From IMG/VR virus record IMGVR_UViG_3300030518_000006, positions 1 through 64,000 of that record: a stretch of DNA of 64,000 nucleotides. The stretch is one strand, 5' to 3'. Shown here piece after piece: positions 1-64,000 of this stretch. How positions within the stretch are numbered: the first letter of the stretch is position 1; every line of letters starts with the position of its first letter. The position numbers and the translations under genes were made by a program. The notes beneath the pieces were generated by a model. The model was not told the DNA's origin, made no database searches, and saw only the letters and a program-made list of their open reading frames with translations. The DNA is from a virus.

Positions 1-295
1 ACGTCAGCACTAGACAGTGCCGTGGATATTCCGGCATCCTCTCCCCGCACGCGATCCATCCCCCTGCCGTCGCCGCTGGCCCAGGTGGGGCGGGGGCGCT
101 GGGCTCCAACTGAGCGATGCGATCCTCCAGCGCTTCATAGTCGTCGTACAGCACATAATTCGGCAGCATGGATTCCGGGCACGGGAAGTCCTCTATGGGC
201 CGCATGCCGTTGCCATCGGGATAGTATTTCTGCGGTGGATCTAGCGCCCCCTTCCCGGCATCGGGTTGGGGCGGCGGGGAGGGGAGGGAGGTCAC
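1..295 (-). CDS. DUF551-like phage protein (runs off window start)
   Basis: Manual translation from GTG at 295 (GTGA overlap with upstream stop) stays open to position 1 and ends ...GGWIACGERMPEYPRHCLVLT, the WIxCxERMPE motif of DUF551 proteins. Confidence 0.6.
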   Translation of the reverse strand, partial: MTSLPSPPPQPDAGKGALDPPQKYYPDGNGMRPIEDFPCPESMLPNYVLYDDYEALEDRIAQLEPSAPAPPGPAATAGGWIACGERMPEYPRHCLVLT

Positions 296-597
296 TTCTG
301 GCACGGGTTGTCTCCTGGTTCTTTATTGTGCTCTGGAATGCCCATATCTCTGGCGCGTTCATTCTGCCGCTCGCACCTTCCCAGCTCGCAGTGGCGAACC
401 AGGCACCGCTTACACATGGCGGAATCGCAATCATAACATCGGAACATCATAGTCATCGGCAGTATTTCATGGCAGCACGAGGACCACTCTACGGGCATCG
501 GCCAGCCGCACCTAAATTGCGGCATCGAGCTTTCATCGAAAGGATTTTTCTTCCAGCTATCGATTTTTGCCGGCGTAGGCCAGTCACGCGCGCTCAT
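292..597 (-). CDS. Cys/His-rich putative zinc-binding protein
   Basis: CCH..CYDC..CKRC..HC pattern; ATGA coupling to upstream gene with GGAGG RBS. Confidence 0.6.
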   Translation of the reverse strand: MSARDWPTPAKIDSWKKNPFDESSMPQFRCGWPMPVEWSSCCHEILPMTMMFRCYDCDSAMCKRCLVRHCELGRCERQNERARDMGIPEHNKEPGDNPCQK

Positions 598-1214
598 GTC
601 GCCTCCCTCTCCGTCCCATCGGAAATGATGATGCAGTTCCTTGCAATGGAGAGCAAGGCGTCACGGAAGGCTGGCGGGGTCCTACTCGCGGCCTTGCCGC
701 TGATCGTTGGCTTATTCGCAGCCTTGCCGCGCTGGTCGTGAAAGCCGATTTGATGGGTGCCGGTTGGGCGATCCCAGTTGAGGTCGGCAGGCGGATTATT
801 CCCACAGTAGTATAGCCACGTCCGCTTGCGTGCCTGATGGCCATATGCGGATTGCCAAACCTCACAGACGAACCCACCATGGCAGCATTGCTCCCATCCG
901 TGGTCGGCTGGGCTTTGTAGTCCATGCGCTGCCCATGCACGGGAGAACGCCGGATGCTCGAGTATTCCGCCGTAAGTCCTTACAGCAGCTAATGCGGACT
1001 TGAAGCATCCGCCATCGTTCCCTGGCCTATTATGCTCGCCACCCCACCTGGCGAAGTTCACAGCGGCGAATGCTCCCCATAACTGACATGGCGGATGCGC
1101 CACCACCGGATGCGGCCCGGCATATGTCCTGGCGTCCCGCGTAATGTCCCAGGGGTCAACGCCGGGGAGGTTGAAGTAGCAGCCGTTGGTTTCGACGTAG
1201 AGGGCGGCGATCAT
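594..1214 (-). CDS. Short phage C5-cytosine DNA methyltransferase-like protein
   Basis: Start MIAALYV at 1214; DARTY, AHPPCQ (motif IV), ILEHPA (motif VI-like), RKRTWL (motif VIII-like), SRTPPAF. Confidence 0.7.
   Translation of the reverse strand: MIAALYVETNGCYFNLPGVDPWDITRDARTYAGPHPVVAHPPCQLWGAFAAVNFARWGGEHNRPGNDGGCFKSALAAVRTYGGILEHPAFSRAWAAHGLQSPADHGWEQCCHGGFVCEVWQSAYGHQARKRTWLYYCGNNPPADLNWDRPTGTHQIGFHDQRGKAANKPTISGKAASRTPPAFRDALLSIARNCIIISDGTEREAT
598..631. repeat. Direct repeat copy 1 flanking MTase-like gene (pairs with 1218-1251)
   Basis: 30/34 identity; core ctccgtcccatcgga(a/c)atgatga 22/23. Confidence 0.85.
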
Positions 1215-1318
1215 ACCGTCGTCCCCCCCTCCGTCCCATCGGACATGATGACTGTGTGCCCCGGTTCGCCGGGTGAACGCCAGGTGAGGATGGGGAAGAG
1301 GGTGCCGGGGTGGGTCAC
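1211..1318 (-). CDS. Small hypothetical protein (35 aa)
   Basis: GTGA overlap at start and ATGA overlap at end fill the operon gap exactly. Confidence 0.5.
   Translation of the reverse strand: MTHPGTLFPILTWRSPGEPGHTVIMSDGTEGGTTV
1218..1251. repeat. Direct repeat copy 2 flanking MTase-like gene (pairs with 598-631)
   Basis: Encodes IMSDGTEGG versus IISDGTERE and contains the RBS. Confidence 0.85.
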
Positions 1319-1587
1319 TTGGTCGCCTTGAGCGTCGCCTGGGCCCCATCCACCTGCCGCTGGAGTGCCGCCAGGTTCGCAGTCACGCAGTACGGGGAGT
1401 TGAGGATGATCTGCAGCGTCCGGGTGGTGTTCTCCAAGGCATGGCGGAGTTTGTCGATGTCGACCAGCATGGCGTCGAGCTCGTGCGTCGGGGCGTCGAC
1501 GAAGCAGCGCTCGTTGTACCCCGGGGCCTTCTTGCTGGCCTCGATCCGGTTGCGGAGGTTGGTGGTGGTGGTGGTGGCGGTGGTCAT
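1315..1587 (-). CDS. Hypothetical coiled-coil protein
   Basis: ATGA-coupled, GC3-rich codons. Confidence 0.65.
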   Translation of the reverse strand: MTTATTTTTNLRNRIEASKKAPGYNERCFVDAPTHELDAMLVDIDKLRHALENTTRTLQIILNSPYCVTANLAALQRQVDGAQATLKATK

Positions 1588-1865
1588 TGCTTCTTCCCCG
1601 CGTTGAACGCCTCGATCTCCCGCAGCCTGCCGAGCGTCTCCTCACTCACGATACCCGTCGCCGGCAGGGGCTTGCTATCGATCGAGACCTTGACCGGCTT
1701 CTCGAACGTCACGAAGTAGAGGTCGTGCACCGGCAGCTTGGTTGCCGCGGCGAGTTCACCGAGGATGCGCAGGGCGTCAGCATCGGTGGGGAGCTTGTCG
1801 AGGGTGGCGATGACACGGCCCTTCGATGCCGAACTGACGCCGCAGGTGTGGAGGACGGTGGTCAC
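1584..1865 (-). CDS. Hypothetical protein
   Basis: Likely GTG start at 1865 (VTTVLHTC) overlapping upstream TGA. Confidence 0.6.
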   Translation of the reverse strand: MTTVLHTCGVSSASKGRVIATLDKLPTDADALRILGELAAATKLPVHDLYFVTFEKPVKVSIDSKPLPATGIVSEETLGRLREIEAFNAGKKQ

Positions 1866-2464
1866 GCCGGCTTCCCTCCCACCACCGTCGTATGCTGCAC
1901 GAACTGCCGCCACGGCACGAACGGCTTGCCCGGCGGGAAGAACCCCCAGTCGTTGCACCGGACGCCGGTCTGCACCAGGGTCCAGGTGTCGGGGAGGGGG
2001 TTGGTGGCCATGTGGATCTCGGAGTAGCGCTTGGAGATCCGGTCACCCGCGCGTCGGGCGATCGTCGTCCAGAGCGCCTCCGCGGGTCCGATAGCGTGCT
2101 GCTCCCGGGCATGCCCATCGACGTCCCGGTAGAACCCGCTGCTCGCTGGCGGCCCGACCACCTCATCATACCCACCATTGAGGATCGTGGTCACGAAGTC
2201 ATACGGATGATTATGCAGCGCACCATCGTCGTCCCCACGGATGAACTGGTGCAGGACGATGCTCGAAGCCGAGCTGTAGCCATCCTCGTCCTTCTTGGGC
2301 GGGGTCAGCCAGTACCGGGCCAGGTAGGCGTCGGTGTCCTGGCGGCCGGGGATGACGATGTAGTGGCCCGCGGCAACGGCCTCGATCGCGGCGCGCTTGT
2401 ACCACGGTTGCCGGTGCGCGGGGAGATTGACCAGGTCGGAGAGGACTTCGGCGGGGGTAGGCAT
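1862..2464 (-). CDS. Phage cupin-fold protein
   Basis: LHQF..DDD.ALHNHPYDF..IL.GGY.E ... H ... TWTLV.TG...WGF; GGAGG RBS. Confidence 0.7.
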   Translation of the reverse strand: MPTPAEVLSDLVNLPAHRQPWYKRAAIEAVAAGHYIVIPGRQDTDAYLARYWLTPPKKDEDGYSSASSIVLHQFIRGDDDGALHNHPYDFVTTILNGGYDEVVGPPASSGFYRDVDGHAREQHAIGPAEALWTTIARRAGDRISKRYSEIHMATNPLPDTWTLVQTGVRCNDWGFFPPGKPFVPWRQFVQHTTVVGGKPA

Positions 2465-2469
2465 GACGA

Positions 2470-2643
2470 TTATCCTCCACGTACGAACAGGTAGACGGCG
2501 CGGCCTATCCAGGTGAGTAAAATCAGCGTCGCCATCAGCGCGGCGAACCCCTCCCCCGGGTGATGCTTTGGGTTCTGTGATTCTGGAGGAGGCGTTCCTG
2601 AGGAGCGACGCGGCCCCTTGGTGTCGGCGTGGAAGACGGGCAT
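2470..2643 (-). CDS. Small membrane protein
   Basis: One C-terminal hydrophobic helix; GGAG RBS; follows promoter at 2663-2691. Confidence 0.55.
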   Translation of the reverse strand: MPVFHADTKGPRRSSGTPPPESQNPKHHPGEGFAALMATLILLTWIGRAVYLFVRGG

Positions 2644-2662
2644 GAGCAACTCCAATGCGCGG

Positions 2663-2691
2663 AGACTATGGAGTGACTATGGAGAAGTCAA
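2663..2691 (-). promoter_or_regulatory. Sigma70-like promoter with tandem CTCCATAG boxes
   Basis: Minus strand TTGACT-17 nt-TAGTCT; CTCCATAG twice at 11-bp period. Confidence 0.65.
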
Positions 2692-2921
2692 TGAACACTA
2701 CTCGCCGGGGCCTCCGGAGGTGTTGATCAGGTCGGGCGGGGTCGGGCCCTCGGGCAGCGGCGGGAAGAGGTTATGCGGCTATTCGTGATACCCGGGCAGT
2801 CTGCTGTGGTCGACTGATCTGGATGGCGCTCTCGCGAAGCGCTGCCAACTGCTCGGGGGTGAGCTCGGGCATTCCGTCCGCCGCGCGTTCCATGGGGGAG
2901 TAACCGCGCCTCCGGACATAG

Positions 2922-3566
2922 CTAGACTGATGGGGGGTAGCCCGCGGAGCCATCGACGCACTGCCCGAGCCCATCCGGGCCGCCCCCGAGCATGTGCGGT
3001 CGCCCCTCACTCATCAACGAGTCCAGCCCAAGGTCCTTCTCCCACTTCGCACACACGCTGGTGATCAGCTCGAGCGCTCCGGCCATGTCCGCATGATCGA
3101 GGATGCTGCCGGAGAAATTCGAGGAAATGCCATTACCGTCCCGCACCGAGATCGCCCAGCGGCCGATCTTGCGCAGATCAGCGGTGTCTGCCGTGGCGAC
3201 GGGGAAGAAGGAGTGGGCGACCAAGATCACCGTGCGATGGGTCGCCGGGACCACCCCGACCAGGCGCGTGGTGACGGCCGGGGGCGCCTTCTTAGGGCGG
3301 CTCACCAGGCCCAGCAGCACGGCGATCAGCTTGTCTGGCGAGGGCATCCCGTCCCATTCGGACTTGGACTTGATCTCGGCGATCATGTCCGGATCCAGGG
3401 CTAGGCCGAGCGGGCCGCCGGACATCATCGGCTGCTCGACATCGGTCAGGGCGAGCAGGCCGTGCCGGGTGAAGATGTCGGTGATGATGGATTCGACCGA
3501 GGTGAGGTGATGCGGGCTGTGGCCTGGCATGAGGTGGGAATAGGGAGAGAGGGCGGGGGAGGGCAT
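2922..3566 (-). CDS. Hypothetical protein
   Basis: 214-aa ORF with GC3-rich codons. Confidence 0.65.
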   Translation of the reverse strand: MPSPALSPYSHLMPGHSPHHLTSVESIITDIFTRHGLLALTDVEQPMMSGGPLGLALDPDMIAEIKSKSEWDGMPSPDKLIAVLLGLVSRPKKAPPAVTTRLVGVVPATHRTVILVAHSFFPVATADTADLRKIGRWAISVRDGNGISSNFSGSILDHADMAGALELITSVCAKWEKDLGLDSLMSEGRPHMLGGGPDGLGQCVDGSAGYPPSV

Positions 3567-3592
3567 GGGTGGGGCGTCCGGAGGTGGGTGGG

Positions 3593-3949
3593 CTAGAAGG
3601 GCGGCGGCTCATCGACGGCCTGAGGCGGCGGCTGCCGCGGCGGCAGGTCGGCGGGCTTCTGGTAGGACCAGGAGGGGCCGGCGGGCGGGCGGGGCTCCGG
3701 TGGGGGAGGCGGCGAGGGCTGCATCGCGAGGGTCTGCTCGACCAGGGCGGCGTGGATGGCGGGCCAGTGGGTGGGGGAGCGCAGCGTGGTGACCAGGGTC
3801 TGGGCGAAGGTATCGGGGTGGCCGTCGAGGTAGACGGTCAGGGCCCGGCGCATGACATCCGGGACCGAGGTGCGATGTGCCTGGATATGAGCGTCGAGCT
3901 TTTCACGAAGGGTCGGCGGGAGTTGGACGGAGACCTGGCGCGCGGACAT
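3593..3949 (-). CDS. Ribbon-helix-helix (CopG/Arc-like) DNA-binding protein with Pro-rich tail
   Basis: QVSVQLP.TLREKLD....HRTSVPDVMRRAL..YL pattern; first gene left of the control region. Confidence 0.7.
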   Translation of the reverse strand: MSARQVSVQLPPTLREKLDAHIQAHRTSVPDVMRRALTVYLDGHPDTFAQTLVTTLRSPTHWPAIHAALVEQTLAMQPSPPPPPEPRPPAGPSWSYQKPADLPPRQPPPQAVDEPPPF

Positions 3950-4480
3950 GGCGGCACGGTATTGTGGTACGGTATTTTGTACAGTGCTTTTTACTGTACA
4001 GTAAAAATACGGTAAAAGTACGGTAAAAGGACGGTGTTTGGGCGGTTCATAAACGAATTGGAATATCGCGATGATCTCCTCAGCATCTCCTCAGCATCTC
4101 CTCAGGCACCTATTTTTCACCTAACCTGTAGCCCGTCAGTAGGTTGTCGGCGAGGAAGTGAGGAGATAGTGAAACAGGGTTCCCTGAGTCTGGCCTGTTC
4201 CATTCACACAGCCCTCAAGTGAATCAATTGCACCAGTGCCAAATAGGAATGATGCAATCGTAGTAATATTTTTACACCTTGAAAAAGGTATGGGTAGGGT
4301 AGGGAAAACAGGTAGGAGATAGTCTGATTACAGTGTATTCCCTTATCGGAACAAGGTGAGCATCGATTGAGGAGATGGGGTGGAGATGGGGTGGAGATGA
4401 GGAGATCGCATATTGGAGTATGACAGTAAGAACCAGGAGTGGTAAGCATCATTGATGTGCATTCCACGAAGGTCTTGCCA
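3950..4480. promoter_or_regulatory. AT-richer divergent control region / candidate replication origin
   Basis: Perfect 20-bp palindrome TTTTTACTGTACAGTAAAAA (3988-4007), ACGGTA repeats, 3x 11-bp ATCTCCTCAG(C/G) (4074-4106) and inverted GGAGAT repeats (about 4369-4406); gene orientation switches here. Confidence 0.55.
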
Positions 4481-4525
4481 CCTCACCCCGGCCCGCCATA
4501 CTGACCCCTCCAGGAGACCCTGCCT

Positions 4526-4630
4526 ATGCCCTGGCCCCTCATCCTCCTCACCCCCGACGACTTCGCCGCCCGCCTCGACCTGACCAGCTCTGAGCGCCTG
4601 CAACTGGCAACGGGATGGCGCCCGGGGTAA
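4526..4630 (+). CDS. Small hypothetical protein (34 aa)
   Basis: AGGAGA RBS, MPWPLILLTPDD...; followed by GC hairpin 4619-4641. Confidence 0.4.
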   Translation: MPWPLILLTPDDFAARLDLTSSERLQLATGWRPG

Positions 4631-4767
4631 CTCCCCGGGCGTTGCATGTCCAAAGGGTAGAGCGACCCTGCGTCCACCAGGCTGACGAGTCATGGCCCGG
4701 CCAGAAAGCTCTCGTACACGGCGGCAAGACGTCGATGGAACCCTGGGCCACACCCTGGGGTTTTCCA

Positions 4768-4795
4768 TTTGCATGTACTCCATAGTCTCTATGGT
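4768..4795 (+). promoter_or_regulatory. Candidate promoter with CTCCATAG box
   Basis: TTTGCA-16 nt-TATGGT containing CTCCATAG (4778-4785). Confidence 0.5.
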
Positions 4796-4818
4796 GCCTC
4801 GTCACCAGGAGACATCCC

Positions 4819-5067
4819 ATGAGTGGAGGCGGTGGTGGTGGAGCAGGTGGCGTCGGCGGGGCCGGTGCTGGCATGGGGATCGGCGGCGGGGTGCATGGCG
4901 CACTGAGCGCGGCCCATGGTACCCACATCCGTGGGGAGCACGCACGGGCGAAGCTGGAAGGCCCGGAGGCGATCCCGATGGCCATCTTCCTGCTGGATGA
5001 GATCAACAAGGAGACCCAGGCCGCGATCAGCATGTCGCAGCCGTCGTCGGTCAATCTGCAGGTATGA
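4819..5067 (+). CDS. Small Gly-rich hypothetical protein
   Basis: AGGAGA RBS; ATGA coupling to next gene. Confidence 0.6.
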   Translation: MSGGGGGGAGGVGGAGAGMGIGGGVHGALSAAHGTHIRGEHARAKLEGPEAIPMAIFLLDEINKETQAAISMSQPSSVNLQV

Positions 5068-5261
5068 ACCCCCTGGTGGAATACGTCCAGATGTCGATTG
5101 CCCGCGGGGATCTCGACAACCGGATGCGCGAACTGCAGCAGCAGATCCTGGCCGGATTCGCGAATGGAGAGATCCGGCGCTACGTGATCGACGATGTCCT
5201 GGTCGAGGTCGACACGGGCGCCAGAACCATCCGTCTGCTGCCGGTCAAACGCCTCAGCTGA
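5064..5261 (+). CDS. Small hypothetical protein
   Basis: Coupled start, GC3-rich codons. Confidence 0.65.
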   Translation: MNPLVEYVQMSIARGDLDNRMRELQQQILAGFANGEIRRYVIDDVLVEVDTGARTIRLLPVKRLS

Positions 5262-5356
5262 CCACCCGTCTCTGGCGGTCCTAAGTCAACCGATTTTTGT
5301 CGGCACGCCAAACATACGGTTTTAACCGACCTCCGGTCTACACCCCACTTTTCTGC

Positions 5357-5385
5357 TTGCAGCGACCTGGAACGCTGACTAGGTT
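5357..5385 (+). promoter_or_regulatory. Candidate sigma70 promoter for the polymerase operon
   Basis: TTGCAG-17 nt-TAGGTT with internal CAGCG/CGCTG inverted repeat. Confidence 0.45.
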
Positions 5386-5612
5386 TTGCGCTCTGCCAAT
5401 CGTCAGGCGGAATGCAGTGAGCTGAGCCCAGCCCCTCCTGCAATCTGCATGATGCCGGCGCCAGTCCGCTTCGCCAGCGGATCTCGTTTCAGCAGCCCAT
5501 GTGCTGCGTTCCCCGCCCCGTCTTCCCCGGGGTTTGGTTTCGGCTGGCCCCGAACCCTGGGTGAGCGCGGTACGTCGACTGCTGCAACGGGCTTTCTTCA
5601 GGGAAGGTCAGC

Positions 5613-8600
5613 ATGCCCGTCGACCCGCTCCAACAGGATCTGCCCGGTGGCCGCGTCGCCATCTTTCATCCCGGGGGCAAGGATTTCCCTGATCGAGTGC
5701 GGCTGGAGGTGCGGGATCAAGCGGGGCCGGTGCGCGTTCTCTCGAAGTTCAATCCAAGCTCGAAGACCGCATCACGCGACCTCGAAAACGAGTTCCTGAT
5801 CAACGAGACCCTGGCGCGCGAGATCCTCGCCACCTATTGGACCTGGGCCCACGATGTCCGCGAGCAGGTCGCGAAAGAGGAAGCGGAAGTCCCCACCAAG
5901 GTCCCGCTCCCTGATTTTCCCACCCCCTACTACGGCCTACGCCAGCGCACCAAGCACCAGCGCAAGGACGAGGCCAACTCCTACGACGCGGTCAACTCCG
6001 CGACCGGATTCCTGGCGGTCCTCAAGCGCACCGGGCTGCCCGACGACACGCTGCTCGAATGGGACAAGGACAAGATCGAGTTCTGCTGTGTGCTCGACCT
6101 CGATTTCCATGACCCCGAGGCACCGGCCAAGCCCACCCCCGATGAGCTCGACGAGCTGGGCCGCGAGTTGTCCCCGGCCCCCGAGGCGTGGTGGCTGAGC
6201 CAGGGCGGCGGCCTGAAGGCCCTTTACACCTCGACCCCCAACCGCCTCTTCACCGCCCAGGAATTCGCGACCGGGGCCGCAGCCAAGCTGCTGACGACAT
6301 TCATCGTGATGAAGTGCCACGGCACGATCGAGATCGACACCAAGACCAGGCACCCCGGCGCCAAGCAGAACGGCAAGCAGTGCGGCCGGGTGAATCTGAC
6401 CATTCCCGACGAGAAGTTCGACGCCCTGGCCCGATTCAGCGCCGCCGAGGCCACGGAGGTCGAGGTCACTGATTTCCTTGAGGACCAGGGGCTGACCATC
6501 GGGGAGATGCTCGGCCACGATATGTGCCTGATTGACCCGAAGCACCCGAGCAAGAGCAACCCGGTCTACGTCGGTAAGGACGGCCTCTTTTGCCACAGCT
6601 GTGCTGGGCGCTTTGGTCGCGGGTTCATGTCGTGGGGTTACGTTCGACGCTACTTCGGGCTCGGCAATGCCGGCGACCGCTCCCTCTCCCCGATCGGCGA
6701 GGCGGTCAAGTTCTTCACCCACGTGTCGCATGTTGACTACCTGTTCAAGCAGCTGCTCCCGGTACTCCCGGAGGCCCTTCGCCGCACGCTCTACCGCACT
6801 CTGCTCAAGAGCACCCATCAGCGCGACCCGCGCATCAGCGTGGCGATGGGGGATTTCTTTTTCGTCCGGGGCCTGGGCACCTGGCTCCACGCTGACACTT
6901 TGCTGCCGGTGGGGCGCCCACTCAACAGCACTGACGTCAGCATCTTGCCGTCCTGCCTACGCTTCAACCCGTACGATGCCGAGAAGCCGCTATCGGTCAG
7001 CTCCGCGGCGGTGGCGTCGCACACGAACAATGGACGCATCCACGGCTGGGTACCGATCCAGCCGTACATCTTCGAGCCGATCTTCTTCAAGCACAACGAG
7101 GCCGCGGCAGTGCAGGACGTGGTGCGCTGCTACCCGCGCGTGCGTACCACCAGGGATCGGGTGACCTATACCAACCCGAAGGAGCGGCTTTCCCTCGAGG
7201 AATGCGAGCGCCGGATCGAGGAGTACTTCCCCGGCGTCAACCTGACCTACATCAAGGCGCTGATCATCGCCGCCGGCTGCGCGGAGAGCGGCAAAGGCGC
7301 AATCCCGATGCTGTGGGCGACTGGCGAGACCGGGTCGGCCAAGACCACTACGATCACGATCGTCCAGGAGATGTACGGGGAATCCTACGCCAACCTGTCC
7401 GAGGTCGAGGACGACGACCGGCTGGTGCAGCTCTTCGGCGAGTCCCTCGAATCCACGCGCCTGATCACCTTCGACGACTTCGCCAAGGAGGCCTCGAGCC
7501 ACAAGCGGTTCCACACCTTTCTGATCCGCCTCAACCGGCACGGGCACAGCTACCACAAGCTCTTCGTCGGCAAGCAGACTCCGCCGGTCAACAGCGCGGT
7601 GATCCTCACCGACTGGAGCATTCCACGCTTCTTCGCTGTCGACCCGCAGTTCGGTCGCCGCGTGCACCTGATCACCCTGGAGAGCCGCATCAAGGTGAGC
7701 TGGGAGAAGATCGGGCACTTCGTCGAGGGATGGTGGAAGAAGACCCCCGAGTTGACCGCGGCGGCAAACGGCCTGCACAGCTGGGTCGTCGATGAGTTTT
7801 TCCCGGCCGAGGACGAGGAAACCTTCTCGAACAAGATGGAGCGCCTGGATATCTTCCCCCTGGAGGATGAGGTCGCGGTGGGCGAGGGCCAGGTGGCGAT
7901 GCAGGAACTCATCGTTCAGCTGGTGAATGCCATCGCGACGACACCGCCCTACGACGAAGTGGCGAGCATGCAGCGACGCATCGGGAAGGGAATCCGGCAC
8001 ATCAACTGGCGCAAGGGGTCCGTCGGCACGCTATGCACCACGCTGGTCGATTCCCTTGGCAAGGTCGACCGGGACGAGGAGAAGATCTACAACGTCGAGA
8101 ACCTCAAGCACGTGCTCGACCCGTTCCAGCTGAAGCTGGCAGCCCTGTTCGACGTCCGCTCCGACGTCAGCAGCATCGCCTTCGACCTGAAGGTCTGGGG
8201 TAGCGCAGCCTTCATCCGCTTGGTCGAGGCCGGGAAGAGCTTCCGGGCGAAGGACCGCCGCATCAACGAGGAACTATTCCGCGACTGGCCGCCGAAGCCG
8301 ACCATCGACGTCCCGGCGGTCGTCACCACCGAACCGATGGCCACGCTTCCCGGCCTACCGGCGGCTCCGCCTATCCCGACCGTGGAGGGGGAGGTCGTGT
8401 CGGACGATGTCGTCATCCTCGACCCGTTCGTCGTCTATCTTGACTTCGAGACCCAGAGCGAGTGCAACATCAAGCAATTCGGCAGCACGGTCTATGCTCA
8501 GCACCCGTCGACCAAGGTGATGTGCGCGGCGCTCTCTGTAGCCGGAACCAGGATATTCTGGACGGAGATACCCTATGACCTCAAGCTCCCGGACGGGGTG

Positions 8601-10490
8601 ATCTACGAGCACGGCCTCGAGTTCCTGCGGAGCATGGTGACCGATCCCTCGGGCTGTATCATTGTCGCGCACAACATGGAGTTCGAGCGGGCAATCTGGA
8701 ACTACACGCTCAAGCTCCCCGAGCCGCAGCAGTGGTACGACACCATGGACGTGACCCTCTCGCGCGGCCTGCCAGCGGGGTGCGACGAGGCAGGGAAATA
8801 CCTCCTGAAGATGGAGAAGGACCATGAGGGAAAGCGGTACATCGCGACGATCTGGGGCCCGAACAAGAAGACCGGAATCGTGCCGGCGTTGACGAGCTAT
8901 CACATCCAGCGGATCATCAACTACAACTTCCGCGATGTTGAAATCAGCCAAGGCATCGCCAGCCAGGAAGGCTATGTGATGACGCCGGACTGGGAGCAGC
9001 GCGTCTGCGACCTGCACCACAAGATCAACTTCTGGGGCATTCGGATCGACAAAGAATTCGCCAAGACCCTACGCTCGTTCGACGATGAGTTCAAAGCAGC
9101 GGCCGGCGAGCACGTGGAAGAGCTGACCGGCGGATCAATTACCCGGAGCGATCTGACCCGGAGCGAGTTCATCATGGAGCAACTGAACGCGAATCTACCG
9201 GCTGATCTTCACCTCGATAATATGCAGGAGAAGACCCTCGAGGAGCTGGTCGAGGAATGCGAGGGGCGAGATGATGTCCCGTGGCAGCTGCAGGAGGTGA
9301 TCAAGTGCCGCATGATCGCGACCCGAGCAGCCCTGGCCAAGGTCGACAAGGCATTGGATTGCATCAGTGCCGACGGCCGGGCCAAGGCCCAGCTGCGGTA
9401 CTGGGGAGCGTCGACCGGCCGCTGGTCCGGCTATCAGGTGCAGCCGCAGAACATGAAGAAGCCCAACGAGGACTTCGACCTGCCGGCTGCGATTGCTGCG
9501 ATCGAACGCCAGGACCGGGACGCGGTCGTCGCTCTCTGCAAGGATAAGAACGGGAAGACACTACCGCCTTACGAGCTGCTCGGCAGTCTGGTCCGCGGCA
9601 TCTTGGTGCCGGAGCCTGGGAGCGTCTTCGTTGTCGGCGACTTCGCTTCGATCGAAGCCCGCGCCCTGCTCTGGCTCGCCGGTGATGAGGAGAATCTCAA
9701 CGAGTACCGGGCGAAGGACCGCGCGGATGAAGCTCACCCTGACGGCAAGGATCCGACGGTCCCTGACACCTACCAATCGCTGGCCGGGTCGATGTTCAAG
9801 GTCAATCCTGTGGAGGTCTCCAAGAAGCAGCGCGGCGGAGGTAAAATCGGCATCTTGGCCTGCGGATTCCAGGGGGGAGCGAATGCCGTGGAGCGCATGG
9901 CGCGTAGCTCCAATGTCGATCTCGAAGGCGCCGGCCTGACCCCGCAGGATGTCGTTGACGGGTATAGGGACAAACACCCGAAGGTGAGGGCCTTCTGGAC
10001 CGACTGTGAGAGTAAGTTCAAATATGTGCTCACCACGTCGAGAACGACGGTCGGCACGGTCGGACGCCTGAAGTTTGAGCGGCTCCCCGACAGGGTACTC
10101 ATCACCCTCCCCTCTGGCAGATCTCTTACCTATATGAACGCTCGTATGGAGGACCGTCGGTACAATTCGTCCTTCGGCGGTCAGGAGATCGCATATGACA
10201 ACGCCGTGCACGGGCATACGCGGCGGCGCACGACCTATGGCGGCAAGATCGTCGAGAATGTGGTGCAGGCTTTCTGCCGCGACCTGCTCGCCGATGTCAT
10301 GCTGCGGCTCGACGCGGCTGGTTGGCCGATCGCCTTTCACGTGCACGACGAAGTTGTCGGCGAGATCGTGATCCCCCGTGCCGATGAATACCTGGAGGCC
10401 ATGCAGCAGATCATGCGCACCCCTCCGGCATGGGCCGAAGGTATGCCGGTATTCTCTATTCCATGCACCATGGCCAGATACGGGAAATAA
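5613..10490 (+). CDS. polA: Primase(AEP-like)-SF3-like helicase-3'-5' exonuclease-family A DNA polymerase fusion
   Basis: VLDLDFHD and SQGGGLK (primase-like), CHSC, Walker A GETGSAKTT and Walker B ITFDD, Exo I/II/III YLDFET, AHNMEFE, YNFRD; PolA motifs GDFASIEAR, KIGILACGFQGG, HVHDE. Confidence 0.9.
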   Translation: MPVDPLQQDLPGGRVAIFHPGGKDFPDRVRLEVRDQAGPVRVLSKFNPSSKTASRDLENEFLINETLAREILATYWTWAHDVREQVAKEEAEVPTKVPLPDFPTPYYGLRQRTKHQRKDEANSYDAVNSATGFLAVLKRTGLPDDTLLEWDKDKIEFCCVLDLDFHDPEAPAKPTPDELDELGRELSPAPEAWWLSQGGGLKALYTSTPNRLFTAQEFATGAAAKLLTTFIVMKCHGTIEIDTKTRHPGAKQNGKQCGRVNLTIPDEKFDALARFSAAEATEVEVTDFLEDQGLTIGEMLGHDMCLIDPKHPSKSNPVYVGKDGLFCHSCAGRFGRGFMSWGYVRRYFGLGNAGDRSLSPIGEAVKFFTHVSHVDYLFKQLLPVLPEALRRTLYRTLLKSTHQRDPRISVAMGDFFFVRGLGTWLHADTLLPVGRPLNSTDVSILPSCLRFNPYDAEKPLSVSSAAVASHTNNGRIHGWVPIQPYIFEPIFFKHNEAAAVQDVVRCYPRVRTTRDRVTYTNPKERLSLEECERRIEEYFPGVNLTYIKALIIAAGCAESGKGAIPMLWATGETGSAKTTTITIVQEMYGESYANLSEVEDDDRLVQLFGESLESTRLITFDDFAKEASSHKRFHTFLIRLNRHGHSYHKLFVGKQTPPVNSAVILTDWSIPRFFAVDPQFGRRVHLITLESRIKVSWEKIGHFVEGWWKKTPELTAAANGLHSWVVDEFFPAEDEETFSNKMERLDIFPLEDEVAVGEGQVAMQELIVQLVNAIATTPPYDEVASMQRRIGKGIRHINWRKGSVGTLCTTLVDSLGKVDRDEEKIYNVENLKHVLDPFQLKLAALFDVRSDVSSIAFDLKVWGSAAFIRLVEAGKSFRAKDRRINEELFRDWPPKPTIDVPAVVTTEPMATLPGLPAAPPIPTVEGEVVSDDVVILDPFVVYLDFETQSECNIKQFGSTVYAQHPSTKVMCAALSVAGTRIFWTEIPYDLKLPDGVIYEHGLEFLRSMVTDPSGCIIVAHNMEFERAIWNYTLKLPEPQQWYDTMDVTLSRGLPAGCDEAGKYLLKMEKDHEGKRYIATIWGPNKKTGIVPALTSYHIQRIINYNFRDVEISQGIASQEGYVMTPDWEQRVCDLHHKINFWGIRIDKEFAKTLRSFDDEFKAAAGEHVEELTGGSITRSDLTRSEFIMEQLNANLPADLHLDNMQEKTLEELVEECEGRDDVPWQLQEVIKCRMIATRAALAKVDKALDCISADGRAKAQLRYWGASTGRWSGYQVQPQNMKKPNEDFDLPAAIAAIERQDRDAVVALCKDKNGKTLPPYELLGSLVRGILVPEPGSVFVVGDFASIEARALLWLAGDEENLNEYRAKDRADEAHPDGKDPTVPDTYQSLAGSMFKVNPVEVSKKQRGGGKIGILACGFQGGANAVERMARSSNVDLEGAGLTPQDVVDGYRDKHPKVRAFWTDCESKFKYVLTTSRTTVGTVGRLKFERLPDRVLITLPSGRSLTYMNARMEDRRYNSSFGGQEIAYDNAVHGHTRRRTTYGGKIVENVVQAFCRDLLADVMLRLDAAGWPIAFHVHDEVVGEIVIPRADEYLEAMQQIMRTPPAWAEGMPVFSIPCTMARYGK

Positions 10491-10493
10491 TTT

Positions 10494-10847
10494 ATGACCT
10501 CCCCCACCCACCTCATCTTCACCCCACCCCAACTCGTCCTCCTCGGCCTGGAGCACGACCCCAACGCCCAGAACGAGACGACCCCCTACCCATACGTCTT
10601 CGACCGGGCGAACGGCGTCGGCCTGTTCTTCGATCCGCTGCACGACATGGCGTCCTTCAGGATGTTGGAGCGGGCGCTGACCCGGAAGGGTTGGCAGGTC
10701 ACGATATTCTCGCACCCAGATGCAGCGGTACCCTTTGTCGCCGTCAGCTTCAGTGAATCGAGCTATGGCCCGGGAACCACGCCGATCAGGTCCCCCGACC
10801 TCATCACCGCCTACGTTGCCGCCGCCTTCGCCCTTGTCTCTCCATAG
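10494..10847 (+). CDS. Hypothetical protein
   Basis: ORF directly after the polymerase. Confidence 0.65.
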   Translation: MTSPTHLIFTPPQLVLLGLEHDPNAQNETTPYPYVFDRANGVGLFFDPLHDMASFRMLERALTRKGWQVTIFSHPDAAVPFVAVSFSESSYGPGTTPIRSPDLITAYVAAAFALVSP

Positions 10848-10861
10848 CACCTCCATAGCAT
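10834..10861 (+). promoter_or_regulatory. Sigma70-like promoter with tandem CTCCATAG boxes
   Basis: TTGTCT-16 nt-TAGCAT; CTCCATAG twice at 11-bp period (10840, 10851). Confidence 0.6.
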
Positions 10862-10881
10862 CGCGACCACGGGAGCGAATC

Positions 10882-11079
10882 ATGGCTGTTGAAGATTTCC
10901 AGGAGGTCAGAGCTGAATCGACGCACTGGTACCGGTGCAAGAACCCGGCCTGCCGGCGTTGGCTCAACATTCTCCTGATGCTCGGCGAGGAAGGCCCCCT
11001 CAACAGGGAGTCCCACGCATCCCAGATGAATCTGCACCTGATGTTCTGCCCGATGTGCGGGTACAAGCACGGAGAATGA
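10882..11079 (+). CDS. Small zinc-ribbon protein
   Basis: GGGAG RBS; CKNPAC ... CPMCG. Confidence 0.65.
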   Translation: MAVEDFQEVRAESTHWYRCKNPACRRWLNILLMLGEEGPLNRESHASQMNLHLMFCPMCGYKHGE

Positions 11080-11080
11080 C

Positions 11081-11356
11081 ATGCCCCTCTTCCGCAAAAA
11101 GCCCGTCACCATCGAAGCCCGTCAGCTGGTTGCAGGCATCGACCTCCCCGGCATGGACGCCTTGGTTGGGTGGATCAATGCAGATGGCCAGCCGGGCCAG
11201 TCCCGCGCCTACCACGCAGGCGCCACCCCGATCTACATCCGCACCCTTGAAGGGATGATGCGCGCGGAGAGCGGCGACTGGATCATCAAAGGGATCAAAG
11301 GCGAATTTTACCCATGCAAAAATGACATTTTCCTCGCGACCTACGAGGCAGTCTGA
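11081..11356 (+). CDS. Conserved phage protein (PGDYG-like family)
   Basis: RKKPVTIEA...IRTLEG.MRA..GDWIIKGIKGEFYPCK.DIF..TYE. Confidence 0.85.
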   Translation: MPLFRKKPVTIEARQLVAGIDLPGMDALVGWINADGQPGQSRAYHAGATPIYIRTLEGMMRAESGDWIIKGIKGEFYPCKNDIFLATYEAV

Positions 11357-11358
11357 CC

Positions 11359-11733
11359 ATGGCTACACCCGCCATCCTCGACCTCCGTGCCGCAGGCGCC
11401 CCTATCACCCCGCCCCTCGGCTGCCTCACCTGGCTCGGCATGAACGGCCACCAGCACTGGAAGCCTGGTACTCCCGAGTGGCGCGCAGCCTTCGGTGCCG
11501 ACAATCGCTTCCAACCCAAGGACCGGGTCAAGGCGATCCGGATCGCCTTGACCCGCGTCTATGAAGGTCAGGAGTTCATCGTCACGGGGTACCATATCAT
11601 CAACTATGACCACCCATCCTCAGGTCGCATGGTCGAATGCTACCCGGCAGACGATAAGCACCAATCCTATCGCCTTATCATGGAAGCCGATCTCGAACTG
11701 GTTCCCATGCCGCAGGAGCGTCCTCGTGCCTGA
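11359..11733 (+). CDS. Hypothetical protein
   Basis: GAGG RBS, operon continuity. Confidence 0.65.
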   Translation: MATPAILDLRAAGAPITPPLGCLTWLGMNGHQHWKPGTPEWRAAFGADNRFQPKDRVKAIRIALTRVYEGQEFIVTGYHIINYDHPSSGRMVECYPADDKHQSYRLIMEADLELVPMPQERPRA

Positions 11734-12148
11734 CCCCCTCCCCGCCTCCCTGCTGCGCGTCCGCGATACCGAGGAGAACCGCGCCAGCACGTTCTGGCGC
11801 CTCTACATCGGCTTCTCGGCCCGCTTGATCCAGATCGAGGGTGACGGCCTGTGGTCGATCGCAATCGAGGAGCCGGCTGGCTCTGGCTGGGTGAGCTCCC
11901 TGACCGGTATGGTGGTGCTGGCCCCAGAGGCCCCTCCGGCCCGTGCTGCGGTCGGCACGGAGCCCGCCGAGATCTGGACCGCCAAGGCGCTGCCGGCACG
12001 CTACAACCCGGTGACCGCGGTGAATCCCGCCCGCGTTGAGGTGCTTGCGGGGCCACCTGCGCTGCCCGACCTGCGCGAGGAGCTGGCCACCCCCCTGACC
12101 TTCTGGCAGCGCCTGTGCTGGTTGTTCGCCGGATCGCGAGGAGGATGA
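11726..12148 (+). CDS. Hypothetical protein
   Basis: GTG start at 11726 after AGGAG; ends LTFWQRLCWLF. Confidence 0.6.
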   Translation: MPDPLPASLLRVRDTEENRASTFWRLYIGFSARLIQIEGDGLWSIAIEEPAGSGWVSSLTGMVVLAPEAPPARAAVGTEPAEIWTAKALPARYNPVTAVNPARVEVLAGPPALPDLREELATPLTFWQRLCWLFAGSRGG

Positions 12149-12149
12149 T

Positions 12150-12377
12150 ATGCCGCAGCTTGTTCGCACCCAGATCGTGACCGGCCGGACGGGGGATGCA
12201 GAAATCATCATCCTGATTGCGTTCGACCCCGCGCGCGTGGCAGTCGTTGAGGCGGTGCCGAATTCTAATCGGTGCCACCTCAGCCTGGACACCGGGGAGG
12301 AGTGCGTCGAGTGCGAGTCGGTCGAATCCTTCGACGTCATCGTCACCAAGATCAATGCCGCCCGCAAGGACACCTGA
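12150..12377 (+). CDS. Small hypothetical protein (FlbD-like pattern possible)
   Basis: GGAGGA RBS; AFDPARV..VE....C.L.L..GE...CES.E. Confidence 0.6.
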   Translation: MPQLVRTQIVTGRTGDAEIIILIAFDPARVAVVEAVPNSNRCHLSLDTGEECVECESVESFDVIVTKINAARKDT

Positions 12378-12437
12378 CTCAGGTTCGACGCCCTTCGTGC
12401 CCGCCTCTTCCCCTCGTCCGACAAGGATTCTACCGCC

Positions 12438-13166
12438 ATGCCCGCTAAATTCGTCTACCTCTCCGACGAGCACTATGGTGACACGGACGCGCTGACCATC
12501 CTCTCCCCGAAGCAGTTCGACCTCGTGCTTGCCGAGGGGTGGGAGATCATCAAGCGGGGCAAGAAGACCGTCACCGGGCCGACCGGCAAGAAGGTCACCG
12601 TCGACTACCTGGAGCTCGCCAAGAAGAGCGAGGAGCGCGCTGTCGCCCGGGTCCGCCGCGACGACGATGATGTGGAAGATCTCGAGCACAACGAACCCCG
12701 CGGCCTCAGCCGGGTCGACAGCGACCGCTCCCTGACCGCCCCCGACGACTCGTACCTCGGCCCCGGTGGCAGTCGCGGCCTGTCGCACCTGGCGTCGCTC
12801 GACCCGAACATCCGTGTCGCCCCGTCCCTCTCCGGGGACTTCGCCTTCGGTCAGGGCGTGGACGCCGCGAAGCTCGGGCAGCCGATCACGGCCTGCAAGT
12901 TCAAGCGCGGCACCAAGCCCTACGAGGAGTGGATGAAGGGGTACAACAAGGCGATGATCGAAGATGGCAAGGGCGCGGACGAAGCCGCGTTGAAGGACGC
13001 CTACCGCCTGGGCAAGAAGGCCGCCCAGAACCCCGACAAGGACGCCGAGGTGACCTGCTCGTTTCCTCCGGGCACCATGCTCTACAACGAGTGGCTCAAG
13101 GGCTTCACTGAGAACGGCGGGGATCACATCGAGGAAGAGGCGAATCCGGATGGGGGTGCGGTATGA
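12438..13166 (+). CDS. Protein with two C-terminal ribosome-modulation-factor (Rmf/CrpP)-like repeats
   Basis: AFGQGVDAAKLG...ACKF..GT..YEEWMKGY and AYRLGKKAA...CSF..GT.LYNEWLKGF. Confidence 0.65.
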   Translation: MPAKFVYLSDEHYGDTDALTILSPKQFDLVLAEGWEIIKRGKKTVTGPTGKKVTVDYLELAKKSEERAVARVRRDDDDVEDLEHNEPRGLSRVDSDRSLTAPDDSYLGPGGSRGLSHLASLDPNIRVAPSLSGDFAFGQGVDAAKLGQPITACKFKRGTKPYEEWMKGYNKAMIEDGKGADEAALKDAYRLGKKAAQNPDKDAEVTCSFPPGTMLYNEWLKGFTENGGDHIEEEANPDGGAV

Positions 13167-13513
13167 CGATGATCGAGTTGCCGCGGATTTGCGTCCGCGT
13201 AGGAAAAGATCGCATCCTGGAGCGTGCGTCAGGAGTTCCTGACCGTATTACGGTTGCAGTCACTGCGATCCAAGGGGTGCAGCGAAAGATGGTGCACCGC
13301 ATCGGAGTGGAACTGACGGGTGACTCTACGCGGGCCCGGGATTTCAATAATGACCACCCGAGCCTGGAAGCCCGCTCCCAGATCCTGCTCGCCGACGGCA
13401 AGTGGTACGGCATCGACCTCGACTACCACATGCTGATCGTCCTGATCGCGAGCCATACCAAGGTTGATCCCAGCGCGATGGGGGCCGTGTTTCAGCAGGT
13501 TCGGTCGCCATGA
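13163..13513 (+). CDS. Hypothetical protein
   Basis: ATGA-coupled at both ends. Confidence 0.65.
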   Translation: MTMIELPRICVRVGKDRILERASGVPDRITVAVTAIQGVQRKMVHRIGVELTGDSTRARDFNNDHPSLEARSQILLADGKWYGIDLDYHMLIVLIASHTKVDPSAMGAVFQQVRSP

Positions 13514-13797
13514 CCCTCCTCATCACCCAGAACCAGGTCCGGGCCAAGTACCGCCACGTCCCGTGTCCGTGCACGCGGCGGCACCATCTGCTGTATTCGG
13601 CATACAAGCGAGTGGTCGCGTATCGCGGCCGCGACCTGCGGCGGGTCAACCTGCGACACTATGCCCCGGATCGGCCGCCGCTGCACGAGGGCACCACCCT
13701 TAATTTCTGGCCGCTGTGTCCGACCAGGAGCGGGCAGTACCACAAGATTCTGACGGACTGGGCCGAGCCAACGATTACCCGTGGAGTGTCCGCATGA
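13510..13797 (+). CDS. Hypothetical basic protein
   Basis: ATGA-coupled at both ends. Confidence 0.55.
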   Translation: MTLLITQNQVRAKYRHVPCPCTRRHHLLYSAYKRVVAYRGRDLRRVNLRHYAPDRPPLHEGTTLNFWPLCPTRSGQYHKILTDWAEPTITRGVSA

Positions 13798-14459
13798 CCA
13801 CCACGCTTCCCGCGCTTCCCACCAAGCCCGCCGAGCTGATCACCACGGTCGAGAACCAGCTCTCGGTGCATCTGCCCTATGAGCGCCAAGCCAAGATCGT
13901 CCTGGACCCAGCGGTCGAGCGGATCGTGGCCTACGCCGAGCAGCGGATGGGCGACTTGCCCCCGATCACCAACCAGCCGACCGCTGACGGCGTACGCGCC
14001 ATGGCCGCGGAGGCGAAGAAGGACTACAACGCGATCGAGGCCGCGCGGGAGTTCATCAAGGCCCCCTTCCTCGATATCTGCCGCCAGATCGACAAGGCGG
14101 CGGCTGCCCCCAAGGAGCGCCTGCAGGCGATCATCGACGAGTGCAAGAACCAGACCCGGGATTGGATTGCCGCAGAGGAGGCCCGGCGGGTCAGGGAGGA
14201 GCAACAGCGCCGTGCTGCCGAGGTGGTCGCCACGAAAGCCAGCTCCCGGCCGACTCCGGCGATCATCGCACCGGTTCTGCACGAAACGATCGATGCCGCG
14301 CTGACCACGCGCAGCGACGTGGAGATCACGAATTACGAAGACATCCCGGCCGAGTACTGGATCGTCGACATGACCAGGCTGCGATATGACATGCTCACCC
14401 TCAAGAAGCCGGTGCCCGGCGCGCGGGTGGTGACAGGGCAGGATGTGGTGGCGCGATGA
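13794..14459 (+). CDS. Phage coiled-coil protein (DUF1351/Gp157-like)
   Basis: IEAAREFIKAPFL...RQID; C-terminal EI...EDIPAEYW..D......PVPGAR. Confidence 0.65.
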   Translation: MTTTLPALPTKPAELITTVENQLSVHLPYERQAKIVLDPAVERIVAYAEQRMGDLPPITNQPTADGVRAMAAEAKKDYNAIEAAREFIKAPFLDICRQIDKAAAAPKERLQAIIDECKNQTRDWIAAEEARRVREEQQRRAAEVVATKASSRPTPAIIAPVLHETIDAALTTRSDVEITNYEDIPAEYWIVDMTRLRYDMLTLKKPVPGARVVTGQDVVAR

Positions 14460-14746
14460 GCTGGCCCGTTGGAACGCTCGTGGTGTGCATCAATGACGCT
14501 CACGATCCATCCCGTATCATAACAGGAGTCCTCTCCCGGGGGGAGTTACTATGTCATACGCAGATATATTGGCGCAGTTATGACTTTTTCGGGCACTCGG
14601 GCGGATGGTGTTCTTCTCCAAGAGATTCGCTCCAAGCCGTCTCCCCTCGGCGGCGAATGGTGCTTCGCAGCGAAGGCATTCCGCATCGCCGAGACGTCTA
14701 TTCGCGAGGTGGTCACAGAATCCATGAAGAAACCGGTGCACCATGA
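14456..14746 (+). CDS. Hypothetical protein (lower GC, probably acquired)
   Basis: ATGA-coupled at both ends; VGTLVVCIND start. Confidence 0.5.
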   Translation: MSWPVGTLVVCINDAHDPSRIITGVLSRGELLCHTQIYWRSYDFFGHSGGWCSSPRDSLQAVSPRRRMVLRSEGIPHRRDVYSRGGHRIHEETGAP

Positions 14747-15045
14747 CTGAACCCACCGAAGATGCCATCGCCCGTGTCCTGGCAGCCCGCCGGCGGTTCG
14801 ATACCGCACAGCAGCGCGCGGTCGAGCGCTCGGCGGCGGTCCGTGTGCTGAGCGAGCGCATCCCCGTGCTGAGCCCCGAGCTCGGGGAACTCGACCTGCT
14901 CCGGCACAAGTCATCGCTCGCCAAGCAGCGTGAGCTGGCCGAGGATTTCATGGAGGCGGCAGCCGCGTTGCGGCAGCTGTCCGACCTGAGCGAGCCGATT
15001 GTGGACGACCTGCTGGTAGAGGCGCGGAAGATTGGGCGGCCATGA
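14743..15045 (+). CDS. Hypothetical helical protein
   Basis: ATGA-coupled. Confidence 0.65.
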   Translation: MTEPTEDAIARVLAARRRFDTAQQRAVERSAAVRVLSERIPVLSPELGELDLLRHKSSLAKQRELAEDFMEAAAALRQLSDLSEPIVDDLLVEARKIGRP

Positions 15046-15305
15046 AGAAGACCGTCAAGAAACCCCCACACGACCCAGCCTGGTGCGCCCATCCCGGCAT
15101 GCCCTGCACGCACCGGCGCGAGGAGATGATGGGGGATGGCACACTATGCATGGCTCACGCCGCGGAGCGGCAGATCGCGGTCATCGAGCATGGCGTGCTC
15201 ATCGACCCGCACGACTCCGTCCGGGCCCTCCTGTGGAAGATCAAGGAGCTGGAGAACCAGCTCGATGATGTCCGCGGGGAACTGCGCGATCGGGATGACC
15301 GATGA
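15042..15305 (+). CDS. Hypothetical protein
   Basis: ATGA-coupled; Cys/His N-half, coiled-coil C-half. Confidence 0.6.
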   Translation: MKKTVKKPPHDPAWCAHPGMPCTHRREEMMGDGTLCMAHAAERQIAVIEHGVLIDPHDSVRALLWKIKELENQLDDVRGELRDRDDR

Positions 15306-15589
15306 GCACCAGCTGCCAGGCGTGTGGGGCCGTTAAAGACAGGAGCTGCAAAGAGGTTTATCCCTTTCCTGTGGACCACCTTATCGACACGCCCATTGAC
15401 CCGCTATGTGAGCTGGATTGTCAAGGAGGCCCGCTCAACGATGGGTCTGGGTACTGTGATTTCCGCCGGGTCACAGTCTGTCATGCATGCTTCCACAAGC
15501 TCAGCCCCGACATGTGGATTAGCCAAAGCTGCTGGGAGTCGCTGTCACCGGTAGTCCCGTTCAAAGACTTACCTGAGCTGCCACCATGA
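15302..15589 (+). CDS. Cys-rich hypothetical protein
   Basis: CQAC, CHAC and other Cys; ATGA-coupled. Confidence 0.6.
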   Translation: MSTSCQACGAVKDRSCKEVYPFPVDHLIDTPIDPLCELDCQGGPLNDGSGYCDFRRVTVCHACFHKLSPDMWISQSCWESLSPVVPFKDLPELPP

Positions 15590-15933
15590 GCATCATCGTC
15601 CTGGCCAAGCGCCCCGACCCCGGCACCTCGCGCCAGCGGTGGCTCTACCTTGTCCGCTCGGACCAGGGCGACACCTCCTGGCACCTGCGCTCGGTGGACT
15701 TCCTCGGGCCGCCCGGGACGCTCTCGATGGACGCCGCTATGGCGTCGTCGACCCTCATCCGCGCCGGCACCATTCCCACCCTCCTGCACGGCCTCGTGGA
15801 TGAGATGGCCGACTGGGGCGCGTCCGATGATGAGATCATCCCGCTGGCGGATGTCATCCCGCAGCTCCACGACTGGATGGAGGAGGTCAGGCAGGCCCTG
15901 GTGGAGATCGTCCAGGACCGCGAGGTCATCTGA
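15586..15933 (+). CDS. Hypothetical protein
   Basis: Coupled at both ends. Confidence 0.65.
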   Translation: MSIIVLAKRPDPGTSRQRWLYLVRSDQGDTSWHLRSVDFLGPPGTLSMDAAMASSTLIRAGTIPTLLHGLVDEMADWGASDDEIIPLADVIPQLHDWMEEVRQALVEIVQDREVI

Positions 15934-16130
15934 TGCCGCCCTTCTCCAAGCGCTCCCTCTCGGTGCTCGCTTACGCCCACGCACACTCACCCTTTACCAC
16001 CGCCGAGCTGCGCGCGGTGATGCCGGCCTTGAGTGCTCACCAGGCGAGCCGACTGCTGGCAAACCTAGTGCTGGCCGGTAGAATCGTCAAGACGGGCCCG
16101 GCAACCTGGCGCCTCACGGGGGAGGTCTGA
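15933..16130 (+). CDS. Small winged-helix DNA-binding protein
   Basis: FTTAELR..MP.LS...ASRLLANLV.AGRIVKTG...W.L. Confidence 0.65.
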   Translation: MPPFSKRSLSVLAYAHAHSPFTTAELRAVMPALSAHQASRLLANLVLAGRIVKTGPATWRLTGEV

Positions 16131-16753
16131 TGATCGCTCGCTGCCTGGCCTGGTACCTGTGCCTGGTCGCCATGCTCGCCGGCACCGTGGCTGATGCCGA
16201 CCCCTCGGTCGGGTTCCAGGTGATCCCCCCGGAGCCATGGCCGGCGCCTCTCGAGAGTGGGTCTCAGGACGATGTATACCTACCTGACACCGGCATACCT
16301 CCGGCACCCATAAGGCCAGAATGGGTGACAGTAATGGCGCTGATCACCGCCTATCAACCAGATCACGATTGTGCAGTAAATGAGATGGGAACCCCAAGTC
16401 ATCTCACCGCGACCCGCTGCTCGACCGACACCCATCCCTACGGCATAGCAGCCGATCCAAGTCTTTTGCCATACGGTACTAGCATCATAGTTCCCGACTA
16501 CCTCGACCACCGCTACCCTGACCGGGCCTGGCAGGTGGACGACACCGGCGGCGCGCTCAGACAGAGCACAAAAGGACATGGAATTGTCCATCTCGATCTC
16601 CGCTATCGCACCCTCTGGAGTGCGCTCAAGCACGGAAAATGCTGGTCCGAAATCTGGGTCGATATCACCGGCTGGCCCGCGGAGCGCGTAGCCCGCTTGC
16701 GCAGGGCCGCCCAGGCCGGCGAGCGTCTTAGGCGCCGCGGGGTGATGCCGTGA
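16130..16753 (+). CDS. 3D-domain (MltA-like) lytic transglycosylase with N-terminal signal/anchor
   Basis: ITAY, GIAADP..LPYGT, VDDTGG, HLDL: three-Asp signature; hydrophobic N-terminus. Confidence 0.85.
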   Translation: MIARCLAWYLCLVAMLAGTVADADPSVGFQVIPPEPWPAPLESGSQDDVYLPDTGIPPAPIRPEWVTVMALITAYQPDHDCAVNEMGTPSHLTATRCSTDTHPYGIAADPSLLPYGTSIIVPDYLDHRYPDRAWQVDDTGGALRQSTKGHGIVHLDLRYRTLWSALKHGKCWSEIWVDITGWPAERVARLRRAAQAGERLRRRGVMP

Positions 16754-17118
16754 CTGAACCAACCATTACCGATTATCGGAAGGCATGCGCCAGCTTACTT
16801 GGGACTCTATTTGGGCACACCTTGGGGGTTCACCGCGCGTCCCCGAATGTGAAGGATTTGGTCCGGGCGCATATGACCCTCATAGTCAATACACTGGCTG
16901 CCGGCGCTCAGTTTCATCCGGGGGTCACCGAGGAGCTACTCACGATCATGGACACCCTGCTCGGCGGTATCGACATCCACCTGGAGGAAATAAATCGTAC
17001 GCTTGATAGAGTAAAGACCGAGACCGATCTGCGGGAAGTCGCTAACCTGGGTATACAGGCCGGGAAGCGATCGGTAAAGCGCTTGCGCGATCGGCGTGAG
17101 AAGGAAAGTGGATCGTGA
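16750..17118 (+). CDS. Hypothetical protein
   Basis: GTGA-coupled at both ends. Confidence 0.6.
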   Translation: MTEPTITDYRKACASLLGTLFGHTLGVHRASPNVKDLVRAHMTLIVNTLAAGAQFHPGVTEELLTIMDTLLGGIDIHLEEINRTLDRVKTETDLREVANLGIQAGKRSVKRLRDRREKESGS

Positions 17119-17762
17119 CTACCCCCTGGGACGCCATCTTCGCCAGCATGCAGTGGGGCCGCTACCCCAGCGAGATGGTGGTGCGGGAGGTGATGGGCTT
17201 CCTCCCACGGCTGCGCATCGATCAGCTGGAGGCCTTGGATCTCGGCTGTGGCGCGGGGGCGCATGCGGCCCTGCTGGCTGAGAACGGGTTCCAGGTCGTC
17301 GCGGTCGACAGCTCGGCAGAGGCGTTGAAGCAGGCCGATGCCACCTGCTTCACTCGCAGCGTGCAGGTGATGGTGCAGCTGGTCCGGGCTGACTATATCG
17401 CCGCATGGCAGCATCTCCACGGCAAGCGGTACAACGTCGTCCTCGACTGGCTCTCCTTGACGCACGCTCCCCCGTCGAAGGTTGTCGAGGTGGCCAAGCG
17501 CACGGTCGAGGATCATCTGGCAGCTCCCGGACGGTATATCCTGGGGGTGTTCGGTACCCAGACCGATCCGGCAGCCCTGGAGGGGCGCCCACCGGTCGTT
17601 CGCTGGTCAGACCTGGACCTGGCAGATCTCGGTCAGTCCCTGTCGATTGCAGCGCTCGGGCGTGGCGGCAGCACCACGACCCGCTATCATCTCGAGGAGC
17701 AGATCTACACTAGGACGGGCAGACGTGTGCAGATCTGGTGCCTCGTGATCGAGAACGACTGA
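17115..17762 (+). CDS. Class I SAM-dependent methyltransferase
   Basis: ALDLGCGAG, VVAVDSS, VRADY. Confidence 0.85.
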   Translation: MTTPWDAIFASMQWGRYPSEMVVREVMGFLPRLRIDQLEALDLGCGAGAHAALLAENGFQVVAVDSSAEALKQADATCFTRSVQVMVQLVRADYIAAWQHLHGKRYNVVLDWLSLTHAPPSKVVEVAKRTVEDHLAAPGRYILGVFGTQTDPAALEGRPPVVRWSDLDLADLGQSLSIAALGRGGSTTTRYHLEEQIYTRTGRRVQIWCLVIEND

Positions 17763-17765
17763 CGC

Positions 17766-19559
17766 ATGGTCCTCATCGCCTATAAGCACGAAACCCGCAA
17801 CAAAGCCCTGCATCTGCGGGTGGAACAATCGCTGTTCTCGACCGCGATGAAGGACCGCCTGCAGCGTGTCGGGACACCCGCGCGATGGGTGGCTGAAAAA
17901 TCGGCATGGGACTGGCCCATCAGCCCGACGGTCGTCATCAATCTCCACACCATCGCCCAGGAGACCGGGGAGACCGTCGAGTGGCGCGATGGGCTGCTGG
18001 AGTTCGCCGAGGCACACATCAAGCAGAATGATGCGGAGCATCAGGTTCGGCTCGCAATCGAGCGGATCATCCAGGAGAAGCCGCCGCTCGACGCCTATGT
18101 CACCCGCCAGCAGAAGGACGATGGAACGCCGCTGCTCCCGCTCTATCACCAGCAGGTCGCCTTCCATTGGTCCCAGCGGGTGGGCGGCCTTCTGCTGGCC
18201 TGGGACCCTGGAACGGGGAAGGGCAGAGCTGCCACTGATGCTTCCGGCGGCTGGTACCGGCATAATCAGATCCGGCCCATGGAGAGTGTCGTCAAGGACG
18301 GCAAGCCGGCGGTCCAGGGCGGGGTCCTGGTGGTTGCTCCGCCTGACATGCTCAAGACCTGGGAGACCGAGACCAAACTCTGGCAGAGCGCCACCGGGAT
18401 CATCATCCGCGGCGACACGGTGCGCAAGACCCGGTTGGCCGGGACGCCGGCGCATTATCACATCGTGAATTACCAGAATTTGAAGTATGTGCAGCATAAC
18501 GACTATGACGGCCTGATCGTCGATGAAATCGATGCCTGCGCCAATGCGAGTATCCAGACAGGCCACGTTCGGGTACTCGCCCAGCGGGCCCGGAAGCGGC
18601 TCGGTCTCTCGGCCACCCCGATCGCCAATAAGCTCGAATCCATCTTCTACCCGATGCTGATCATCGACGGGGGTAAGAGCCTGGGCGCATCCAAGACCAC
18701 GTTCCTCGAAAAATTCTTCAACGCGGAATCCGTCTTCGGATCGCCCGCACCCAAGTACGAGGCCAAGGAGGGGGCCGAGCAGCTGATCGCCGCGGCCATG
18801 GCGGAGTCGACCTACTTCGTCACCAAGAAGGAAGTGCTGCCCTACCTGCCGGAGAAGACCCACACCCCGCGCCACCTGGAGATGACCCCTGACCAGGCCC
18901 GGTATTACAAGCAGGTGAAGACCGAGGCCGAGATCTTCATCCAGGATGCCACGGTCACCATCGAACAGGCCAGTGCGCGGATGATGAAGCTCCTACAGAT
19001 CTGCCAAGGTTTCGTGCTTGCCGATGGCGCGGCCGGCGGTCGGCATTTCAACGACGTGAAGACCGACGTGCTGATGCGTTTGCTGACCGGTTCCATGTCC
19101 GATCGCAAGGTGATCGTCTGGGCATACTTCACTTACGAGATCGACCGGATCGTCGCCCAGCTCCAGGCGTACGGCATTCCGCACATCCGCATGGATGGTC
19201 AGGTCTCCCAGAAGCAGCGGGACCAGGACAAGGATCGGTGGAATAAGGACAGTGACTTGCGTGTCGCGGTACGCCAGATAGGGATGAGCGCTGGGGTGAC
19301 CATGCATGCGGCAGAGGCCGAGATCACCTGTTACGACATGATCTATATGGGCTTGAGTTACAAGTACCGCGACTGGGTCCAGAGCCAGGACCGCATTCAC
19401 CGCATTGGCCAGACGAATCACTGCTCCTATACCTATCTCCTGACCGAGAACGGTCTTGATCGCCACGTCTACGACGTGTGCCTCGACAAGTACACCACCG
19501 TTGAACGGGTGCATAGCATGGGCAAGAACTTCTTCCTCAATCTCTTGCGTTCCGCCTGA
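17766..19559 (+). CDS. SNF2-family (SF2) helicase/ATPase
   Basis: WDPGTGKG, LIVDEID, LSATPIAN, KLLQICQGF, GVTM, QSQDRIHRIGQ. Confidence 0.9.
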   Translation: MVLIAYKHETRNKALHLRVEQSLFSTAMKDRLQRVGTPARWVAEKSAWDWPISPTVVINLHTIAQETGETVEWRDGLLEFAEAHIKQNDAEHQVRLAIERIIQEKPPLDAYVTRQQKDDGTPLLPLYHQQVAFHWSQRVGGLLLAWDPGTGKGRAATDASGGWYRHNQIRPMESVVKDGKPAVQGGVLVVAPPDMLKTWETETKLWQSATGIIIRGDTVRKTRLAGTPAHYHIVNYQNLKYVQHNDYDGLIVDEIDACANASIQTGHVRVLAQRARKRLGLSATPIANKLESIFYPMLIIDGGKSLGASKTTFLEKFFNAESVFGSPAPKYEAKEGAEQLIAAAMAESTYFVTKKEVLPYLPEKTHTPRHLEMTPDQARYYKQVKTEAEIFIQDATVTIEQASARMMKLLQICQGFVLADGAAGGRHFNDVKTDVLMRLLTGSMSDRKVIVWAYFTYEIDRIVAQLQAYGIPHIRMDGQVSQKQRDQDKDRWNKDSDLRVAVRQIGMSAGVTMHAAEAEITCYDMIYMGLSYKYRDWVQSQDRIHRIGQTNHCSYTYLLTENGLDRHVYDVCLDKYTTVERVHSMGKNFFLNLLRSA

Positions 19560-19642
19560 CGACTAAGGCTTGCGTTACAGCCTGTGGCCGACCCTTGCGC
19601 CCAGGGGTACGTATCCTAGGCTGACCAGCCCTAGGAGTTATC

Positions 19643-21547
19643 ATGGACGGCCTTCCCACTCTTCCCGCACTCCCAACGGCCCAGCCACCGCCCGCAGTCC
19701 TCCCGGCAGGCTTTGGCGCCCCTGCGGCCCAGCCCCAGCGCGCCGCGAATCCGGTGGGACGCCCCTCCAATGACCCGGTGCAGCAAGAGCAGCGTGCCGC
19801 CCGATCCCAGGAGCAACAGCGGCTCCAGAGCCTGACACCCCAGCGGGCGAAGGACTCGAAGCTCTACTGCTTCAAGGTGGTCCGTGGGCGTGCTGAGCGG
19901 GCACCGGTCGCCAAGCTCCTGGCGTCCGCGATCGAGGAGCGGCGCAAGACGATGCCGGGGGAGACCGAGGACGACCAGCTCGATGCCGCGGTGATCAATC
20001 TGCTGCCCCCAGAGCTCGATCACGTCATGCTGCGGTGCCAGTGGTACGACAAGGGCGGGCGCCCTATCGCCGACACCCAGTCCTGGGACATCACCATCGG
20101 GGATCCGCCGGATGAGAACGATGCCGGGCCCGAAGAACTCGGCCCTGATAACGTCGACCCGGCCCTGTATGAGCCGGAGCCGCCGACCGCGCAGGTCTTT
20201 CCGACCCAGCAGACCATGCCCCCACCCCCGCCGGCACTCGATCTGGGCACCATCGCCCGGTCCTTCCGGGAGGAGCGCAACGACGAACGCCAGAACAGCG
20301 CGGGGCAGTTCCAGGTGATCGTCGGGATGATGCAGCAATCGAGCCAGCTGCAGATCCAGATGGCGCAACAGGCCCGGCAGGATGCCGCGGCGGCCGAGGA
20401 GCGCGCGGAGAAGCGCCGGGCCGAATTCCGCACCATGCTGCTCGGCCTGGTACCGCTGGTGCTTCCCATGGTGCAGAACATGTTCGGCCCGAAGGGGATG
20501 AGCCCCGAGACCACCGCCCTGGTCGATGTGTTGAAGAACAACGCGTCGAACAAGGGCACCGATGCGGTGATGATCGACACGATGTTCAAGCTGCAGAGCA
20601 AGATGACCGAGAACGCCATGGAGCTCCAAACGAAGGCTGCCGGCAGCGCCGCGGCCATGCAGGCCCAGGTGAGCGACCTGATGTTCAAGAACCTGCTCAG
20701 CACGTTGAAGGAGACCATGGAATTGAAGTCCAAGCCGGCCGAAGAGAAGGAGCCCGGCATGATGGAGATGATCGGTCAGCTCGCCGGGCCCGTCATCAGT
20801 GCCATCACAGGCAATCAGCAGCCGGGTCAGCAGCCGGCCCTGGAGACCCAGCAGCAGCCGCCGCCTCCGCAGCAGCAGCGGCGCCAGCAGCGCCCGCCAC
20901 CCCCGCCCCCGGCTCCGCCGGCGCCCACGGGTCAGGTGGCGCCTCCGCCCCCGGCTCCACCCAAGCAGCGCCCGCCTCCTGAGAGCTACCCGGACAAGAA
21001 GCGCATCCAGATGGCTGTGCTGTGCATCCGCCGGATGGCCCTAGGGGAGTTCGCCCCCGAGAAGCACTGGGAGGCCATCGCGTTCGCCACCCGGTGGATG
21101 CCCAATGCCCTGCGCGCCGCGGTGAAGGCACAGGACGAGCAGCAGGTCATGTCCCTCAGCACCGAAGCGGCCCTGGGCGATTCGACCGTCATCCAGTGGG
21201 TCACTGACCAGGAGAACCTGGCCTTCCTGCGGCGCATGCTGGCCGACGTCCGGCTCTTCCTCCTGGCCGAGGGCAACCTGGCCAACCTCACCGATGAGCA
21301 GAAGCAGGCCGGCATCATCGAGCACCGCAAGACGGTCGAGCAGCGCCGTCGTAGCCAGCAGCTGTCGACAGCCGCTGCGAATGCGGCCCAGATGGCGCAC
21401 AACAGCCCGCCGCTGCCCGGGGAGGGTGTTGCCGCCCAGTCCAAGCCGGTCGAGGCCTCGGTGGTCACGGATCCGGCCGCGATGGTCGCCAACCCGTCAT
21501 CGGCCGCGATCCCGGAGGCGACTGTCGTACCGCCTGCAGGAGGCTGA
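19643..21547 (+). CDS. Large Pro/Gln/Met-rich hypothetical protein
   Basis: AGGAG RBS; 634 aa, GC3-rich; helical Met-rich centre. Confidence 0.75.
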   Translation: MDGLPTLPALPTAQPPPAVLPAGFGAPAAQPQRAANPVGRPSNDPVQQEQRAARSQEQQRLQSLTPQRAKDSKLYCFKVVRGRAERAPVAKLLASAIEERRKTMPGETEDDQLDAAVINLLPPELDHVMLRCQWYDKGGRPIADTQSWDITIGDPPDENDAGPEELGPDNVDPALYEPEPPTAQVFPTQQTMPPPPPALDLGTIARSFREERNDERQNSAGQFQVIVGMMQQSSQLQIQMAQQARQDAAAAEERAEKRRAEFRTMLLGLVPLVLPMVQNMFGPKGMSPETTALVDVLKNNASNKGTDAVMIDTMFKLQSKMTENAMELQTKAAGSAAAMQAQVSDLMFKNLLSTLKETMELKSKPAEEKEPGMMEMIGQLAGPVISAITGNQQPGQQPALETQQQPPPPQQQRRQQRPPPPPPAPPAPTGQVAPPPPAPPKQRPPPESYPDKKRIQMAVLCIRRMALGEFAPEKHWEAIAFATRWMPNALRAAVKAQDEQQVMSLSTEAALGDSTVIQWVTDQENLAFLRRMLADVRLFLLAEGNLANLTDEQKQAGIIEHRKTVEQRRRSQQLSTAAANAAQMAHNSPPLPGEGVAAQSKPVEASVVTDPAAMVANPSSAAIPEATVVPPAGG

Positions 21548-21548
21548 G

Positions 21549-22055
21549 GTGCCCCGCATCATTGCCTTGCAACCGACCGAGACGACCGTGGTCGACCTGG
21601 GGTACTTCGCCTGGCGCCTGGGGATCGACGCGACCACGATCCAGACCAGGGAGGGGCCCGTCCCGTGCTTCTCCCTGGTCTACCGGTATACCCCGCAGCA
21701 GCTGGTCGCGTTTCGTCCGCAGGACGGGGTGATGCTCCCTCTATCGGATGCCGCCATGGTTCCCCTGGTGCGCCGGGAAGCGGATTTCCAGCAGCATCTG
21801 CAGACCAGCGATCTCAAGCCGGTGACCCAGGTCGCGCTCACCCGCGGCAACCAGGCTGACGACATCGTCCGGATGACGGAGGCCTATCAGCTCTTCCGCA
21901 ATGGACGCCCGAATACCGATCGTCTCGAGGCCTGCATTGCCGACAGCAGCCTGATCATCGCGGCCTACTGGGATATCCGGGCATGGCTCAAGACGGGGAT
22001 GAAGGCGGAAACGCGCCTCACGGTACTCCAGACCGAGCTGGTGCTCCTGCCATGA
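21549..22055 (+). CDS. Hypothetical protein
   Basis: GTG start at 21549 after AGGAGG. Confidence 0.65.
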   Translation: MPRIIALQPTETTVVDLGYFAWRLGIDATTIQTREGPVPCFSLVYRYTPQQLVAFRPQDGVMLPLSDAAMVPLVRREADFQQHLQTSDLKPVTQVALTRGNQADDIVRMTEAYQLFRNGRPNTDRLEACIADSSLIIAAYWDIRAWLKTGMKAETRLTVLQTELVLLP

Positions 22056-23008
22056 GTGACCCGGAATTCATCGCGGCGATGGCGGAGAAGAAGGAGAAGG
22101 AGAAAGAGAAGAAGGCGAAGAAAACGCGTGTCCGTCGCACTATAAACGGCGTAGGAACATTTCGCCATCGCTGCTACTGGGGGCGTCCGACCAAGGTCGG
22201 ATGGCTCGTCCAGCTGACGTTCCGCTGTGATCTCTACGATATGCCCACCTCGTTCCACTGGAACGATCGCGATCTGGACGGGGTGCAGCGCTACATCGAT
22301 GCTCTGGTTGCCGGGCGCACGACCGAGGCGCGTATCATCGAGGATACGGGCCTTGTGCTCGACCTGAAATACCAGATGCACGATCCGAACACCAAGCCGA
22401 TCATGGTGCAGGTGAAGGACTTTGTCGATTTTCTGCTCCTGCGTGGTCATATCGAACTGCCGGCGCATCGGCGCATATTATTCGTTACGAGCGTGAAATA
22501 TCACGCGTTTGTACCGGCCGAGTTCATCGCTGCGGTAAGCCAGCTGCCTGGTCTTGAATTCCTGCAGCGTCATACGGATGGATGGGAGCCGGGGCGTCCG
22601 GCGGATTTCGATAAGCTCGGGCTGAAAGCGGAAGAGGTCACCACGAATCTGGGCATCACTCATCCCCAACATACGGCCCTCGCACTCGCCAGGCCTGACG
22701 AGATCGCCGGCGCGGCCCCCACCCTTGCCCCCTCCCCTCTCCCCGCCAGCGAGGCGCCTCCCAGCAGCGCGTCGATCGCGCTGGAGGTGCCTCCCGCCGA
22801 GTCCGAGATCACCCGCAAGGCCCGGGAGAAGCACTTCGAATTGATTACCGCGGTCAAGCCACGTGACGGCCGGACCTACTTCGTCCGTCGCCTCTCCACC
22901 TATGGTGGCCAGCTGCTGTGGGCGGGAACGTCCTTCCAGTTCGAGGGGCCGTGGATCGAGTATGCGCGGGAGAATGCGCTGCTGATCGGGCTAGGTATCG
23001 AGCCGTGA
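22052..23008 (+). CDS. Hypothetical protein
   Basis: ATGA-coupled start MSDPEF; last gene of the + arm. Confidence 0.7.
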   Translation: MSDPEFIAAMAEKKEKEKEKKAKKTRVRRTINGVGTFRHRCYWGRPTKVGWLVQLTFRCDLYDMPTSFHWNDRDLDGVQRYIDALVAGRTTEARIIEDTGLVLDLKYQMHDPNTKPIMVQVKDFVDFLLLRGHIELPAHRRILFVTSVKYHAFVPAEFIAAVSQLPGLEFLQRHTDGWEPGRPADFDKLGLKAEEVTTNLGITHPQHTALALARPDEIAGAAPTLAPSPLPASEAPPSSASIALEVPPAESEITRKAREKHFELITAVKPRDGRTYFVRRLSTYGGQLLWAGTSFQFEGPWIEYARENALLIGLGIEP

Positions 23009-23063
23009 AGGCGACGACCAGCGCGGAGCTGATCGCGGAGATGGCGCCGCATGTAGCTAGGCT

Positions 23064-23462
23064 TTATCGCCGAGTCAGCGCGAAAAACAGGCCGCCGAAT
23101 GCCAAGAATACGGCCAGCTTCATCCCCGGGCTCATCCCCTGGGCCGGCGGATCCTCGCCCATCCCCACCTGGGTGAATTCCTGGTCGTCGAGCTCGTCGT
23201 CGTCTTCCATGTCGTGAGCGTCGTTGCCGGAGCGCGCCTGCACATCCATCCGGCGCCCGGTGCCAACCAGGTCATCATCGACGCGGGTCAGCTCGGCATT
23301 GTCCCAGCGCCGTGCGCGGTTCACCGAGATCACGTCCATCGGCTCGCCGACGTCCAAGCTATCATCATCGTCGCGCTGGGTGGTATTCACCCCCATGCCG
23401 GCGCGCGGGTCGATGGAGGCGACGGACTCAAGCGGGTTGTTCTGGCGGGCGAGGCGGGGCAT
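23064..23462 (-). CDS. Acidic protein with C-terminal membrane anchor (putative virion membrane protein)
   Basis: Ends LAVFLAFGGLFFALTRR; AGMG and VGMG motifs, RQNNP. Confidence 0.7.
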   Translation of the reverse strand: MPRLARQNNPLESVASIDPRAGMGVNTTQRDDDDSLDVGEPMDVISVNRARRWDNAELTRVDDDLVGTGRRMDVQARSGNDAHDMEDDDELDDQEFTQVGMGEDPPAQGMSPGMKLAVFLAFGGLFFALTRR

Positions 23463-23483
23463 GGCAGGTCCGATCGGAGGGGG

Positions 23484-23861
23484 TTAGACGAAGCTGGCCA
23501 TGGGTGGCGAGGACTGGTCATCGGGCTGCCCGGTCGGGGTCACCGGGGTGAAGGAGGCGTCCTGGATGGGCCCGGACGGCAGAGTGGAGACGGGCTTCTT
23601 GGCCTGCTCGAAGCTGCCCAGCACGGCGTTGATGGTCAGGGCCGCCGCGACGATCGACACGGCCGGGGCGATGTCCTGGACGATGTTGCCGATGGTCGCC
23701 TGACCCTTCGCCTTCCGCTGGCGCCAATAGTGCCAGGTCAGCCCGGCGAGCGGGAGCGAGGCCCACCAGTACTTGATCACGCCGCGCGCGAGGGGCGTGT
23801 TGACCAGCTGGGACAGCCCGGCCAGGGCTTGTTCGCGCGTGATGGGTTCAGGCGTCGGCAT
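23484..23861 (-). CDS. Membrane protein
   Basis: Two hydrophobic segments. Confidence 0.7.
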   Translation of the reverse strand: MPTPEPITREQALAGLSQLVNTPLARGVIKYWWASLPLAGLTWHYWRQRKAKGQATIGNIVQDIAPAVSIVAAALTINAVLGSFEQAKKPVSTLPSGPIQDASFTPVTPTGQPDDQSSPPMASFV

Positions 23862-24108
23862 GGCGGGACTTCCGCGAGCGCTTGGTGGAATAGACGTAGA
23901 GGGCGACCAGGGCGACGACCACGACCACCAGGATCAGAGTCGATTTCTTGACCACTAGCTGCCCGATCCTGACCACTTCGACGGGTGCCTGGGCCGGCGC
24001 CTCGCCCGGGGCCTCGGTGAGCGCGGTGGTGGCACCGCCGGCGTCGAGATCGGCGCCGAACTGCTCCTGGGCGTCCTCCAGGTAGCCGTTCTCCATGTAG
24101 CTGGGCAT
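23848..24108 (-). CDS. Small protein with C-terminal membrane anchor
   Basis: Start MPSYMEN (TGATG overlap); LILVVVVVALVALYVY then KRSRK. Confidence 0.7.
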   Translation of the reverse strand: MPSYMENGYLEDAQEQFGADLDAGGATTALTEAPGEAPAQAPVEVVRIGQLVVKKSTLILVVVVVALVALYVYSTKRSRKSRHADA

Positions 24109-24470
24109 CAGAAGAGCCTGCGCGCGAGCCAGGCGGCGGCGATTGAGCCGAGCACCAGCATGCCCAGGCTCTTCATCGGCATGGCCGGGGCGACGACCAT
24201 GGCGGCAGCCGGGGTGGCCGGGGCCGGGGTGCCGGAGGCGTCGTCCGCCTCGAGCCACATGCCAGGGGCGCGCTGGGACTTCCTGGCGTTCTTGCGCATG
24301 CGGGAGCGGTTGGGGGTGCTGCCGTCGTCAGCGCCGACGTCGGAGAACAGGGCTTCCTCGTCCTGGCTGGAGCCATAGGGATCGGGCATGGTGTCAGCCA
24401 GGGCGGTCCCCTGGGTGACGATGGTGGTGTCCCGGTCGGTGAGCATCAAGTCGTCATGGGGGTCGCGCAT
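24108..24470 (-). CDS. Protein with C-terminal membrane anchor
   Basis: Start MRDPHDD after AGGA; ends LGMLVLGSIAAAWLARRLF. Confidence 0.7.
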   Translation of the reverse strand: MRDPHDDLMLTDRDTTIVTQGTALADTMPDPYGSSQDEEALFSDVGADDGSTPNRSRMRKNARKSQRAPGMWLEADDASGTPAPATPAAAMVVAPAMPMKSLGMLVLGSIAAAWLARRLF

Positions 24471-24647
24471 GGGAAGTCCTCGCATAGGGCAGGCTACGTA
24501 GGGGGGTTGGCGGTGCAAGCGGCGGTCAGGAGAGGCGCTTCGGGAGGGTGCGCCGGCGGGGGATGAAGGCCCGGGTGGCTTTGCAGCTCGGGCCGTGGCG
24601 TGGGGGCCAGGCGGGGCCGCGGCGGGCGGTGAAGACGGGGCGGCGGG

Positions 24648-25697
24648 TCATACCTCCTCCACGGTGATGCCTTTGTAGCGGTCGTCCAAGGTGATGGCGT
24701 GACCGGGGTCGGTGATGATGGGGGTGTGACCGATCTCGCCGAGCAGGGCCGGAGTGCCAGGCATACCGATGTTGCTGGTATGGACATCGGCGAGCAGCAG
24801 GCCGTGGTCGTTGAGGCAGTCGCCGAGGGCGCTGCCGATCTCGGCACCCATCGGTTCACCTTGTAAATCGTCCGCATTCTGGTTGAACCGCTGGAGCTGG
24901 AAGGCGAGTTGCAGGATCTTGTCGCGACCGTAGGCAGCACGCTCTCCCATTTCCCACGCGTCGTCGCGGCGGTTCATCGCCTTCTGGAGGATCTCGTGCG
25001 CATTGGGCTTCTTGAGAATGTACTTGCGGATTGCACGACCGGCATCGAGGCAGTTGCCGAGACCCGCAGTGAGTTTTCGCAGGGACCTCAGATAGTAATC
25101 CTTCTCGCTGCTGAGTGCACCGGTGCGGATCCAGGTACCGATGGCATCAGAACCGACGTGGTTCGCTTCATCGCGGAGAAGAACGAACACCGGGCGTTTC
25201 AGGTGCGACTCACTCTTGATCGCCAGGAGCTTGTGGTATCGGACGACGCCGTCGGGTCGCTCGTGCTTGGGCCAAGAGAGATAGGCTGCGATGAATGCGG
25301 CCTCGGTCGCATCGGTAGTGACCTTGAAGACGAGGCCAGGCGTGCCGGTCGGCATGACGCAGCCGTAGTGGCCACAGCCGAATTCTTGGTAGCCTTTGAC
25401 TTTCTTCTTGGCCTGCTTCCGCAGTTTCGCGAGCACCCCTTCCGCTTCCTGTATGCTCCGCCGAAAATGGGCAGCCGCAGGAGCGTTCCCGGCAGCCTCA
25501 TCTTCACGCAGGTTCTTCTTGTGACCCTCGATGATTCTTTCCAGATCCGTGATGCCCTCGGTGATATCCTTCGGATGCTCCGTTCGAGCAATCGGCATGA
25601 AGGCCGCGCCAAATCGCTTCTCGATCGCAGCCCACTGCTTCCCTAGGATCTTGTCGGCCCACGGCGGATTCGAGCGGAAGTGTTTCATACGGGTCAT
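24648..25697 (-). CDS. Protein kinase-like (phosphotransferase) protein
   Basis: Gly loop GCGHYGCV, VFKVT lysine, LADVHTSNIG catalytic loop, ITDPG; N-terminal FRSNP. Confidence 0.8.
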   Translation of the reverse strand: MTRMKHFRSNPPWADKILGKQWAAIEKRFGAAFMPIARTEHPKDITEGITDLERIIEGHKKNLREDEAAGNAPAAAHFRRSIQEAEGVLAKLRKQAKKKVKGYQEFGCGHYGCVMPTGTPGLVFKVTTDATEAAFIAAYLSWPKHERPDGVVRYHKLLAIKSESHLKRPVFVLLRDEANHVGSDAIGTWIRTGALSSEKDYYLRSLRKLTAGLGNCLDAGRAIRKYILKKPNAHEILQKAMNRRDDAWEMGERAAYGRDKILQLAFQLQRFNQNADDLQGEPMGAEIGSALGDCLNDHGLLLADVHTSNIGMPGTPALLGEIGHTPIITDPGHAITLDDRYKGITVEEV

Positions 25698-25819
25698 GCG
25701 ACCCAGCCACGGCCGGTGATTACCCGACGAGGCGGGTTGCGCTTGACCGGCTTTCCTCGGGGACGCTTGGTCTGGTCGACCGCGGTGGCGTCGGGGGATG
25801 AGAGGGATTTGAGTTTCAT
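25694..25819 (-). CDS. Small basic peptide with KRNP motif (41 aa)
   Basis: Manual translation MKLKSLSSPDATAVDQTKRPRGKPVKRNPPRRVITGRGWVA; AAGG RBS, ATGA coupling to the kinase. Confidence 0.55.
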   Translation of the reverse strand: MKLKSLSSPDATAVDQTKRPRGKPVKRNPPRRVITGRGWVA

Positions 25820-25826
25820 GGCGACC

Positions 25827-27230
25827 TTATGAGCTTTGGTAGGCGCTTTGAGCTTTCACGTGATAGCCTATGTTGTTTTCTAGGATCATCAAAGCGAATT
25901 GTTCGAGGGTGTCGGGTCTGCTCCATCCACGGTAGTAGTCATCGAATTCTTTTGAATACGTGACGCGAACGCGACCCCACTGATCACCGAGTCTGTTGAT
26001 GAAATGATTGAAACCAGGATTCGTCAAAGTCATTTTTCCATCAGTAGCATTCCAATCGCCTTTGGTCAGAGGCAACCACCAGAGCACGACACCTCTTTTC
26101 ATACGGTCGACGTAGAGTCGGCCTTTGGCTACGTCCATCTGCACAGGTTTCTTCGCGGCTAGACGCGCTGCTTTTTTCGCAGCGACTTCGGCGACGAGTG
26201 ATGGATCGGCATACTCGGTGAAGAGCAGACCGGAGATAGCATTATCTTTTATTTTGGAGTCGACACGCCCAAGCTCACGAACGAAGGTAGCATCATGTGT
26301 GCTGAGCACATTGTGCCACCATATACCAGAGCGACGAGATGTCGTCATATCTGCTTTGATCGCTTGAAGCAGAGCCGCTTGTTCCTGTGGCTCGACTTCG
26401 TTTCTGGCGAAGACTTCATCGCGATAGTGGTGGCATATTTCGTGCACGACGACACGCCAGATACTGTGAGCATCGTAGAGTTCAAACAGCTTTTTATTCA
26501 GTGAGATCGTGCGCTTGTTTGTGGTTTTTCCAGTACCAGGGGCATAAGCAAGGCCAAGCGCTGCTTTGCCGCTGTGCAGCATGATTTCAAGGAAAGAAGG
26601 TTTCCATACGGGGTTTCCGGCGCTTCTCCACGTCCAGACAGCAGACCCATCGGCAACACCTTTTGAGCAGATCTGATGGATCTGCTCCATGGTGTAGTGC
26701 CCGACTTTCTTGCCGTACCCTGAATAGGTGATCGGGCCGAAAGGCCCTGCAAGTTTGATGACTGCGTTTTCTGGCGCGGGGGTGTCGTACGCGACGAGTA
26801 ATTGCAGGGCGTTCGGGTCGGACGCAGGGAGCTTTGCTCGCCTGGAAATATCTTTTTTCGCCCACTCAAGGGGAGCGCGATATTCTGAGGTAAGCGATGA
26901 GAGCGAGCGGATTGCAGTATACTTTGAGTCACGAGGAAGGTAATTCCCCGAGAATTTAATACCGTACGAACGCTTTCCTTCATGCACTCCTATTGATATC
27001 GTTTCTGGAGCTATCATGGATCTGACAGCGTATGACCAAACTTTTCCGTTGCTGGTCACGCTGAGGATGCATTTGCTCTTATAGGGCTGGATGTACGACA
27101 CTCGCCCTTCGAACTCATCAAGACTCGCCAGCGACTGCTTGATTAGAGGAGCGTCAGGAGTGGGAATATACCCGAGGAATCCGTGGACGATGCCATCGGT
27201 CCATATATAGGTGCTGCTGCGGCGTTTCAT
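25827..27230 (-). CDS. SprT-like zinc metalloprotease domain protein (low GC)
   Basis: Start MKRRSS; LGLAY...ISLN...VVVHEICHH...HDATF. Confidence 0.75.
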   Translation of the reverse strand: MKRRSSTYIWTDGIVHGFLGYIPTPDAPLIKQSLASLDEFEGRVSYIQPYKSKCILSVTSNGKVWSYAVRSMIAPETISIGVHEGKRSYGIKFSGNYLPRDSKYTAIRSLSSLTSEYRAPLEWAKKDISRRAKLPASDPNALQLLVAYDTPAPENAVIKLAGPFGPITYSGYGKKVGHYTMEQIHQICSKGVADGSAVWTWRSAGNPVWKPSFLEIMLHSGKAALGLAYAPGTGKTTNKRTISLNKKLFELYDAHSIWRVVVHEICHHYRDEVFARNEVEPQEQAALLQAIKADMTTSRRSGIWWHNVLSTHDATFVRELGRVDSKIKDNAISGLLFTEYADPSLVAEVAAKKAARLAAKKPVQMDVAKGRLYVDRMKRGVVLWWLPLTKGDWNATDGKMTLTNPGFNHFINRLGDQWGRVRVTYSKEFDDYYRGWSRPDTLEQFALMILENNIGYHVKAQSAYQSS

Positions 27231-27622
27231 AGGGCACTCAAGAACGCCTTGTCCGTCCACACCCCCGGCTTCAGCAGCGCCTGCAGCCCGGCGGTCTTGA
27301 GCGTGGTGTACATGAGCGGGCCATAGACCGGGTTCAGGCTGTGCACGATGAAATGGGTGCGCTGGAAATGGGCCTTGTTCGTCACGATCCAATCCACCAC
27401 GTCCATCCCGTTGCCGGTGACCGCGGCGTTCAAGGACTGCTGCAGGTCCAGGTCATAGTCGAGGAACACGATCGCATACGTGTAGAGCTTGAGCATGCTG
27501 ATCGCATCGGACGCGGTCGACACGAGGGTCAGGTCGTTGCCGAGGCCGTTGGTCAGGGCCCGCCGGAAGGCGACAAGGCGGTCCTGGTCATCGTCTAGCA
27601 CAAGCAGATTGTACCCGCTCAT
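27227..27622 (-). CDS. Stand-alone receiver domain (cyclic-phosphate-processing REC type)
   Basis: LVLDDD, VFLDYDL, GMDVVDWI, IVHSLNPVYG. Confidence 0.8.
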   Translation of the reverse strand: MSGYNLLVLDDDQDRLVAFRRALTNGLGNDLTLVSTASDAISMLKLYTYAIVFLDYDLDLQQSLNAAVTGNGMDVVDWIVTNKAHFQRTHFIVHSLNPVYGPLMYTTLKTAGLQALLKPGVWTDKAFLSAL

Positions 27623-28032
27623 CGGTAGCTCCGGTAGGCCTTGGCTAGGAGCGCCCCAGTTGCGGTGGCAGTGGCTGCGCTCGCCCTCGGGAAATACCGC
27701 TTCACATAGGCCAAGAAGATCGCATCCGGACAGCCGCTCTTACGCAGCTTCTTTTCGATCTTATTCGCCGCATTATGGGCTCGGTCATACTTCCATTTGT
27801 GGACTTTCATTAGTAGGATCTCAGTCATCTCATGGGCCAGGAGATACCGCTCCTCGATTGCACCAGCAGCCATCTTCTCTACCCATACTTCTTTACCTGG
27901 GATGAATGAGTAGACGGCCTTATGACCACCGCCAATGAAATCAGTGTGCTTCTTGCGAATCTTGTTTCCATCGACCCGATAGACGTTGCCGAGGACTGAG
28001 CGGATGCGCAGAGATTTAGAGATACCCCTCAC
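27619..28032 (-). CDS. HExxE-motif putative metallopeptidase-like protein
   Basis: VDG..IR...DF.GGGH..VY.FIP..EVWVE; LLAHEMTE; YDRAH. Confidence 0.6.
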   Translation of the reverse strand: MRGISKSLRIRSVLGNVYRVDGNKIRKKHTDFIGGGHKAVYSFIPGKEVWVEKMAAGAIEERYLLAHEMTEILLMKVHKWKYDRAHNAANKIEKKLRKSGCPDAIFLAYVKRYFPRASAATATATGALLAKAYRSYR

Positions 28033-28541
28033 AGCACCACCGCCTTGATCACCGGATTCGCATCCAGCTCCTGTTCGATCCCCGGCAGCTGGTAGAGCTC
28101 CTGGTAGGTCTCGTCGGCCCAGTTCGGATCGCTTGCCGTGAGCGCGGCGCGCTTCTCGTCGAGCTCAGCGACGACTCCGGTCTGTCCCGTTGCTGCGGCA
28201 GCACCAGGCTTGCTTACCCACGCCACGCCCGCGCTGACCAAGAACGACACGGTGTAGAGCACCATCGCTTCCTTGGCGCTCTTGCGGCGACGGTAGAGCG
28301 CGGCACCAGAAACGGCCATGCCGACCAGACCACCGACGAACAGTGCAGGCTTGATCGTGGTCCAGATCTCGTAGTACCCGAGGCCTTCCTTGATCAGGAC
28401 GGCGGCGCGCTCTCGGTTTGACACGTATGCCGGCTGGCTGCGCAGGTAGCTTCGCAGAGCGGGAGCAGCGATCGGCGCATTCCCGACAGATCCGCTACCC
28501 GAAGGGAGGAGCGTTGACAGGCTGTTGAGCAGGCTCGGCAT
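28029..28541 (-). CDS. Two-TM membrane protein
   Basis: ALFVGGLVGMAVSGAALYRRRK and AMVLYTVSFLVSAGVAWV. Confidence 0.7.
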   Translation of the reverse strand: MPSLLNSLSTLLPSGSGSVGNAPIAAPALRSYLRSQPAYVSNRERAAVLIKEGLGYYEIWTTIKPALFVGGLVGMAVSGAALYRRRKSAKEAMVLYTVSFLVSAGVAWVSKPGAAAATGQTGVVAELDEKRAALTASDPNWADETYQELYQLPGIEQELDANPVIKAVVL

Positions 28542-29121
28542 CGACAGGCTCCGCAACGGGCACTGTACTCGGCTGCGGCCCAAATACCAGTGGCGTCTCA
28601 TCGCGCGCGAAAGTAACCAGACAGCGCATATACGTATCGCTCAGGCGCTTCGCACCGCCGGGCATGGCGCGCTGGCGCTTCGGCACCCCGCCCGGCGTGG
28701 CCAGGATGCCGTAGATCACCCCAGGAACGTGCTCGCGCCACGGCTTGATCCCGAGCGGGAAGAGGGTGCGCATATTCCGCATGAAGACCGGCACGCCCAG
28801 CTCGTCATAGGTCGAGGCGCAGAAGACCCCGTCCTTCGCGAGCGCGGCCAGGAAGGGATCACCAGGTTCGTTCGGCGAGCTCAGGACCGCAGCGCATGAT
28901 CCGGACTTGGGCAACCCGACAACAACGCGTTTGTCGCGTAGGAATCGGGGCGGCAGGAGCATGTGCACGGTGCCGGTGTCGCGCCAGCGCAGGACTTCGG
29001 CCGCGAGCTTCTCGGCCTGGGAACCAAGGCAGAGGATGGTATTCTTGGTCTCGGTCTTCAGCGGCACGCACAGCATGGGCAGGAGCCCGCAGGCCTCGGC
29101 GAACCGGTAGTCGATGACCAT
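28495..29121 (-). CDS. Degenerate spermidine-synthase-like protein
   Basis: Y..AE...L.PML...TILCLG....LAAEVLRW; ALAKDGVF; PW...VP...YGILAT; lacks GGGDG. Confidence 0.5.
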   Translation of the reverse strand: MVIDYRFAEACGLLPMLCVPLKTETKNTILCLGSQAEKLAAEVLRWRDTGTVHMLLPPRFLRDKRVVVGLPKSGSCAAVLSSPNEPGDPFLAALAKDGVFCASTYDELGVPVFMRNMRTLFPLGIKPWREHVPGVIYGILATPGGVPKRQRAMPGGAKRLSDTYMRCLVTFARDETPLVFGPQPSTVPVAEPVDAEPAQQPVNAPPFG

Positions 29122-29127
29122 GGGCGG

Positions 29128-30144
29128 TCACGCGCGAGCGCGGATGTGCCGGAACAACTTCACGCCGAGCCACCCGATGAGACCGATGCCGACTGCCGCG
29201 CCGACGTACTCGAGCACCTTGGTCGTGGTCGACCCACCCGACGCCTTCTCGATGGTGTTGAGCATGGTGTTGCTCTGGGCCTGGCGCTGTTCGAACTGGG
29301 TCTCGGTGATCTTGCCAGAGCGCAGATCCTGCTCGCTCTGCTGGTCGCGCCAGGCTACCAGGTTGGTCGCGAGGGTGGCAGCCTGGACCTGGGCAGCGGC
29401 CATCTGCCTGGCGTAGATCCAGACCGCCGCCGAGACGCTGGCGACGACTGTCAGGGCCACGGTGATCACGATCGGGAAGACACCCAGGCCAACATACTGC
29501 AGGGCCCCAGGGATGGCTCCCAGGGCGCTCTGGACCTGCCCCTTGAGGCCTTGGTAGGTCGCAGTCAGGGCGGTGATCTGCTGCTGCAGCGCGGCCGGGA
29601 TCTGGGCCCCGTACTGGTTCTGGATGGCGGTGATCACCCCCATCGAGAGCTGGGTGTTGGCCGCCGCCATCTTCAGGGTATCGAGAGCGTTCTGCAGGTC
29701 GCCCCAGATGTTCTGGACCGCGTCCTCGCCGGAGTAGTAGGCAACCGAGTTCCAGAAATCCACATTGCTCTGCAGCACTGCCGCCTGCTGGGCCAGCAGG
29801 GAGTTGTTCTGGGCAATGAAGGCGTTCTCGATTGGCTGGTATTGGGTGATGACCTGCTGCCAGGCTTGCAGGTTCGCCGGCAGCTGGAGCCAGCTCGGGA
29901 GCTGGGCCGCCGAGTACCCGTTGAAGTTGCGCAGGCGGGGGAAGGCGCCCGCGGCGAAGACCTGGGCGGCGATCGAGGCCAGGTTCTGGGGCACCCAGGA
30001 GAGCTGATTCTGGATGGTCTCGAACAGGGACGTCGTCGGAGTCATGTACGGGTTGAGATCCAACCCATCCGGCGGCGTATAGGGCGCAATGGCACTCTGG
30101 GACGCGGTGTCCAAGGCCATCAACGCGACGGGATCAGTCGCCAT
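29128..30144 (-). CDS. Helical Ala/Gln-rich membrane protein (putative virion/DNA-delivery protein)
   Basis: Internal TM after VGLG, C-terminal TM plus basic tail. Confidence 0.75.
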   Translation of the reverse strand: MATDPVALMALDTASQSAIAPYTPPDGLDLNPYMTPTTSLFETIQNQLSWVPQNLASIAAQVFAAGAFPRLRNFNGYSAAQLPSWLQLPANLQAWQQVITQYQPIENAFIAQNNSLLAQQAAVLQSNVDFWNSVAYYSGEDAVQNIWGDLQNALDTLKMAAANTQLSMGVITAIQNQYGAQIPAALQQQITALTATYQGLKGQVQSALGAIPGALQYVGLGVFPIVITVALTVVASVSAAVWIYARQMAAAQVQAATLATNLVAWRDQQSEQDLRSGKITETQFEQRQAQSNTMLNTIEKASGGSTTTKVLEYVGAAVGIGLIGWLGVKLFRHIRARA

Positions 30145-30155
30145 GGCTCAGCCCT

Positions 30156-30569
30156 TTACTGCGGAATCCAGTTGGCCGTGGCGCCCGCGGTGGTGTTGTA
30201 GATCGTGAGGCCGACGAAGATGGGGTTGCGCGCTGCCAGGGAGACGTTCTGCAGCCGGCGGTACTGGGTGCCGGCGACGAAGGGCGTGCCTCCGAGGGCA
30301 GTGATCGCTGCCGCAACCGCGGTGGCAAGCCCGGACAGGCTGGTGGACTCGGTCACCAGCAGCTGGAACGGGGTGGCCAGGCTCGCCCCGCCGCTCAGGT
30401 AGCTGATCAGGGCACTGTACTCCCGCCCGTTGAGCCGTGCGAGCGATAGGACGTCGAAGTCGACGCGCTGGACGGTCGGGTTGGTGAGCGCCGCCATGGC
30501 CGCATTGAACGCGGTGACGAATGCGGTGAGACCGCTCGCCTGGGCCGTGGTGAAGGAGGGAGTAGCCAT
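30156..30569 (-). CDS. Putative structural protein
   Basis: GGAGA RBS; Ala/Thr-rich. Confidence 0.7.
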   Translation of the reverse strand: MATPSFTTAQASGLTAFVTAFNAAMAALTNPTVQRVDFDVLSLARLNGREYSALISYLSGGASLATPFQLLVTESTSLSGLATAVAAAITALGGTPFVAGTQYRRLQNVSLAARNPIFVGLTIYNTTAGATANWIPQ

Positions 30570-30599
30570 GGAATCTCCAGGTACGGGACCGGATCAGCA

Positions 30600-30629
30600 T
30601 GCCGCTGGCGCGTCAGAACGCCAGCGGCA
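30600..30629 (-). terminator. GC-rich hairpin (terminator or mRNA-stabilising)
   Basis: TGCCGCTGGCG-8 nt-CGCCAGCGGCA perfect 11-bp stem, no U-tract. Confidence 0.35.
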
Positions 30630-30638
30630 AGTGGACGC

Positions 30639-30992
30639 TCACTTGGCGGTGACAGCGGTCGGTGCGGCGGGTGCCGTGGCGATCGTGGTCGTGGCCACCG
30701 CGGTCTGGTTGGTGTGGAGGGTAGCAGCCTGTGCAGCCTGCGCCTTGGTGGCGACGCCCCACTTGTAGGTGTGGCAGACCATCCAGACCGAGAAGACGAA
30801 CGCGAAGGTGCGCAGGTCGGTCGGCTGGAGGAACTGCTTCACCGGGTTCCAGACCAGGAGGGCGAGGAACGCGATCAGGGCGAGGAACGCCAGATCCGTC
30901 CAGTTGGGGGTCTTGATGACGGTCGTGATGTCGGTCTCGACCTTGGTGAACAGGGCCTTGGCCCCGGCTTCGACGGCAGTGATAAAGCTCAT
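30639..30992 (-). CDS. Two-TM holin-like protein
   Basis: GGAGG RBS before MSFITAV; two TM helices. Confidence 0.65.
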   Translation of the reverse strand: MSFITAVEAGAKALFTKVETDITTVIKTPNWTDLAFLALIAFLALLVWNPVKQFLQPTDLRTFAFVFSVWMVCHTYKWGVATKAQAAQAATLHTNQTAVATTTIATAPAAPTAVTAK

Positions 30993-31005
30993 GGAGCCTC
31001 CGTGG

Positions 31006-31608
31006 TTATTCATGCGTTGAGAAAGATAGGCCAAACAGAGCACCAGGATGGCCGCCCCGATAAGGGGCAACGTACCAACACCCGAGTCCGATGTGGGCCC
31101 AGGCATTTCCGGCGTATTCGGCAGGTGGGTAGCAGGAGATGCCGGCGCCAGCGGCTTGGGTGCCGGCGACGGCGTCGAGGGCGACGGCACCGTAAAGAAG
31201 TCGGCAAAACCCGTATCGAACACCGGACTCGAACCGACGGGTGTCGGCAGTGGAGTAGCCAGCGAAGGTTCCGATATCGAGGCTGGAATCCCAGAGGTAG
31301 ACGTCGCGTTCGTAGCTGGTGTGGTAGCTGCGCTTGGGGTCTGGTCCGTCGGCTCCGTCCGCTCCGGCTGGCTCGACGGACACCCGGTCATGACGAACAT
31401 GGAACACAGCAACATCACGGTCAGCATCATCGAGCACACGAAACGTTCCGTCCGCGGCATCCGGTGGCCGGATCCCGTGGTAGACGGTGGAGGTGTGATC
31501 GGGTTTGACGTCGCCGTGGACAGTGGGGGTGGGAGCATGTGCGTACCAGAGTGTGACGAGAATCGCGCCAATCGCAAGCGTTGCGCAGGCGGGTTCGGCG
31601 ATGCTCAT
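31006..31608 (-). CDS. N-terminally anchored protein with beta-rich C-terminus; overlaps a lipoprotein-like frame
   Basis: ATGA-coupled; TM LAIGAILVTLWYA; alternating aromatic/Gly strands. Confidence 0.6.
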   Translation of the reverse strand: MSIAEPACATLAIGAILVTLWYAHAPTPTVHGDVKPDHTSTVYHGIRPPDAADGTFRVLDDADRDVAVFHVRHDRVSVEPAGADGADGPDPKRSYHTSYERDVYLWDSSLDIGTFAGYSTADTRRFESGVRYGFCRLLYGAVALDAVAGTQAAGAGISCYPPAEYAGNAWAHIGLGCWYVAPYRGGHPGALFGLSFSTHE

Positions 31609-32258
31609 GGGGTATGGATGGGAGGAGCTGCGGCAGGGGGTGCGGCAACAGGGACGGCGATCTGCTGGGCGGCGATCTTGGCTTCAGCCTGGAAGAAGGC
31701 ATTGATGGCCATGCCCCCCGCAGTGCCGAGGGCAGCCAGGATACCGCCGACGAGGATGGAGACGACGCGCTTCTGGATGAGTTGCCAGAGCCAGGACGAG
31801 CCGTCGCCACCCTTGGCATCTGCCTTGGCAGAGCCTTTGGCATCCTTGCGCAGGGCAGTCAATCGCTCTTCGTATTCAGCTTCCAGCTGCCGCCGCAGGG
31901 TCTCGCTGGTCCGCTCGACCAAGGCATCCCGTTCCTGCTCATTCAAGGCCCGGTGGAGGCCACTGATGCGGTCGCTGTGCTCATCGGTGCGCTTCTCGAC
32001 CCGGGTGAGGGTTGAGGTGATGACCGCCATGTCCCGCCCCCCTTCGTCGAGGCGCTGGGCGATGCTTTGGAGCGAGGCGTTGATATCGCCGAAGGACTTC
32101 TGCGCCGTTTCCATGAAGGCGTCGAGTTTGCCGGAGACGGCACCACTGAGCCATTCACCTGAGCGCTGCACATCACTGCGTTCCGGAATACCGGGCATGA
32201 CACGAGATCCTTCAGGAGTTGACGGGAGTTTCGGCGGGGGGTGGGGCGGCCTGCCCAA
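31605..32258 (-). CDS. Coiled-coil protein with C-terminal TM (holin/spanin-like)
   Basis: Heptad region then VVSILVGGILAALGTAGG; start uncertain (possibly 32198). Confidence 0.65.
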   Translation of the reverse strand: MGRPPHPPPKLPSTPEGSRVMPGIPERSDVQRSGEWLSGAVSGKLDAFMETAQKSFGDINASLQSIAQRLDEGGRDMAVITSTLTRVEKRTDEHSDRISGLHRALNEQERDALVERTSETLRRQLEAEYEERLTALRKDAKGSAKADAKGGDGSSWLWQLIQKRVVSILVGGILAALGTAGGMAINAFFQAEAKIAAQQIAVPVAAPPAAAPPIHTP

Positions 32259-32613
32259 CAGGCAGCTCGATCGTGATTGATTTCGGTTCGACCTTGACCT
32301 GCTGCGTGGCCGTCACGAGGCGGCGTGCACGCTCTTCGGCAGCGAGCCGATCGAACTCATTCGCCGCGTCGCGCAGCTGCCCTGCGATCATGGCGAGGGG
32401 CACACCACGATAAGTGTACCAGAAGCCCGCATCGATCCCAAAGCCCCCTGCGCGGTCAACGCCTATGGACGAGGATACGATCACCGCCGAATGGTACCGG
32501 CGGGTGAGCTCCTTGTGGATGTCTTGGATCGGGACCTGCGTCAGGTCGGCAGGGACGAGCTGGGCGAGTGTCGGGCTGAGTGGGATGGCAGGGGCTTCGG
32601 CGGTGTCGGGCAT
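32212..32613 (-). CDS. Hypothetical protein
   Basis: Operon continuity, GC3-rich. Confidence 0.65.
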   Translation of the reverse strand: MPDTAEAPAIPLSPTLAQLVPADLTQVPIQDIHKELTRRYHSAVIVSSSIGVDRAGGFGIDAGFWYTYRGVPLAMIAGQLRDAANEFDRLAAEERARRLVTATQQVKVEPKSITIELPVGQAAPPPAETPVNS

Positions 32614-32614
32614 G

Positions 32615-33895
32615 TTAGGGTACCTGCAGGGCGGCTTGGATGGTCAGGGCCGCGTTGGTGTTGTTGAAGATGGCTGTAGTGGTCGACGACAGGTGGAGTA
32701 GCCCCACGTCCTGATTTGCCGAACCTACGCCGCCGATGGAAGCGGCTTGATATTGCGACGGGAAGTTCATGACGATGGTCACCAACGACACCGTGGGCGT
32801 ATTTGCGGCGGTGCTTGTCTCCAGGCCCCACGCAAAGTCGAGAGCGGTCTGAGCGGGGAGTGAAGCGACGGTGACACCGGCCAGGGCAGTCGTGATGGTC
32901 GACAGGCTGGTGCCGTTGGTCGCTATAGCGGAGAGCGTCGTAGTGGTCCATGCCGAGCCGTTCCGGTACTTCCACGTCGTACGCCCATCGAATGAGACCA
33001 GGCCGACCAGGGTCGTGCCAGATGGTGTGGTACTTGTAAAGGTGACCGAGGTAATGCTGGCCGGGCTGAAAGCCGCCAAGGAGAAGCTCGACCCAGTGGA
33101 GGTCGTGGCGTAGTACATTGTCCCGGTCGGGTAGGTATAGGTACCAGGCCCCAGGATCTGCACTTGATTCAGCTCTACGTGATACGCACTCCCTCCTACC
33201 GAATTGGTGAAGGCTATCTGGTAGTATCGATAGGGGGTCGAGTTAGAAAACGTGTAGCCGGATGCTGAGGCATTTGTTGGGTTCTGTCCAGTGCGAGAGT
33301 CGAGCGTCGTCCACGGCCCAGTCAGGCCGATGTTCGAGCCGCTCACCGTCCAGGCTGATGGAGCGTTATTAGCTTGCTGGTAAGCGCCCACGAGGTAACC
33401 CGTGGCCACTATTGCTGAGCCAATATCTATGGCCGCAGTACCGGTGTTATATGTCGCAAATTCCATTTGTGAGGTGGTATAGAGGTTGGTCGTGCACCAG
33501 GTCTGGTATGCATTGAATCCCGACTGGATGAATGTTCCAGCCGCCGCGTAGGGGCTCGGTGCGGAGTTGGACGTCATGGACACTGTGGGGTAATAAGTGC
33601 CGGCGCTGAGCGTAGCGAATAGGCTGAGCGCATTCAGATTCGGGGTGACGTTGATCTGCGTCCCCGAAGCAGAATTCTGCTGCACATAATTGCTGGCGCT
33701 GGAGAAGTTATCACTCGTGCTGGTATAGGTCGACGCGGTGACCTGCTTGCTCACTGCCAGGGCGTATTCGTTATTTGTGATCGCGGGATGCGTGACTACT
33801 ACCGAATCGCCAACGGTTCCATAAGCGGACAGTGTGACCGGATTGGTGCTGGTCTGAGTGATCGAGAGTGTTTGTGCAATGGGATTGAAGCTCAT
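32615..33895 (-). CDS. Spike/receptor-binding protein with discoidin (F5/8 type C)-like domain, paralog 3
   Basis: MTSNSAPSPY; APSAWTVSGSN...WTTLDSRTGQ...YTFSNSTPYRYY; LVSFDGRTTW. Confidence 0.8.
   Translation of the reverse strand: MSFNPIAQTLSITQTSTNPVTLSAYGTVGDSVVVTHPAITNNEYALAVSKQVTASTYTSTSDNFSSASNYVQQNSASGTQINVTPNLNALSLFATLSAGTYYPTVSMTSNSAPSPYAAAGTFIQSGFNAYQTWCTTNLYTTSQMEFATYNTGTAAIDIGSAIVATGYLVGAYQQANNAPSAWTVSGSNIGLTGPWTTLDSRTGQNPTNASASGYTFSNSTPYRYYQIAFTNSVGGSAYHVELNQVQILGPGTYTYPTGTMYYATTSTGSSFSLAAFSPASITSVTFTSTTPSGTTLVGLVSFDGRTTWKYRNGSAWTTTTLSAIATNGTSLSTITTALAGVTVASLPAQTALDFAWGLETSTAANTPTVSLVTIVMNFPSQYQAASIGGVGSANQDVGLLHLSSTTTAIFNNTNAALTIQAALQVP
32815..33694. repeat. 880-bp direct repeat copy A (pairs with 34097-34976)
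   Basis: No mismatch found by eye; offset 1282; translations identical. Confidence 0.9.
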
Positions 33896-33896
33896 A

Positions 33897-35177
33897 TCAA
33901 GGCACCTGGAGGGCGGCTTGAATCTGGAGCGCCGCCGGGGTATTGTTGACGAGGACCGTGGTGGTGCTGCTCGCTCGCAACATGCCGATATCCTGGGTCG
34001 CCACTCCCAGTTTGCCCACTGAGGCAGACTGGTACGCGGCAGGAAGTGCGATCACGATGGTGACCAGGAATACCGCTGGTGTAGCTGACGCACTGGTTGT
34101 CTCCAGGCCCCACGCAAAGTCGAGAGCGGTCTGAGCGGGGAGTGAAGCGACGGTGACACCGGCCAGGGCAGTCGTGATGGTCGACAGGCTGGTGCCGTTG
34201 GTCGCTATAGCGGAGAGCGTCGTAGTGGTCCATGCCGAGCCGTTCCGGTACTTCCACGTCGTACGCCCATCGAATGAGACCAGGCCGACCAGGGTCGTGC
34301 CAGATGGTGTGGTACTTGTAAAGGTGACCGAGGTAATGCTGGCCGGGCTGAAAGCCGCCAAGGAGAAGCTCGACCCAGTGGAGGTCGTGGCGTAGTACAT
34401 TGTCCCGGTCGGGTAGGTATAGGTACCAGGCCCCAGGATCTGCACTTGATTCAGCTCTACGTGATACGCACTCCCTCCTACCGAATTGGTGAAGGCTATC
34501 TGGTAGTATCGATAGGGGGTCGAGTTAGAAAACGTGTAGCCGGATGCTGAGGCATTTGTTGGGTTCTGTCCAGTGCGAGAGTCGAGCGTCGTCCACGGCC
34601 CAGTCAGGCCGATGTTCGAGCCGCTCACCGTCCAGGCTGATGGAGCGTTATTAGCTTGCTGGTAAGCGCCCACGAGGTAACCCGTGGCCACTATTGCTGA
34701 GCCAATATCTATGGCCGCAGTACCGGTGTTATATGTCGCAAATTCCATTTGTGAGGTGGTATAGAGGTTGGTCGTGCACCAGGTCTGGTATGCATTGAAT
34801 CCCGACTGGATGAATGTTCCAGCCGCCGCGTAGGGGCTCGGTGCGGAGTTGGACGTCATGGACACTGTGGGGTAATAAGTGCCGGCGCTGAGCGTAGCGA
34901 ATAGGCTGAGCGCATTCAGATTCGGGGTGACGTTGATCTGCGTCCCCGAAGCAGAATTCTGCTGCACATAATTGCTCGCGCTCGAGAAATTGATGCCAGT
35001 ATTGGTATACGACTGCCCTGAGACGTACTTCGATACCGTCAGCGCCAGTTCGTTGTTGGTCACGGCTGGATGAGTGATCGTGACTGAGCTTCCATTGCCG
35101 CCGCCGCCCGCGAGGGTAATCGGATTCGTGCTCGTCTGGGTGACCGACAGTGTTTGCGCAAGGGGGGAGTAGGACAT
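33897..35177 (-). CDS. Spike/receptor-binding protein, paralog 2
   Basis: Core identical to 32615-33895, termini diverged. Confidence 0.8.
   Translation of the reverse strand: MSYSPLAQTLSVTQTSTNPITLAGGGGNGSSVTITHPAVTNNELALTVSKYVSGQSYTNTGINFSSASNYVQQNSASGTQINVTPNLNALSLFATLSAGTYYPTVSMTSNSAPSPYAAAGTFIQSGFNAYQTWCTTNLYTTSQMEFATYNTGTAAIDIGSAIVATGYLVGAYQQANNAPSAWTVSGSNIGLTGPWTTLDSRTGQNPTNASASGYTFSNSTPYRYYQIAFTNSVGGSAYHVELNQVQILGPGTYTYPTGTMYYATTSTGSSFSLAAFSPASITSVTFTSTTPSGTTLVGLVSFDGRTTWKYRNGSAWTTTTLSAIATNGTSLSTITTALAGVTVASLPAQTALDFAWGLETTSASATPAVFLVTIVIALPAAYQSASVGKLGVATQDIGMLRASSTTTVLVNNTPAALQIQAALQVP
34097..34976. repeat. 880-bp direct repeat copy B
   Basis: See copy A. Confidence 0.9.
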
Positions 35178-35178
35178 C

Positions 35179-36456
35179 TTAGACCACCTGCAGAGCAGCT
35201 TGGATGGTCAGGGCGGCATTCGTATTATTGAAAAGCGCTGTCGTCGTGGCCGTGAGCCGCACCATGCCAATATCCTGGGTGCTCCCCAAACCACCGGTGA
35301 GCGCCGCTTGATACCCGGAAGGGATGCTGATGACAACAGTCACCAGCGAGACCGACGGGGTGTTCGCGGCTGTTGTTGTCTCCAAGCCCCACGCAAAGTC
35401 TAAGCCCGTCTGCGCCGGCAAGGAGTTGATGGTCGCTCCTGCGAGTGCTGAGCTGATGGTTGCCAGGCTGGTCCCCTGAGCAGCTATAGCGGAAAGCGTT
35501 GTGGTGGTCCATGCCGAGCCATTCCAGTATTTCCAGGTCGTCTGATTATCGAATGAGACCAGACCGACCAAGGTCGTGCCGGATGGGGTGGCGCTAGTGA
35601 ACGTAACAGAGGTGATGGTTCCGCCCGCATACCCGGCAAGGCCCACGTTCGACCCGGCTGAGGTCGTCGCATAATACATGGTGCCCGTCGGATAGGTCCA
35701 TGAGCCGGGGCCCAGGATCTGCACCTGATTCAGTGCTGCGACGTATGCTGAGCCGCCCACCGTATTAGTAAAAGCGAATTGATAGTAACGATAAGCAGTG
35801 GTGTTGGAGAAGGTATATGTGGACGCCGATGAACTTGTGGGATTTTGAGCGGTGCGGGTATCGAGAGTTGTCCAAGGCCCAGAAAGGCTCGTGTTAGAGC
35901 CACTAAGCGTCCAGGCAGCCGGGGCATTATTTCCCTGCTGGTAGGCGCCGACGAGATATCCAGTGGACAGGAATGCCACTCCCATATCGATGGCAACTGT
36001 TCCCGTATTATAAGTAGAAAATTCGCACTGCGATGAGGTATAGAGGTTCGTCGTCTGCCACGCGGAGTAGGGTAGAAAAGCGTTGTTAAGATTCGTGCCG
36101 GCTGCCACATAGGGTACCGGGGCTGTGTTTGTGGTCATCGATACGGTGGGGTAGTATGTGGTCCCTCCCGAGGTCGCAAACAGGGTTAGCGCGTTTAGAC
36201 TCGGGAGGGCGTTGATCTGCGTCCCCGAAGCAGAATTCTGCTGTACATAGTTGCTGGCACTTGAAAAATTATCTCCCGTATTCGTATAGGTTGCTCCGGA
36301 CACGCTCTCATAGACAGCCAGCAGGTACTCGTTATTCGCAATGCTCGGATGAGTGATGACCACCGAATCCCCAATAGTCCCCTGCGCCGCCAACGTGACC
36401 GGGTTGGTCGACGTCTGGGTGATCGACAGGGTCTGGGTGGTCGGATTATAGCTCAC
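35179..36456 (-). CDS. Spike/receptor-binding protein, paralog 1
   Basis: GTG start VSYNP overlapping upstream TGA; colinear diverged paralog. Confidence 0.8.
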   Translation of the reverse strand: MSYNPTTQTLSITQTSTNPVTLAAQGTIGDSVVITHPSIANNEYLLAVYESVSGATYTNTGDNFSSASNYVQQNSASGTQINALPSLNALTLFATSGGTTYYPTVSMTTNTAPVPYVAAGTNLNNAFLPYSAWQTTNLYTSSQCEFSTYNTGTVAIDMGVAFLSTGYLVGAYQQGNNAPAAWTLSGSNTSLSGPWTTLDTRTAQNPTSSSASTYTFSNTTAYRYYQFAFTNTVGGSAYVAALNQVQILGPGSWTYPTGTMYYATTSAGSNVGLAGYAGGTITSVTFTSATPSGTTLVGLVSFDNQTTWKYWNGSAWTTTTLSAIAAQGTSLATISSALAGATINSLPAQTGLDFAWGLETTTAANTPSVSLVTVVISIPSGYQAALTGGLGSTQDIGMVRLTATTTALFNNTNAALTIQAALQVV

Positions 36457-39400
36457 AGGACACGCCACTCCGTGCCATCGTACTGCATGGTGTAGTTCAC
36501 ATTGACGGTCGAGACCACGATCGTGCTGCTGCCGTCGATCGTCCCCGCGCTCGGCGCGATGGTGAGATTATACGTCCCGCTGCCGATCATCTTCACATTC
36601 ACGATCAGGCCGGTCGGCGGGGAGGCCATGAGGGTGATCTGGAAGGCGCTCGAGCTGGTATCTCCCATGATCGTATAATCAGAGGCCAGCATCGTATAGT
36701 TGGAGGTCTTGGTGGAGATCGGGTACGCGACGGCACAGGCAAAAGTCGCATAGAGCGCTTGATTGATCGTGAAGAGCGTCGTGAGGGCATTCGGCGTCGA
36801 GCTGCTCGTGGTCGCCGACGCCACCCGGAAGATGATATTACCGCCGACTCCGGTCCCTGTGCCGATGCCGCCGGCGATCGTGAAGCTGGCGCCAGCGATG
36901 TTGGCTCCTGAGCCGCCTGTGGCGTTATAGATGATTGCCTGCGGGGCAGCATTGGTCTCGCCATTGCCGATGAAGACATTGCCGATGGCGGCGGAATTGC
37001 CGCCTGCGACGAAGCGGTTGCTCGCACCCACGGCGGTCGAGTCCCCAGAGCCATAGCCCAGAAATATGTTGTAGGTGCCGGTGGTGGTCTGGTTTCCCGA
37101 ATCATAACCGATAGCGGTATTGCCAATGCCAGTCATATTGTAGCCTGACCCCAATCCGATCAGGGTGTTATCCCCGCTCGTGGTCAGGGAGAACCCCGCT
37201 TGGAACCCAATACACACATTGCCGGCAGATGACGTCGCCGTGGGTGCGACTTGAGAACCAACGAAGACGTTATCCGCTCCGGACGATGCATGCCCCGAGT
37301 TATATCCGACAATGGTATTGTCACTCGTGCCGACGATACCTGCACCCGCCAGGTTACCCACCAAGGTGTTATGGTTGCCCGTTACGGAGGCGCTGCCCGC
37401 CCCGGAGCCGAAGAATTCATTGGTAGCCACACCGGAGATGTTCGAGTGCAGGCCGGTAGTCGCTGAGAAGGTGAATAGCGTACTGCCAGTGACGGTTGAG
37501 GTCCCGTTCCAATAGGTGACTTCACCTGATGTGCCAGAGCCAGTGACGCCGCCGCCCGCCCCGAAAGGACCAACCGTGGCGCCATTCACGCGCGCATACA
37601 TGCCTGCACTGGTGATCCAGACGTCGCCATTGACGGGCGTAGTCGGGGCCGACCCTTGCCCGATGTTCAAGCCGGCCAAGGTCGTGGTGGAGGCGGGGGT
37701 CAGGACTTCATAGCTGAAGGTGACTGACGGGACGGACGGGGTGGCGGTCATCCAGGTCGTATAGGTACCCGACACCGATGCCCAGAAGTGAAAACTACCA
37801 TCGTCGGCCCCGCCATTAGCAGGGGTACCGAAACCGAAGGTGTTGCCCGCCGTGTTCGACCACCGCTGGAAATTCTGGTTATAGACGTCGGAGGACTGCC
37901 ATGCCCATGCGTAGCCTGCCAGGGGGGAAATGACGGTGAAGAATGAGTCGAGCGCGCTGCCGTTTCCCCAGCTCAAGGCGAGGGGGAAGACGATCGTGTT
38001 CGCGATCGTGGCTGATGCGACCGCGAGAGGGGCGCCAGACGGGTAGCTGCCTGAGCAGCTGCCGCTGATGTTGCCGCCACCTCCGGAGAGTGACGCATAC
38101 GCGCCACCATTCACCGATGCGTAGAAACCCTGGAGCGTATCATCGTAATAAATGGTCCCGCTGTTGCTCGGCGACAGGGCAGGTGCGCTCGTTGTCGCGA
38201 TGCCGGTCCAGGTGGTCCCGCCATCGCCCCCCACCGTCCAACGCGTGGTCAAGGTATTGGGGGTGCTGCTCGACGTCCCGACCGGTGCGGTCTTGATGAT
38301 CACCGCACCGCCCGCTCCCGTGCCCGTGCCAATGCCGCCGGCGATGGTATAGCTGGCGCCGGCAACGTTGGCGCCCGAGCCACCCGTCGCATTGTAGACC
38401 ACCGCTTGCGGACTCGCGGCGGTCTCGCCATTGCCGATGAATACGGTTGATATGGGGGCGCTCAACGAACCGGCCACAAGGCGATTGCTCGCTCCTGCTG
38501 CGGTGCTGTCACCTGAGAGCGCGCCGAGGAAGATGTTGTAGGATCCGGTCGTGTTCGACTCGCCGGCATCGTACCCCATTCCAACCAGGTATTGGCCCGT
38601 GGTTGTGGCCGTCAGTGCGCCGGCGCCGAAAGCGGCATTGTAGGAACCCGAGGAGCCGCCACCGGTCGCTCCCTCCAGTGCACTCAGGCCTACGGCCACG
38701 TTCTGCGACCCGGCGTTGTAGTAGCCCGCCGAAGATCCGATGAAGGTGTTCGGGCCCCCGGCATAGGCACCCCCCGCATGGTAACCGACGAGCGTGCTGC
38801 CGCTCGTACCCGTGATGGCGGCACCCGCGCTCACGCCGATCATCACATTGCTTCCGCCCGAGGTCAGGGCCGCCCCAGGACCATTGCCCAGCAGCGTGTT
38901 GTTCGCCCCGGTCATGGTGGTGTTGCCGGCATTGGCGCCCCATGTCTCCGTGGCCGTGGTGTTGGGTTGGTTGCAGGTCACCCCTGCACCGGTCGTATAC
39001 CGGAGCGTGCTGCTGCCGGTAACGGTCTCAGTGCCATTCCAATAGACCAGCTCACCGGAAGTTCCCGATCCGGTGATGACACTGGATGGGAGATCAGCGG
39101 CCACCAGAGCTCGGAAGGTGGGCGCTGCAGCGGCTCCGGTCGTCGGGCCAGCCCATACGTAGTTGGCCGTCTGGGTCGCCAGGGTACCAGTCAAGGTACC
39201 GGACGCAGTGACGGGCGACCCGGTGACGGTGAATATGGCGGGGAGGGCAAGACCAACACTGGTCACCCCGCCCCCTCCCGTACCAAAAGGCCCGACCGTC
39301 CCGCCATTCACTTGGGCATACATGCCTGCGCTGGTGATCCAGATGTCACCGTTGTTGGGTGATGTCGGAGTCGACCCTTGCCCGATGTTCAAGCCGGCCG

Positions 39401-39668
39401 CGGTGGTCGTCGATGCCGGGGTGCCGACGGGCACTTGGGCCGTGATCACCGACGCCCCGACGCTGAGCACCTCCGTCCCATTGACCACCACGCCGATCTT
39501 GGATGACGTGGTCGCCTGGGTCGCATAGAAGCCGATGCGATTCGATGCGGTGGCAGCGGTGACATCCCCGTTCCCGTCCGCGATTGGGAAGGCGAAGGCC
39601 AGGGCCGCGGCACTGCCGAGGATCTGGAGACGAGCGCCGAGCTTCAGGAGGAGGGATTGGGCGGCCAT
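36453..39668 (-). CDS. Long Gly/Thr/Ser-rich fibre/spike protein with internal duplication
   Basis: NTxxG/GxxAG beta-roll repeats; module TPASTTT.AGLNIGQGS..GD.WITSAGMYA.VNG.TVGPFG ... GIGTGTG.GG occurs twice. Confidence 0.85.
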   Translation of the reverse strand: MAAQSLLLKLGARLQILGSAAALAFAFPIADGNGDVTAATASNRIGFYATQATTSSKIGVVVNGTEVLSVGASVITAQVPVGTPASTTTAAGLNIGQGSTPTSPNNGDIWITSAGMYAQVNGGTVGPFGTGGGGVTSVGLALPAIFTVTGSPVTASGTLTGTLATQTANYVWAGPTTGAAAAPTFRALVAADLPSSVITGSGTSGELVYWNGTETVTGSSTLRYTTGAGVTCNQPNTTATETWGANAGNTTMTGANNTLLGNGPGAALTSGGSNVMIGVSAGAAITGTSGSTLVGYHAGGAYAGGPNTFIGSSAGYYNAGSQNVAVGLSALEGATGGGSSGSYNAAFGAGALTATTTGQYLVGMGYDAGESNTTGSYNIFLGALSGDSTAAGASNRLVAGSLSAPISTVFIGNGETAASPQAVVYNATGGSGANVAGASYTIAGGIGTGTGAGGAVIIKTAPVGTSSSTPNTLTTRWTVGGDGGTTWTGIATTSAPALSPSNSGTIYYDDTLQGFYASVNGGAYASLSGGGGNISGSCSGSYPSGAPLAVASATIANTIVFPLALSWGNGSALDSFFTVISPLAGYAWAWQSSDVYNQNFQRWSNTAGNTFGFGTPANGGADDGSFHFWASVSGTYTTWMTATPSVPSVTFSYEVLTPASTTTLAGLNIGQGSAPTTPVNGDVWITSAGMYARVNGATVGPFGAGGGVTGSGTSGEVTYWNGTSTVTGSTLFTFSATTGLHSNISGVATNEFFGSGAGSASVTGNHNTLVGNLAGAGIVGTSDNTIVGYNSGHASSGADNVFVGSQVAPTATSSAGNVCIGFQAGFSLTTSGDNTLIGLGSGYNMTGIGNTAIGYDSGNQTTTGTYNIFLGYGSGDSTAVGASNRFVAGGNSAAIGNVFIGNGETNAAPQAIIYNATGGSGANIAGASFTIAGGIGTGTGVGGNIIFRVASATTSSSTPNALTTLFTINQALYATFACAVAYPISTKTSNYTMLASDYTIMGDTSSSAFQITLMASPPTGLIVNVKMIGSGTYNLTIAPSAGTIDGSSTIVVSTVNVNYTMQYDGTEWRVL

Positions 39669-39708
39669 GGGAAGTCCAGGGGTTGGAGGTGCTCAGGTCA
39701 GGACGCGG

Positions 39709-40185
39709 CTATTCCGCGTCGTCGTCCTCAGAGCCGAGGTCGAAGCCCTCGATCAGGCTGGAGGTGTGCTCGTCGTTGTTCGGCAGGAGGCCCCAGGCAA
39801 TGCGATTCTTGAAGGCGAGCTTGAGTCCCTTCTGAGCCAGGTCGCGCTGCTTGACGGTCAACTCGATGACGACTGTCCCGGTCTTCCAGGCGTTCCACGC
39901 TTCATCCCACGCGATCTTGCGCTTGGCTTCGTCGATGTCGCCCTGCTTGTACAGTTCCGCCTTCTCGAAATCGTAGGCGTCTGTGCGCGCCGGATTCTGC
40001 TGCTTGAGCAGCTTGCGGAGCTTGCATCCCTTCTGGGAGTCATGAGCGTCCGGGAAGACCTTCTCACTCTGGACCACCCCTTCGAGCAGGTAGGCGCCAC
40101 CACGCGTGAGCATGATGCGGAGCTTGGGCTTGGGGGAGGGATTGTCCGCGCTGGGCGCGGGCATGGCTGCGGCGGCGGTACTCAT
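39709..40185 (-). CDS. Hypothetical protein (possible fibre chaperone)
   Basis: GAGGA RBS; charged, adjacent to the fibre gene. Confidence 0.65.
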   Translation of the reverse strand: MSTAAAAMPAPSADNPSPKPKLRIMLTRGGAYLLEGVVQSEKVFPDAHDSQKGCKLRKLLKQQNPARTDAYDFEKAELYKQGDIDEAKRKIAWDEAWNAWKTGTVVIELTVKQRDLAQKGLKLAFKNRIAWGLLPNNDEHTSSLIEGFDLGSEDDDAE

Positions 40186-40235
40186 CGGATTCTATTCCTC
40201 GCGATGGGTGGGGATGATCGGGCGGAATGCGTCGA

Positions 40236-41060
40236 TCAGAAGACTCGGCTGCGGATCTTGGCCGACCAGCCGGTGGTAGCCGGGGTGCAGACCAGGTTGA
40301 TCGCGCCGCCGGCGATGGTGATAGTCAGAGGGCAGTCGAAGGTGCCGCCGGACGGGGGCCCGAGCACGATCCCGTATTCGCTCCAGACCGGAGTGGTTCC
40401 GTCGTTGACGTTAGCACGTAGGCTCGTGCTATAGCGGGTAGACCCCTTGATGAGCTCGATCTCCCAGAGCACATCGGTATAGGTCGCGGTGGCAGCGCTA
40501 TCGATGACGGTGGCTGCGGCCGGGATCGAGGCGACGGTGAGCGTGCCACTGGTGCGCGGGCCGACGAACGGATTGGGGTATGTTCCCGACAGATCGCCGC
40601 CGGCAGGCCCTGTGGGAGATCCGCCTCCGCCTCCGCCCGTCTCGCCGATCCAGTTCGCTTCACCATCGGACAAGACGATGTTGTAGAAGACGAGGAGGAC
40701 CCACGGCATGTTGCGTCGGGACAGGTCCCCGTACTGCTGCACCATGATCGGGGAAAAGAAATAGCTCGGGTTGGCTGAGAAGAAGACCTGGGCGTTAGCG
40801 ATGGCTTCAATGATGGTGCGGCCAGTGAAGGCCTCCGCCTTATATGGGTTGGCCATCGTGGTGGTCGACCCGGTCGTCAATGTCATGCCAGCGTTGAAGT
40901 TCAGGCCGGTGCGCGGGTTGTCATTCGCGCAGAAGACCGGGCCCTGCACGATGTCGCTCAGGTAGGGCGCCAGCGCCGCATTCAGCTGGGTGATCAGGCC
41001 GGATTGGACCGGGGTGTCCTGGATCGTATCCGCTTGCACTGAGAGGGAGATAGTACCCAC
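40236..41060 (-). CDS. Structural protein with GPAGGDLSGTYPNP fibre-junction motif
   Basis: Motif typical of phage fibre/spike proteins; AGGA RBS, GTG start. Confidence 0.7.
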   Translation of the reverse strand: MGTISLSVQADTIQDTPVQSGLITQLNAALAPYLSDIVQGPVFCANDNPRTGLNFNAGMTLTTGSTTTMANPYKAEAFTGRTIIEAIANAQVFFSANPSYFFSPIMVQQYGDLSRRNMPWVLLVFYNIVLSDGEANWIGETGGGGGGSPTGPAGGDLSGTYPNPFVGPRTSGTLTVASIPAAATVIDSAATATYTDVLWEIELIKGSTRYSTSLRANVNDGTTPVWSEYGIVLGPPSGGTFDCPLTITIAGGAINLVCTPATTGWSAKIRSRVF

Positions 41061-41091
41061 GGGGTGTATCCTGCAAAGAAAAGAGGGGCAA

Positions 41092-42876
41092 TCAAGGAGC
41101 GTTTGCGCTTACGTAGGGTGTTCGTTCGATCGCGTCACGCAGTTGGGCGCTGACCATCTCGTAGGAGAATTGCCGAAGCGCCGCGCGGCGGGTGCAGTTG
41201 AGCGGACTCGCGATCAAGGTGTCGCGGATCTTATCGGCGACACGGTTGATTGGGGCCAGATCGTTCGGTTTGCGCAGAGAGCCGAAGGGGAAGGCAAGGC
41301 TCCGCTCGGGGCAGATGTAGCGCTCGGTGGTATGCAGAGACGAGTTCGCCACCAGGAGGCAGCCGGAGATCGCCGCTTCTGCCATCACCAGGGAGCACGC
41401 CTCGCTCTGGGTGGGAAACACGAAGAGATTCGAGACCGAGAAGAGGTCCCTGATGGTGGCCTGGGTGACCCCGACGCCGGCGGACTCCGGGAAGATCTCG
41501 CTGGTGATCGCCAGGTGATCGCCAGGCATCCCCGCAGCGATGGCCCGGTCCCGGCAAGCGGTCAAGGCGGCGCGCTCGGCATCCCCATTGGCATGGGCCG
41601 TGGCGAGTACCAGGCGGCAGGATAGGCCGAGCTTGGTCAGATGCCCGAAGACATCGATGATCTTGTCGACGCCCTTGAATCCGAGACGGGTCGCGGAGAC
41701 AGGATAGATCTGGACCACGTCGGCGAGATGGAGGCCGTAGGCCCGGATAATGTGCGCGGCGCGCTCGTCGAAGGTGCCGAAGGTTGTCACGTCGCGAGCG
41801 TTGGGGCAGACCAGGACGTTGGAGGGATCGGTGTCGTAGTAGGCCGCCAGATAGGGCCGGTCGGCGTCGTTCAGGCAGAGCAGGCGATGCCCGTAGGGCA
41901 GCGTGGTGCGGTTACGTACCGCGTCTCCACCGGTCGGACGCACGGTCGCCGCGGCACTATGGCAGCAGTGCAGCCAGCCGAAGCCGGGGAGCTTGGAGAG
42001 CTGCCAGATGGCAGCGGTAAGCGTGGCATAGGAGGCCTGGAACAACAGGTCGTGGGTGATCACCGTGGCATTGCCGAGCTTGATCAGATTCTGCCGGATC
42101 ACGCTGACCAGTTGATCGACTACCACAGGATCGATGCGATCATCGCGCCAGATGACAGCGGGGATGATGGGAAGGATCTCGACATTCGGCGGAAATGCAG
42201 GGGCCTTGGCGATATTCGTGCCCAGGTGCACCCAGATCTGCACGAGCACAGCCGGATTGCTCGCGAGCATCCGCGCCTGGTCGGTGATGGCGGTGGAGAG
42301 GCTGTAGGAGGGATCGAAGTTGGCCAGGCTGGTCATCAAGACGATGCGCCGACGGTAGCTGAGCGTGGCGCCTTGCTTGATGAGGAGATTGGCTTTCTTC
42401 TCTTCGCATGTCGTGCAGGGTACATCCTCGGGCGTCCCGGCTGCCCCGGCCGTGGGAGCGGGAGTACTGGAGTCGACAGTGGTCGGTATAACAGGCTTGA
42501 AATCGCTCGCTTTGCGCAGCGCTACCGGAGCAGGCGCCGGAGCAGCCACGGGAGGGACACTGAGCAGCTTGGACAGTGCCGGGGCTCCATACATGTAGAG
42601 CCACAATACCGCCCGAACCGGAACATAAGCCGCGGCAGTGGTGAGGAACGCCGCGACGACGGGACCACCGACAAACAGATCGAGGCAGATGAGGAGGAGG
42701 CAGATCCACCAGATATTGCAGGTGTGGCAGAGCACCGGGTTGAGGAAGATCCGGCTCGTCGTCGTTTTTTGGAGGCGCGGCAGCAGCCAGGTGCGCAGCG
42801 GCGTGAAGATCGCCTCGAAATTCCAGATCCGGTGGACACCGGCACAGGCAAGGAAGAGGACGATGAGGTCATGCAT
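41092..42876 (-). CDS. GT-B (family 4-like) glycosyltransferase with N-terminal DUF1360-like TM domain
   Basis: KGVDKII; IRDLFSVSNLFVFPTQSEACSLVMAEAAISG (ExxxxxxxE); N-terminal IF.PLR...C.TC..WW TM module. Confidence 0.85.
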   Translation of the reverse strand: MHDLIVLFLACAGVHRIWNFEAIFTPLRTWLLPRLQKTTTSRIFLNPVLCHTCNIWWICLLLICLDLFVGGPVVAAFLTTAAAYVPVRAVLWLYMYGAPALSKLLSVPPVAAPAPAPVALRKASDFKPVIPTTVDSSTPAPTAGAAGTPEDVPCTTCEEKKANLLIKQGATLSYRRRIVLMTSLANFDPSYSLSTAITDQARMLASNPAVLVQIWVHLGTNIAKAPAFPPNVEILPIIPAVIWRDDRIDPVVVDQLVSVIRQNLIKLGNATVITHDLLFQASYATLTAAIWQLSKLPGFGWLHCCHSAAATVRPTGGDAVRNRTTLPYGHRLLCLNDADRPYLAAYYDTDPSNVLVCPNARDVTTFGTFDERAAHIIRAYGLHLADVVQIYPVSATRLGFKGVDKIIDVFGHLTKLGLSCRLVLATAHANGDAERAALTACRDRAIAAGMPGDHLAITSEIFPESAGVGVTQATIRDLFSVSNLFVFPTQSEACSLVMAEAAISGCLLVANSSLHTTERYICPERSLAFPFGSLRKPNDLAPINRVADKIRDTLIASPLNCTRRAALRQFSYEMVSAQLRDAIERTPYVSANAP

Positions 42877-42879
42877 GGG

Positions 42880-43656
42880 TTAGCCGAAGGTGAGTATGAG
42901 GGTTTCAGCGCCACAAGGGGCTTCGCCGGGAACACTGACGGTGCCGGTGATCACGCCAGCGACGCATGACAGGGCGCCGGTGAGAACCGGGCCATAGGTC
43001 GGTGATCCGGTGTTGCCCCCGGCGATCACTTGGTAGTCAAGCCCATTGAAGGTGACCTGGACATAGGAGTTACCTGCGAGGTTGCCCCAGGTCCAGGTGC
43101 AGGTATCTCCGCCGTCGCTCTGATAGGCTCCACCGAGCCACGCAGTGCTTGGGATCAGACACCCACCGCCGGGACCTGCACCCGAGCCGCTGAGTGCTAC
43201 TGCAGGCTGGGCCACGCCGCAGGTGGTGCACGGGCCTGCTGCGGTCGTGGTGCTCGAGGTGCTCGAGGTGGTGAAGGTGATCGTGCTGGTCGTGGTCGTC
43301 GTAGTCGTGGTCGTGGTCGTGGTCGTGGTACTCGTCGTAGTCGTGGTGGTCGTGGTCGTCGTGGTCGCGCCGCAGGTGGCCGGACAGCAGGGAGTCGGCA
43401 GCGTGGGGAGCGTGAAGCAGACACACCCATTCTGCTGCTGCAGTGAATACTCGGTCGACGTGCAGGTCTCAAGGAAGGGGGCGCAGAGGGTGTTGTCGAC
43501 GCAGGCCGTGTTGGTCGCGTCGAGCACCCAGGTCGAGACGCCTCCCACCAGGCCGCAGGTATAGCGCACCTGCAGGCAGCAGTTGGAGCCGCCGGGCGGT
43601 GTGGGCTCCGGGCAGGGCGCGGTGGTCGAGGTGTTGGGGCAGTTAGGGCAGGGCAT
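42880..43656 (-). CDS. Cys-rich protein with poly-Thr (mucin-like) linker
   Basis: More than 20 Cys; about 40-residue T/S run. Confidence 0.75.
   Translation of the reverse strand: MPCPNCPNTSTTAPCPEPTPPGGSNCCLQVRYTCGLVGGVSTWVLDATNTACVDNTLCAPFLETCTSTEYSLQQQNGCVCFTLPTLPTPCCPATCGATTTTTTTTTTTSTTTTTTTTTTTTTTSTITFTTSSTSSTTTAAGPCTTCGVAQPAVALSGSGAGPGGGCLIPSTAWLGGAYQSDGGDTCTWTWGNLAGNSYVQVTFNGLDYQVIAGGNTGSPTYGPVLTGALSCVAGVITGTVSVPGEAPCGAETLILTFG
43245..43367. repeat. (GTGGTC)n-type low-complexity repeat encoding poly-Thr
   Basis: Direct reading. Confidence 0.85.
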
Positions 43657-44608
43657 CGGTACCATCCCCCAGGGCCCAGTCGTTCAGGGCGCCCATGTCA
43701 GTGGGGCGTGCGCCACCATCGCGGGTATCCATCAGCAGGGCCAGGTACCCTTTCAGACAGGCCTTTCCGCAGCCTCCGAGCGTGTCCGTCGGCCCCTTGG
43801 AGAAGGGGAAGATGCCGAGCACCTTCACATGCAGCGAGAAGACCTCATCGTGGTCGAAGCGCAGATAGGTCGGGGTCGGCCGGTAGTGGCCGCCGAAGAC
43901 ATACTGCTCGGCCGGATCGATCGAGGTGGTCGGGGCGCGCATGTCGGTCCAGCTCGCGTTGATCATCGGCGAGCCGTTCTTGTAGATCGTCACCTGGAAC
44001 TGGTCGAAGGGTACCAGGTCGGAGAATTCATAGCTGACCCCCTGGATGATCAGGCAGCGGTCGGCGGGCACCTTGTAGGAGATGAGCACATAGTCGGTGG
44101 CGTAGTGCGGGAGGCAGAGCTCCCCGCAACGGTTGAAGGTCTTGGACCAGAAGTTCGGGGCCACGAACAACGGGATATGCATCTCCACGGCGATCTGGCG
44201 ATCAGGATCACCCCCGAGCGGCTCCTGTTGATTCGCCCCGACCGCGGTGCCGCCGCTCGGGGTCCAGAGCTTCTTCGGGGTAAACCCGACATCCGGAGCC
44301 CCAGCCCACATCAGCTCATCAATCGGCTTGTCCTGCTCGGGGGTTGCCGAGGGCATCGTCTCGACGTGTGCGAGCTGATGCTTCCAGATCACCGGCAGGA
44401 CATAGGGAACAGTGCTGCCCGGCAGCCGCAGTTGGACGCCGGGCGGGAACCCACGTGGTGCGGTGACCGTGCTGCTGGTGACGATGACTGCCGGGCGATT
44501 GTCCGGCAGGCGAGCGAGCGTGAGCGACTTGATCCCGGGCATCGCGCCGAAATCCCGGCGGAGCATCTGCAGCGCAGCCAGTAGGATTTTTGGCGAGGGT
44601 TCAGACAT
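43643..44608 (-). CDS. Putative single-jelly-roll capsid-associated protein with N-terminal extension
   Basis: VLISYKVPADRCLIIQGV ... IYKNG ... G....PTP.YLRF ... LKGY; same strand pattern as the neighbouring genes. Confidence 0.55.
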   Translation of the reverse strand: MSEPSPKILLAALQMLRRDFGAMPGIKSLTLARLPDNRPAVIVTSSTVTAPRGFPPGVQLRLPGSTVPYVLPVIWKHQLAHVETMPSATPEQDKPIDELMWAGAPDVGFTPKKLWTPSGGTAVGANQQEPLGGDPDRQIAVEMHIPLFVAPNFWSKTFNRCGELCLPHYATDYVLISYKVPADRCLIIQGVSYEFSDLVPFDQFQVTIYKNGSPMINASWTDMRAPTTSIDPAEQYVFGGHYRPTPTYLRFDHDEVFSLHVKVLGIFPFSKGPTDTLGGCGKACLKGYLALLMDTRDGGARPTDMGALNDWALGDGTDALP

Positions 44609-45128
44609 CGGTGATGAACTCGTACTTGTCCTTCTCGGCGACATTCGGGTTGAGATACTGCCAGCCGAAGAGCCCGGCCACCACCATCTGCTGGATGATG
44701 TTGGTGCTCTTCGCCTGGATGATCAGGTTGTCCTTCTGCTCGATCAAGAAGAAGGTTTCGGCCGGCACCACAGGCCAGATGTTCGGGCCGATCTTGTTGA
44801 CGTCCACGCCGGTCGGGATGGTCATGTAGGGTGCGATGGTGCCGTTGAGAATGAAACGCCATTGGATGCCGGCGAGCGTCGCATCACCGACCACCGTGGT
44901 CACATACTTCTCGATGCGCCAGGTCCATCCAGGGATGCCTTGGAGATTGAGGACATTGGTCCAGCCCTGGCTCGAGGACAGCGGTGCGATTGCCGTCTTG
45001 GTCAGGGTGTTGGACCACCATGTCGGATCCGTGTTCGACGGACGGCGGAATGGCAGCGACGACCGGATCAGGGCGTTCTTGAAGGTGGCGAGCGCGAGCT
45101 GTTCGTAGGGGAGCAGCGTCAAAGGCAT
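44601..45128 (-). CDS. Putative single-jelly-roll minor capsid protein
   Basis: WTNVL....PG..WRIEKY ... IQWRFILNG ... P.ETFFLI ... LFGWQY. Confidence 0.55.
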   Translation of the reverse strand: MPLTLLPYEQLALATFKNALIRSSLPFRRPSNTDPTWWSNTLTKTAIAPLSSSQGWTNVLNLQGIPGWTWRIEKYVTTVVGDATLAGIQWRFILNGTIAPYMTIPTGVDVNKIGPNIWPVVPAETFFLIEQKDNLIIQAKSTNIIQQMVVAGLFGWQYLNPNVAEKDKYEFITDV

Positions 45129-45136
45129 GACTGCTC

Positions 45137-45814
45137 CTAGTTCGCGGTGACGGAGGCCTTCGAGCCCTCATCACCGTACCGGAGCTTCCAATCCCATCCA
45201 CGGAACTTCATGGCGATCGTGCTGGCAGCGCCGGCAGTCGTCGCGCGCTGGACCTGGAAATTGACCGTCTGGCCAACCGGGATGATCAGGAACATATCGG
45301 ACGGTTGGGTCATGCTGCCGCGGTGCTCGCCGAACGGCCCGAGATCGAATGGGATTGCACCGTTGAACATGAAACGCCAGAGAATCGACCCATCGTAGGC
45401 GAAGGCGGCATTGGTGACGTCGAAACCGTACTGGGCGAGGCGCCCATACCGTCCTTCTGGGGCGGTATAGGTCAGGACGGTATTCCACGCCCCGGCAGCA
45501 GCGGGCAGTGAGAACGTCGCCGACAGATCGATGTTGTTCGACCACGGCATCGGGGTGCTGTGGGCCGGCAGCGAGGCCGTGATCTGCATGTTGCGCGCGA
45601 TGCGCGCGAGGGCGGTCACCAGGTGATTGGCCCGCGCCTGGTCCTCGGGAGACGGAGGCGGCGCGCCGACCATGCCGGGGCTGTTGTGCTCGATCTTGTC
45701 ACGGAAGTTCTGGACCCCTCCCGAATCCGGGAGGGCCAGGGGCGTGGTCAAATCGCTCTGCTGGCCGAACAGCCGGCCATTGTAGCCGAGACCGTGGTCG
45801 TCATTGCGCGGCAT
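45137..45814 (-). CDS. Putative single-jelly-roll minor capsid protein
   Basis: WNTVLTYTAPEGRYGRL.QYG ... ILWRFMFNG ... GS...PSDMFLII..GQTV ... FRGWDW; GGAGG RBS. Confidence 0.6.
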   Translation of the reverse strand: MPRNDDHGLGYNGRLFGQQSDLTTPLALPDSGGVQNFRDKIEHNSPGMVGAPPPSPEDQARANHLVTALARIARNMQITASLPAHSTPMPWSNNIDLSATFSLPAAAGAWNTVLTYTAPEGRYGRLAQYGFDVTNAAFAYDGSILWRFMFNGAIPFDLGPFGEHRGSMTQPSDMFLIIPVGQTVNFQVQRATTAGAASTIAMKFRGWDWKLRYGDEGSKASVTAN

Positions 45815-45849
45815 GGGGCCTCCTAGGGGTTACGACCGAAGCCGGGACC

Positions 45850-46395
45850 TTATCCCAGCTTGCGGTTGTACACCTTGAAGCCGCCCATGGTGACCCACAC
45901 GTTGTTGTTCGACCCGGAGAGATCCGCCAGGGTGAACGACAGGGTGGTGTTGGCGGGCAGGAGCAACGGCTTGTGCAGCGGGCCCGGCCGCTCCGCGGTG
46001 CCGACCACGGTGTCGGCATTGACCGCGATGTTCTGCAGCTGACGGTCGCTCGCGTCCTGCTGCATGAAGATGGTGTAGGGACCATCGCTCACGCCCCGCA
46101 TCGAGCAGGCGATGAACGCGCTGTCGGCTGAGATGCGGATCTGGTTGAGCGCGGTGCCATTCGCACCGAGTATCCCGTTCGGCGTTCCAGCGGCGCCATT
46201 GCTGGCGGTATTCTGGAAGGCGTAGAAGTACGGGATGACGTTGTCCTGTGGGAAGGCACCGAACACGTCAAAGATGCTTTGACGGACGTTCAGGAGGGCC
46301 TTGACCATCTCCACGATGCCGGGAGGGGCCTTACCAATCTGCTCGAGATGCTCGAGCTTCTTGATATCCTTGGTGTCGATATCGAGCAAACCCAT
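45850..46395 (-). CDS. Putative single-jelly-roll capsid protein
   Basis: PYFY ... QIRISADSAF ... DRQLQN.AV ... G....P..L.KPLLLPANTTLSFTL.DLSG..N.V.VTMGGFK; first gene of the late operon, AAAGGA RBS. Confidence 0.6.
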   Translation of the reverse strand: MGLLDIDTKDIKKLEHLEQIGKAPPGIVEMVKALLNVRQSIFDVFGAFPQDNVIPYFYAFQNTASNGAAGTPNGILGANGTALNQIRISADSAFIACSMRGVSDGPYTIFMQQDASDRQLQNIAVNADTVVGTAERPGPLHKPLLLPANTTLSFTLADLSGSNNNVWVTMGGFKVYNRKLG

Positions 46396-46443
46396 GAGGG
46401 TATCCTTTGCTGAGGAGGTGGCGCAGAAGCGCGAACACCGTGC

Positions 46444-46472
46444 ACGCTATCAGGTATTCGCCTGAGTTGCAA
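46444..46472 (-). promoter_or_regulatory. Candidate promoter of the leftward structural operon
   Basis: Minus strand TTGCAA-17 nt-TAGCGT; spacer holds TCAGG/CCTGA inverted repeat. Confidence 0.55.
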
Positions 46473-46515
46473 GTTTTACTTGCGCTGTTTGTATCAGTCG
46501 TATCCTTCGCCCACC

Positions 46516-46770
46516 GTGCTCACCTACTCCATATCCGATCTGTTGCGTGGAGATATCGGGGAGATCTTCGGCATAGTCCAGCACCGGGGCGAAGAGATCA
46601 CGATCACCCGCTTCGGTAAGCCGATCGTGCGCATCGTGCCGATTACGTCGGTTACTCACGCCGATAAATCTCTGACGGACCCCAGTGCCAATCGCAGTTC
46701 CATGTCGCTCGACAAGCTGACCTCGATGCCCGTCCCGCCGGATGCGATCCCACCACGAAAGAGGAAATGA
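46516..46770 (+). CDS. Phd/YefM-family antitoxin-like DNA-binding protein
   Basis: YSISDL.R.DIGEI...V..RGEEITITRFGKPIVRIVP. Confidence 0.8.
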   Translation: MLTYSISDLLRGDIGEIFGIVQHRGEEITITRFGKPIVRIVPITSVTHADKSLTDPSANRSSMSLDKLTSMPVPPDAIPPRKRK

Positions 46771-47234
46771 CCATGCCCAAGACGTCTGACAGAACTTATG
46801 CGCGCAAATTACTCAATGCTCTTATAACGGCCCACGAGGGGCTTGAAAACGTGACGCATGCCCGCGAAGCGCTTCTGCTGAAGCGCGCGAAGAAAACGAG
46901 GGAGATCCCTGTTCTGTCCGCAAACGAGGAACTCGACCACGAGCTACGTAGAACCGAAGCTGAGATCGCCGTTGAGGAGGCAGGGCGTGCGCCACGTGTG
47001 AGGATCGAACCGAATCCGATGATTGAGCAGAAACGCCTTCACGTTGAACTAGCGTTCCAGCCTAAACCGGATCGCATGGAGACCCTCAACGTTATCCTCC
47101 TGATCGTCGGCGTCCTGGCCCTGGTAGCACTCCTGGCCCGTGCGCATGGCTCCGAAAACCCTGCCGGAAATTCTGTGGAAATCCCGGTAAAATCCACTGT
47201 TCCCATGTCCAGCCCTGCTCCGACAACCCCCTAA
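46767..47234 (+). CDS. Hypothetical protein with one TM
   Basis: ATGA-coupled; VILLIVGVLALVALLA. Confidence 0.55.
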   Translation: MTMPKTSDRTYARKLLNALITAHEGLENVTHAREALLLKRAKKTREIPVLSANEELDHELRRTEAEIAVEEAGRAPRVRIEPNPMIEQKRLHVELAFQPKPDRMETLNVILLIVGVLALVALLARAHGSENPAGNSVEIPVKSTVPMSSPAPTTP

Positions 47235-47291
47235 AAACCACTTAGGTCCCTGCTACCATGGTAGTTATGCCTAAATATGGTCATACAGGCC

Positions 47292-47317
47292 GTAACGCAA
47301 GGCTGGTCTTGCGTTAC
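47292..47317. promoter_or_regulatory. Perfect 10-bp inverted repeat (operator or hairpin)
   Basis: GTAACGCAAG-6 nt-CTTGCGTTAC; half-site CTTGCGTTACA recurs at 19569-19579. Confidence 0.45.
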
Positions 47318-47370
47318 AAGATAGCCTTGGAAACGCTGGGGGATTACTCCAAAATATCTCAGGAGATTGT

Positions 47371-47826
47371 ATGACCATATTCCGCCTGACTTCCAAGGGG
47401 GTCGTTCCCGGCCGCCTGATTTCTATCCTCTTCGAGGCCAAGTATACGGGGAACACGATTACGTTTCCCTATGATTGGACGGGTAAGAATGCAACATTGG
47501 CAATGAGCCTCCTTCGTCCCGGTGACCAGAATGTACGCCTGCGGTGGCCAATTCGAATGAGTATCTTCAGTCTCAAGAAGGTGAGCGTGCAGGTTGGGGA
47601 GATTCGTTACAAGCCAGGCGTCTACTCTCCGAATCATAAGGATGGCAGCCTCTACATCCCGTCTCATCAGACCGTCTGGATCACGGATATCGACAAGGGG
47701 GCGCTCATCAAAGGTGAGATGCTCTTGGAACCCCTCGTCGTCGAGCTGGATCGACGCAAAGGCGTCCTCGTCACGGAGGTACCGAATCAGATCAAACCGG
47801 CACCGTTGAAGTTCGTGGCCCGATGA
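47371..47826 (+). CDS. Hypothetical beta-rich protein
   Basis: AGGAGA RBS. Confidence 0.7.
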   Translation: MTIFRLTSKGVVPGRLISILFEAKYTGNTITFPYDWTGKNATLAMSLLRPGDQNVRLRWPIRMSIFSLKKVSVQVGEIRYKPGVYSPNHKDGSLYIPSHQTVWITDIDKGALIKGEMLLEPLVVELDRRKGVLVTEVPNQIKPAPLKFVAR

Positions 47827-47908
47827 TCACCCTCTTCGACTACCTGCTCGCTTTCCCCGACAATACCGAAGCGCGCGAGATGATCGCCCGCATGCCCAAG
47901 GACGATTC

Positions 47909-48454
47909 ATGAGCCTCATCCCTGACTGGGTCCGCGGCATCGACCGCATCCTCGGACGCACCCGCGCGGCCAACACGCTCAAGGTCGAGCCGGTGGCCCT
48001 GGCGACCATTGACGAGGTGCAGTGGGTCCTGTTGTTCGCGCCGAAGCAGCAGATGTTCTGCCTGATCCCCCAGGACGAAGCGCTGCGCGACGGCAACACG
48101 CTCGAGATCCCGTACGATCACATGGTTGAGCTGGCCGAAGCCGAGGGCACCTGCGTGAACCGCAAGAAAGCCCGAGCGCTCGCCAAAGGACTGATTGTCG
48201 ACGGCTGGGAGCCACGAACCTACGTGATGGTGGGCCCCAACACGGAAGGCTACCTGCACGGCCTCAAGATGACGGAGCTGGTCGCCTGGGGTAAGAAGCA
48301 GATAGAGCAACTCACGAAGCTAATGAAGGAGCAAGCCGATGCTCAGCAAGCCCAAGCCGCTGCCGAAGCGCCTGGTGCAGGGGGCGCGGTGGATGCTGGA
48401 CGAATTGCAGCACCAGCGTCTGACGGTGGTGCTGACCCCAGCCCGGGAGGGTGA
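47909..48454 (+). CDS. Hypothetical protein
   Basis: AAGGA RBS, GC3-rich. Confidence 0.7.
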   Translation: MSLIPDWVRGIDRILGRTRAANTLKVEPVALATIDEVQWVLLFAPKQQMFCLIPQDEALRDGNTLEIPYDHMVELAEAEGTCVNRKKARALAKGLIVDGWEPRTYVMVGPNTEGYLHGLKMTELVAWGKKQIEQLTKLMKEQADAQQAQAAAEAPGAGGAVDAGRIAAPASDGGADPSPGG

Positions 48455-48752
48455 GGGCAGCGTTCGGACGGTCATGACCCCAAACCCCGACTGGTACCAG
48501 CGTTTCTGCGCGCGGTATAAATCTGGGCGCCATCGGAAGAACCGGGCCTTCGAGACGAGCGTCCGGCGCCAGAAGACAGAGCGGGCCTTGAAGCGGATCA
48601 TCAGCGGAGAGGTGCATACGATGGCGTACGCGAACCACGGCAAAAGCCCCTACGTCAGCCGGCTGATCCCTGAGATTCGGGACTATCTGCGGCGGGGAGA
48701 TCAAGAGCGGAAAGAGCAGCGAGCACAAAGACTCGCGAGCGTGCCGTTTTGA
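48339..48752 (+). CDS. Hypothetical basic protein
   Basis: AAGGAG RBS; overlaps low-complexity tail of the previous gene. Confidence 0.65.
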   Translation: MLSKPKPLPKRLVQGARWMLDELQHQRLTVVLTPAREGEGSVRTVMTPNPDWYQRFCARYKSGRHRKNRAFETSVRRQKTERALKRIISGEVHTMAYANHGKSPYVSRLIPEIRDYLRRGDQERKEQRAQRLASVPF

Positions 48753-49390
48753 GCGCCAAGCTCACCATCGCCGCTCCACGCCAACCCGTCGCCCAGCTCC
48801 CCATCTGGGACTGGGTTGGCGACGTGCAGTTCTATTCGATGGCCCAGACCCGCAACGCCACAGGAGAATTCTGTGAAGAAGCAACCCGGCATCTCCTCGG
48901 CGGCGAGCGGCTCTCCACCCAAGGAACGGTGGACATCTGCCCGGACATCCGATTGGACGAGCATCGTTATCTTGAGGTTAAATCGGTGGGGGATCGGCGA
49001 TGCGCCCTCCTCTACGAGCATATCCTCGACCGAACAATCCGGTTCGTCCGCCGTAACCGGGTCAAGGTCTTCTATGTCTTCTGGATCCACACCGTTCCCG
49101 CCGCCAAGTGTCCCAGTCTATTCGATTTGCGACGGGCGATGGCCGCATCTATTGATCGTGTCATCATCGTCCCCTTCACCCAGGTGCACGAGGCGATCAA
49201 GGGCATCACGCCCCGGAAGATGAACTACCGGGTCCGGGAGCACAGCGGGGAGCAGATCGCTATGCTCGGCTGGTCGATTCCGGTCAAGCAGCTGAAGGCC
49301 TGGAGCGTCGGACAGCCGCGAATGGCGTTTGACACCGAGGTCTTCGGGTATTCGATGGGTGGGTATCCGGTCTATGGAGACGTGCGATGA
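48749..49390 (+). CDS. PD-(D/E)xK restriction-endonuclease-like protein
   Basis: GEFCEE ... CPDI ... YLEVKS. Confidence 0.7.
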   Translation: MSAKLTIAAPRQPVAQLPIWDWVGDVQFYSMAQTRNATGEFCEEATRHLLGGERLSTQGTVDICPDIRLDEHRYLEVKSVGDRRCALLYEHILDRTIRFVRRNRVKVFYVFWIHTVPAAKCPSLFDLRRAMAASIDRVIIVPFTQVHEAIKGITPRKMNYRVREHSGEQIAMLGWSIPVKQLKAWSVGQPRMAFDTEVFGYSMGGYPVYGDVR

Positions 49391-49527
49391 CCCTTCCCCC
49401 GCCCGTCATCTCGCTTGAGTCGCTGCTCTTCTGGAACCTGGCCGCCGCGGTCGGCATCACACTGCTCGTCCGGTTCTTGGTGCTCTGGCTCGCCCGTACC
49501 CTATTTGGAGAGGGCCATGACCACTGA
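49387..49527 (+). CDS. Small TM protein A (copy 1)
   Basis: 46 aa, identical protein at 52778-52918. Confidence 0.65.
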   Translation: MTLPPPVISLESLLFWNLAAAVGITLLVRFLVLWLARTLFGEGHDH

Positions 49528-49663
49528 GCAGCTATACTACGCGACCGGCATCGCTTCCAATGTTCTGACCATCCTGACCTGCGCCTACACCATCTGGACG
49601 CTCCGCAGCTGGGTGAGCAGCACGGTGAAGAAGGCGCTCGACGACGTGAAGAAAGTGATCTGA
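49517..49663 (+). CDS. Small TM protein B (copy 1)
   Basis: MTTEQLYY..., near-identical copy at 52908-53054. Confidence 0.65.
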   Translation: MTTEQLYYATGIASNVLTILTCAYTIWTLRSWVSSTVKKALDDVKKVI

Positions 49664-49664
49664 C

Positions 49665-50426
49665 ATGCCGAAATACCGCCAGGCGTCCGCGTATTCTCCG
49701 CCCGAGGACCCATTCCCAGTATTGAGGCCCACCATGCCCACCCCCATCCACCCGTGCGATGCACTTACCACACTCGAACCGAAGCAGCAGGGGGCCTTTC
49801 CTGATCCAGTGCGCTTCCCACCGCCGAAGGGCTCGGAGGGTTCCTGCGGCTGCCTCCTGACCGAGTGGCCGAACCCGCTCGATGGAAACCCGCCCTACCA
49901 GAAACTTGAAACGATCTGGCAGCCGCTCTGGGATACCGTCTCGGCCCCAGAAGGCATGAAGGTCATGAACTTCTTCTCCGGCGATCGAGAGGACGACATC
50001 CTCTACGGAGAACGCGACCGCATGGGGTACCAAAAGAAGATGCGCGCCGATAACGGGCGCAGCTTCCCACGTTCCATCGGCGCGATGTTCTGGCCGAAGA
50101 AGTTCACCATGTGGGAGCTCGAGCTGCAGTTCAGTGATCCCAACGGATACGGGGACAGCATCCCCTCGAAGCTCGGCCTGCTCGATACCATCGAAGGCGA
50201 CTTCGCTCGGATCCGGATGCAGATCGGGGAAAAGTGGCATCTCGACCTCCCCTTCGCGTCTTTTTTCAAGGCTAGAGAGGACAACTACCGCGCGGCACTC
50301 TGCACCCCGCTCTTCCTCCCCTCGATACAGAACTTCGGCATCAGCCTGACCTGGCCGCGAGAATCCCGGGCCCGGTGCACTATCCGCTGCGTTCTCAACG
50401 GCTATCTCCACCGCGAAATTCCCTGA
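49665..50426 (+). CDS. Divergent major-capsid-protein-like (single jelly roll) paralog
   Basis: WQPLWDT....FF ... G....PKKF ... QIGEKW.L..P ... PLFLP..QNF.I.L.WP ... I.CVLNG.L.R; recalled SJR-MCP pattern. Confidence 0.55.
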   Translation: MPKYRQASAYSPPEDPFPVLRPTMPTPIHPCDALTTLEPKQQGAFPDPVRFPPPKGSEGSCGCLLTEWPNPLDGNPPYQKLETIWQPLWDTVSAPEGMKVMNFFSGDREDDILYGERDRMGYQKKMRADNGRSFPRSIGAMFWPKKFTMWELELQFSDPNGYGDSIPSKLGLLDTIEGDFARIRMQIGEKWHLDLPFASFFKAREDNYRAALCTPLFLPSIQNFGISLTWPRESRARCTIRCVLNGYLHREIP

Positions 50427-50434
50427 GCCTGACC

Positions 50435-50785
50435 ATGCCCCTCTACCACCTCCTCGCTCAGCCCCTGCCCAAGCTCACTCCCGACGGGAAGCGCGTCTGG
50501 GTCTGCATCTGCGGCCAGAAGGTCGCCCTGCCGAACGTCCAGCCGGCGAGCCAGGTGATCCAGACCTCGAACAACCGGGTGGAGGTCATGGAGTGCCCGG
50601 CCTGCTATGCTGGTACCGAGGAAAAGGGCGAAGAAGCCCCTCCGATGACCGAGCAGGGGGATATCAAACCGACCTTCGACCAAGATCTGGGAGATGCCAC
50701 GGACGACCAATCTGCGCCGGATGAGACGGGTGAAGATGGGGAGGTTCTGGAGGAGGAGAAGGTCGACTTCCCTGACGCGCGATGA
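50435..50785 (+). CDS. Zinc-ribbon protein C with acidic tail (copy 1)
   Basis: CICG ... CPAC; paralog at 53056-53406. Confidence 0.7.
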   Translation: MPLYHLLAQPLPKLTPDGKRVWVCICGQKVALPNVQPASQVIQTSNNRVEVMECPACYAGTEEKGEEAPPMTEQGDIKPTFDQDLGDATDDQSAPDETGEDGEVLEEEKVDFPDAR

Positions 50786-52617
50786 CCCGATATGGAAGCC
50801 TTTGTAGCGGTATTGAAGCAGCCACCGTTGCTTGGGATGGGATGGGATGGGAACCTGCATGGTTTAGCCAGTTCGATCCACAGCGTCCTGAAGGAGATTT
50901 CCCCTCTAGAATACTGGCCCACCACTACCCTGAAGTGCCTAACCTTGGGGATATTACATCTGAGAACTGGCTGACTCGGGCTTCAAGCTATGGCGATATC
51001 GACGTATTGGTTGGTGGAACCCCCTGCCAAGCGTTTTCCATTGCCGGGTTGCGCAAAGGCCTTGAAGATCGCCGGGGCCAATTATCCCTTCGTTTTGTGG
51101 AGATAGCCGATGCCGCAGACCCACCCGTCATCCTCTGGGAAAACGTCCCTGGAGTCCTTAGTGATCGAACCAATGGATTCGGTTGCCTCCTCGCTGGGCT
51201 TGCCGGTGAAGATGTGCCGCTCCAGCCAGCAGGGCGAACATGGTCGAACGCTGGTTGTGTGTTTGGCCCCAAAAGAACAGTCGCATGGCGGGTCCTCGAC
51301 GCCCAATATTTCGGACTGGCCCAACGACGCCGGCGTGTGTTTGTTGTCGCAAGTCCTGGAGCCAGCGGCATCGATCCATGCGAGATTCTATTTGAGTTCG
51401 AAGGCGTGCGCCGGGATTCTCCGCCGAGCCGCGAAGCGGGGGAAAGTACTTCCCATCCAATTGCACCGTGCCCTGATCGGAGTGGTACAGGGTTCAGTCG
51501 AACCGGAGATATCCGGGGACAGGATCCCGTTGTAGTCTGCATTACAGGTGATCGGACTCACGCGCTGAGCGCGGAAGGTGCAGATGCAGGTGAAGATGGA
51601 ACGGGACGGGGAACCCCAATTATCGCTGTCGGAGGAAATAATACTAGCGGCCCTATTACTGTTGCTGCTGCTTTGAATGCGAATAGGGGATGCCCTAACC
51701 CAGGAGACTTTGAGGCTGGAACCTTGCTTGTCGCCTTCGATACGACCCAGATCACTAGTAAGACGAATCGCTGCCAGCCGAAGCACGGAGATCCCTGTCA
51801 CCCTCTTGCTGCTGCTGCTCATCCTCCGGCGATAGCGATCCAGGAGCGAGCGATCTGTGAGAACCCCGATGCTGGACCTGATGGGATCGGGGTTCGCACT
51901 GATGACTGTGCTTATATCCTGGAAGCTCGAGGCGTTTCGCAGGCAGTATGCTTCCACCCGACACAAGACCCGATCCCGAATAGCGATAATATCTGCCATG
52001 CTCTTGGTTGCGGGAACGGTCAGGGGCACGCAGCAGCAGCAGCAGTGAATATCGGGGTTCGGGTCCGCCGTCTTACTCCTCGCGAGTGTGAACGCCTGCA
52101 GGGATTCCCAGATGACTATACTGATATCCCAAAGAAAGTCTTTCGAGGTACCCCGAAAGACTCAGGCCCATGTAAGAAACAAATTGTTGTCGCCACTGTT
52201 GTTTCATTGAACGGCACCCATTATGTTGGCACAAATCATACGATGAACCCTCAAACGACTTGCCCCCGGGCTGGAATGCCAACTGGCGTCGGATATGAAT
52301 TATGTCGCTCAATATGCCAGCAAACGGCACATGCAGAAGTAAACGCTCTTCAGCTTGCGGGCCGTAAAGCTCGCGGAGCAATACTTTATATAGAGGGGCA
52401 CACATACGCTTGTGAGCCTTGCCTTAAAGTAGCTAAAGCCGCCGAGATTAGTTCTATTGTTTTTGGGAAGCCTCCTGGCACCAGCGCCGATGGCCCCCGC
52501 TATAAAGCTCTTGGAAACAGCATGGCTGTCCCGGTAATGCGCTGGTTGGGATGGCGGATCGACAGTGCCTTGCGTACACGTTTGGGTGGGTATCCGGTTT
52601 ATGGGGAGATTCGGTGA
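50782..52617 (+). CDS. dcm: C5-cytosine DNA methyltransferase with long modular TRD and inserted dCMP-deaminase-like domain
   Basis: SLCSGI (I), GGTPCQ (IV), WENVPG (VI), AQRRRRVF (VIII), RRLTPRECERLQGFP (IX), YKALGNS (X); HAEVNA...CEPC between IX and X. Confidence 0.9.
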   Translation: MTRYGSLCSGIEAATVAWDGMGWEPAWFSQFDPQRPEGDFPSRILAHHYPEVPNLGDITSENWLTRASSYGDIDVLVGGTPCQAFSIAGLRKGLEDRRGQLSLRFVEIADAADPPVILWENVPGVLSDRTNGFGCLLAGLAGEDVPLQPAGRTWSNAGCVFGPKRTVAWRVLDAQYFGLAQRRRRVFVVASPGASGIDPCEILFEFEGVRRDSPPSREAGESTSHPIAPCPDRSGTGFSRTGDIRGQDPVVVCITGDRTHALSAEGADAGEDGTGRGTPIIAVGGNNTSGPITVAAALNANRGCPNPGDFEAGTLLVAFDTTQITSKTNRCQPKHGDPCHPLAAAAHPPAIAIQERAICENPDAGPDGIGVRTDDCAYILEARGVSQAVCFHPTQDPIPNSDNICHALGCGNGQGHAAAAAVNIGVRVRRLTPRECERLQGFPDDYTDIPKKVFRGTPKDSGPCKKQIVVATVVSLNGTHYVGTNHTMNPQTTCPRAGMPTGVGYELCRSICQQTAHAEVNALQLAGRKARGAILYIEGHTYACEPCLKVAKAAEISSIVFGKPPGTSADGPRYKALGNSMAVPVMRWLGWRIDSALRTRLGGYPVYGEIR

Positions 52618-52781
52618 TCCATATCGTTCTGTGTTCAGCCGTAGTTCTCCTTATCGTAGGGTTAATGCTTTATGTCACGGAGAGGCGGTTGCGAAGCTGG
52701 CCGGTATTTGTCCGCGTGTTATGGTATACAATGCTCGTTGTGGCAGCCTTCAATACTATGCACGGAGCATTTTTCGAATGA
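52614..52781 (+). CDS. Small two-TM protein (low GC)
   Basis: GTGA and ATGA coupling. Confidence 0.55.
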   Translation: MIHIVLCSAVVLLIVGLMLYVTERRLRSWPVFVRVLWYTMLVVAAFNTMHGAFFE

Positions 52782-52918
52782 CTCTTCCCCCGCCCGTCAT
52801 CTCGCTTGAGTCGCTGCTCTTCTGGAACCTGGCCGCCGCGGTCGGCATCACGCTGCTCGTCCGGTTCTTGGTGCTCTGGCTCGCCCGTACCCTATTCGGA
52901 GAGGGTCATGACCACTGA
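52778..52918 (+). CDS. Small TM protein A (copy 2)
   Basis: Duplicate of 49387-49527. Confidence 0.65.
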   Translation: MTLPPPVISLESLLFWNLAAAVGITLLVRFLVLWLARTLFGEGHDH

Positions 52919-53054
52919 GCAGCTCTACTACGCGACTGGCATCGCCTCCAATGTTCTGACCATCCTGACCTGCGCCTACACCATCTGGACGCTCCGCAGC
53001 TGGGTGGGCAGCACGGTGAAGAAGGCGCTCGACGACGTGAAGAAAGCGATCTGA
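52908..53054 (+). CDS. Small TM protein B (copy 2)
   Basis: Duplicate of 49517-49663. Confidence 0.65.
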   Translation: MTTEQLYYATGIASNVLTILTCAYTIWTLRSWVGSTVKKALDDVKKAI

Positions 53055-53055
53055 C

Positions 53056-53406
53056 ATGCCCCTCTACCACCTCCTCGGCCAGCCTCTCAACATCGACCCC
53101 AACACTGGCAAGCGCATCTGGGTCTGCCTGTGCGGGCAGAAGGTGAGCCTGCCGAATGTCCAGCCGGCGAACCAGGCGATCTCGATCTCCAACAACCGGG
53201 TGGAGGTCATGGAGTGCCCGGCGTGCTACAACGCCACGGATGAGAAGGAGGAAGAGGCCGCGCCGGTCAGCGAGACCGACGGGGAGCTCAAGCCGACCTT
53301 CGATCAGGACATCGGCGAGGCCACTGATGACCAGGAGGCACCTGACGAGACCACCGGCGACGGTGAGGTGCTCAAGGAAGAAAAGGTCGATTTCCCGGAT
53401 ACCTGA
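53056..53406 (+). CDS. Zinc-ribbon protein C with acidic tail (copy 2)
   Basis: CLCG ... CPAC. Confidence 0.7.
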   Translation: MPLYHLLGQPLNIDPNTGKRIWVCLCGQKVSLPNVQPANQAISISNNRVEVMECPACYNATDEKEEEAAPVSETDGELKPTFDQDIGEATDDQEAPDETTGDGEVLKEEKVDFPDT

Positions 53407-53424
53407 GATAGAGTCGCCCGCATC

Positions 53425-53787
53425 ATGGCGACTCTCCTCTATGAGAAACACTACGTCGGTACCGATGAGAACGTACCCACGGGTGAAGAGACCCTCTATT
53501 TCTGGTGCCCTGGCTGTAGAGGCGGTCATATGTACCGCATCAAGCGCAAGGACGGGGATACTCAGCAGCCCTTGTGGACCTGGAATGGCAGCAAGGAGAA
53601 GCCGACCTTCACCCCGTCGCTGCTGTATTACGAGACCGATCCGGTAACGGAGAAGCGCAAGTCGATCTGCCATATCTACGTCACGGGCGGAATGATCCAG
53701 TTCCTCGCGGATTGTCAGCATCACCTCGCTGGGAAAACGGTGCCCATGGTCGATCTGGATCTCCCTCTCAGTGAGCGGGAACGATAG
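53425..53787 (+). CDS. DUF6527-like protein
   Basis: FWCPGC...H; WTWNGS.EKPTFTPSLL; CHIYVT.G.IQFL.DC.H.LAGKTV. Confidence 0.75.
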   Translation: MATLLYEKHYVGTDENVPTGEETLYFWCPGCRGGHMYRIKRKDGDTQQPLWTWNGSKEKPTFTPSLLYYETDPVTEKRKSICHIYVTGGMIQFLADCQHHLAGKTVPMVDLDLPLSERER

Positions 53788-53803
53788 GCAGTACCGCTAC
53801 GGC

Positions 53804-53831
53804 TTGACTTTCATTCCGCGCCATCCATACT
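53804..53831 (+). promoter_or_regulatory. Candidate promoter, possibly leaderless transcript
   Basis: TTGACT-16 nt-CATACT, 7 nt before ATG 53839, no RBS. Confidence 0.5.
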
Positions 53832-53838
53832 GCGGCTC

Positions 53839-54324
53839 ATGGGTTACACCCGCACCCCGGCGCACTACACCGCTAGCGCTGCCTATCACGGCGGCGATCC
53901 GGTGTGGATCCGCCCTGCCAATCTCGACCTGCGCCGTATCAACCCCCAAGGCGGGGCCGCGCTCGGCGACGACGGCATTGACCTGATCGCGATGATCCCC
54001 CAGCTGACCCAGACCCTGGCAACCGTGGGCACCACGGCAGTCCAGTTGCGGGAACAGCAGATCCAGAACCAACGCCAGGACGCGAACCAGGCCCAAGCCG
54101 TCGCCGCGACGAATGCGCAGACCGCCGCCCTGGAGCAAGCAACGGCGGCGAACCAAGCCGTCGCCGACCCAACCGCATCGCCTGCGGCGGTACCGACTCC
54201 AGGCGTGTCACTTCCCACCCCGCACGGCAAGAAGGGGGGCGGCATGACTGTCCCCCTGATCATCGGGGGTACCGTCATCGGGATTGCCGTGGTTCTGGCA
54301 TTGCTCAAGCTCCGCCGGGGCTGA
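53839..54324 (+). CDS. Putative virion membrane protein (C-terminal anchor)
   Basis: Ends PLIIGGTVIGIAVVLALLKLRRG; AALGD motif. Confidence 0.75.
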   Translation: MGYTRTPAHYTASAAYHGGDPVWIRPANLDLRRINPQGGAALGDDGIDLIAMIPQLTQTLATVGTTAVQLREQQIQNQRQDANQAQAVAATNAQTAALEQATAANQAVADPTASPAAVPTPGVSLPTPHGKKGGGMTVPLIIGGTVIGIAVVLALLKLRRG

Positions 54325-54325
54325 T

Positions 54326-55540
54326 ATGGCCCGGTCCTACCAGCCCAACCTCGGGGCGCTCGAGCAGGCCCGGTACCAACACATGCACCGGAGAGCACGC
54401 AACCAGCTGGCCGGGTTGGGAGACGCATCCGTTCCGTACGTCCCGTCGGTCGCGGTCCAGGCAGCGATGACCCCGAACCTGACGGGCAGTGGCCCGACCA
54501 TGACCCAGACCGCAGCGGTCACCGCCACCATGAAGTCGGCAATCATCGCCGCGGCGGTTGAGGTGTCCCTGGCCCAGACCATCGTCTCCACTGTCGGGGA
54601 TGCCGTTATCAGCGCGGCCACAGTCGCCGCTGCCACGGCAATCACCGGTACTGCGGTCGCCGCAGGAGCCGCCGCCACGTCTGCATGCTTGTCCGCCGGG
54701 TGCTGCTGGCCGATTGTCGGGTGGGCCTTCGACGCCTTGGTGATCATCGGGGAATTCATCTCCAGCCAATCCGCCAAGCGCCAGACGGCGTTCGTGATCC
54801 AAGAGACCAAGGATCATATCAGCGCCTATGGCCAGGCGGCCCAGGCCGAGATCGACGCCATGCAACTCCAGATCGGGCAGTCCGTCTACCCGACCGCACA
54901 GGCCCTGGCTGCGTCGACCCAGGCCCTCAACGGCTTCAACGGACTCGGGGGTCTGCCGCCGTGGGCTCGGGAAGTGATCTCCAAGGTCCAGGTCGATCTG
55001 ATCAAGCAGGTCGGCAATCTGATCCTGAGTACCGGTGAACTCGGGGCCAAGATCGTGGGGGACAAGCATGGGGAAGAACTGGCTGCTAAGAAAAAGAAGC
55101 AGTTCGACGACAACTCGGACCGGGTCCAGCAGATGTTCTCCGGCAAGCTCAAGAACCCCTACCGGATGTTCGCCGACGGGCTCGACGATATCGGGCGCAC
55201 CCTCGGGGGTGAGCAGGGCGTGCACGTGATCAACCAGAAGTGCTCTGAACTCCAGACGGCGGCCGAGGCAGACATCGATACCTGGAAGACCCAGACCGAG
55301 GCGGTGCTCCAGACCCCCGACTACACCCAAGCGGTCACCGTCAACATCGCCAAGGCCCTACGCGCGGACCCGAGTTTTACCGCCAATGTCACCACGATCG
55401 CGGCCAACAACCAGATGCTGGTGGCCTACTTCAACGGACTCAACGGGCTCTCCACCGACTCGTCCCGAGCGAACAGCGCCGGTGGCTTGGTGGCGACCCT
55501 CGGAGGCATCGCTGCCGCCCTCTATTTCTTTAAGCATTGA
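54326..55540 (+). CDS. Putative virion membrane/penetration protein
   Basis: LAGLGD, FNGLGG motifs; Ala-rich hydrophobic hairpin ..WPIVGWA..; C-terminal TM. Confidence 0.75.
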   Translation: MARSYQPNLGALEQARYQHMHRRARNQLAGLGDASVPYVPSVAVQAAMTPNLTGSGPTMTQTAAVTATMKSAIIAAAVEVSLAQTIVSTVGDAVISAATVAAATAITGTAVAAGAAATSACLSAGCCWPIVGWAFDALVIIGEFISSQSAKRQTAFVIQETKDHISAYGQAAQAEIDAMQLQIGQSVYPTAQALAASTQALNGFNGLGGLPPWAREVISKVQVDLIKQVGNLILSTGELGAKIVGDKHGEELAAKKKKQFDDNSDRVQQMFSGKLKNPYRMFADGLDDIGRTLGGEQGVHVINQKCSELQTAAEADIDTWKTQTEAVLQTPDYTQAVTVNIAKALRADPSFTANVTTIAANNQMLVAYFNGLNGLSTDSSRANSAGGLVATLGGIAAALYFFKH

Positions 55541-55564
55541 AATACCAACCATACCCCCTATCCT
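55537..55564 (+). promoter_or_regulatory. Candidate sigma70 promoter
   Basis: TTGAAA-16 nt-TATCCT upstream of 55622. Confidence 0.5.
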
Positions 55565-55621
55565 GGCATCATCCGCTCTCATGAGCCCCGCGCCAACTTC
55601 TCCTTTCTAGGAACCCTACCC

Positions 55622-56293
55622 ATGGCTGGCTACCCCTCGATCAATGCTCCCGGCGCCCGTTCGCTCGCGGTGCCCCCGCCCAAGAGCCTGAAGATCCCGC
55701 TCGGGCGCCGACTGGACGCCAAGATGGCGAAGAACCTCATGTCCGCCCGCCCCAAGCGCGTGCCGCGCGACAATGGCGGCGGCGGGTTCTTCCCCGGCAT
55801 GGGTGAAGAGATGGACGAGACCGAGGTCAAGGTCGGGTACTCCGATCTCGGCCGGTGGTACGGCCCGAACCAGCGCCGCCCGGCGACCAGCGGCATGGCG
55901 CGCACCAATCGCCTTGCCGGCCTGGGCGACACCCCGACCGCCGGCTCCGGCACCCCCGGTGCGGCCACCGCGGCTCCCGCCCCGATCATCAAGCGCGTGC
56001 CCAATACCCCGCGTCACCTGGTGACCCAAGGCACCCCGACATCGATCTCCTCGGTCTCCGGCCTCGGCGCGCTGCACGCGGCAGCCCACGCCGCCCACGC
56101 CAAGACCAAGCATGCGGCGATCGTCAAGCACGCGGCGATCAAGGTGCACAAGCTCGCCCCGGCACACGACGGGTTCATGCCCGGCTTCGGCGCCTTCGAC
56201 ATGGCGAGCCTGACCAGCCCCAAGATGCTCATCGGCGGGGCGCTCGCCTTCGGCGCCTGGTATTTCCTGCTCCGCAAGAAGCGCCGCGCCTGA
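55622..56293 (+). CDS. Basic virion protein with multiple hxG(L/F/M)G motifs and C-terminal anchor
   Basis: FPGMGE, LAGLGD, VSGLGA, MPGFGA; ends ALAFGAWYFLLRKKRRA. Confidence 0.75.
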   Translation: MAGYPSINAPGARSLAVPPPKSLKIPLGRRLDAKMAKNLMSARPKRVPRDNGGGGFFPGMGEEMDETEVKVGYSDLGRWYGPNQRRPATSGMARTNRLAGLGDTPTAGSGTPGAATAAPAPIIKRVPNTPRHLVTQGTPTSISSVSGLGALHAAAHAAHAKTKHAAIVKHAAIKVHKLAPAHDGFMPGFGAFDMASLTSPKMLIGGALAFGAWYFLLRKKRRA

Positions 56294-56296
56294 GCC

Positions 56297-56746
56297 ATGG
56301 GCTGGCTGACCCCCGAGATCACCGCCCCCGTCACCCTGAAGCTCACCGCTGATGACGTGCGGCGCGAGGCCCTGGGGCGGATCCTGTCGCTCTCCGGGGC
56401 AAGTGTCGGCATCATCGGGGGCATCCTGATCCTGTCCGCGAATCCGGCGCTCAAGGGCGCGGTCACCGCCGGACAGGGCCAGACCATCACCCTGAGCGTC
56501 GCGGACGCCAAGAAGAGCGCCCTGGGCAAGTCCTTGGCCCTCATCGGTACTGGCATCGGTGTGGCAGGCTCCCTGCTGGTGATGAGCTCGAACCCGAAGT
56601 CCAAGGCCAAATTCGCGTCCGCCTATGACGCCCTGCCCGCCGGACTCAAGACCCACAAGAACGTGCTGATGGCCCTCGGTGGTGCCGCCGTGGTCGGCGG
56701 GATCGCCTACATGCTCAAACTCCAGAACTCGCAGTACGCCACATGA
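56297..56746 (+). CDS. Three-TM membrane protein
   Basis: Three Gly-rich hydrophobic segments. Confidence 0.75.
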   Translation: MGWLTPEITAPVTLKLTADDVRREALGRILSLSGASVGIIGGILILSANPALKGAVTAGQGQTITLSVADAKKSALGKSLALIGTGIGVAGSLLVMSSNPKSKAKFASAYDALPAGLKTHKNVLMALGGAAVVGGIAYMLKLQNSQYAT

Positions 56747-58536
56747 GCGACAACATCTTCACCCCGGTCGGCAACACGGACGAGGCGTCGGCCCTGATGG
56801 GAACCAGCGGCCGGGTCTGGTCCCCCTTCTCCCCGTTCTTCAACCAGCGCGCCGCGGTGAAGCGAGACTTCGCCGAAGAGCGCGGCCGGTTCAAGCGCAT
56901 CATGCGCCGCAATCCCCTCTCCGAGCAGGAGAAGCTCGCCCTGGTCAGCGGCACCGATCCCAAGGCTATCGTCCCGGTCACTGCCTCGCTCGCCGTCGGC
57001 GGCTTGATCGTGAACCGTGCTTGGGAGGATGCCGCTGACTACTGCGAGTATCTGGTCCGCCACTACCATTCCCGGATAGGTGGTGCGCGAGCGAAGGCGG
57101 ACGCTGCGCGAGCGAAGAAGGGGCAGGGCCCGAAGATCATATCCAGTTCAGCCATTACCTGGGCGGTGGCGTTCAGCGCCATCGGCCAATACTGCAGGGC
57201 CCTGGCCGAGGGCCGGGAGCCGACGCGCCCTGCGCGCACCATCGCCGACCGGAAGGTGGGGGCGGTGATCTCGATGTGGGATGACGTCCGCAAGTCCTGC
57301 CTGGCCGCGGAGGGCAACGTCAAGCTGCCGTTTGCCGCCTATTCCGAGATGCCGGTGGTGACCTGCCCCGGTGCCGGTGGGGTGACCAAGTTCTCCGGCC
57401 TGACGGGCAAGACCCTCGGCGTGGCAGTGCCAACCGGTCCCGATGTCCGCGGTTGCGCGTCCTTCTGCTACTCCCTGAAGGCCTTCGGCAAGCCCACCTG
57501 CGTCGCCCGCCAGCTGATCCTGACCCTCGGCGCGGCTGTGGATCCGGTGCGCCACGCCCAGGTAGTCACCGAGCAGATGACCAAGCTCGCCAAGAAGGGG
57601 ACCAAGATCCTGCGCCTGTTTGTCGATGGGGACTTCCGCAGCGAAGCCTCGATCATTGCCTGGATGGACCACTGCGTCCGCCCGCTGCATGCGCTCGGCG
57701 TCACCGTCTATGGGTACAGCAAGTCGTGGGAGCATCTCCATGCCGTGCACCGGCAGAAGGGCGCATCCTGGTGGCCGACCAACTATGTGATGAACATCTC
57801 GAGCGGCAGCCGCTTCGCATCGGATCCGACCTGGCAGGCGCGCATCCGTGAACTGCCGGTTGCCCGCGGCGGTTTCCTGGCGGTGGATCCAATCCAGCGT
57901 CTGCTGTGGAAGGCGATGACCAAGGTTCACGGTGAAGCGGTCTGGCAGAAGTACTGCAACGCGGCCAGCCGACACGTCGGTCACCCCGGTGCGGCCGAGA
58001 AGCTCCTGCATGCTGTGAAGTCCATGATTGGCAAGGCGAACCCGGCCCTCGTCACCGATTACAACAACTACGTCAACACCATCCACATCATCGAGAATAA
58101 GCCGAGTGTGCTCAAGCGCATCGCCTCGATCGCCGGCGAGAAGGCACTCAAGCCGGGCCCAGTTGTCCAGGCCAGCACCTGGGCCTTCTTGTCCGAGCTG
58201 GTCAAGGGGCAGGAGATGCCGTGCCCGATCGCATGCGGGTCGTGCCCAAAGACCGCGATCATCACCCACGACAAGGTTGTGCGCGCCGCCTTGCAGCCGG
58301 AGCTCGATGCCCTCGGGGCCGAAATGCAGAAGAAGCACGGGATCTCGGAGAAGGAGCGCCGAGACTGGGAGGAACACGTCCGGGGCACCGACGCGACGAC
58401 CGTGTCTGCTGGCGAGGCTGAGGCCCGCAAGAACTACCGCGCCCAGGTCGCCGCCCAGATCGAGAAGGGCTCACCGCTCATGCACTGGTGCGGGAACAAG
58501 AAGATGAAGCAAGACATCATCATCGGGTTGCATTGA
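56743..58536 (+). CDS. GP88-like Cys-motif protein with N-terminal RRNP
   Basis: TCPGAG ... CASFCY ... LRLFVDGDF ... YGYSKSW ... PTNYVMNISSGS; CPIACGSC. Confidence 0.7.
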   Translation: MSDNIFTPVGNTDEASALMGTSGRVWSPFSPFFNQRAAVKRDFAEERGRFKRIMRRNPLSEQEKLALVSGTDPKAIVPVTASLAVGGLIVNRAWEDAADYCEYLVRHYHSRIGGARAKADAARAKKGQGPKIISSSAITWAVAFSAIGQYCRALAEGREPTRPARTIADRKVGAVISMWDDVRKSCLAAEGNVKLPFAAYSEMPVVTCPGAGGVTKFSGLTGKTLGVAVPTGPDVRGCASFCYSLKAFGKPTCVARQLILTLGAAVDPVRHAQVVTEQMTKLAKKGTKILRLFVDGDFRSEASIIAWMDHCVRPLHALGVTVYGYSKSWEHLHAVHRQKGASWWPTNYVMNISSGSRFASDPTWQARIRELPVARGGFLAVDPIQRLLWKAMTKVHGEAVWQKYCNAASRHVGHPGAAEKLLHAVKSMIGKANPALVTDYNNYVNTIHIIENKPSVLKRIASIAGEKALKPGPVVQASTWAFLSELVKGQEMPCPIACGSCPKTAIITHDKVVRAALQPELDALGAEMQKKHGISEKERRDWEEHVRGTDATTVSAGEAEARKNYRAQVAAQIEKGSPLMHWCGNKKMKQDIIIGLH

Positions 58537-58605
58537 CGTGCTAACTGGCCCCCGTTCACGAATTCCAGTAGAATCCGCCACAACCCTGGATACAGTAGGC
58601 CACCT

Positions 58606-59040
58606 ATGATCCGCCGACGCCGCAGCCATCGCCGCTTCCGCCGCAACGCGCGCCCTGGTGAGAACCAGATCCCGACCGTGCGCATCGTCCGCCGGCCGAG
58701 CAAGAACCCCCGCCGCTTCATCCGCCGCAATGTGCCGATCACCCCGGCGCAGGCTGCCGCGATGAAGGCTGTCCTCCGAGCTCACGGCTACCTCAAGACC
58801 AACCCACTCCGCCGTCGCCACAAGCGGCGCAATCCCCGAAAGCACCGCATGGCACGCCATCACCGCAAGGTCCGCCGGAACCCCGCACCCCCGAAGGGCA
58901 AGCGCGCTGGCAGCGTGTTCAAGCGCAAGGGCAAGTGGTTCCGCATCTCACTCAAGAAGGTCCGCAAGGGTCGCCGCGTCGTCCGCCGCCGCGTCACCGT
59001 CAAGACCACCGCCCGCGCCGCGAAGCGCAGCCGCCGCTAA
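58606..59040 (+). CDS. Protamine-like Arg/Lys-rich core protein with (R/K)xNP repeats
   Basis: Extremely basic; SKNP, KTNP, RRNP x2. Confidence 0.75.
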   Translation: MIRRRRSHRRFRRNARPGENQIPTVRIVRRPSKNPRRFIRRNVPITPAQAAAMKAVLRAHGYLKTNPLRRRHKRRNPRKHRMARHHRKVRRNPAPPKGKRAGSVFKRKGKWFRISLKKVRKGRRVVRRRVTVKTTARAAKRSRR

Positions 59041-59074
59041 GCCTGCTCACCCTCACCTGATTCTGGAGACTCCC

Positions 59075-59305
59075 ATGCCCCGTCGCCGCCACAGCCGCTA
59101 CCGCCGGAACCCCGGCAAGCTCCCCGTCAAGGTCACCTTCCGCAAGGGTGGCAAGCACGTGGTGATCTTCCGTCACCACAAGGCCACCGCCGCGACCAAG
59201 GCCAAGCGCCGGGCCGCGGGCAAGCGCCTTGCCAAGATGTGGACCGCCAAGGAGCGGATGGCGAACCTGCGCAAGGCGTGGGCTGCGAACCGCCGCCGTC
59301 GCTGA
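59075..59305 (+). CDS. Small basic core protein with RRNP
   Basis: GGAGA RBS; MPRRRHSRYRRNPGK. Confidence 0.75.
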   Translation: MPRRRHSRYRRNPGKLPVKVTFRKGGKHVVIFRHHKATAATKAKRRAAGKRLAKMWTAKERMANLRKAWAANRRRR

Positions 59306-59378
59306 GTCGACCGTCAGCTGACCCGCAGCCCGGTCCTCCGCATCCTTGCGCGACCGGGCGGCACACCAGGACGAGCAC

Positions 59379-60470
59379 ATGCTCCCGCTCATCATCGGCA
59401 TCGGCGCCGCAGCCCTCCTCCTCGGCCGTAAGGTCGTACGACGGACACGTCGGAATCCGCGGACGTATCGGCGGGTGAGTCGGAGGAATCCGCTAGAGGC
59501 CTATCACTTCTACTTCAGCACCCACCCGTCACTGATCCACGGGAAGCGTATCGGGTGGACCCGTTACGGCATGAGCGCCGAGCAAGTGAAACGGCTTGGC
59601 ATCGCAGCAGCGAAACATGACTACCCGAAGGCCTGTGACTTCGCAGTGGCGAAGATCAAGAAAGGTTTACGGGCCAACCCCCTCCGCCGCGGCTCCTCCC
59701 GTGCCACCATCAGCGGCAACATCCGTAAGCTGATCCATGAAGGGCGCCCGCAGAAGCAGGCCATCGCCATCGCGCTGCGCACCGCTGGTGTCGCACGACG
59801 CAACCCGACCAACTGGGAGCAGCTGTTCGCCCAGGAGATGGCCCGCCAGCGCGCCGCTGGCACTGCAGCGCCCAAGCCGACCGGGTATGCAAGCGTCGCG
59901 ACGATGCCGAACCCCGGGAAAATAGGGAATCGAATCGTCGCGCGTCACATGATCATGACGCAGGGGCGTGATAAATCTCTGCGCGAAGCGATTGATAAGC
60001 AACTCATGTATTCCCCTGGATCCAGGGAGCGTAAGAACTGGGCAGAGATTGCCCGTATCCTCGCGGGCAAGACCAATCCACCCCGCCGCAAGGGCAAGCG
60101 CAAGGTCCGCCGCTCAAAGATCTCGGTGAGTCAGGCTGCGGCGCGGCTGATGCAGTGGCGGTGGCATCACAACCCGGGAGGCAGCGATCTGGTGCCCTGG
60201 ATTGTCGAGACCACCGAGATGCGCGGCTTCTCCCACGGCAAGCCCAACATCCGCACCGAGAAGAGCGCCTTCCGCGGTAAGAGCCACACCGCCAAGGCTC
60301 TCGCTGCTTGGGTGCTGCGCTACAACCAGTCCTTCACCTCGGGCGGGGTCAACAGTCACGCTTCCAAGGCCTTCGGCTACGAGCCCTACGCCTTCAAGGC
60401 CAAGCTGATCAACCAGCGCAATGGGCGAGTCGCCGCGACCTACAGCGCTCCGAAGTTCCAGGTGCTCTGA
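59379..60470 (+). CDS. N-terminally anchored basic polyprotein-like protein segmented by xxNP motifs
   Basis: AGGA RBS; TM MLPLIIGIGAAALLLG; RRNP x3, RANP, MPNP, KTNP, HHNP. Confidence 0.75.
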   Translation: MLPLIIGIGAAALLLGRKVVRRTRRNPRTYRRVSRRNPLEAYHFYFSTHPSLIHGKRIGWTRYGMSAEQVKRLGIAAAKHDYPKACDFAVAKIKKGLRANPLRRGSSRATISGNIRKLIHEGRPQKQAIAIALRTAGVARRNPTNWEQLFAQEMARQRAAGTAAPKPTGYASVATMPNPGKIGNRIVARHMIMTQGRDKSLREAIDKQLMYSPGSRERKNWAEIARILAGKTNPPRRKGKRKVRRSKISVSQAAARLMQWRWHHNPGGSDLVPWIVETTEMRGFSHGKPNIRTEKSAFRGKSHTAKALAAWVLRYNQSFTSGGVNSHASKAFGYEPYAFKAKLINQRNGRVAATYSAPKFQVL

Positions 60471-60473
60471 CCC

Positions 60474-63400
60474 ATGCGCTCCGCCACCCCCTCCCTCGCC
60501 GACGGCGACATCAACGCCGACTACAGCGTCCTGCCGGAGAACGGCAACGACGCGGTCGACGCGACCGTCCAGAAGATGGTCGAGATGGCGGCCGGCAAGT
60601 GGGGCCGCGAGAGTCCCAAGATCCGCGCTGCGGCGATCAACATCGTGCGGGGTCTGGATCCGATCACTGGCGAACGATTCGCGCCTCAGGTCGCCAGCAA
60701 GGACTACTACGGGATGCTCGAGCAGATCCACAACTGGGTCCGCGACAACATCATGTATGTCAAGGACGTAGTGGGTCAGGAAACCCTGAGTTATCCCGAA
60801 GAAACGCTCTTCAACTCCCGTGCAGAGGACTGTGATGGGCAAGTGATTCTGGAGATGGCCCTCCTCGGCTCGATCGGCTTGCAGAGCTATCCCGTCATCG
60901 TCGGGATGTTCCCGGGCCACTACTCACACGTCTACATGTATGCCGAGGTGCCCCCGGGGCGCCATCGCAACGCCGACACCACCTGGGCCGCCGATCCCAT
61001 CATGAAGGACTGGCCGCTTGGCAGGGAGGCCCCGGCTGATAGGGTCAAGGCTAAGAAGGTCTACTCGAACCTCGCAGGATTTAACATGCCACTCAACGGA
61101 TATGCTTCTTCCGACGCGGCGTTCTCTCCCCAGGACGAGCTCGAGGCCACGCAAGTCGGCACCGTGCTCGCCACCCGCCTGACCGACTCCGGGGGTGCTG
61201 GGCAGATCGTCAATGCGAACCGCCTGACCCAGTGGGGCGATGAGCTGGACGACATGTTCAATGCCGAAGCGACCGTCAATCCGATGCAGGCCGCGCCTGC
61301 CAGCCTGCTCTACGCCCGCGGCCCGGTGGTCGCCCGTGCAGCACGCGAGCAGACCTCCTACCTCAGCGAAGCCCCGCTCGGCGGGGGACGCAACCGGCCC
61401 GGGATGCGCCGTGGCCCCCTGATCATCACGGTCAAGGACAAGGCAGTCGGCGATTCGGTCACCAAGCCCAAGGCTCCGACCGTCAACGGCCTGATGGGCC
61501 TGGCAGACTACCTCGGTGAGCTCGCCCCGATCGCCAAGGTGGTCGGCAAGCGCATGAGCGTGAACGGCAAGCGCGACGCGCTCCATGCCACAGCGGCGGC
61601 AGCCCACCTCGCCAAGAACCAGGCCAAGAAGGCGACCAACCGGGTGGTCAAGCTGCAGCGCGACGGGTTCATGCCCGGCTTCGGCGCCGACATGCAGCCG
61701 GACAAGACGCTCGATGTCGCCATGCAGATCGAGAAGCTGGCCCACCAGGTCTCGGCCCAGGCCGATCAGATCGCCCAGCTCGCCGCCGGCAGCAGCCCAC
61801 TCCGCCAGCAGGCCCTGAGTGTCGATCTCGGGGCGATGGACTACATGAACGAGCATGCCGCGGTGTCGGACCTGCTCGACAACATGCAGCTCCCCAACGT
61901 GCCGACCAAGGACATGGCCAAGCTCAAGTCCGTCGCCCTGGTCAACTGCATCCAGGATCCGGACGTCAAGCAGCTCGCCGTCGATCTCGCCCAGACCGAT
62001 CTGCCGACCGCACCTGGTGCACGCGTCAAGACCCGGCTGCCCGAGGGCGCCATCGTGCGTGACCAGATGGGCAAGGTCATCCAGAATGGCGGGGGTGATG
62101 ATAGCCTGGCCGGCCTGGGCGAACTCACCCGCAAGCGCCGCATCAAGCGCGCCCTGGCCGAGTTCAACGAGAGCACCGACACCAGCGCCATCGCCAACGC
62201 CCTGCGCGCCTCGGCGAATGGCCTGGCGGGCTACGCGAATGAACCGGGCCTCGGGCGTTCCCTGAGCCAGGCCATCAGCGGCGTGGCCAAGTCCGTGGTC
62301 GCCAGCATCACGGTCCCCGTCAAAGCTGCGGTCGCGACCGTGGTCGACCCGATCAAGCTCGCCCAGACCGTCGCCACCGGCGGCTCGGTGAAGGCGGCGC
62401 TCACGAGTGACGTCCAGAACGTCACCAACCCGATGAACCAGGCGCTCAAGCAGATCGTCACCAGCACCCAGAAGGCTCCCTCGACCCCGGCGACCCCGGC
62501 GACCCAGTATGAAGACGCCAACGGCAATATCATCAGCGCTGGGTTGTACAACAGCCTGATGTTGAACCCGTCGACCCCTGAGAGTTGCTTCGACGCGAAC
62601 GGCAGCGCCCTGAACACGACCGGCTGCGTCTACGCGCCGGGCACCCCGGGCGCGACCGTGACCCAGACCACCGGCGCGTCGACCCTGTCCCAGTTCCCCG
62701 GCGGGACCTGCTTCAGCGCATCCGGTGCCTCGACCGGTGCGACCGGATGCTTCAGCCCGTCGACCGGTGCGGCCTGCTGGACCTTCACCAGCGCCACGAC
62801 CGCCCCGACCGCGACCAACGCGGCCCCGGACTGCCCGATGGCTCCGGTGTCTGGATACAACCCCCAGGTCATGGGCCCCTATGCCAGCGGCCCGGGCGCT
62901 CAATGCTTCAACGTGACCACGGGTCAGCCGACCGGTGTGCCGGGATGCACGAGCCCCTCGACCGGTGTGGCGTGCTACGCCTGGCAGGGCCCGTCCGCCC
63001 CGCCGGTCGCGACCAATGCCGCGCCTGACTGCGCCGGGGCGACGTACAATCCGTACGCTGCCCAGCAGCCGTACTATCCGCCCGGCGGCGGTGCGTCACC
63101 GTACGACCAGTCCACGCCCGATGGCACCAACTACGACCCGAATACGGGTGAGAGCCTGACCTCGACCCCGGACTACTCCAACCAGGGTCCCCCGGACGAC
63201 AGCGGCTTCGGGCCCGACCAGATGGGCCCGGCGTCCTATGCGGACAACAGTCAGCAGGACGAGAACACCGTGGCGGTCTCGGCCAGCGGTGGCGGCGGGT
63301 TCGACCCCTCGGGCAACTCGGGCATCACCGCCGGCGGCCAGTCTGACAGCGGTGATGATGGCTCGGATGATGGCGGCTCGGATGATGGCGGCTCGGATGA

Positions 63401-63800
63401 TGGCGGCACTGATGATGGCTCGGGCGATGCGACCGATGTGTCCCAGTACAACGCCCCGTCCCAGGCCCCGAAGCACAAGAAGCACAAGTATTACAACATG
63501 GACACCGACTCGGGCGGTGACAACTCGGACACCAGCGACAGCGGCGAGGCCTCCGACGATGACAGTGACCTCGACACCGGGATCAACGGCGACGTGGCCA
63601 CGGGGGACATGTACCCCGAGGACGATCTCAACGAGGATGGGGGCGCCGGCTACGGCCGGGGCACCGCCCTGACCCCGTCGATCGAAGGCCTCGGGGCCTT
63701 CTCCGCCTCCAGCCTGGTCAAGCCGGCACTCGCGATCGGCCTGGGCATCATCCTGTGGAAGACCGTCGGTAAGAAGCTCTTCAAGCGGAAGCGTGCCTGA
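60474..63800 (+). CDS. Transglutaminase-like (Cys-His-Asp) domain fused to long virion polyprotein-like region with C-terminal anchor
   Basis: WVRDNIMY..D; EDCDG; YSHVY; WAADP; then multiple GLG/GFG motifs, Cys repeats, acidic region, TM plus KKLFKRKRA. Confidence 0.8.
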   Translation: MRSATPSLADGDINADYSVLPENGNDAVDATVQKMVEMAAGKWGRESPKIRAAAINIVRGLDPITGERFAPQVASKDYYGMLEQIHNWVRDNIMYVKDVVGQETLSYPEETLFNSRAEDCDGQVILEMALLGSIGLQSYPVIVGMFPGHYSHVYMYAEVPPGRHRNADTTWAADPIMKDWPLGREAPADRVKAKKVYSNLAGFNMPLNGYASSDAAFSPQDELEATQVGTVLATRLTDSGGAGQIVNANRLTQWGDELDDMFNAEATVNPMQAAPASLLYARGPVVARAAREQTSYLSEAPLGGGRNRPGMRRGPLIITVKDKAVGDSVTKPKAPTVNGLMGLADYLGELAPIAKVVGKRMSVNGKRDALHATAAAAHLAKNQAKKATNRVVKLQRDGFMPGFGADMQPDKTLDVAMQIEKLAHQVSAQADQIAQLAAGSSPLRQQALSVDLGAMDYMNEHAAVSDLLDNMQLPNVPTKDMAKLKSVALVNCIQDPDVKQLAVDLAQTDLPTAPGARVKTRLPEGAIVRDQMGKVIQNGGGDDSLAGLGELTRKRRIKRALAEFNESTDTSAIANALRASANGLAGYANEPGLGRSLSQAISGVAKSVVASITVPVKAAVATVVDPIKLAQTVATGGSVKAALTSDVQNVTNPMNQALKQIVTSTQKAPSTPATPATQYEDANGNIISAGLYNSLMLNPSTPESCFDANGSALNTTGCVYAPGTPGATVTQTTGASTLSQFPGGTCFSASGASTGATGCFSPSTGAACWTFTSATTAPTATNAAPDCPMAPVSGYNPQVMGPYASGPGAQCFNVTTGQPTGVPGCTSPSTGVACYAWQGPSAPPVATNAAPDCAGATYNPYAAQQPYYPPGGGASPYDQSTPDGTNYDPNTGESLTSTPDYSNQGPPDDSGFGPDQMGPASYADNSQQDENTVAVSASGGGGFDPSGNSGITAGGQSDSGDDGSDDGGSDDGGSDDGGTDDGSGDATDVSQYNAPSQAPKHKKHKYYNMDTDSGGDNSDTSDSGEASDDDSDLDTGINGDVATGDMYPEDDLNEDGGAGYGRGTALTPSIEGLGAFSASSLVKPALAIGLGIILWKTVGKKLFKRKRA
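63354..63423 (+). repeat. Tandem 15-bp repeat GATGATGGCGGCTCG (DDGGS)n
   Basis: Direct reading, about 5 imperfect units. Confidence 0.85.
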
Positions 63801-63802
63801 TC

Positions 63803-64000: not shown

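Follow-up and report, generated by a model that had tools for sequence, protein, structure and literature searches.

A transglutaminase-fold Cys-His-Asp domain and a conserved Gly tag in a tail-anchored protein of an uncultured bacterial virus: a candidate maturation protease

The window analysed here, 64,000 nucleotides in length, is part of the ~97 kb genome of an uncultured bacterial virus, and it encodes one 1108-residue protein that joins an N-terminal enzyme domain to a C-terminal membrane anchor through motif-studded linkers. Structure prediction supports a genuine transglutaminase fold for residues 1–203, in which the Cys-His-Asp triad is conserved. The sequences support that a Gly tag, of the form hydrophobic-x-Gly-Leu/Met/Phe-Gly, is both specific and conserved as a short motif, and that it goes with the family of this protein and with its neighbours. 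Since the protein and its neighbours carry the tag, a maturation protease acting in the style of adenovirus is suggested; we tentatively propose a LapG-like protease, tethered to the membrane, that would serve particle maturation by cutting itself and its neighbours.

The ORF starts at ATG and is present as first described (Table 1). P0001 is a full-length homologue, which shares 81% identity across residues 5–329; other full-length homologues exist, and the family has 957 representatives, whereas PHROGs contains no family for the protein. The Cys-rich units, the acidic tract and the C-terminal anchor listed in the preliminary description are all in place. The two full Cys-rich copies start at residues 746 and 811 and the degenerate copy starts at residue 705; among the homologues, these repeats occur in P0001 and P0002 only. 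The C-terminal hydrophobic helix ends in one KRKRA tail. No N-terminal signal peptide was found in the protein, which begins with MRSATPSLADGD.

Table 1. Features of the 1108-residue protein and of adjoining genes; positions are those of the window
Feature	Position	Strand	Remarks
Whole ORF: enzyme domain, motif-studded linkers, Cys-rich repeats, acidic tract, C-terminal anchor	60474..63800	+	GC3 0.86 vs GC2 0.51; full-length homologues
Transglutaminase-fold (papain-like) Cys-His-Asp domain, residues 1–203	60474..61082	+	AF2 model, VIA matches, PF01841 in homologues
Codon of Cys120, within D119-C120-D121	60831..60833	+	Invariant; helix start; intein insertion point
Codon of His152	60927..60929	+	Invariant; first residue of strand 152–158
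Codon of Asp174 (DPIM)	60993..60995	+	Invariant in 16 closer homologues; after strand 170–173
Motif L200-A-G-F-N204, end of folded domain; candidate self-release site	61071..61085	+	Conserved, pLDDT drop
Motif L340-M-G-L-A344, consensus ELxGLADYL	61491..61505	+	Conserved island, alignment of 24 sequences
Motif M400-P-G-F-G404 within GFMPGFGA	61671..61685	+	Conserved as GFMPG[FLM]G or MFGLGAE
Motif L545-A-G-L-G549	62106..62120	+	Kept only in closest homologues P0001, P0002
Motif L584-A-G-Y-A588, family consensus xLAGFFSK	62223..62237	+	Conserved island
Cys-rich repeats, residues 705–860	62586..63053	+	CF..G..TG..GC.SPSTG.AC...ATNAAPDC; 2 full copies and 1 degenerate
Acidic Asp/Ser/Gly-rich low-complexity tract	63186..63653	+	Contains conserved FGPxDMGPA island near residue 911
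Motif I1070-E-G-L-G1074, directly ahead of anchor; candidate anchor-release site	63681..63695	+	57/85 homologues
C-terminal hydrophobic helix and basic tail (..PALAIGLGIILW KTVGKKLFKRKRA)	63708..63797	+	Same ending in SSIP-1 gp34
Neighbour tail-anchored protein: LAGLGD near N-terminus, NGLGG inside	54284..55540	+	
Neighbour protein: tags FPGMGE, LAGLGD, VSGLGA, MPGFGA; same anchor and basic tail	55622..56293	+	
Next gene start, tail-anchored protein with GFMPGMAGFAGLG	63803..64000, ends 64678 beyond window	+	

Structure prediction confirmed the transglutaminase-like N-terminal domain that had been noticed from the sequence. Residues 21–200 have pLDDT values of 96–98 in the AF2 model. In the PDB, the top VIA match of residues 1–203 is 3KD4 (Z 14.0, rmsd 3.0, 146 aligned); further matches include PNGase, factor XIII and 3ISR, with Z scores of 10.8, 10.5 and 10.0, respectively, followed by PeiP (8.9), PeiW (8.7) and LapG (4FGO, 8.5). 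Compared against factor XIII, TG2 and TG3 together, the domain has Z scores of 10.1–10.5, and Foldseek matched it to LapG-type 4U65 with an E value of 7e-4. The top 30 structural matches all belong to the transglutaminase superfamily, with no other fold among them; the papain-fold effectors OspI, SseI and SpvD are weak neighbours (Z 3.6–4.7). With the PF01841 profile, the protein itself scores 16.5–18.8 bits, below the gathering cut-off of 23; the same profile matches each of the 103 aligned homologues (E<=0.01, best 6.2e-16). In the PDB sequence-profile search, 3ISR is the best match among the transglutaminase folds (E 0.014); the other top matches were rejected as low-complexity noise. 3KD4 (BDI_1141 of Parabacteroides) and 3ISR (from Cytophaga hutchinsonii) are putative proteases among the best structural matches of the domain; both are structural-genomics entries whose titles name no function, so they inform on the fold alone.

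The Cys/His/Asp triad of the preliminary description is likewise conserved and lies on the right elements of the predicted model. Cys120 sits in EDCDG, His152 in SHVY and Asp174 in AADP. D98, D119, C120, D121 and H152 are invariant in the alignment of 103 sequences, and Asp174 is invariant in the alignment of 16 closer homologues. In the model, C120 opens helix 120–133, H152 opens strand 152–158 and D174 follows strand 170–173, and each triad residue is on the secondary-structure element expected for the transglutaminase fold; the geometry of the triad was taken from the fold match of the model, not from distances in the coordinates. Among the best 150 homologues, 11 carry an intein (full or mini) placed exactly before the catalytic Cys, and the insert of P0002 matches Intein_splicing with an E value of 1.6e-8. 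This exact placement argues that Cys120 is a critical residue.

The Gly tag, remarked on earlier as GxG-delimited segments, exceeds chance in the operon. The operon has 17 G[LFM]G, and shuffling within proteins gives 4.9 ± 2.2 (at most 12 in 1000 shuffles); in the remaining genome, 26 are observed and 21.3 ± 3.9 expected. The 21 related metagenome loci contain 161, with 64.3 expected. The tag pattern was chosen post hoc, and the comparison of all G-X-G forms and the test of the hydrophobic position are less biased. In the related loci, when shuffles preserve local composition, two forms clearly outrank all other G-X-G, namely G-L-G with z 11.1 and G-M-G with z 9.9; G-C-G comes next (z 4.0, 13 cases). 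G-F-G was rejected as a general member of the tag; it is frequent in the window but shows no enrichment in the related loci. Of 358 non-redundant tag instances, 77% have L/M/V/I/F two residues ahead of the first Gly, a position that played no part in picking those instances. In this genome, a hydrophobic residue is at that position in 11/17 operon instances versus 7/26 elsewhere (Fisher p 0.026). The G-X-G enrichment and the hydrophobic residue together give the tag consensus [LMVI]-x-G-[LMF]-G. Two alignments of homologues were too diverse for pattern scanning.

Within the protein family, the tags form conserved islands inside otherwise variable linkers. Around L200-A-G-F-N204, L200 and G202 are at least 90% conserved and Y197 and Y210 are invariant in the 16 closer homologues; 23 homologues align with L[AS]G[LF][GN] at this position, and pLDDT falls from 97 to 57 across the block in the AF2 model. 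The strict form G[LFM]G is found 15–60 residues past the catalytic Asp in 48/85 homologues, versus 18% in random windows. At the other end, G[LFMWI]x lies within 30 residues ahead of the C-terminal helix in 57/85 long homologues, at a distance of 10–25 residues from the anchor and with the consensus V-x-G-L/F/M-G-D/A; the pre-anchor tag is missing from one homologue clade (P0006-P0010, P0013). The octapeptide GFMPGFGA and an exact 28-bp DNA match recur in ORF 55622–56293.

The tag is also conserved in unrelated neighbour families. A paralogue adjoins the gene 63803–64678 downstream, and GF[MI]PG[ML]G is conserved in this neighbour family (63803/64688). Two 597-residue ORFs at 17766 and 56743 were considered as possible kin and proved to be unrelated. 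The gene order around the 1108-residue protein is conserved, and the conserved virion gene block includes one 191-residue protein, a capsid candidate. Terminase, portal, HK97 capsid and tail-tube families were not recognised among the ~50 ORFs scanned, and a helicase is the one Walker-A protein identified. The protein combines an N-terminal transglutaminase-like domain with a C-terminal membrane helix in a virion block, and its virus is probably tailless and lipid-containing. As the model of the 191-residue candidate is poor (pLDDT 57.7) and its jelly-roll matches (Z 6–7.7) are below the trustworthy level, we infer, rather than observe, a tailless jelly-roll virus. A search of IMG/VR for related loci yielded just one further contig, 100% identical; a scan of genome contigs yielded two MAG contigs only, with no host call.

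Among relatives that have been studied, gp34 of phage SSIP-1 is the closest; it is a structural protein and the sole match in 50,697 phage records (40% identity, residues 85–165, E 4e-7). SSIP-1 lacks a tail and has an internal membrane and two capsid protein types (PMC6356626). Like the 1108-residue protein, gp34 carries DCDG, HVY and DP in a transglutaminase-like domain and has a hydrophobic helix at its C-terminus; different from it, gp34 is only 304 residues in length, without the long linkers, Cys repeats and acidic tract. The best viral structure match of the domain (E 4.3e-11) is also a protein of 304 residues, the length of gp34. The SSIP-1 region is not tag-rich, with five G[LFM]G across 19 proteins, and the minimal homologues consist of the domain and the anchor, nothing more. 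Both gp34 and these homologues indicate that an enzyme-plus-anchor core exists without the tag, and judged from such sequences this core may have another primary role.

Among characterized enzymes, the bacterial transglutaminase-like cysteine proteinases (BTLCP) LapG and DvhG (PF06035, MEROPS C93) have the fold and the C-H-D triad in common with the viral domain. DvhG has D316-C317-E318 at its nucleophile, with the acids forming a predicted calcium site, and both enzymes cleave the short motif [T/A/P]AAG between small residues, so that a large protein is let go from the module that retains it (PMC13090378). D119-C120-D121 of the viral domain resembles the D-C-E of DvhG as a sequence pattern. 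PF06035 does not match the 1108-residue protein and matches 8/103 homologues weakly (best E 0.0014). Different from LapG, which is periplasmic and acts on a separate adhesin, the viral protein is tail-anchored, lacks a signal peptide and is fused to its presumed substrate; its tag also differs from [T/A/P]AAG.

Past its cut, the adenovirus protein pVI continues as a basic peptide (IVGL↓GVQSLKRRRCF, where the arrow marks the cut). The cut site near the pVI C-terminus, IVGL↓G, is one of the sites of adenain, which are (M/I/L)XGX↓G and (M/I/L)XGG↓X (PMC4246237). The viral tag, whose instances are candidate sites, has the same form: hydrophobic, any, Gly, any (here L/M/F), Gly. As with adenain, for which several virion precursors carry sites, the tag is spread over several proteins of the operon, and, as in pVI, there is a copy near a C-terminus with basic residues behind it. 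The two enzymes are not homologous: adenain (MEROPS C5) has its own fold and uses His54, Glu71 and Cys122, whereas the viral domain has Cys120, His152 and Asp174. The resemblance concerns the way the viral enzyme may act, not its family.

In the proposed maturation pathway, the protein would belong to the virion, and the enzyme, an active-looking papain-like cysteine peptidase in the first 203 residues, would be tethered to the viral membrane by the last 30 residues, which comprise the anchor and basic tail. The first cuts would fall at [L/M/V/I]-x-G-[L/M/F]↓G behind its own catalytic domain and in its own linkers; later cuts would fall in the neighbouring tail-anchored membrane proteins, many of which would thereby be freed of their anchors. 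The outcome would be particle maturation as in adenovirus, where it is carried out by an unrelated protease at (M/I/L)XGX↓G. We infer that the tag is a cutting site, that the 1108-residue enzyme is the cutter, and where and when it cuts. The preliminary description had offered a maturation protease or a cross-linker; the fold and the conserved triad are borne out, and the cross-linker gained no specific support, D-C-D at the nucleophile being similar to the D-C-E of DvhG. In the literature searched, and to our knowledge, tailless, membrane-containing bacterial viruses have no described maturation protease, nor did the search find one of transglutaminase fold for them. The proteases of eukaryotic viruses from this structural lineage, adenovirus among them, have another fold; if the enzyme cuts at [LMVI]-x-G-[LM]↓G, two unrelated enzymes would have come independently to one site grammar. 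The proposal, if true, would also give a handle on the assembly and uncoating of a widespread, uncultured group of large viruses of soil and freshwater.

In the predicted model, protease, isopeptidase, transglutaminase and deamidase are not separable by the domain fold alone, and other readings have to be weighed. The protein might be an entry enzyme, a membrane-held virion peptidase that would open peptidoglycan on envelope contact, much as phage PRD1 does with P7, and with a chemistry like that of PeiW and PeiP; the tag would be an unrelated assembly or hinge motif. Its layout is like that of PRD1 P7, a membrane-associated lytic enzyme with an N-terminal hydrolase and a C-terminal anchor. 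PeiW and PeiP, the transglutaminase-fold pseudomurein endoisopeptidases of methanogen phages, are structural neighbours of the domain, and psiM2 PeiP ranks 7 in the viral structure library; the domain and anchor persist without the tag in gp34 and the minimal homologues, and no other lysin was recognised among the ~50 ORFs. Even so, we consider this reading unlikely: it leaves unexplained both the fixed place of the tag behind the domain in most homologues and its recurrence in many neighbour proteins, and PeiW and PeiP score below the putative proteases 3KD4 and 3ISR. Wall-binding repeats as in PeiW and PeiP were not recognised in the 1108-residue protein. It is rather doubtful that enzyme and tag are unlinked, the tag serving in docking or packing, for instance onto a capsid or vertex protein, or as a host-protease site, and the enzyme acting elsewhere, such as by deamidating or cutting a host protein after delivery. 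The tie between enzyme and tag is one of co-occurrence, and the effectors OspI, SseI and SpvD are among the weak neighbours of the domain, which fits such a separation; against it, the tag is placed where the enzyme's own domain ends, even in distant homologues, and has the form of a known viral protease site (PMC4246237).

Transfer in place of hydrolysis is quite improbable in our estimate. A transglutaminase or sortase-like transpeptidase would react at the tag to give a thioester, from which the protein would be handed to an amine, either on a capsid lysine or on the head group of a lipid; the particle would be cross-linked, or the peptide anchor would be exchanged for a covalent one. Sortase and exosortase sorting signals consist of a short motif, a hydrophobic helix and a basic tail, and the same series is found in the 57/85 homologues with the pre-anchor tag and also in neighbours; factor XIII, TG2 and TG3 are structural neighbours as well. 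However, the D-C-D flank resembles that of the protease DvhG, whereas the residues around the nucleophile of eukaryotic transglutaminases differ from D-C-D; many tags are internal and distant from any anchor, and no Gln or Lys stood out as a conserved partner. A more specific version, in which tag, helix and basic tail form a virus-encoded sorting signal, cut in sortase-like manner at G-[LM]↓G and joined through its freed carboxyl to a capsid lysine or lipid amine, is very improbable; if true, covalent links between shell and inner membrane would take the place of peptide anchors, a construction new among lipid-containing virus particles.

The block NLAGFNMPLNGY (residues 199–210), pointed out earlier as NLAGFN-MPLNGY, is present; Met205 is the ATG at 61086, with AGGA 7–10 nt upstream. 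The internal start and enzyme-less isoform proposed from it found no support, since Shine-Dalgarno sequences occur in 0/16 operon genes and AGGA encodes the Ala-Gly of the LAGF motif.

The IMG/VR record is 96,773 bp in length, of which the window covers the first 64 kb, and it was rated complete by CheckV. The ORF of the 1108-aa protein has a coding-type base composition (GC3 0.86 versus GC2 0.51). As the preliminary description had it, the protein contains the triad residues Cys120 (in EDCDG), His152 (SHVY) and Asp174 (AADP), NLAGFNMPLNGY at residues 199–210, Cys-rich units starting at residues 746 and 811, plus one degenerate unit at 705, and one acidic Asp/Ser/Gly tract, followed by the C-terminal anchor, a hydrophobic helix with a KRKRA tail. 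The internal start proposed at ATG 61086 (Met205) is unsupported, because the genes of the operon (53.8–66.4 kb, + strand) lack Shine-Dalgarno sequences and the presumed AGGA site consists of codons of the Gly motif itself.

Against Pfam Transglut_core, the protein gave only a sub-threshold match (16.5 bits, cut-off 23). In an exhaustive HMMER search, residues 1–330 matched 957 cluster representatives with E ≤ 1e-3, 68 of which reached E ≤ 1e-30. All 103 aligned homologues matched PF01841 (best 6.2e-16). Asp98, Asp119, Cys120, Asp121 and His152 are invariant across the 103-homologue alignment; Asp174 is invariant in 16 closer homologues. Using this alignment, AlphaFold2 modeled residues 21–200 with pLDDT of 96–98. 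In the model, Cys120 opens helix 120–133, His152 starts strand 152–158 and Asp174 directly follows strand 170–173, a predicted placement that is the classic papain/transglutaminase arrangement. In line with the transglutaminase-like assignment made earlier, AlphaFold2, Foldseek and VIA-align place the N-terminal domain in the transglutaminase-superfamily fold; the spatial geometry of the triad is inferred from this fold match. Both Foldseek and VIA-align matched the domain model to transglutaminase-superfamily structures only, including the putative proteases 3KD4 and 3ISR (VIA-align Z = 14.0 and 10.0), PNGase (10.8), factor XIII, TG2 and TG3 (10.1–10.5), PeiP (8.9), PeiW (8.7) and LapG (8.5).

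Indirect evidence that Cys120 is critical came from inteins, which interrupt 11 of the 150 best homologues (957 in all) exactly before the catalytic Cys. Inteins prefer strongly conserved active-site positions as insertion points. The inserts, 130–321 residues in size, begin with Cys-Leu and end with His-Asn, and they fall into two classes, full-size inteins (about 300–320 residues) and mini-inteins; identity of their hosts to the 1108-aa protein ranges from 79% to about 46%. In homologue P0002, the insert matches Intein_splicing (E = 1.6e-8) and the rejoined exteins read NSRAGD-CDDQVILEM, corresponding to NSRAEDCDGQVILEM in the 1108-aa protein. The P0002 insert also holds YLADGW, which by eye resembles a LAGLIDADG-type homing-endonuclease motif.

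The Gly tag, [LMVI]-x-G-[LMF]-G, was counted in its strict form, G[LFM]G. In the operon, 17 copies were observed, compared with 4.9 ± 2.2 expected from 1000 within-protein shuffles (maximum 12); the rest of the genome has 26 (21.3 ± 3.9 expected). Across 21 related metagenome loci, which keep the gene order near the enzyme gene, 161 copies were observed and 64.3 expected. When all G-X-G were compared with shuffles inside 30-residue blocks, which preserve local composition, G-L-G (115 versus 46.0, z = 11.1) and G-M-G (53 versus 15.8, z = 9.9) stood far above all the others; G-C-G was weaker (13 versus 4.5, z = 4.0), and G-F-G showed no overall enrichment. In 77% of 358 non-redundant instances, Leu, Met, Val, Ile or Phe occupies the position two residues ahead of the first Gly, a position outside the search pattern; the residue directly before that Gly is small (Ala, Pro, Ser or Asn), and the one following the second Gly is mostly Ala, Asp or Glu. 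Within this genome, 11 of the 17 operon copies have a hydrophobic residue there, compared with 7 of the 26 copies outside the operon (Fisher p = 0.026). In form, the extended tag matches the site cut by the adenovirus protease, (M/I/L)XGX|G (PMC4246237).

Aligned with 23 homologues, the protein displays its tags as conserved islands within variable sequence. The first, at least 90% conserved at Leu200 and Gly202, coincides with a fall in model confidence from 97 to 57. In 48 of 85 homologues, a strict G[LFM]G follows the catalytic Asp at a distance of 15–60 residues, compared with 18 ± 4% in random windows of the same proteins, and a tag lies within 30 residues ahead of the anchor in 57 of 85 long homologues. 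Unrelated neighbor families also keep the tag: the 63803/64688 family carries GF[MI]PG[ML]G[ADE], several further tail-anchored proteins of related loci have G[LM]GA near the anchor, and ORF 55622–56293 has four copies. This ORF shares the octapeptide GFMPGFGA with the 1108-aa protein, and the exact 28-bp DNA match between the two copies points either to a recent gene conversion or to a very strong constraint on the tag.

Features of the enzyme gene, its homologues and the rest of the record
Feature	Position	Strand	Description
Enzyme ORF	60474–63800	+	1108 aa
Tag L[AS]G[LF][GN]	aa 200–204
Tag ELxGLADYL	about aa 340
Tag GFMPGFGA or MFGLGAE	about aa 400
Tag xLAGFFSK	about aa 584
Tag VxGLGD	directly before anchor
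28-bp exact match	61661–61688 and 56167–56194		two different genes, each copy encoding GFMPGFGA
Insert-bearing homologues	outside window		P0002, P0005, P0008, P0015, P0023, P0044, P0049, P0050, P0051, P0069, P0071
191-aa protein	69700–70275 (related locus L003: 6700–7272)		conserved, downstream of enzyme gene
Paralog of 191-aa protein	67563–68738	−	fused to antitoxin-like segment (PHROG phrog_4692)
Basic proteins	58606–60470	+	many (R/K)xNP repeats
597-aa protein	56743–58536	+	Pfam GP88 (E = 6e-10)
Tandem paralogs	32615–36468	−	three genes, 426–429 aa, DNA identity 72–81%
Direct repeat	49387–49669 and 52778–53060		283 bp, 97% identical
Gene flanked by repeat	50782–52617		C5 cytosine methyltransferase and cytidine/dCMP deaminase domain in one product
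1625-aa protein	5613–10490	+	family A DNA polymerase domain confined to last 440 aa

Long homologues share one plan, enzyme domain, variable linkers and C-terminal helix with basic tail; the shortest are domain plus anchor, nothing more. The domain-plus-anchor plan recurs in gp34 of SSIP-1, annotated as a structural protein and the sole match among 50,697 phage records; in the library of viral structures, the top match (E = 4.3e-11) has 304 residues, as gp34 does. SSIP-1 is a tailless phage with an internal membrane and two capsid protein types (PMC6356626).

The simplest account, which we infer and hold only tentatively, is that the protein is a membrane-tethered maturation protease that would cut at the Gly tag; this reading accounts for the enzyme, for the tag found at the enzyme's domain boundary and for the tags of its neighbors. 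Cutting in the adenain register would release 1–203, 204–343, 344–403, 404–548, 549–587 and 588–1073 from the anchor, 1074–1108. By enzyme type, such a protease would be close to LapG; in its site grammar and its role, it would parallel adenain. The invariant D-C-D of the present family resembles the D-C-E reported for DvhG, a protease of the LapG family, whose two acids form a predicted calcium site in the active site; both DvhG and LapG cleave at [T/A/P]AAG, between small residues (PMC13090378).

Against cutting at the tag, enzyme and anchor occur without it both in the SSIP-1 region and in the minimal homologues, one clade lacks the pre-anchor tag, and the fold alone does not separate protease from isopeptidase, transferase or deamidase. 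The enzyme might instead be a virion-borne cell-wall peptidase serving entry, which we consider unlikely; that enzyme and tag are simply unlinked is somewhat less probable still. A cross-linking or sortase-like transferase is the least probable of these readings; cross-linking had been suggested in the preliminary description.

The virus is likely tailless and lipid-containing. No terminase, portal, HK97-type capsid or tail-tube family was found among about 50 ORFs, and no packaging ATPase was recognized in the record. The sole Walker-A protein found is a helicase. The 191-aa protein, accompanied by four small beta-rich proteins, is a capsid candidate; its model (pLDDT 57.7) gave weak jelly-roll matches only (Z = 6–7.7). 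A second IMG/VR contig, L005 (IMGVR_UViG_3300021083_000537, 34 kb), encodes a 100% identical N-terminal domain, thus the virus has been assembled at least twice.

Immediately upstream of the enzyme gene lie the very basic proteins, among them one of 374 residues, part of which matches phrog_2423 (E = 1.4e-12). The 597-aa protein is conserved in related loci L012 and L013 (44–45% identity). The tandem paralogs are probably spike or fibre variants; they adjoin a 1071-aa protein whose PHROG matches, to tail-spike and virion proteins, are weak.
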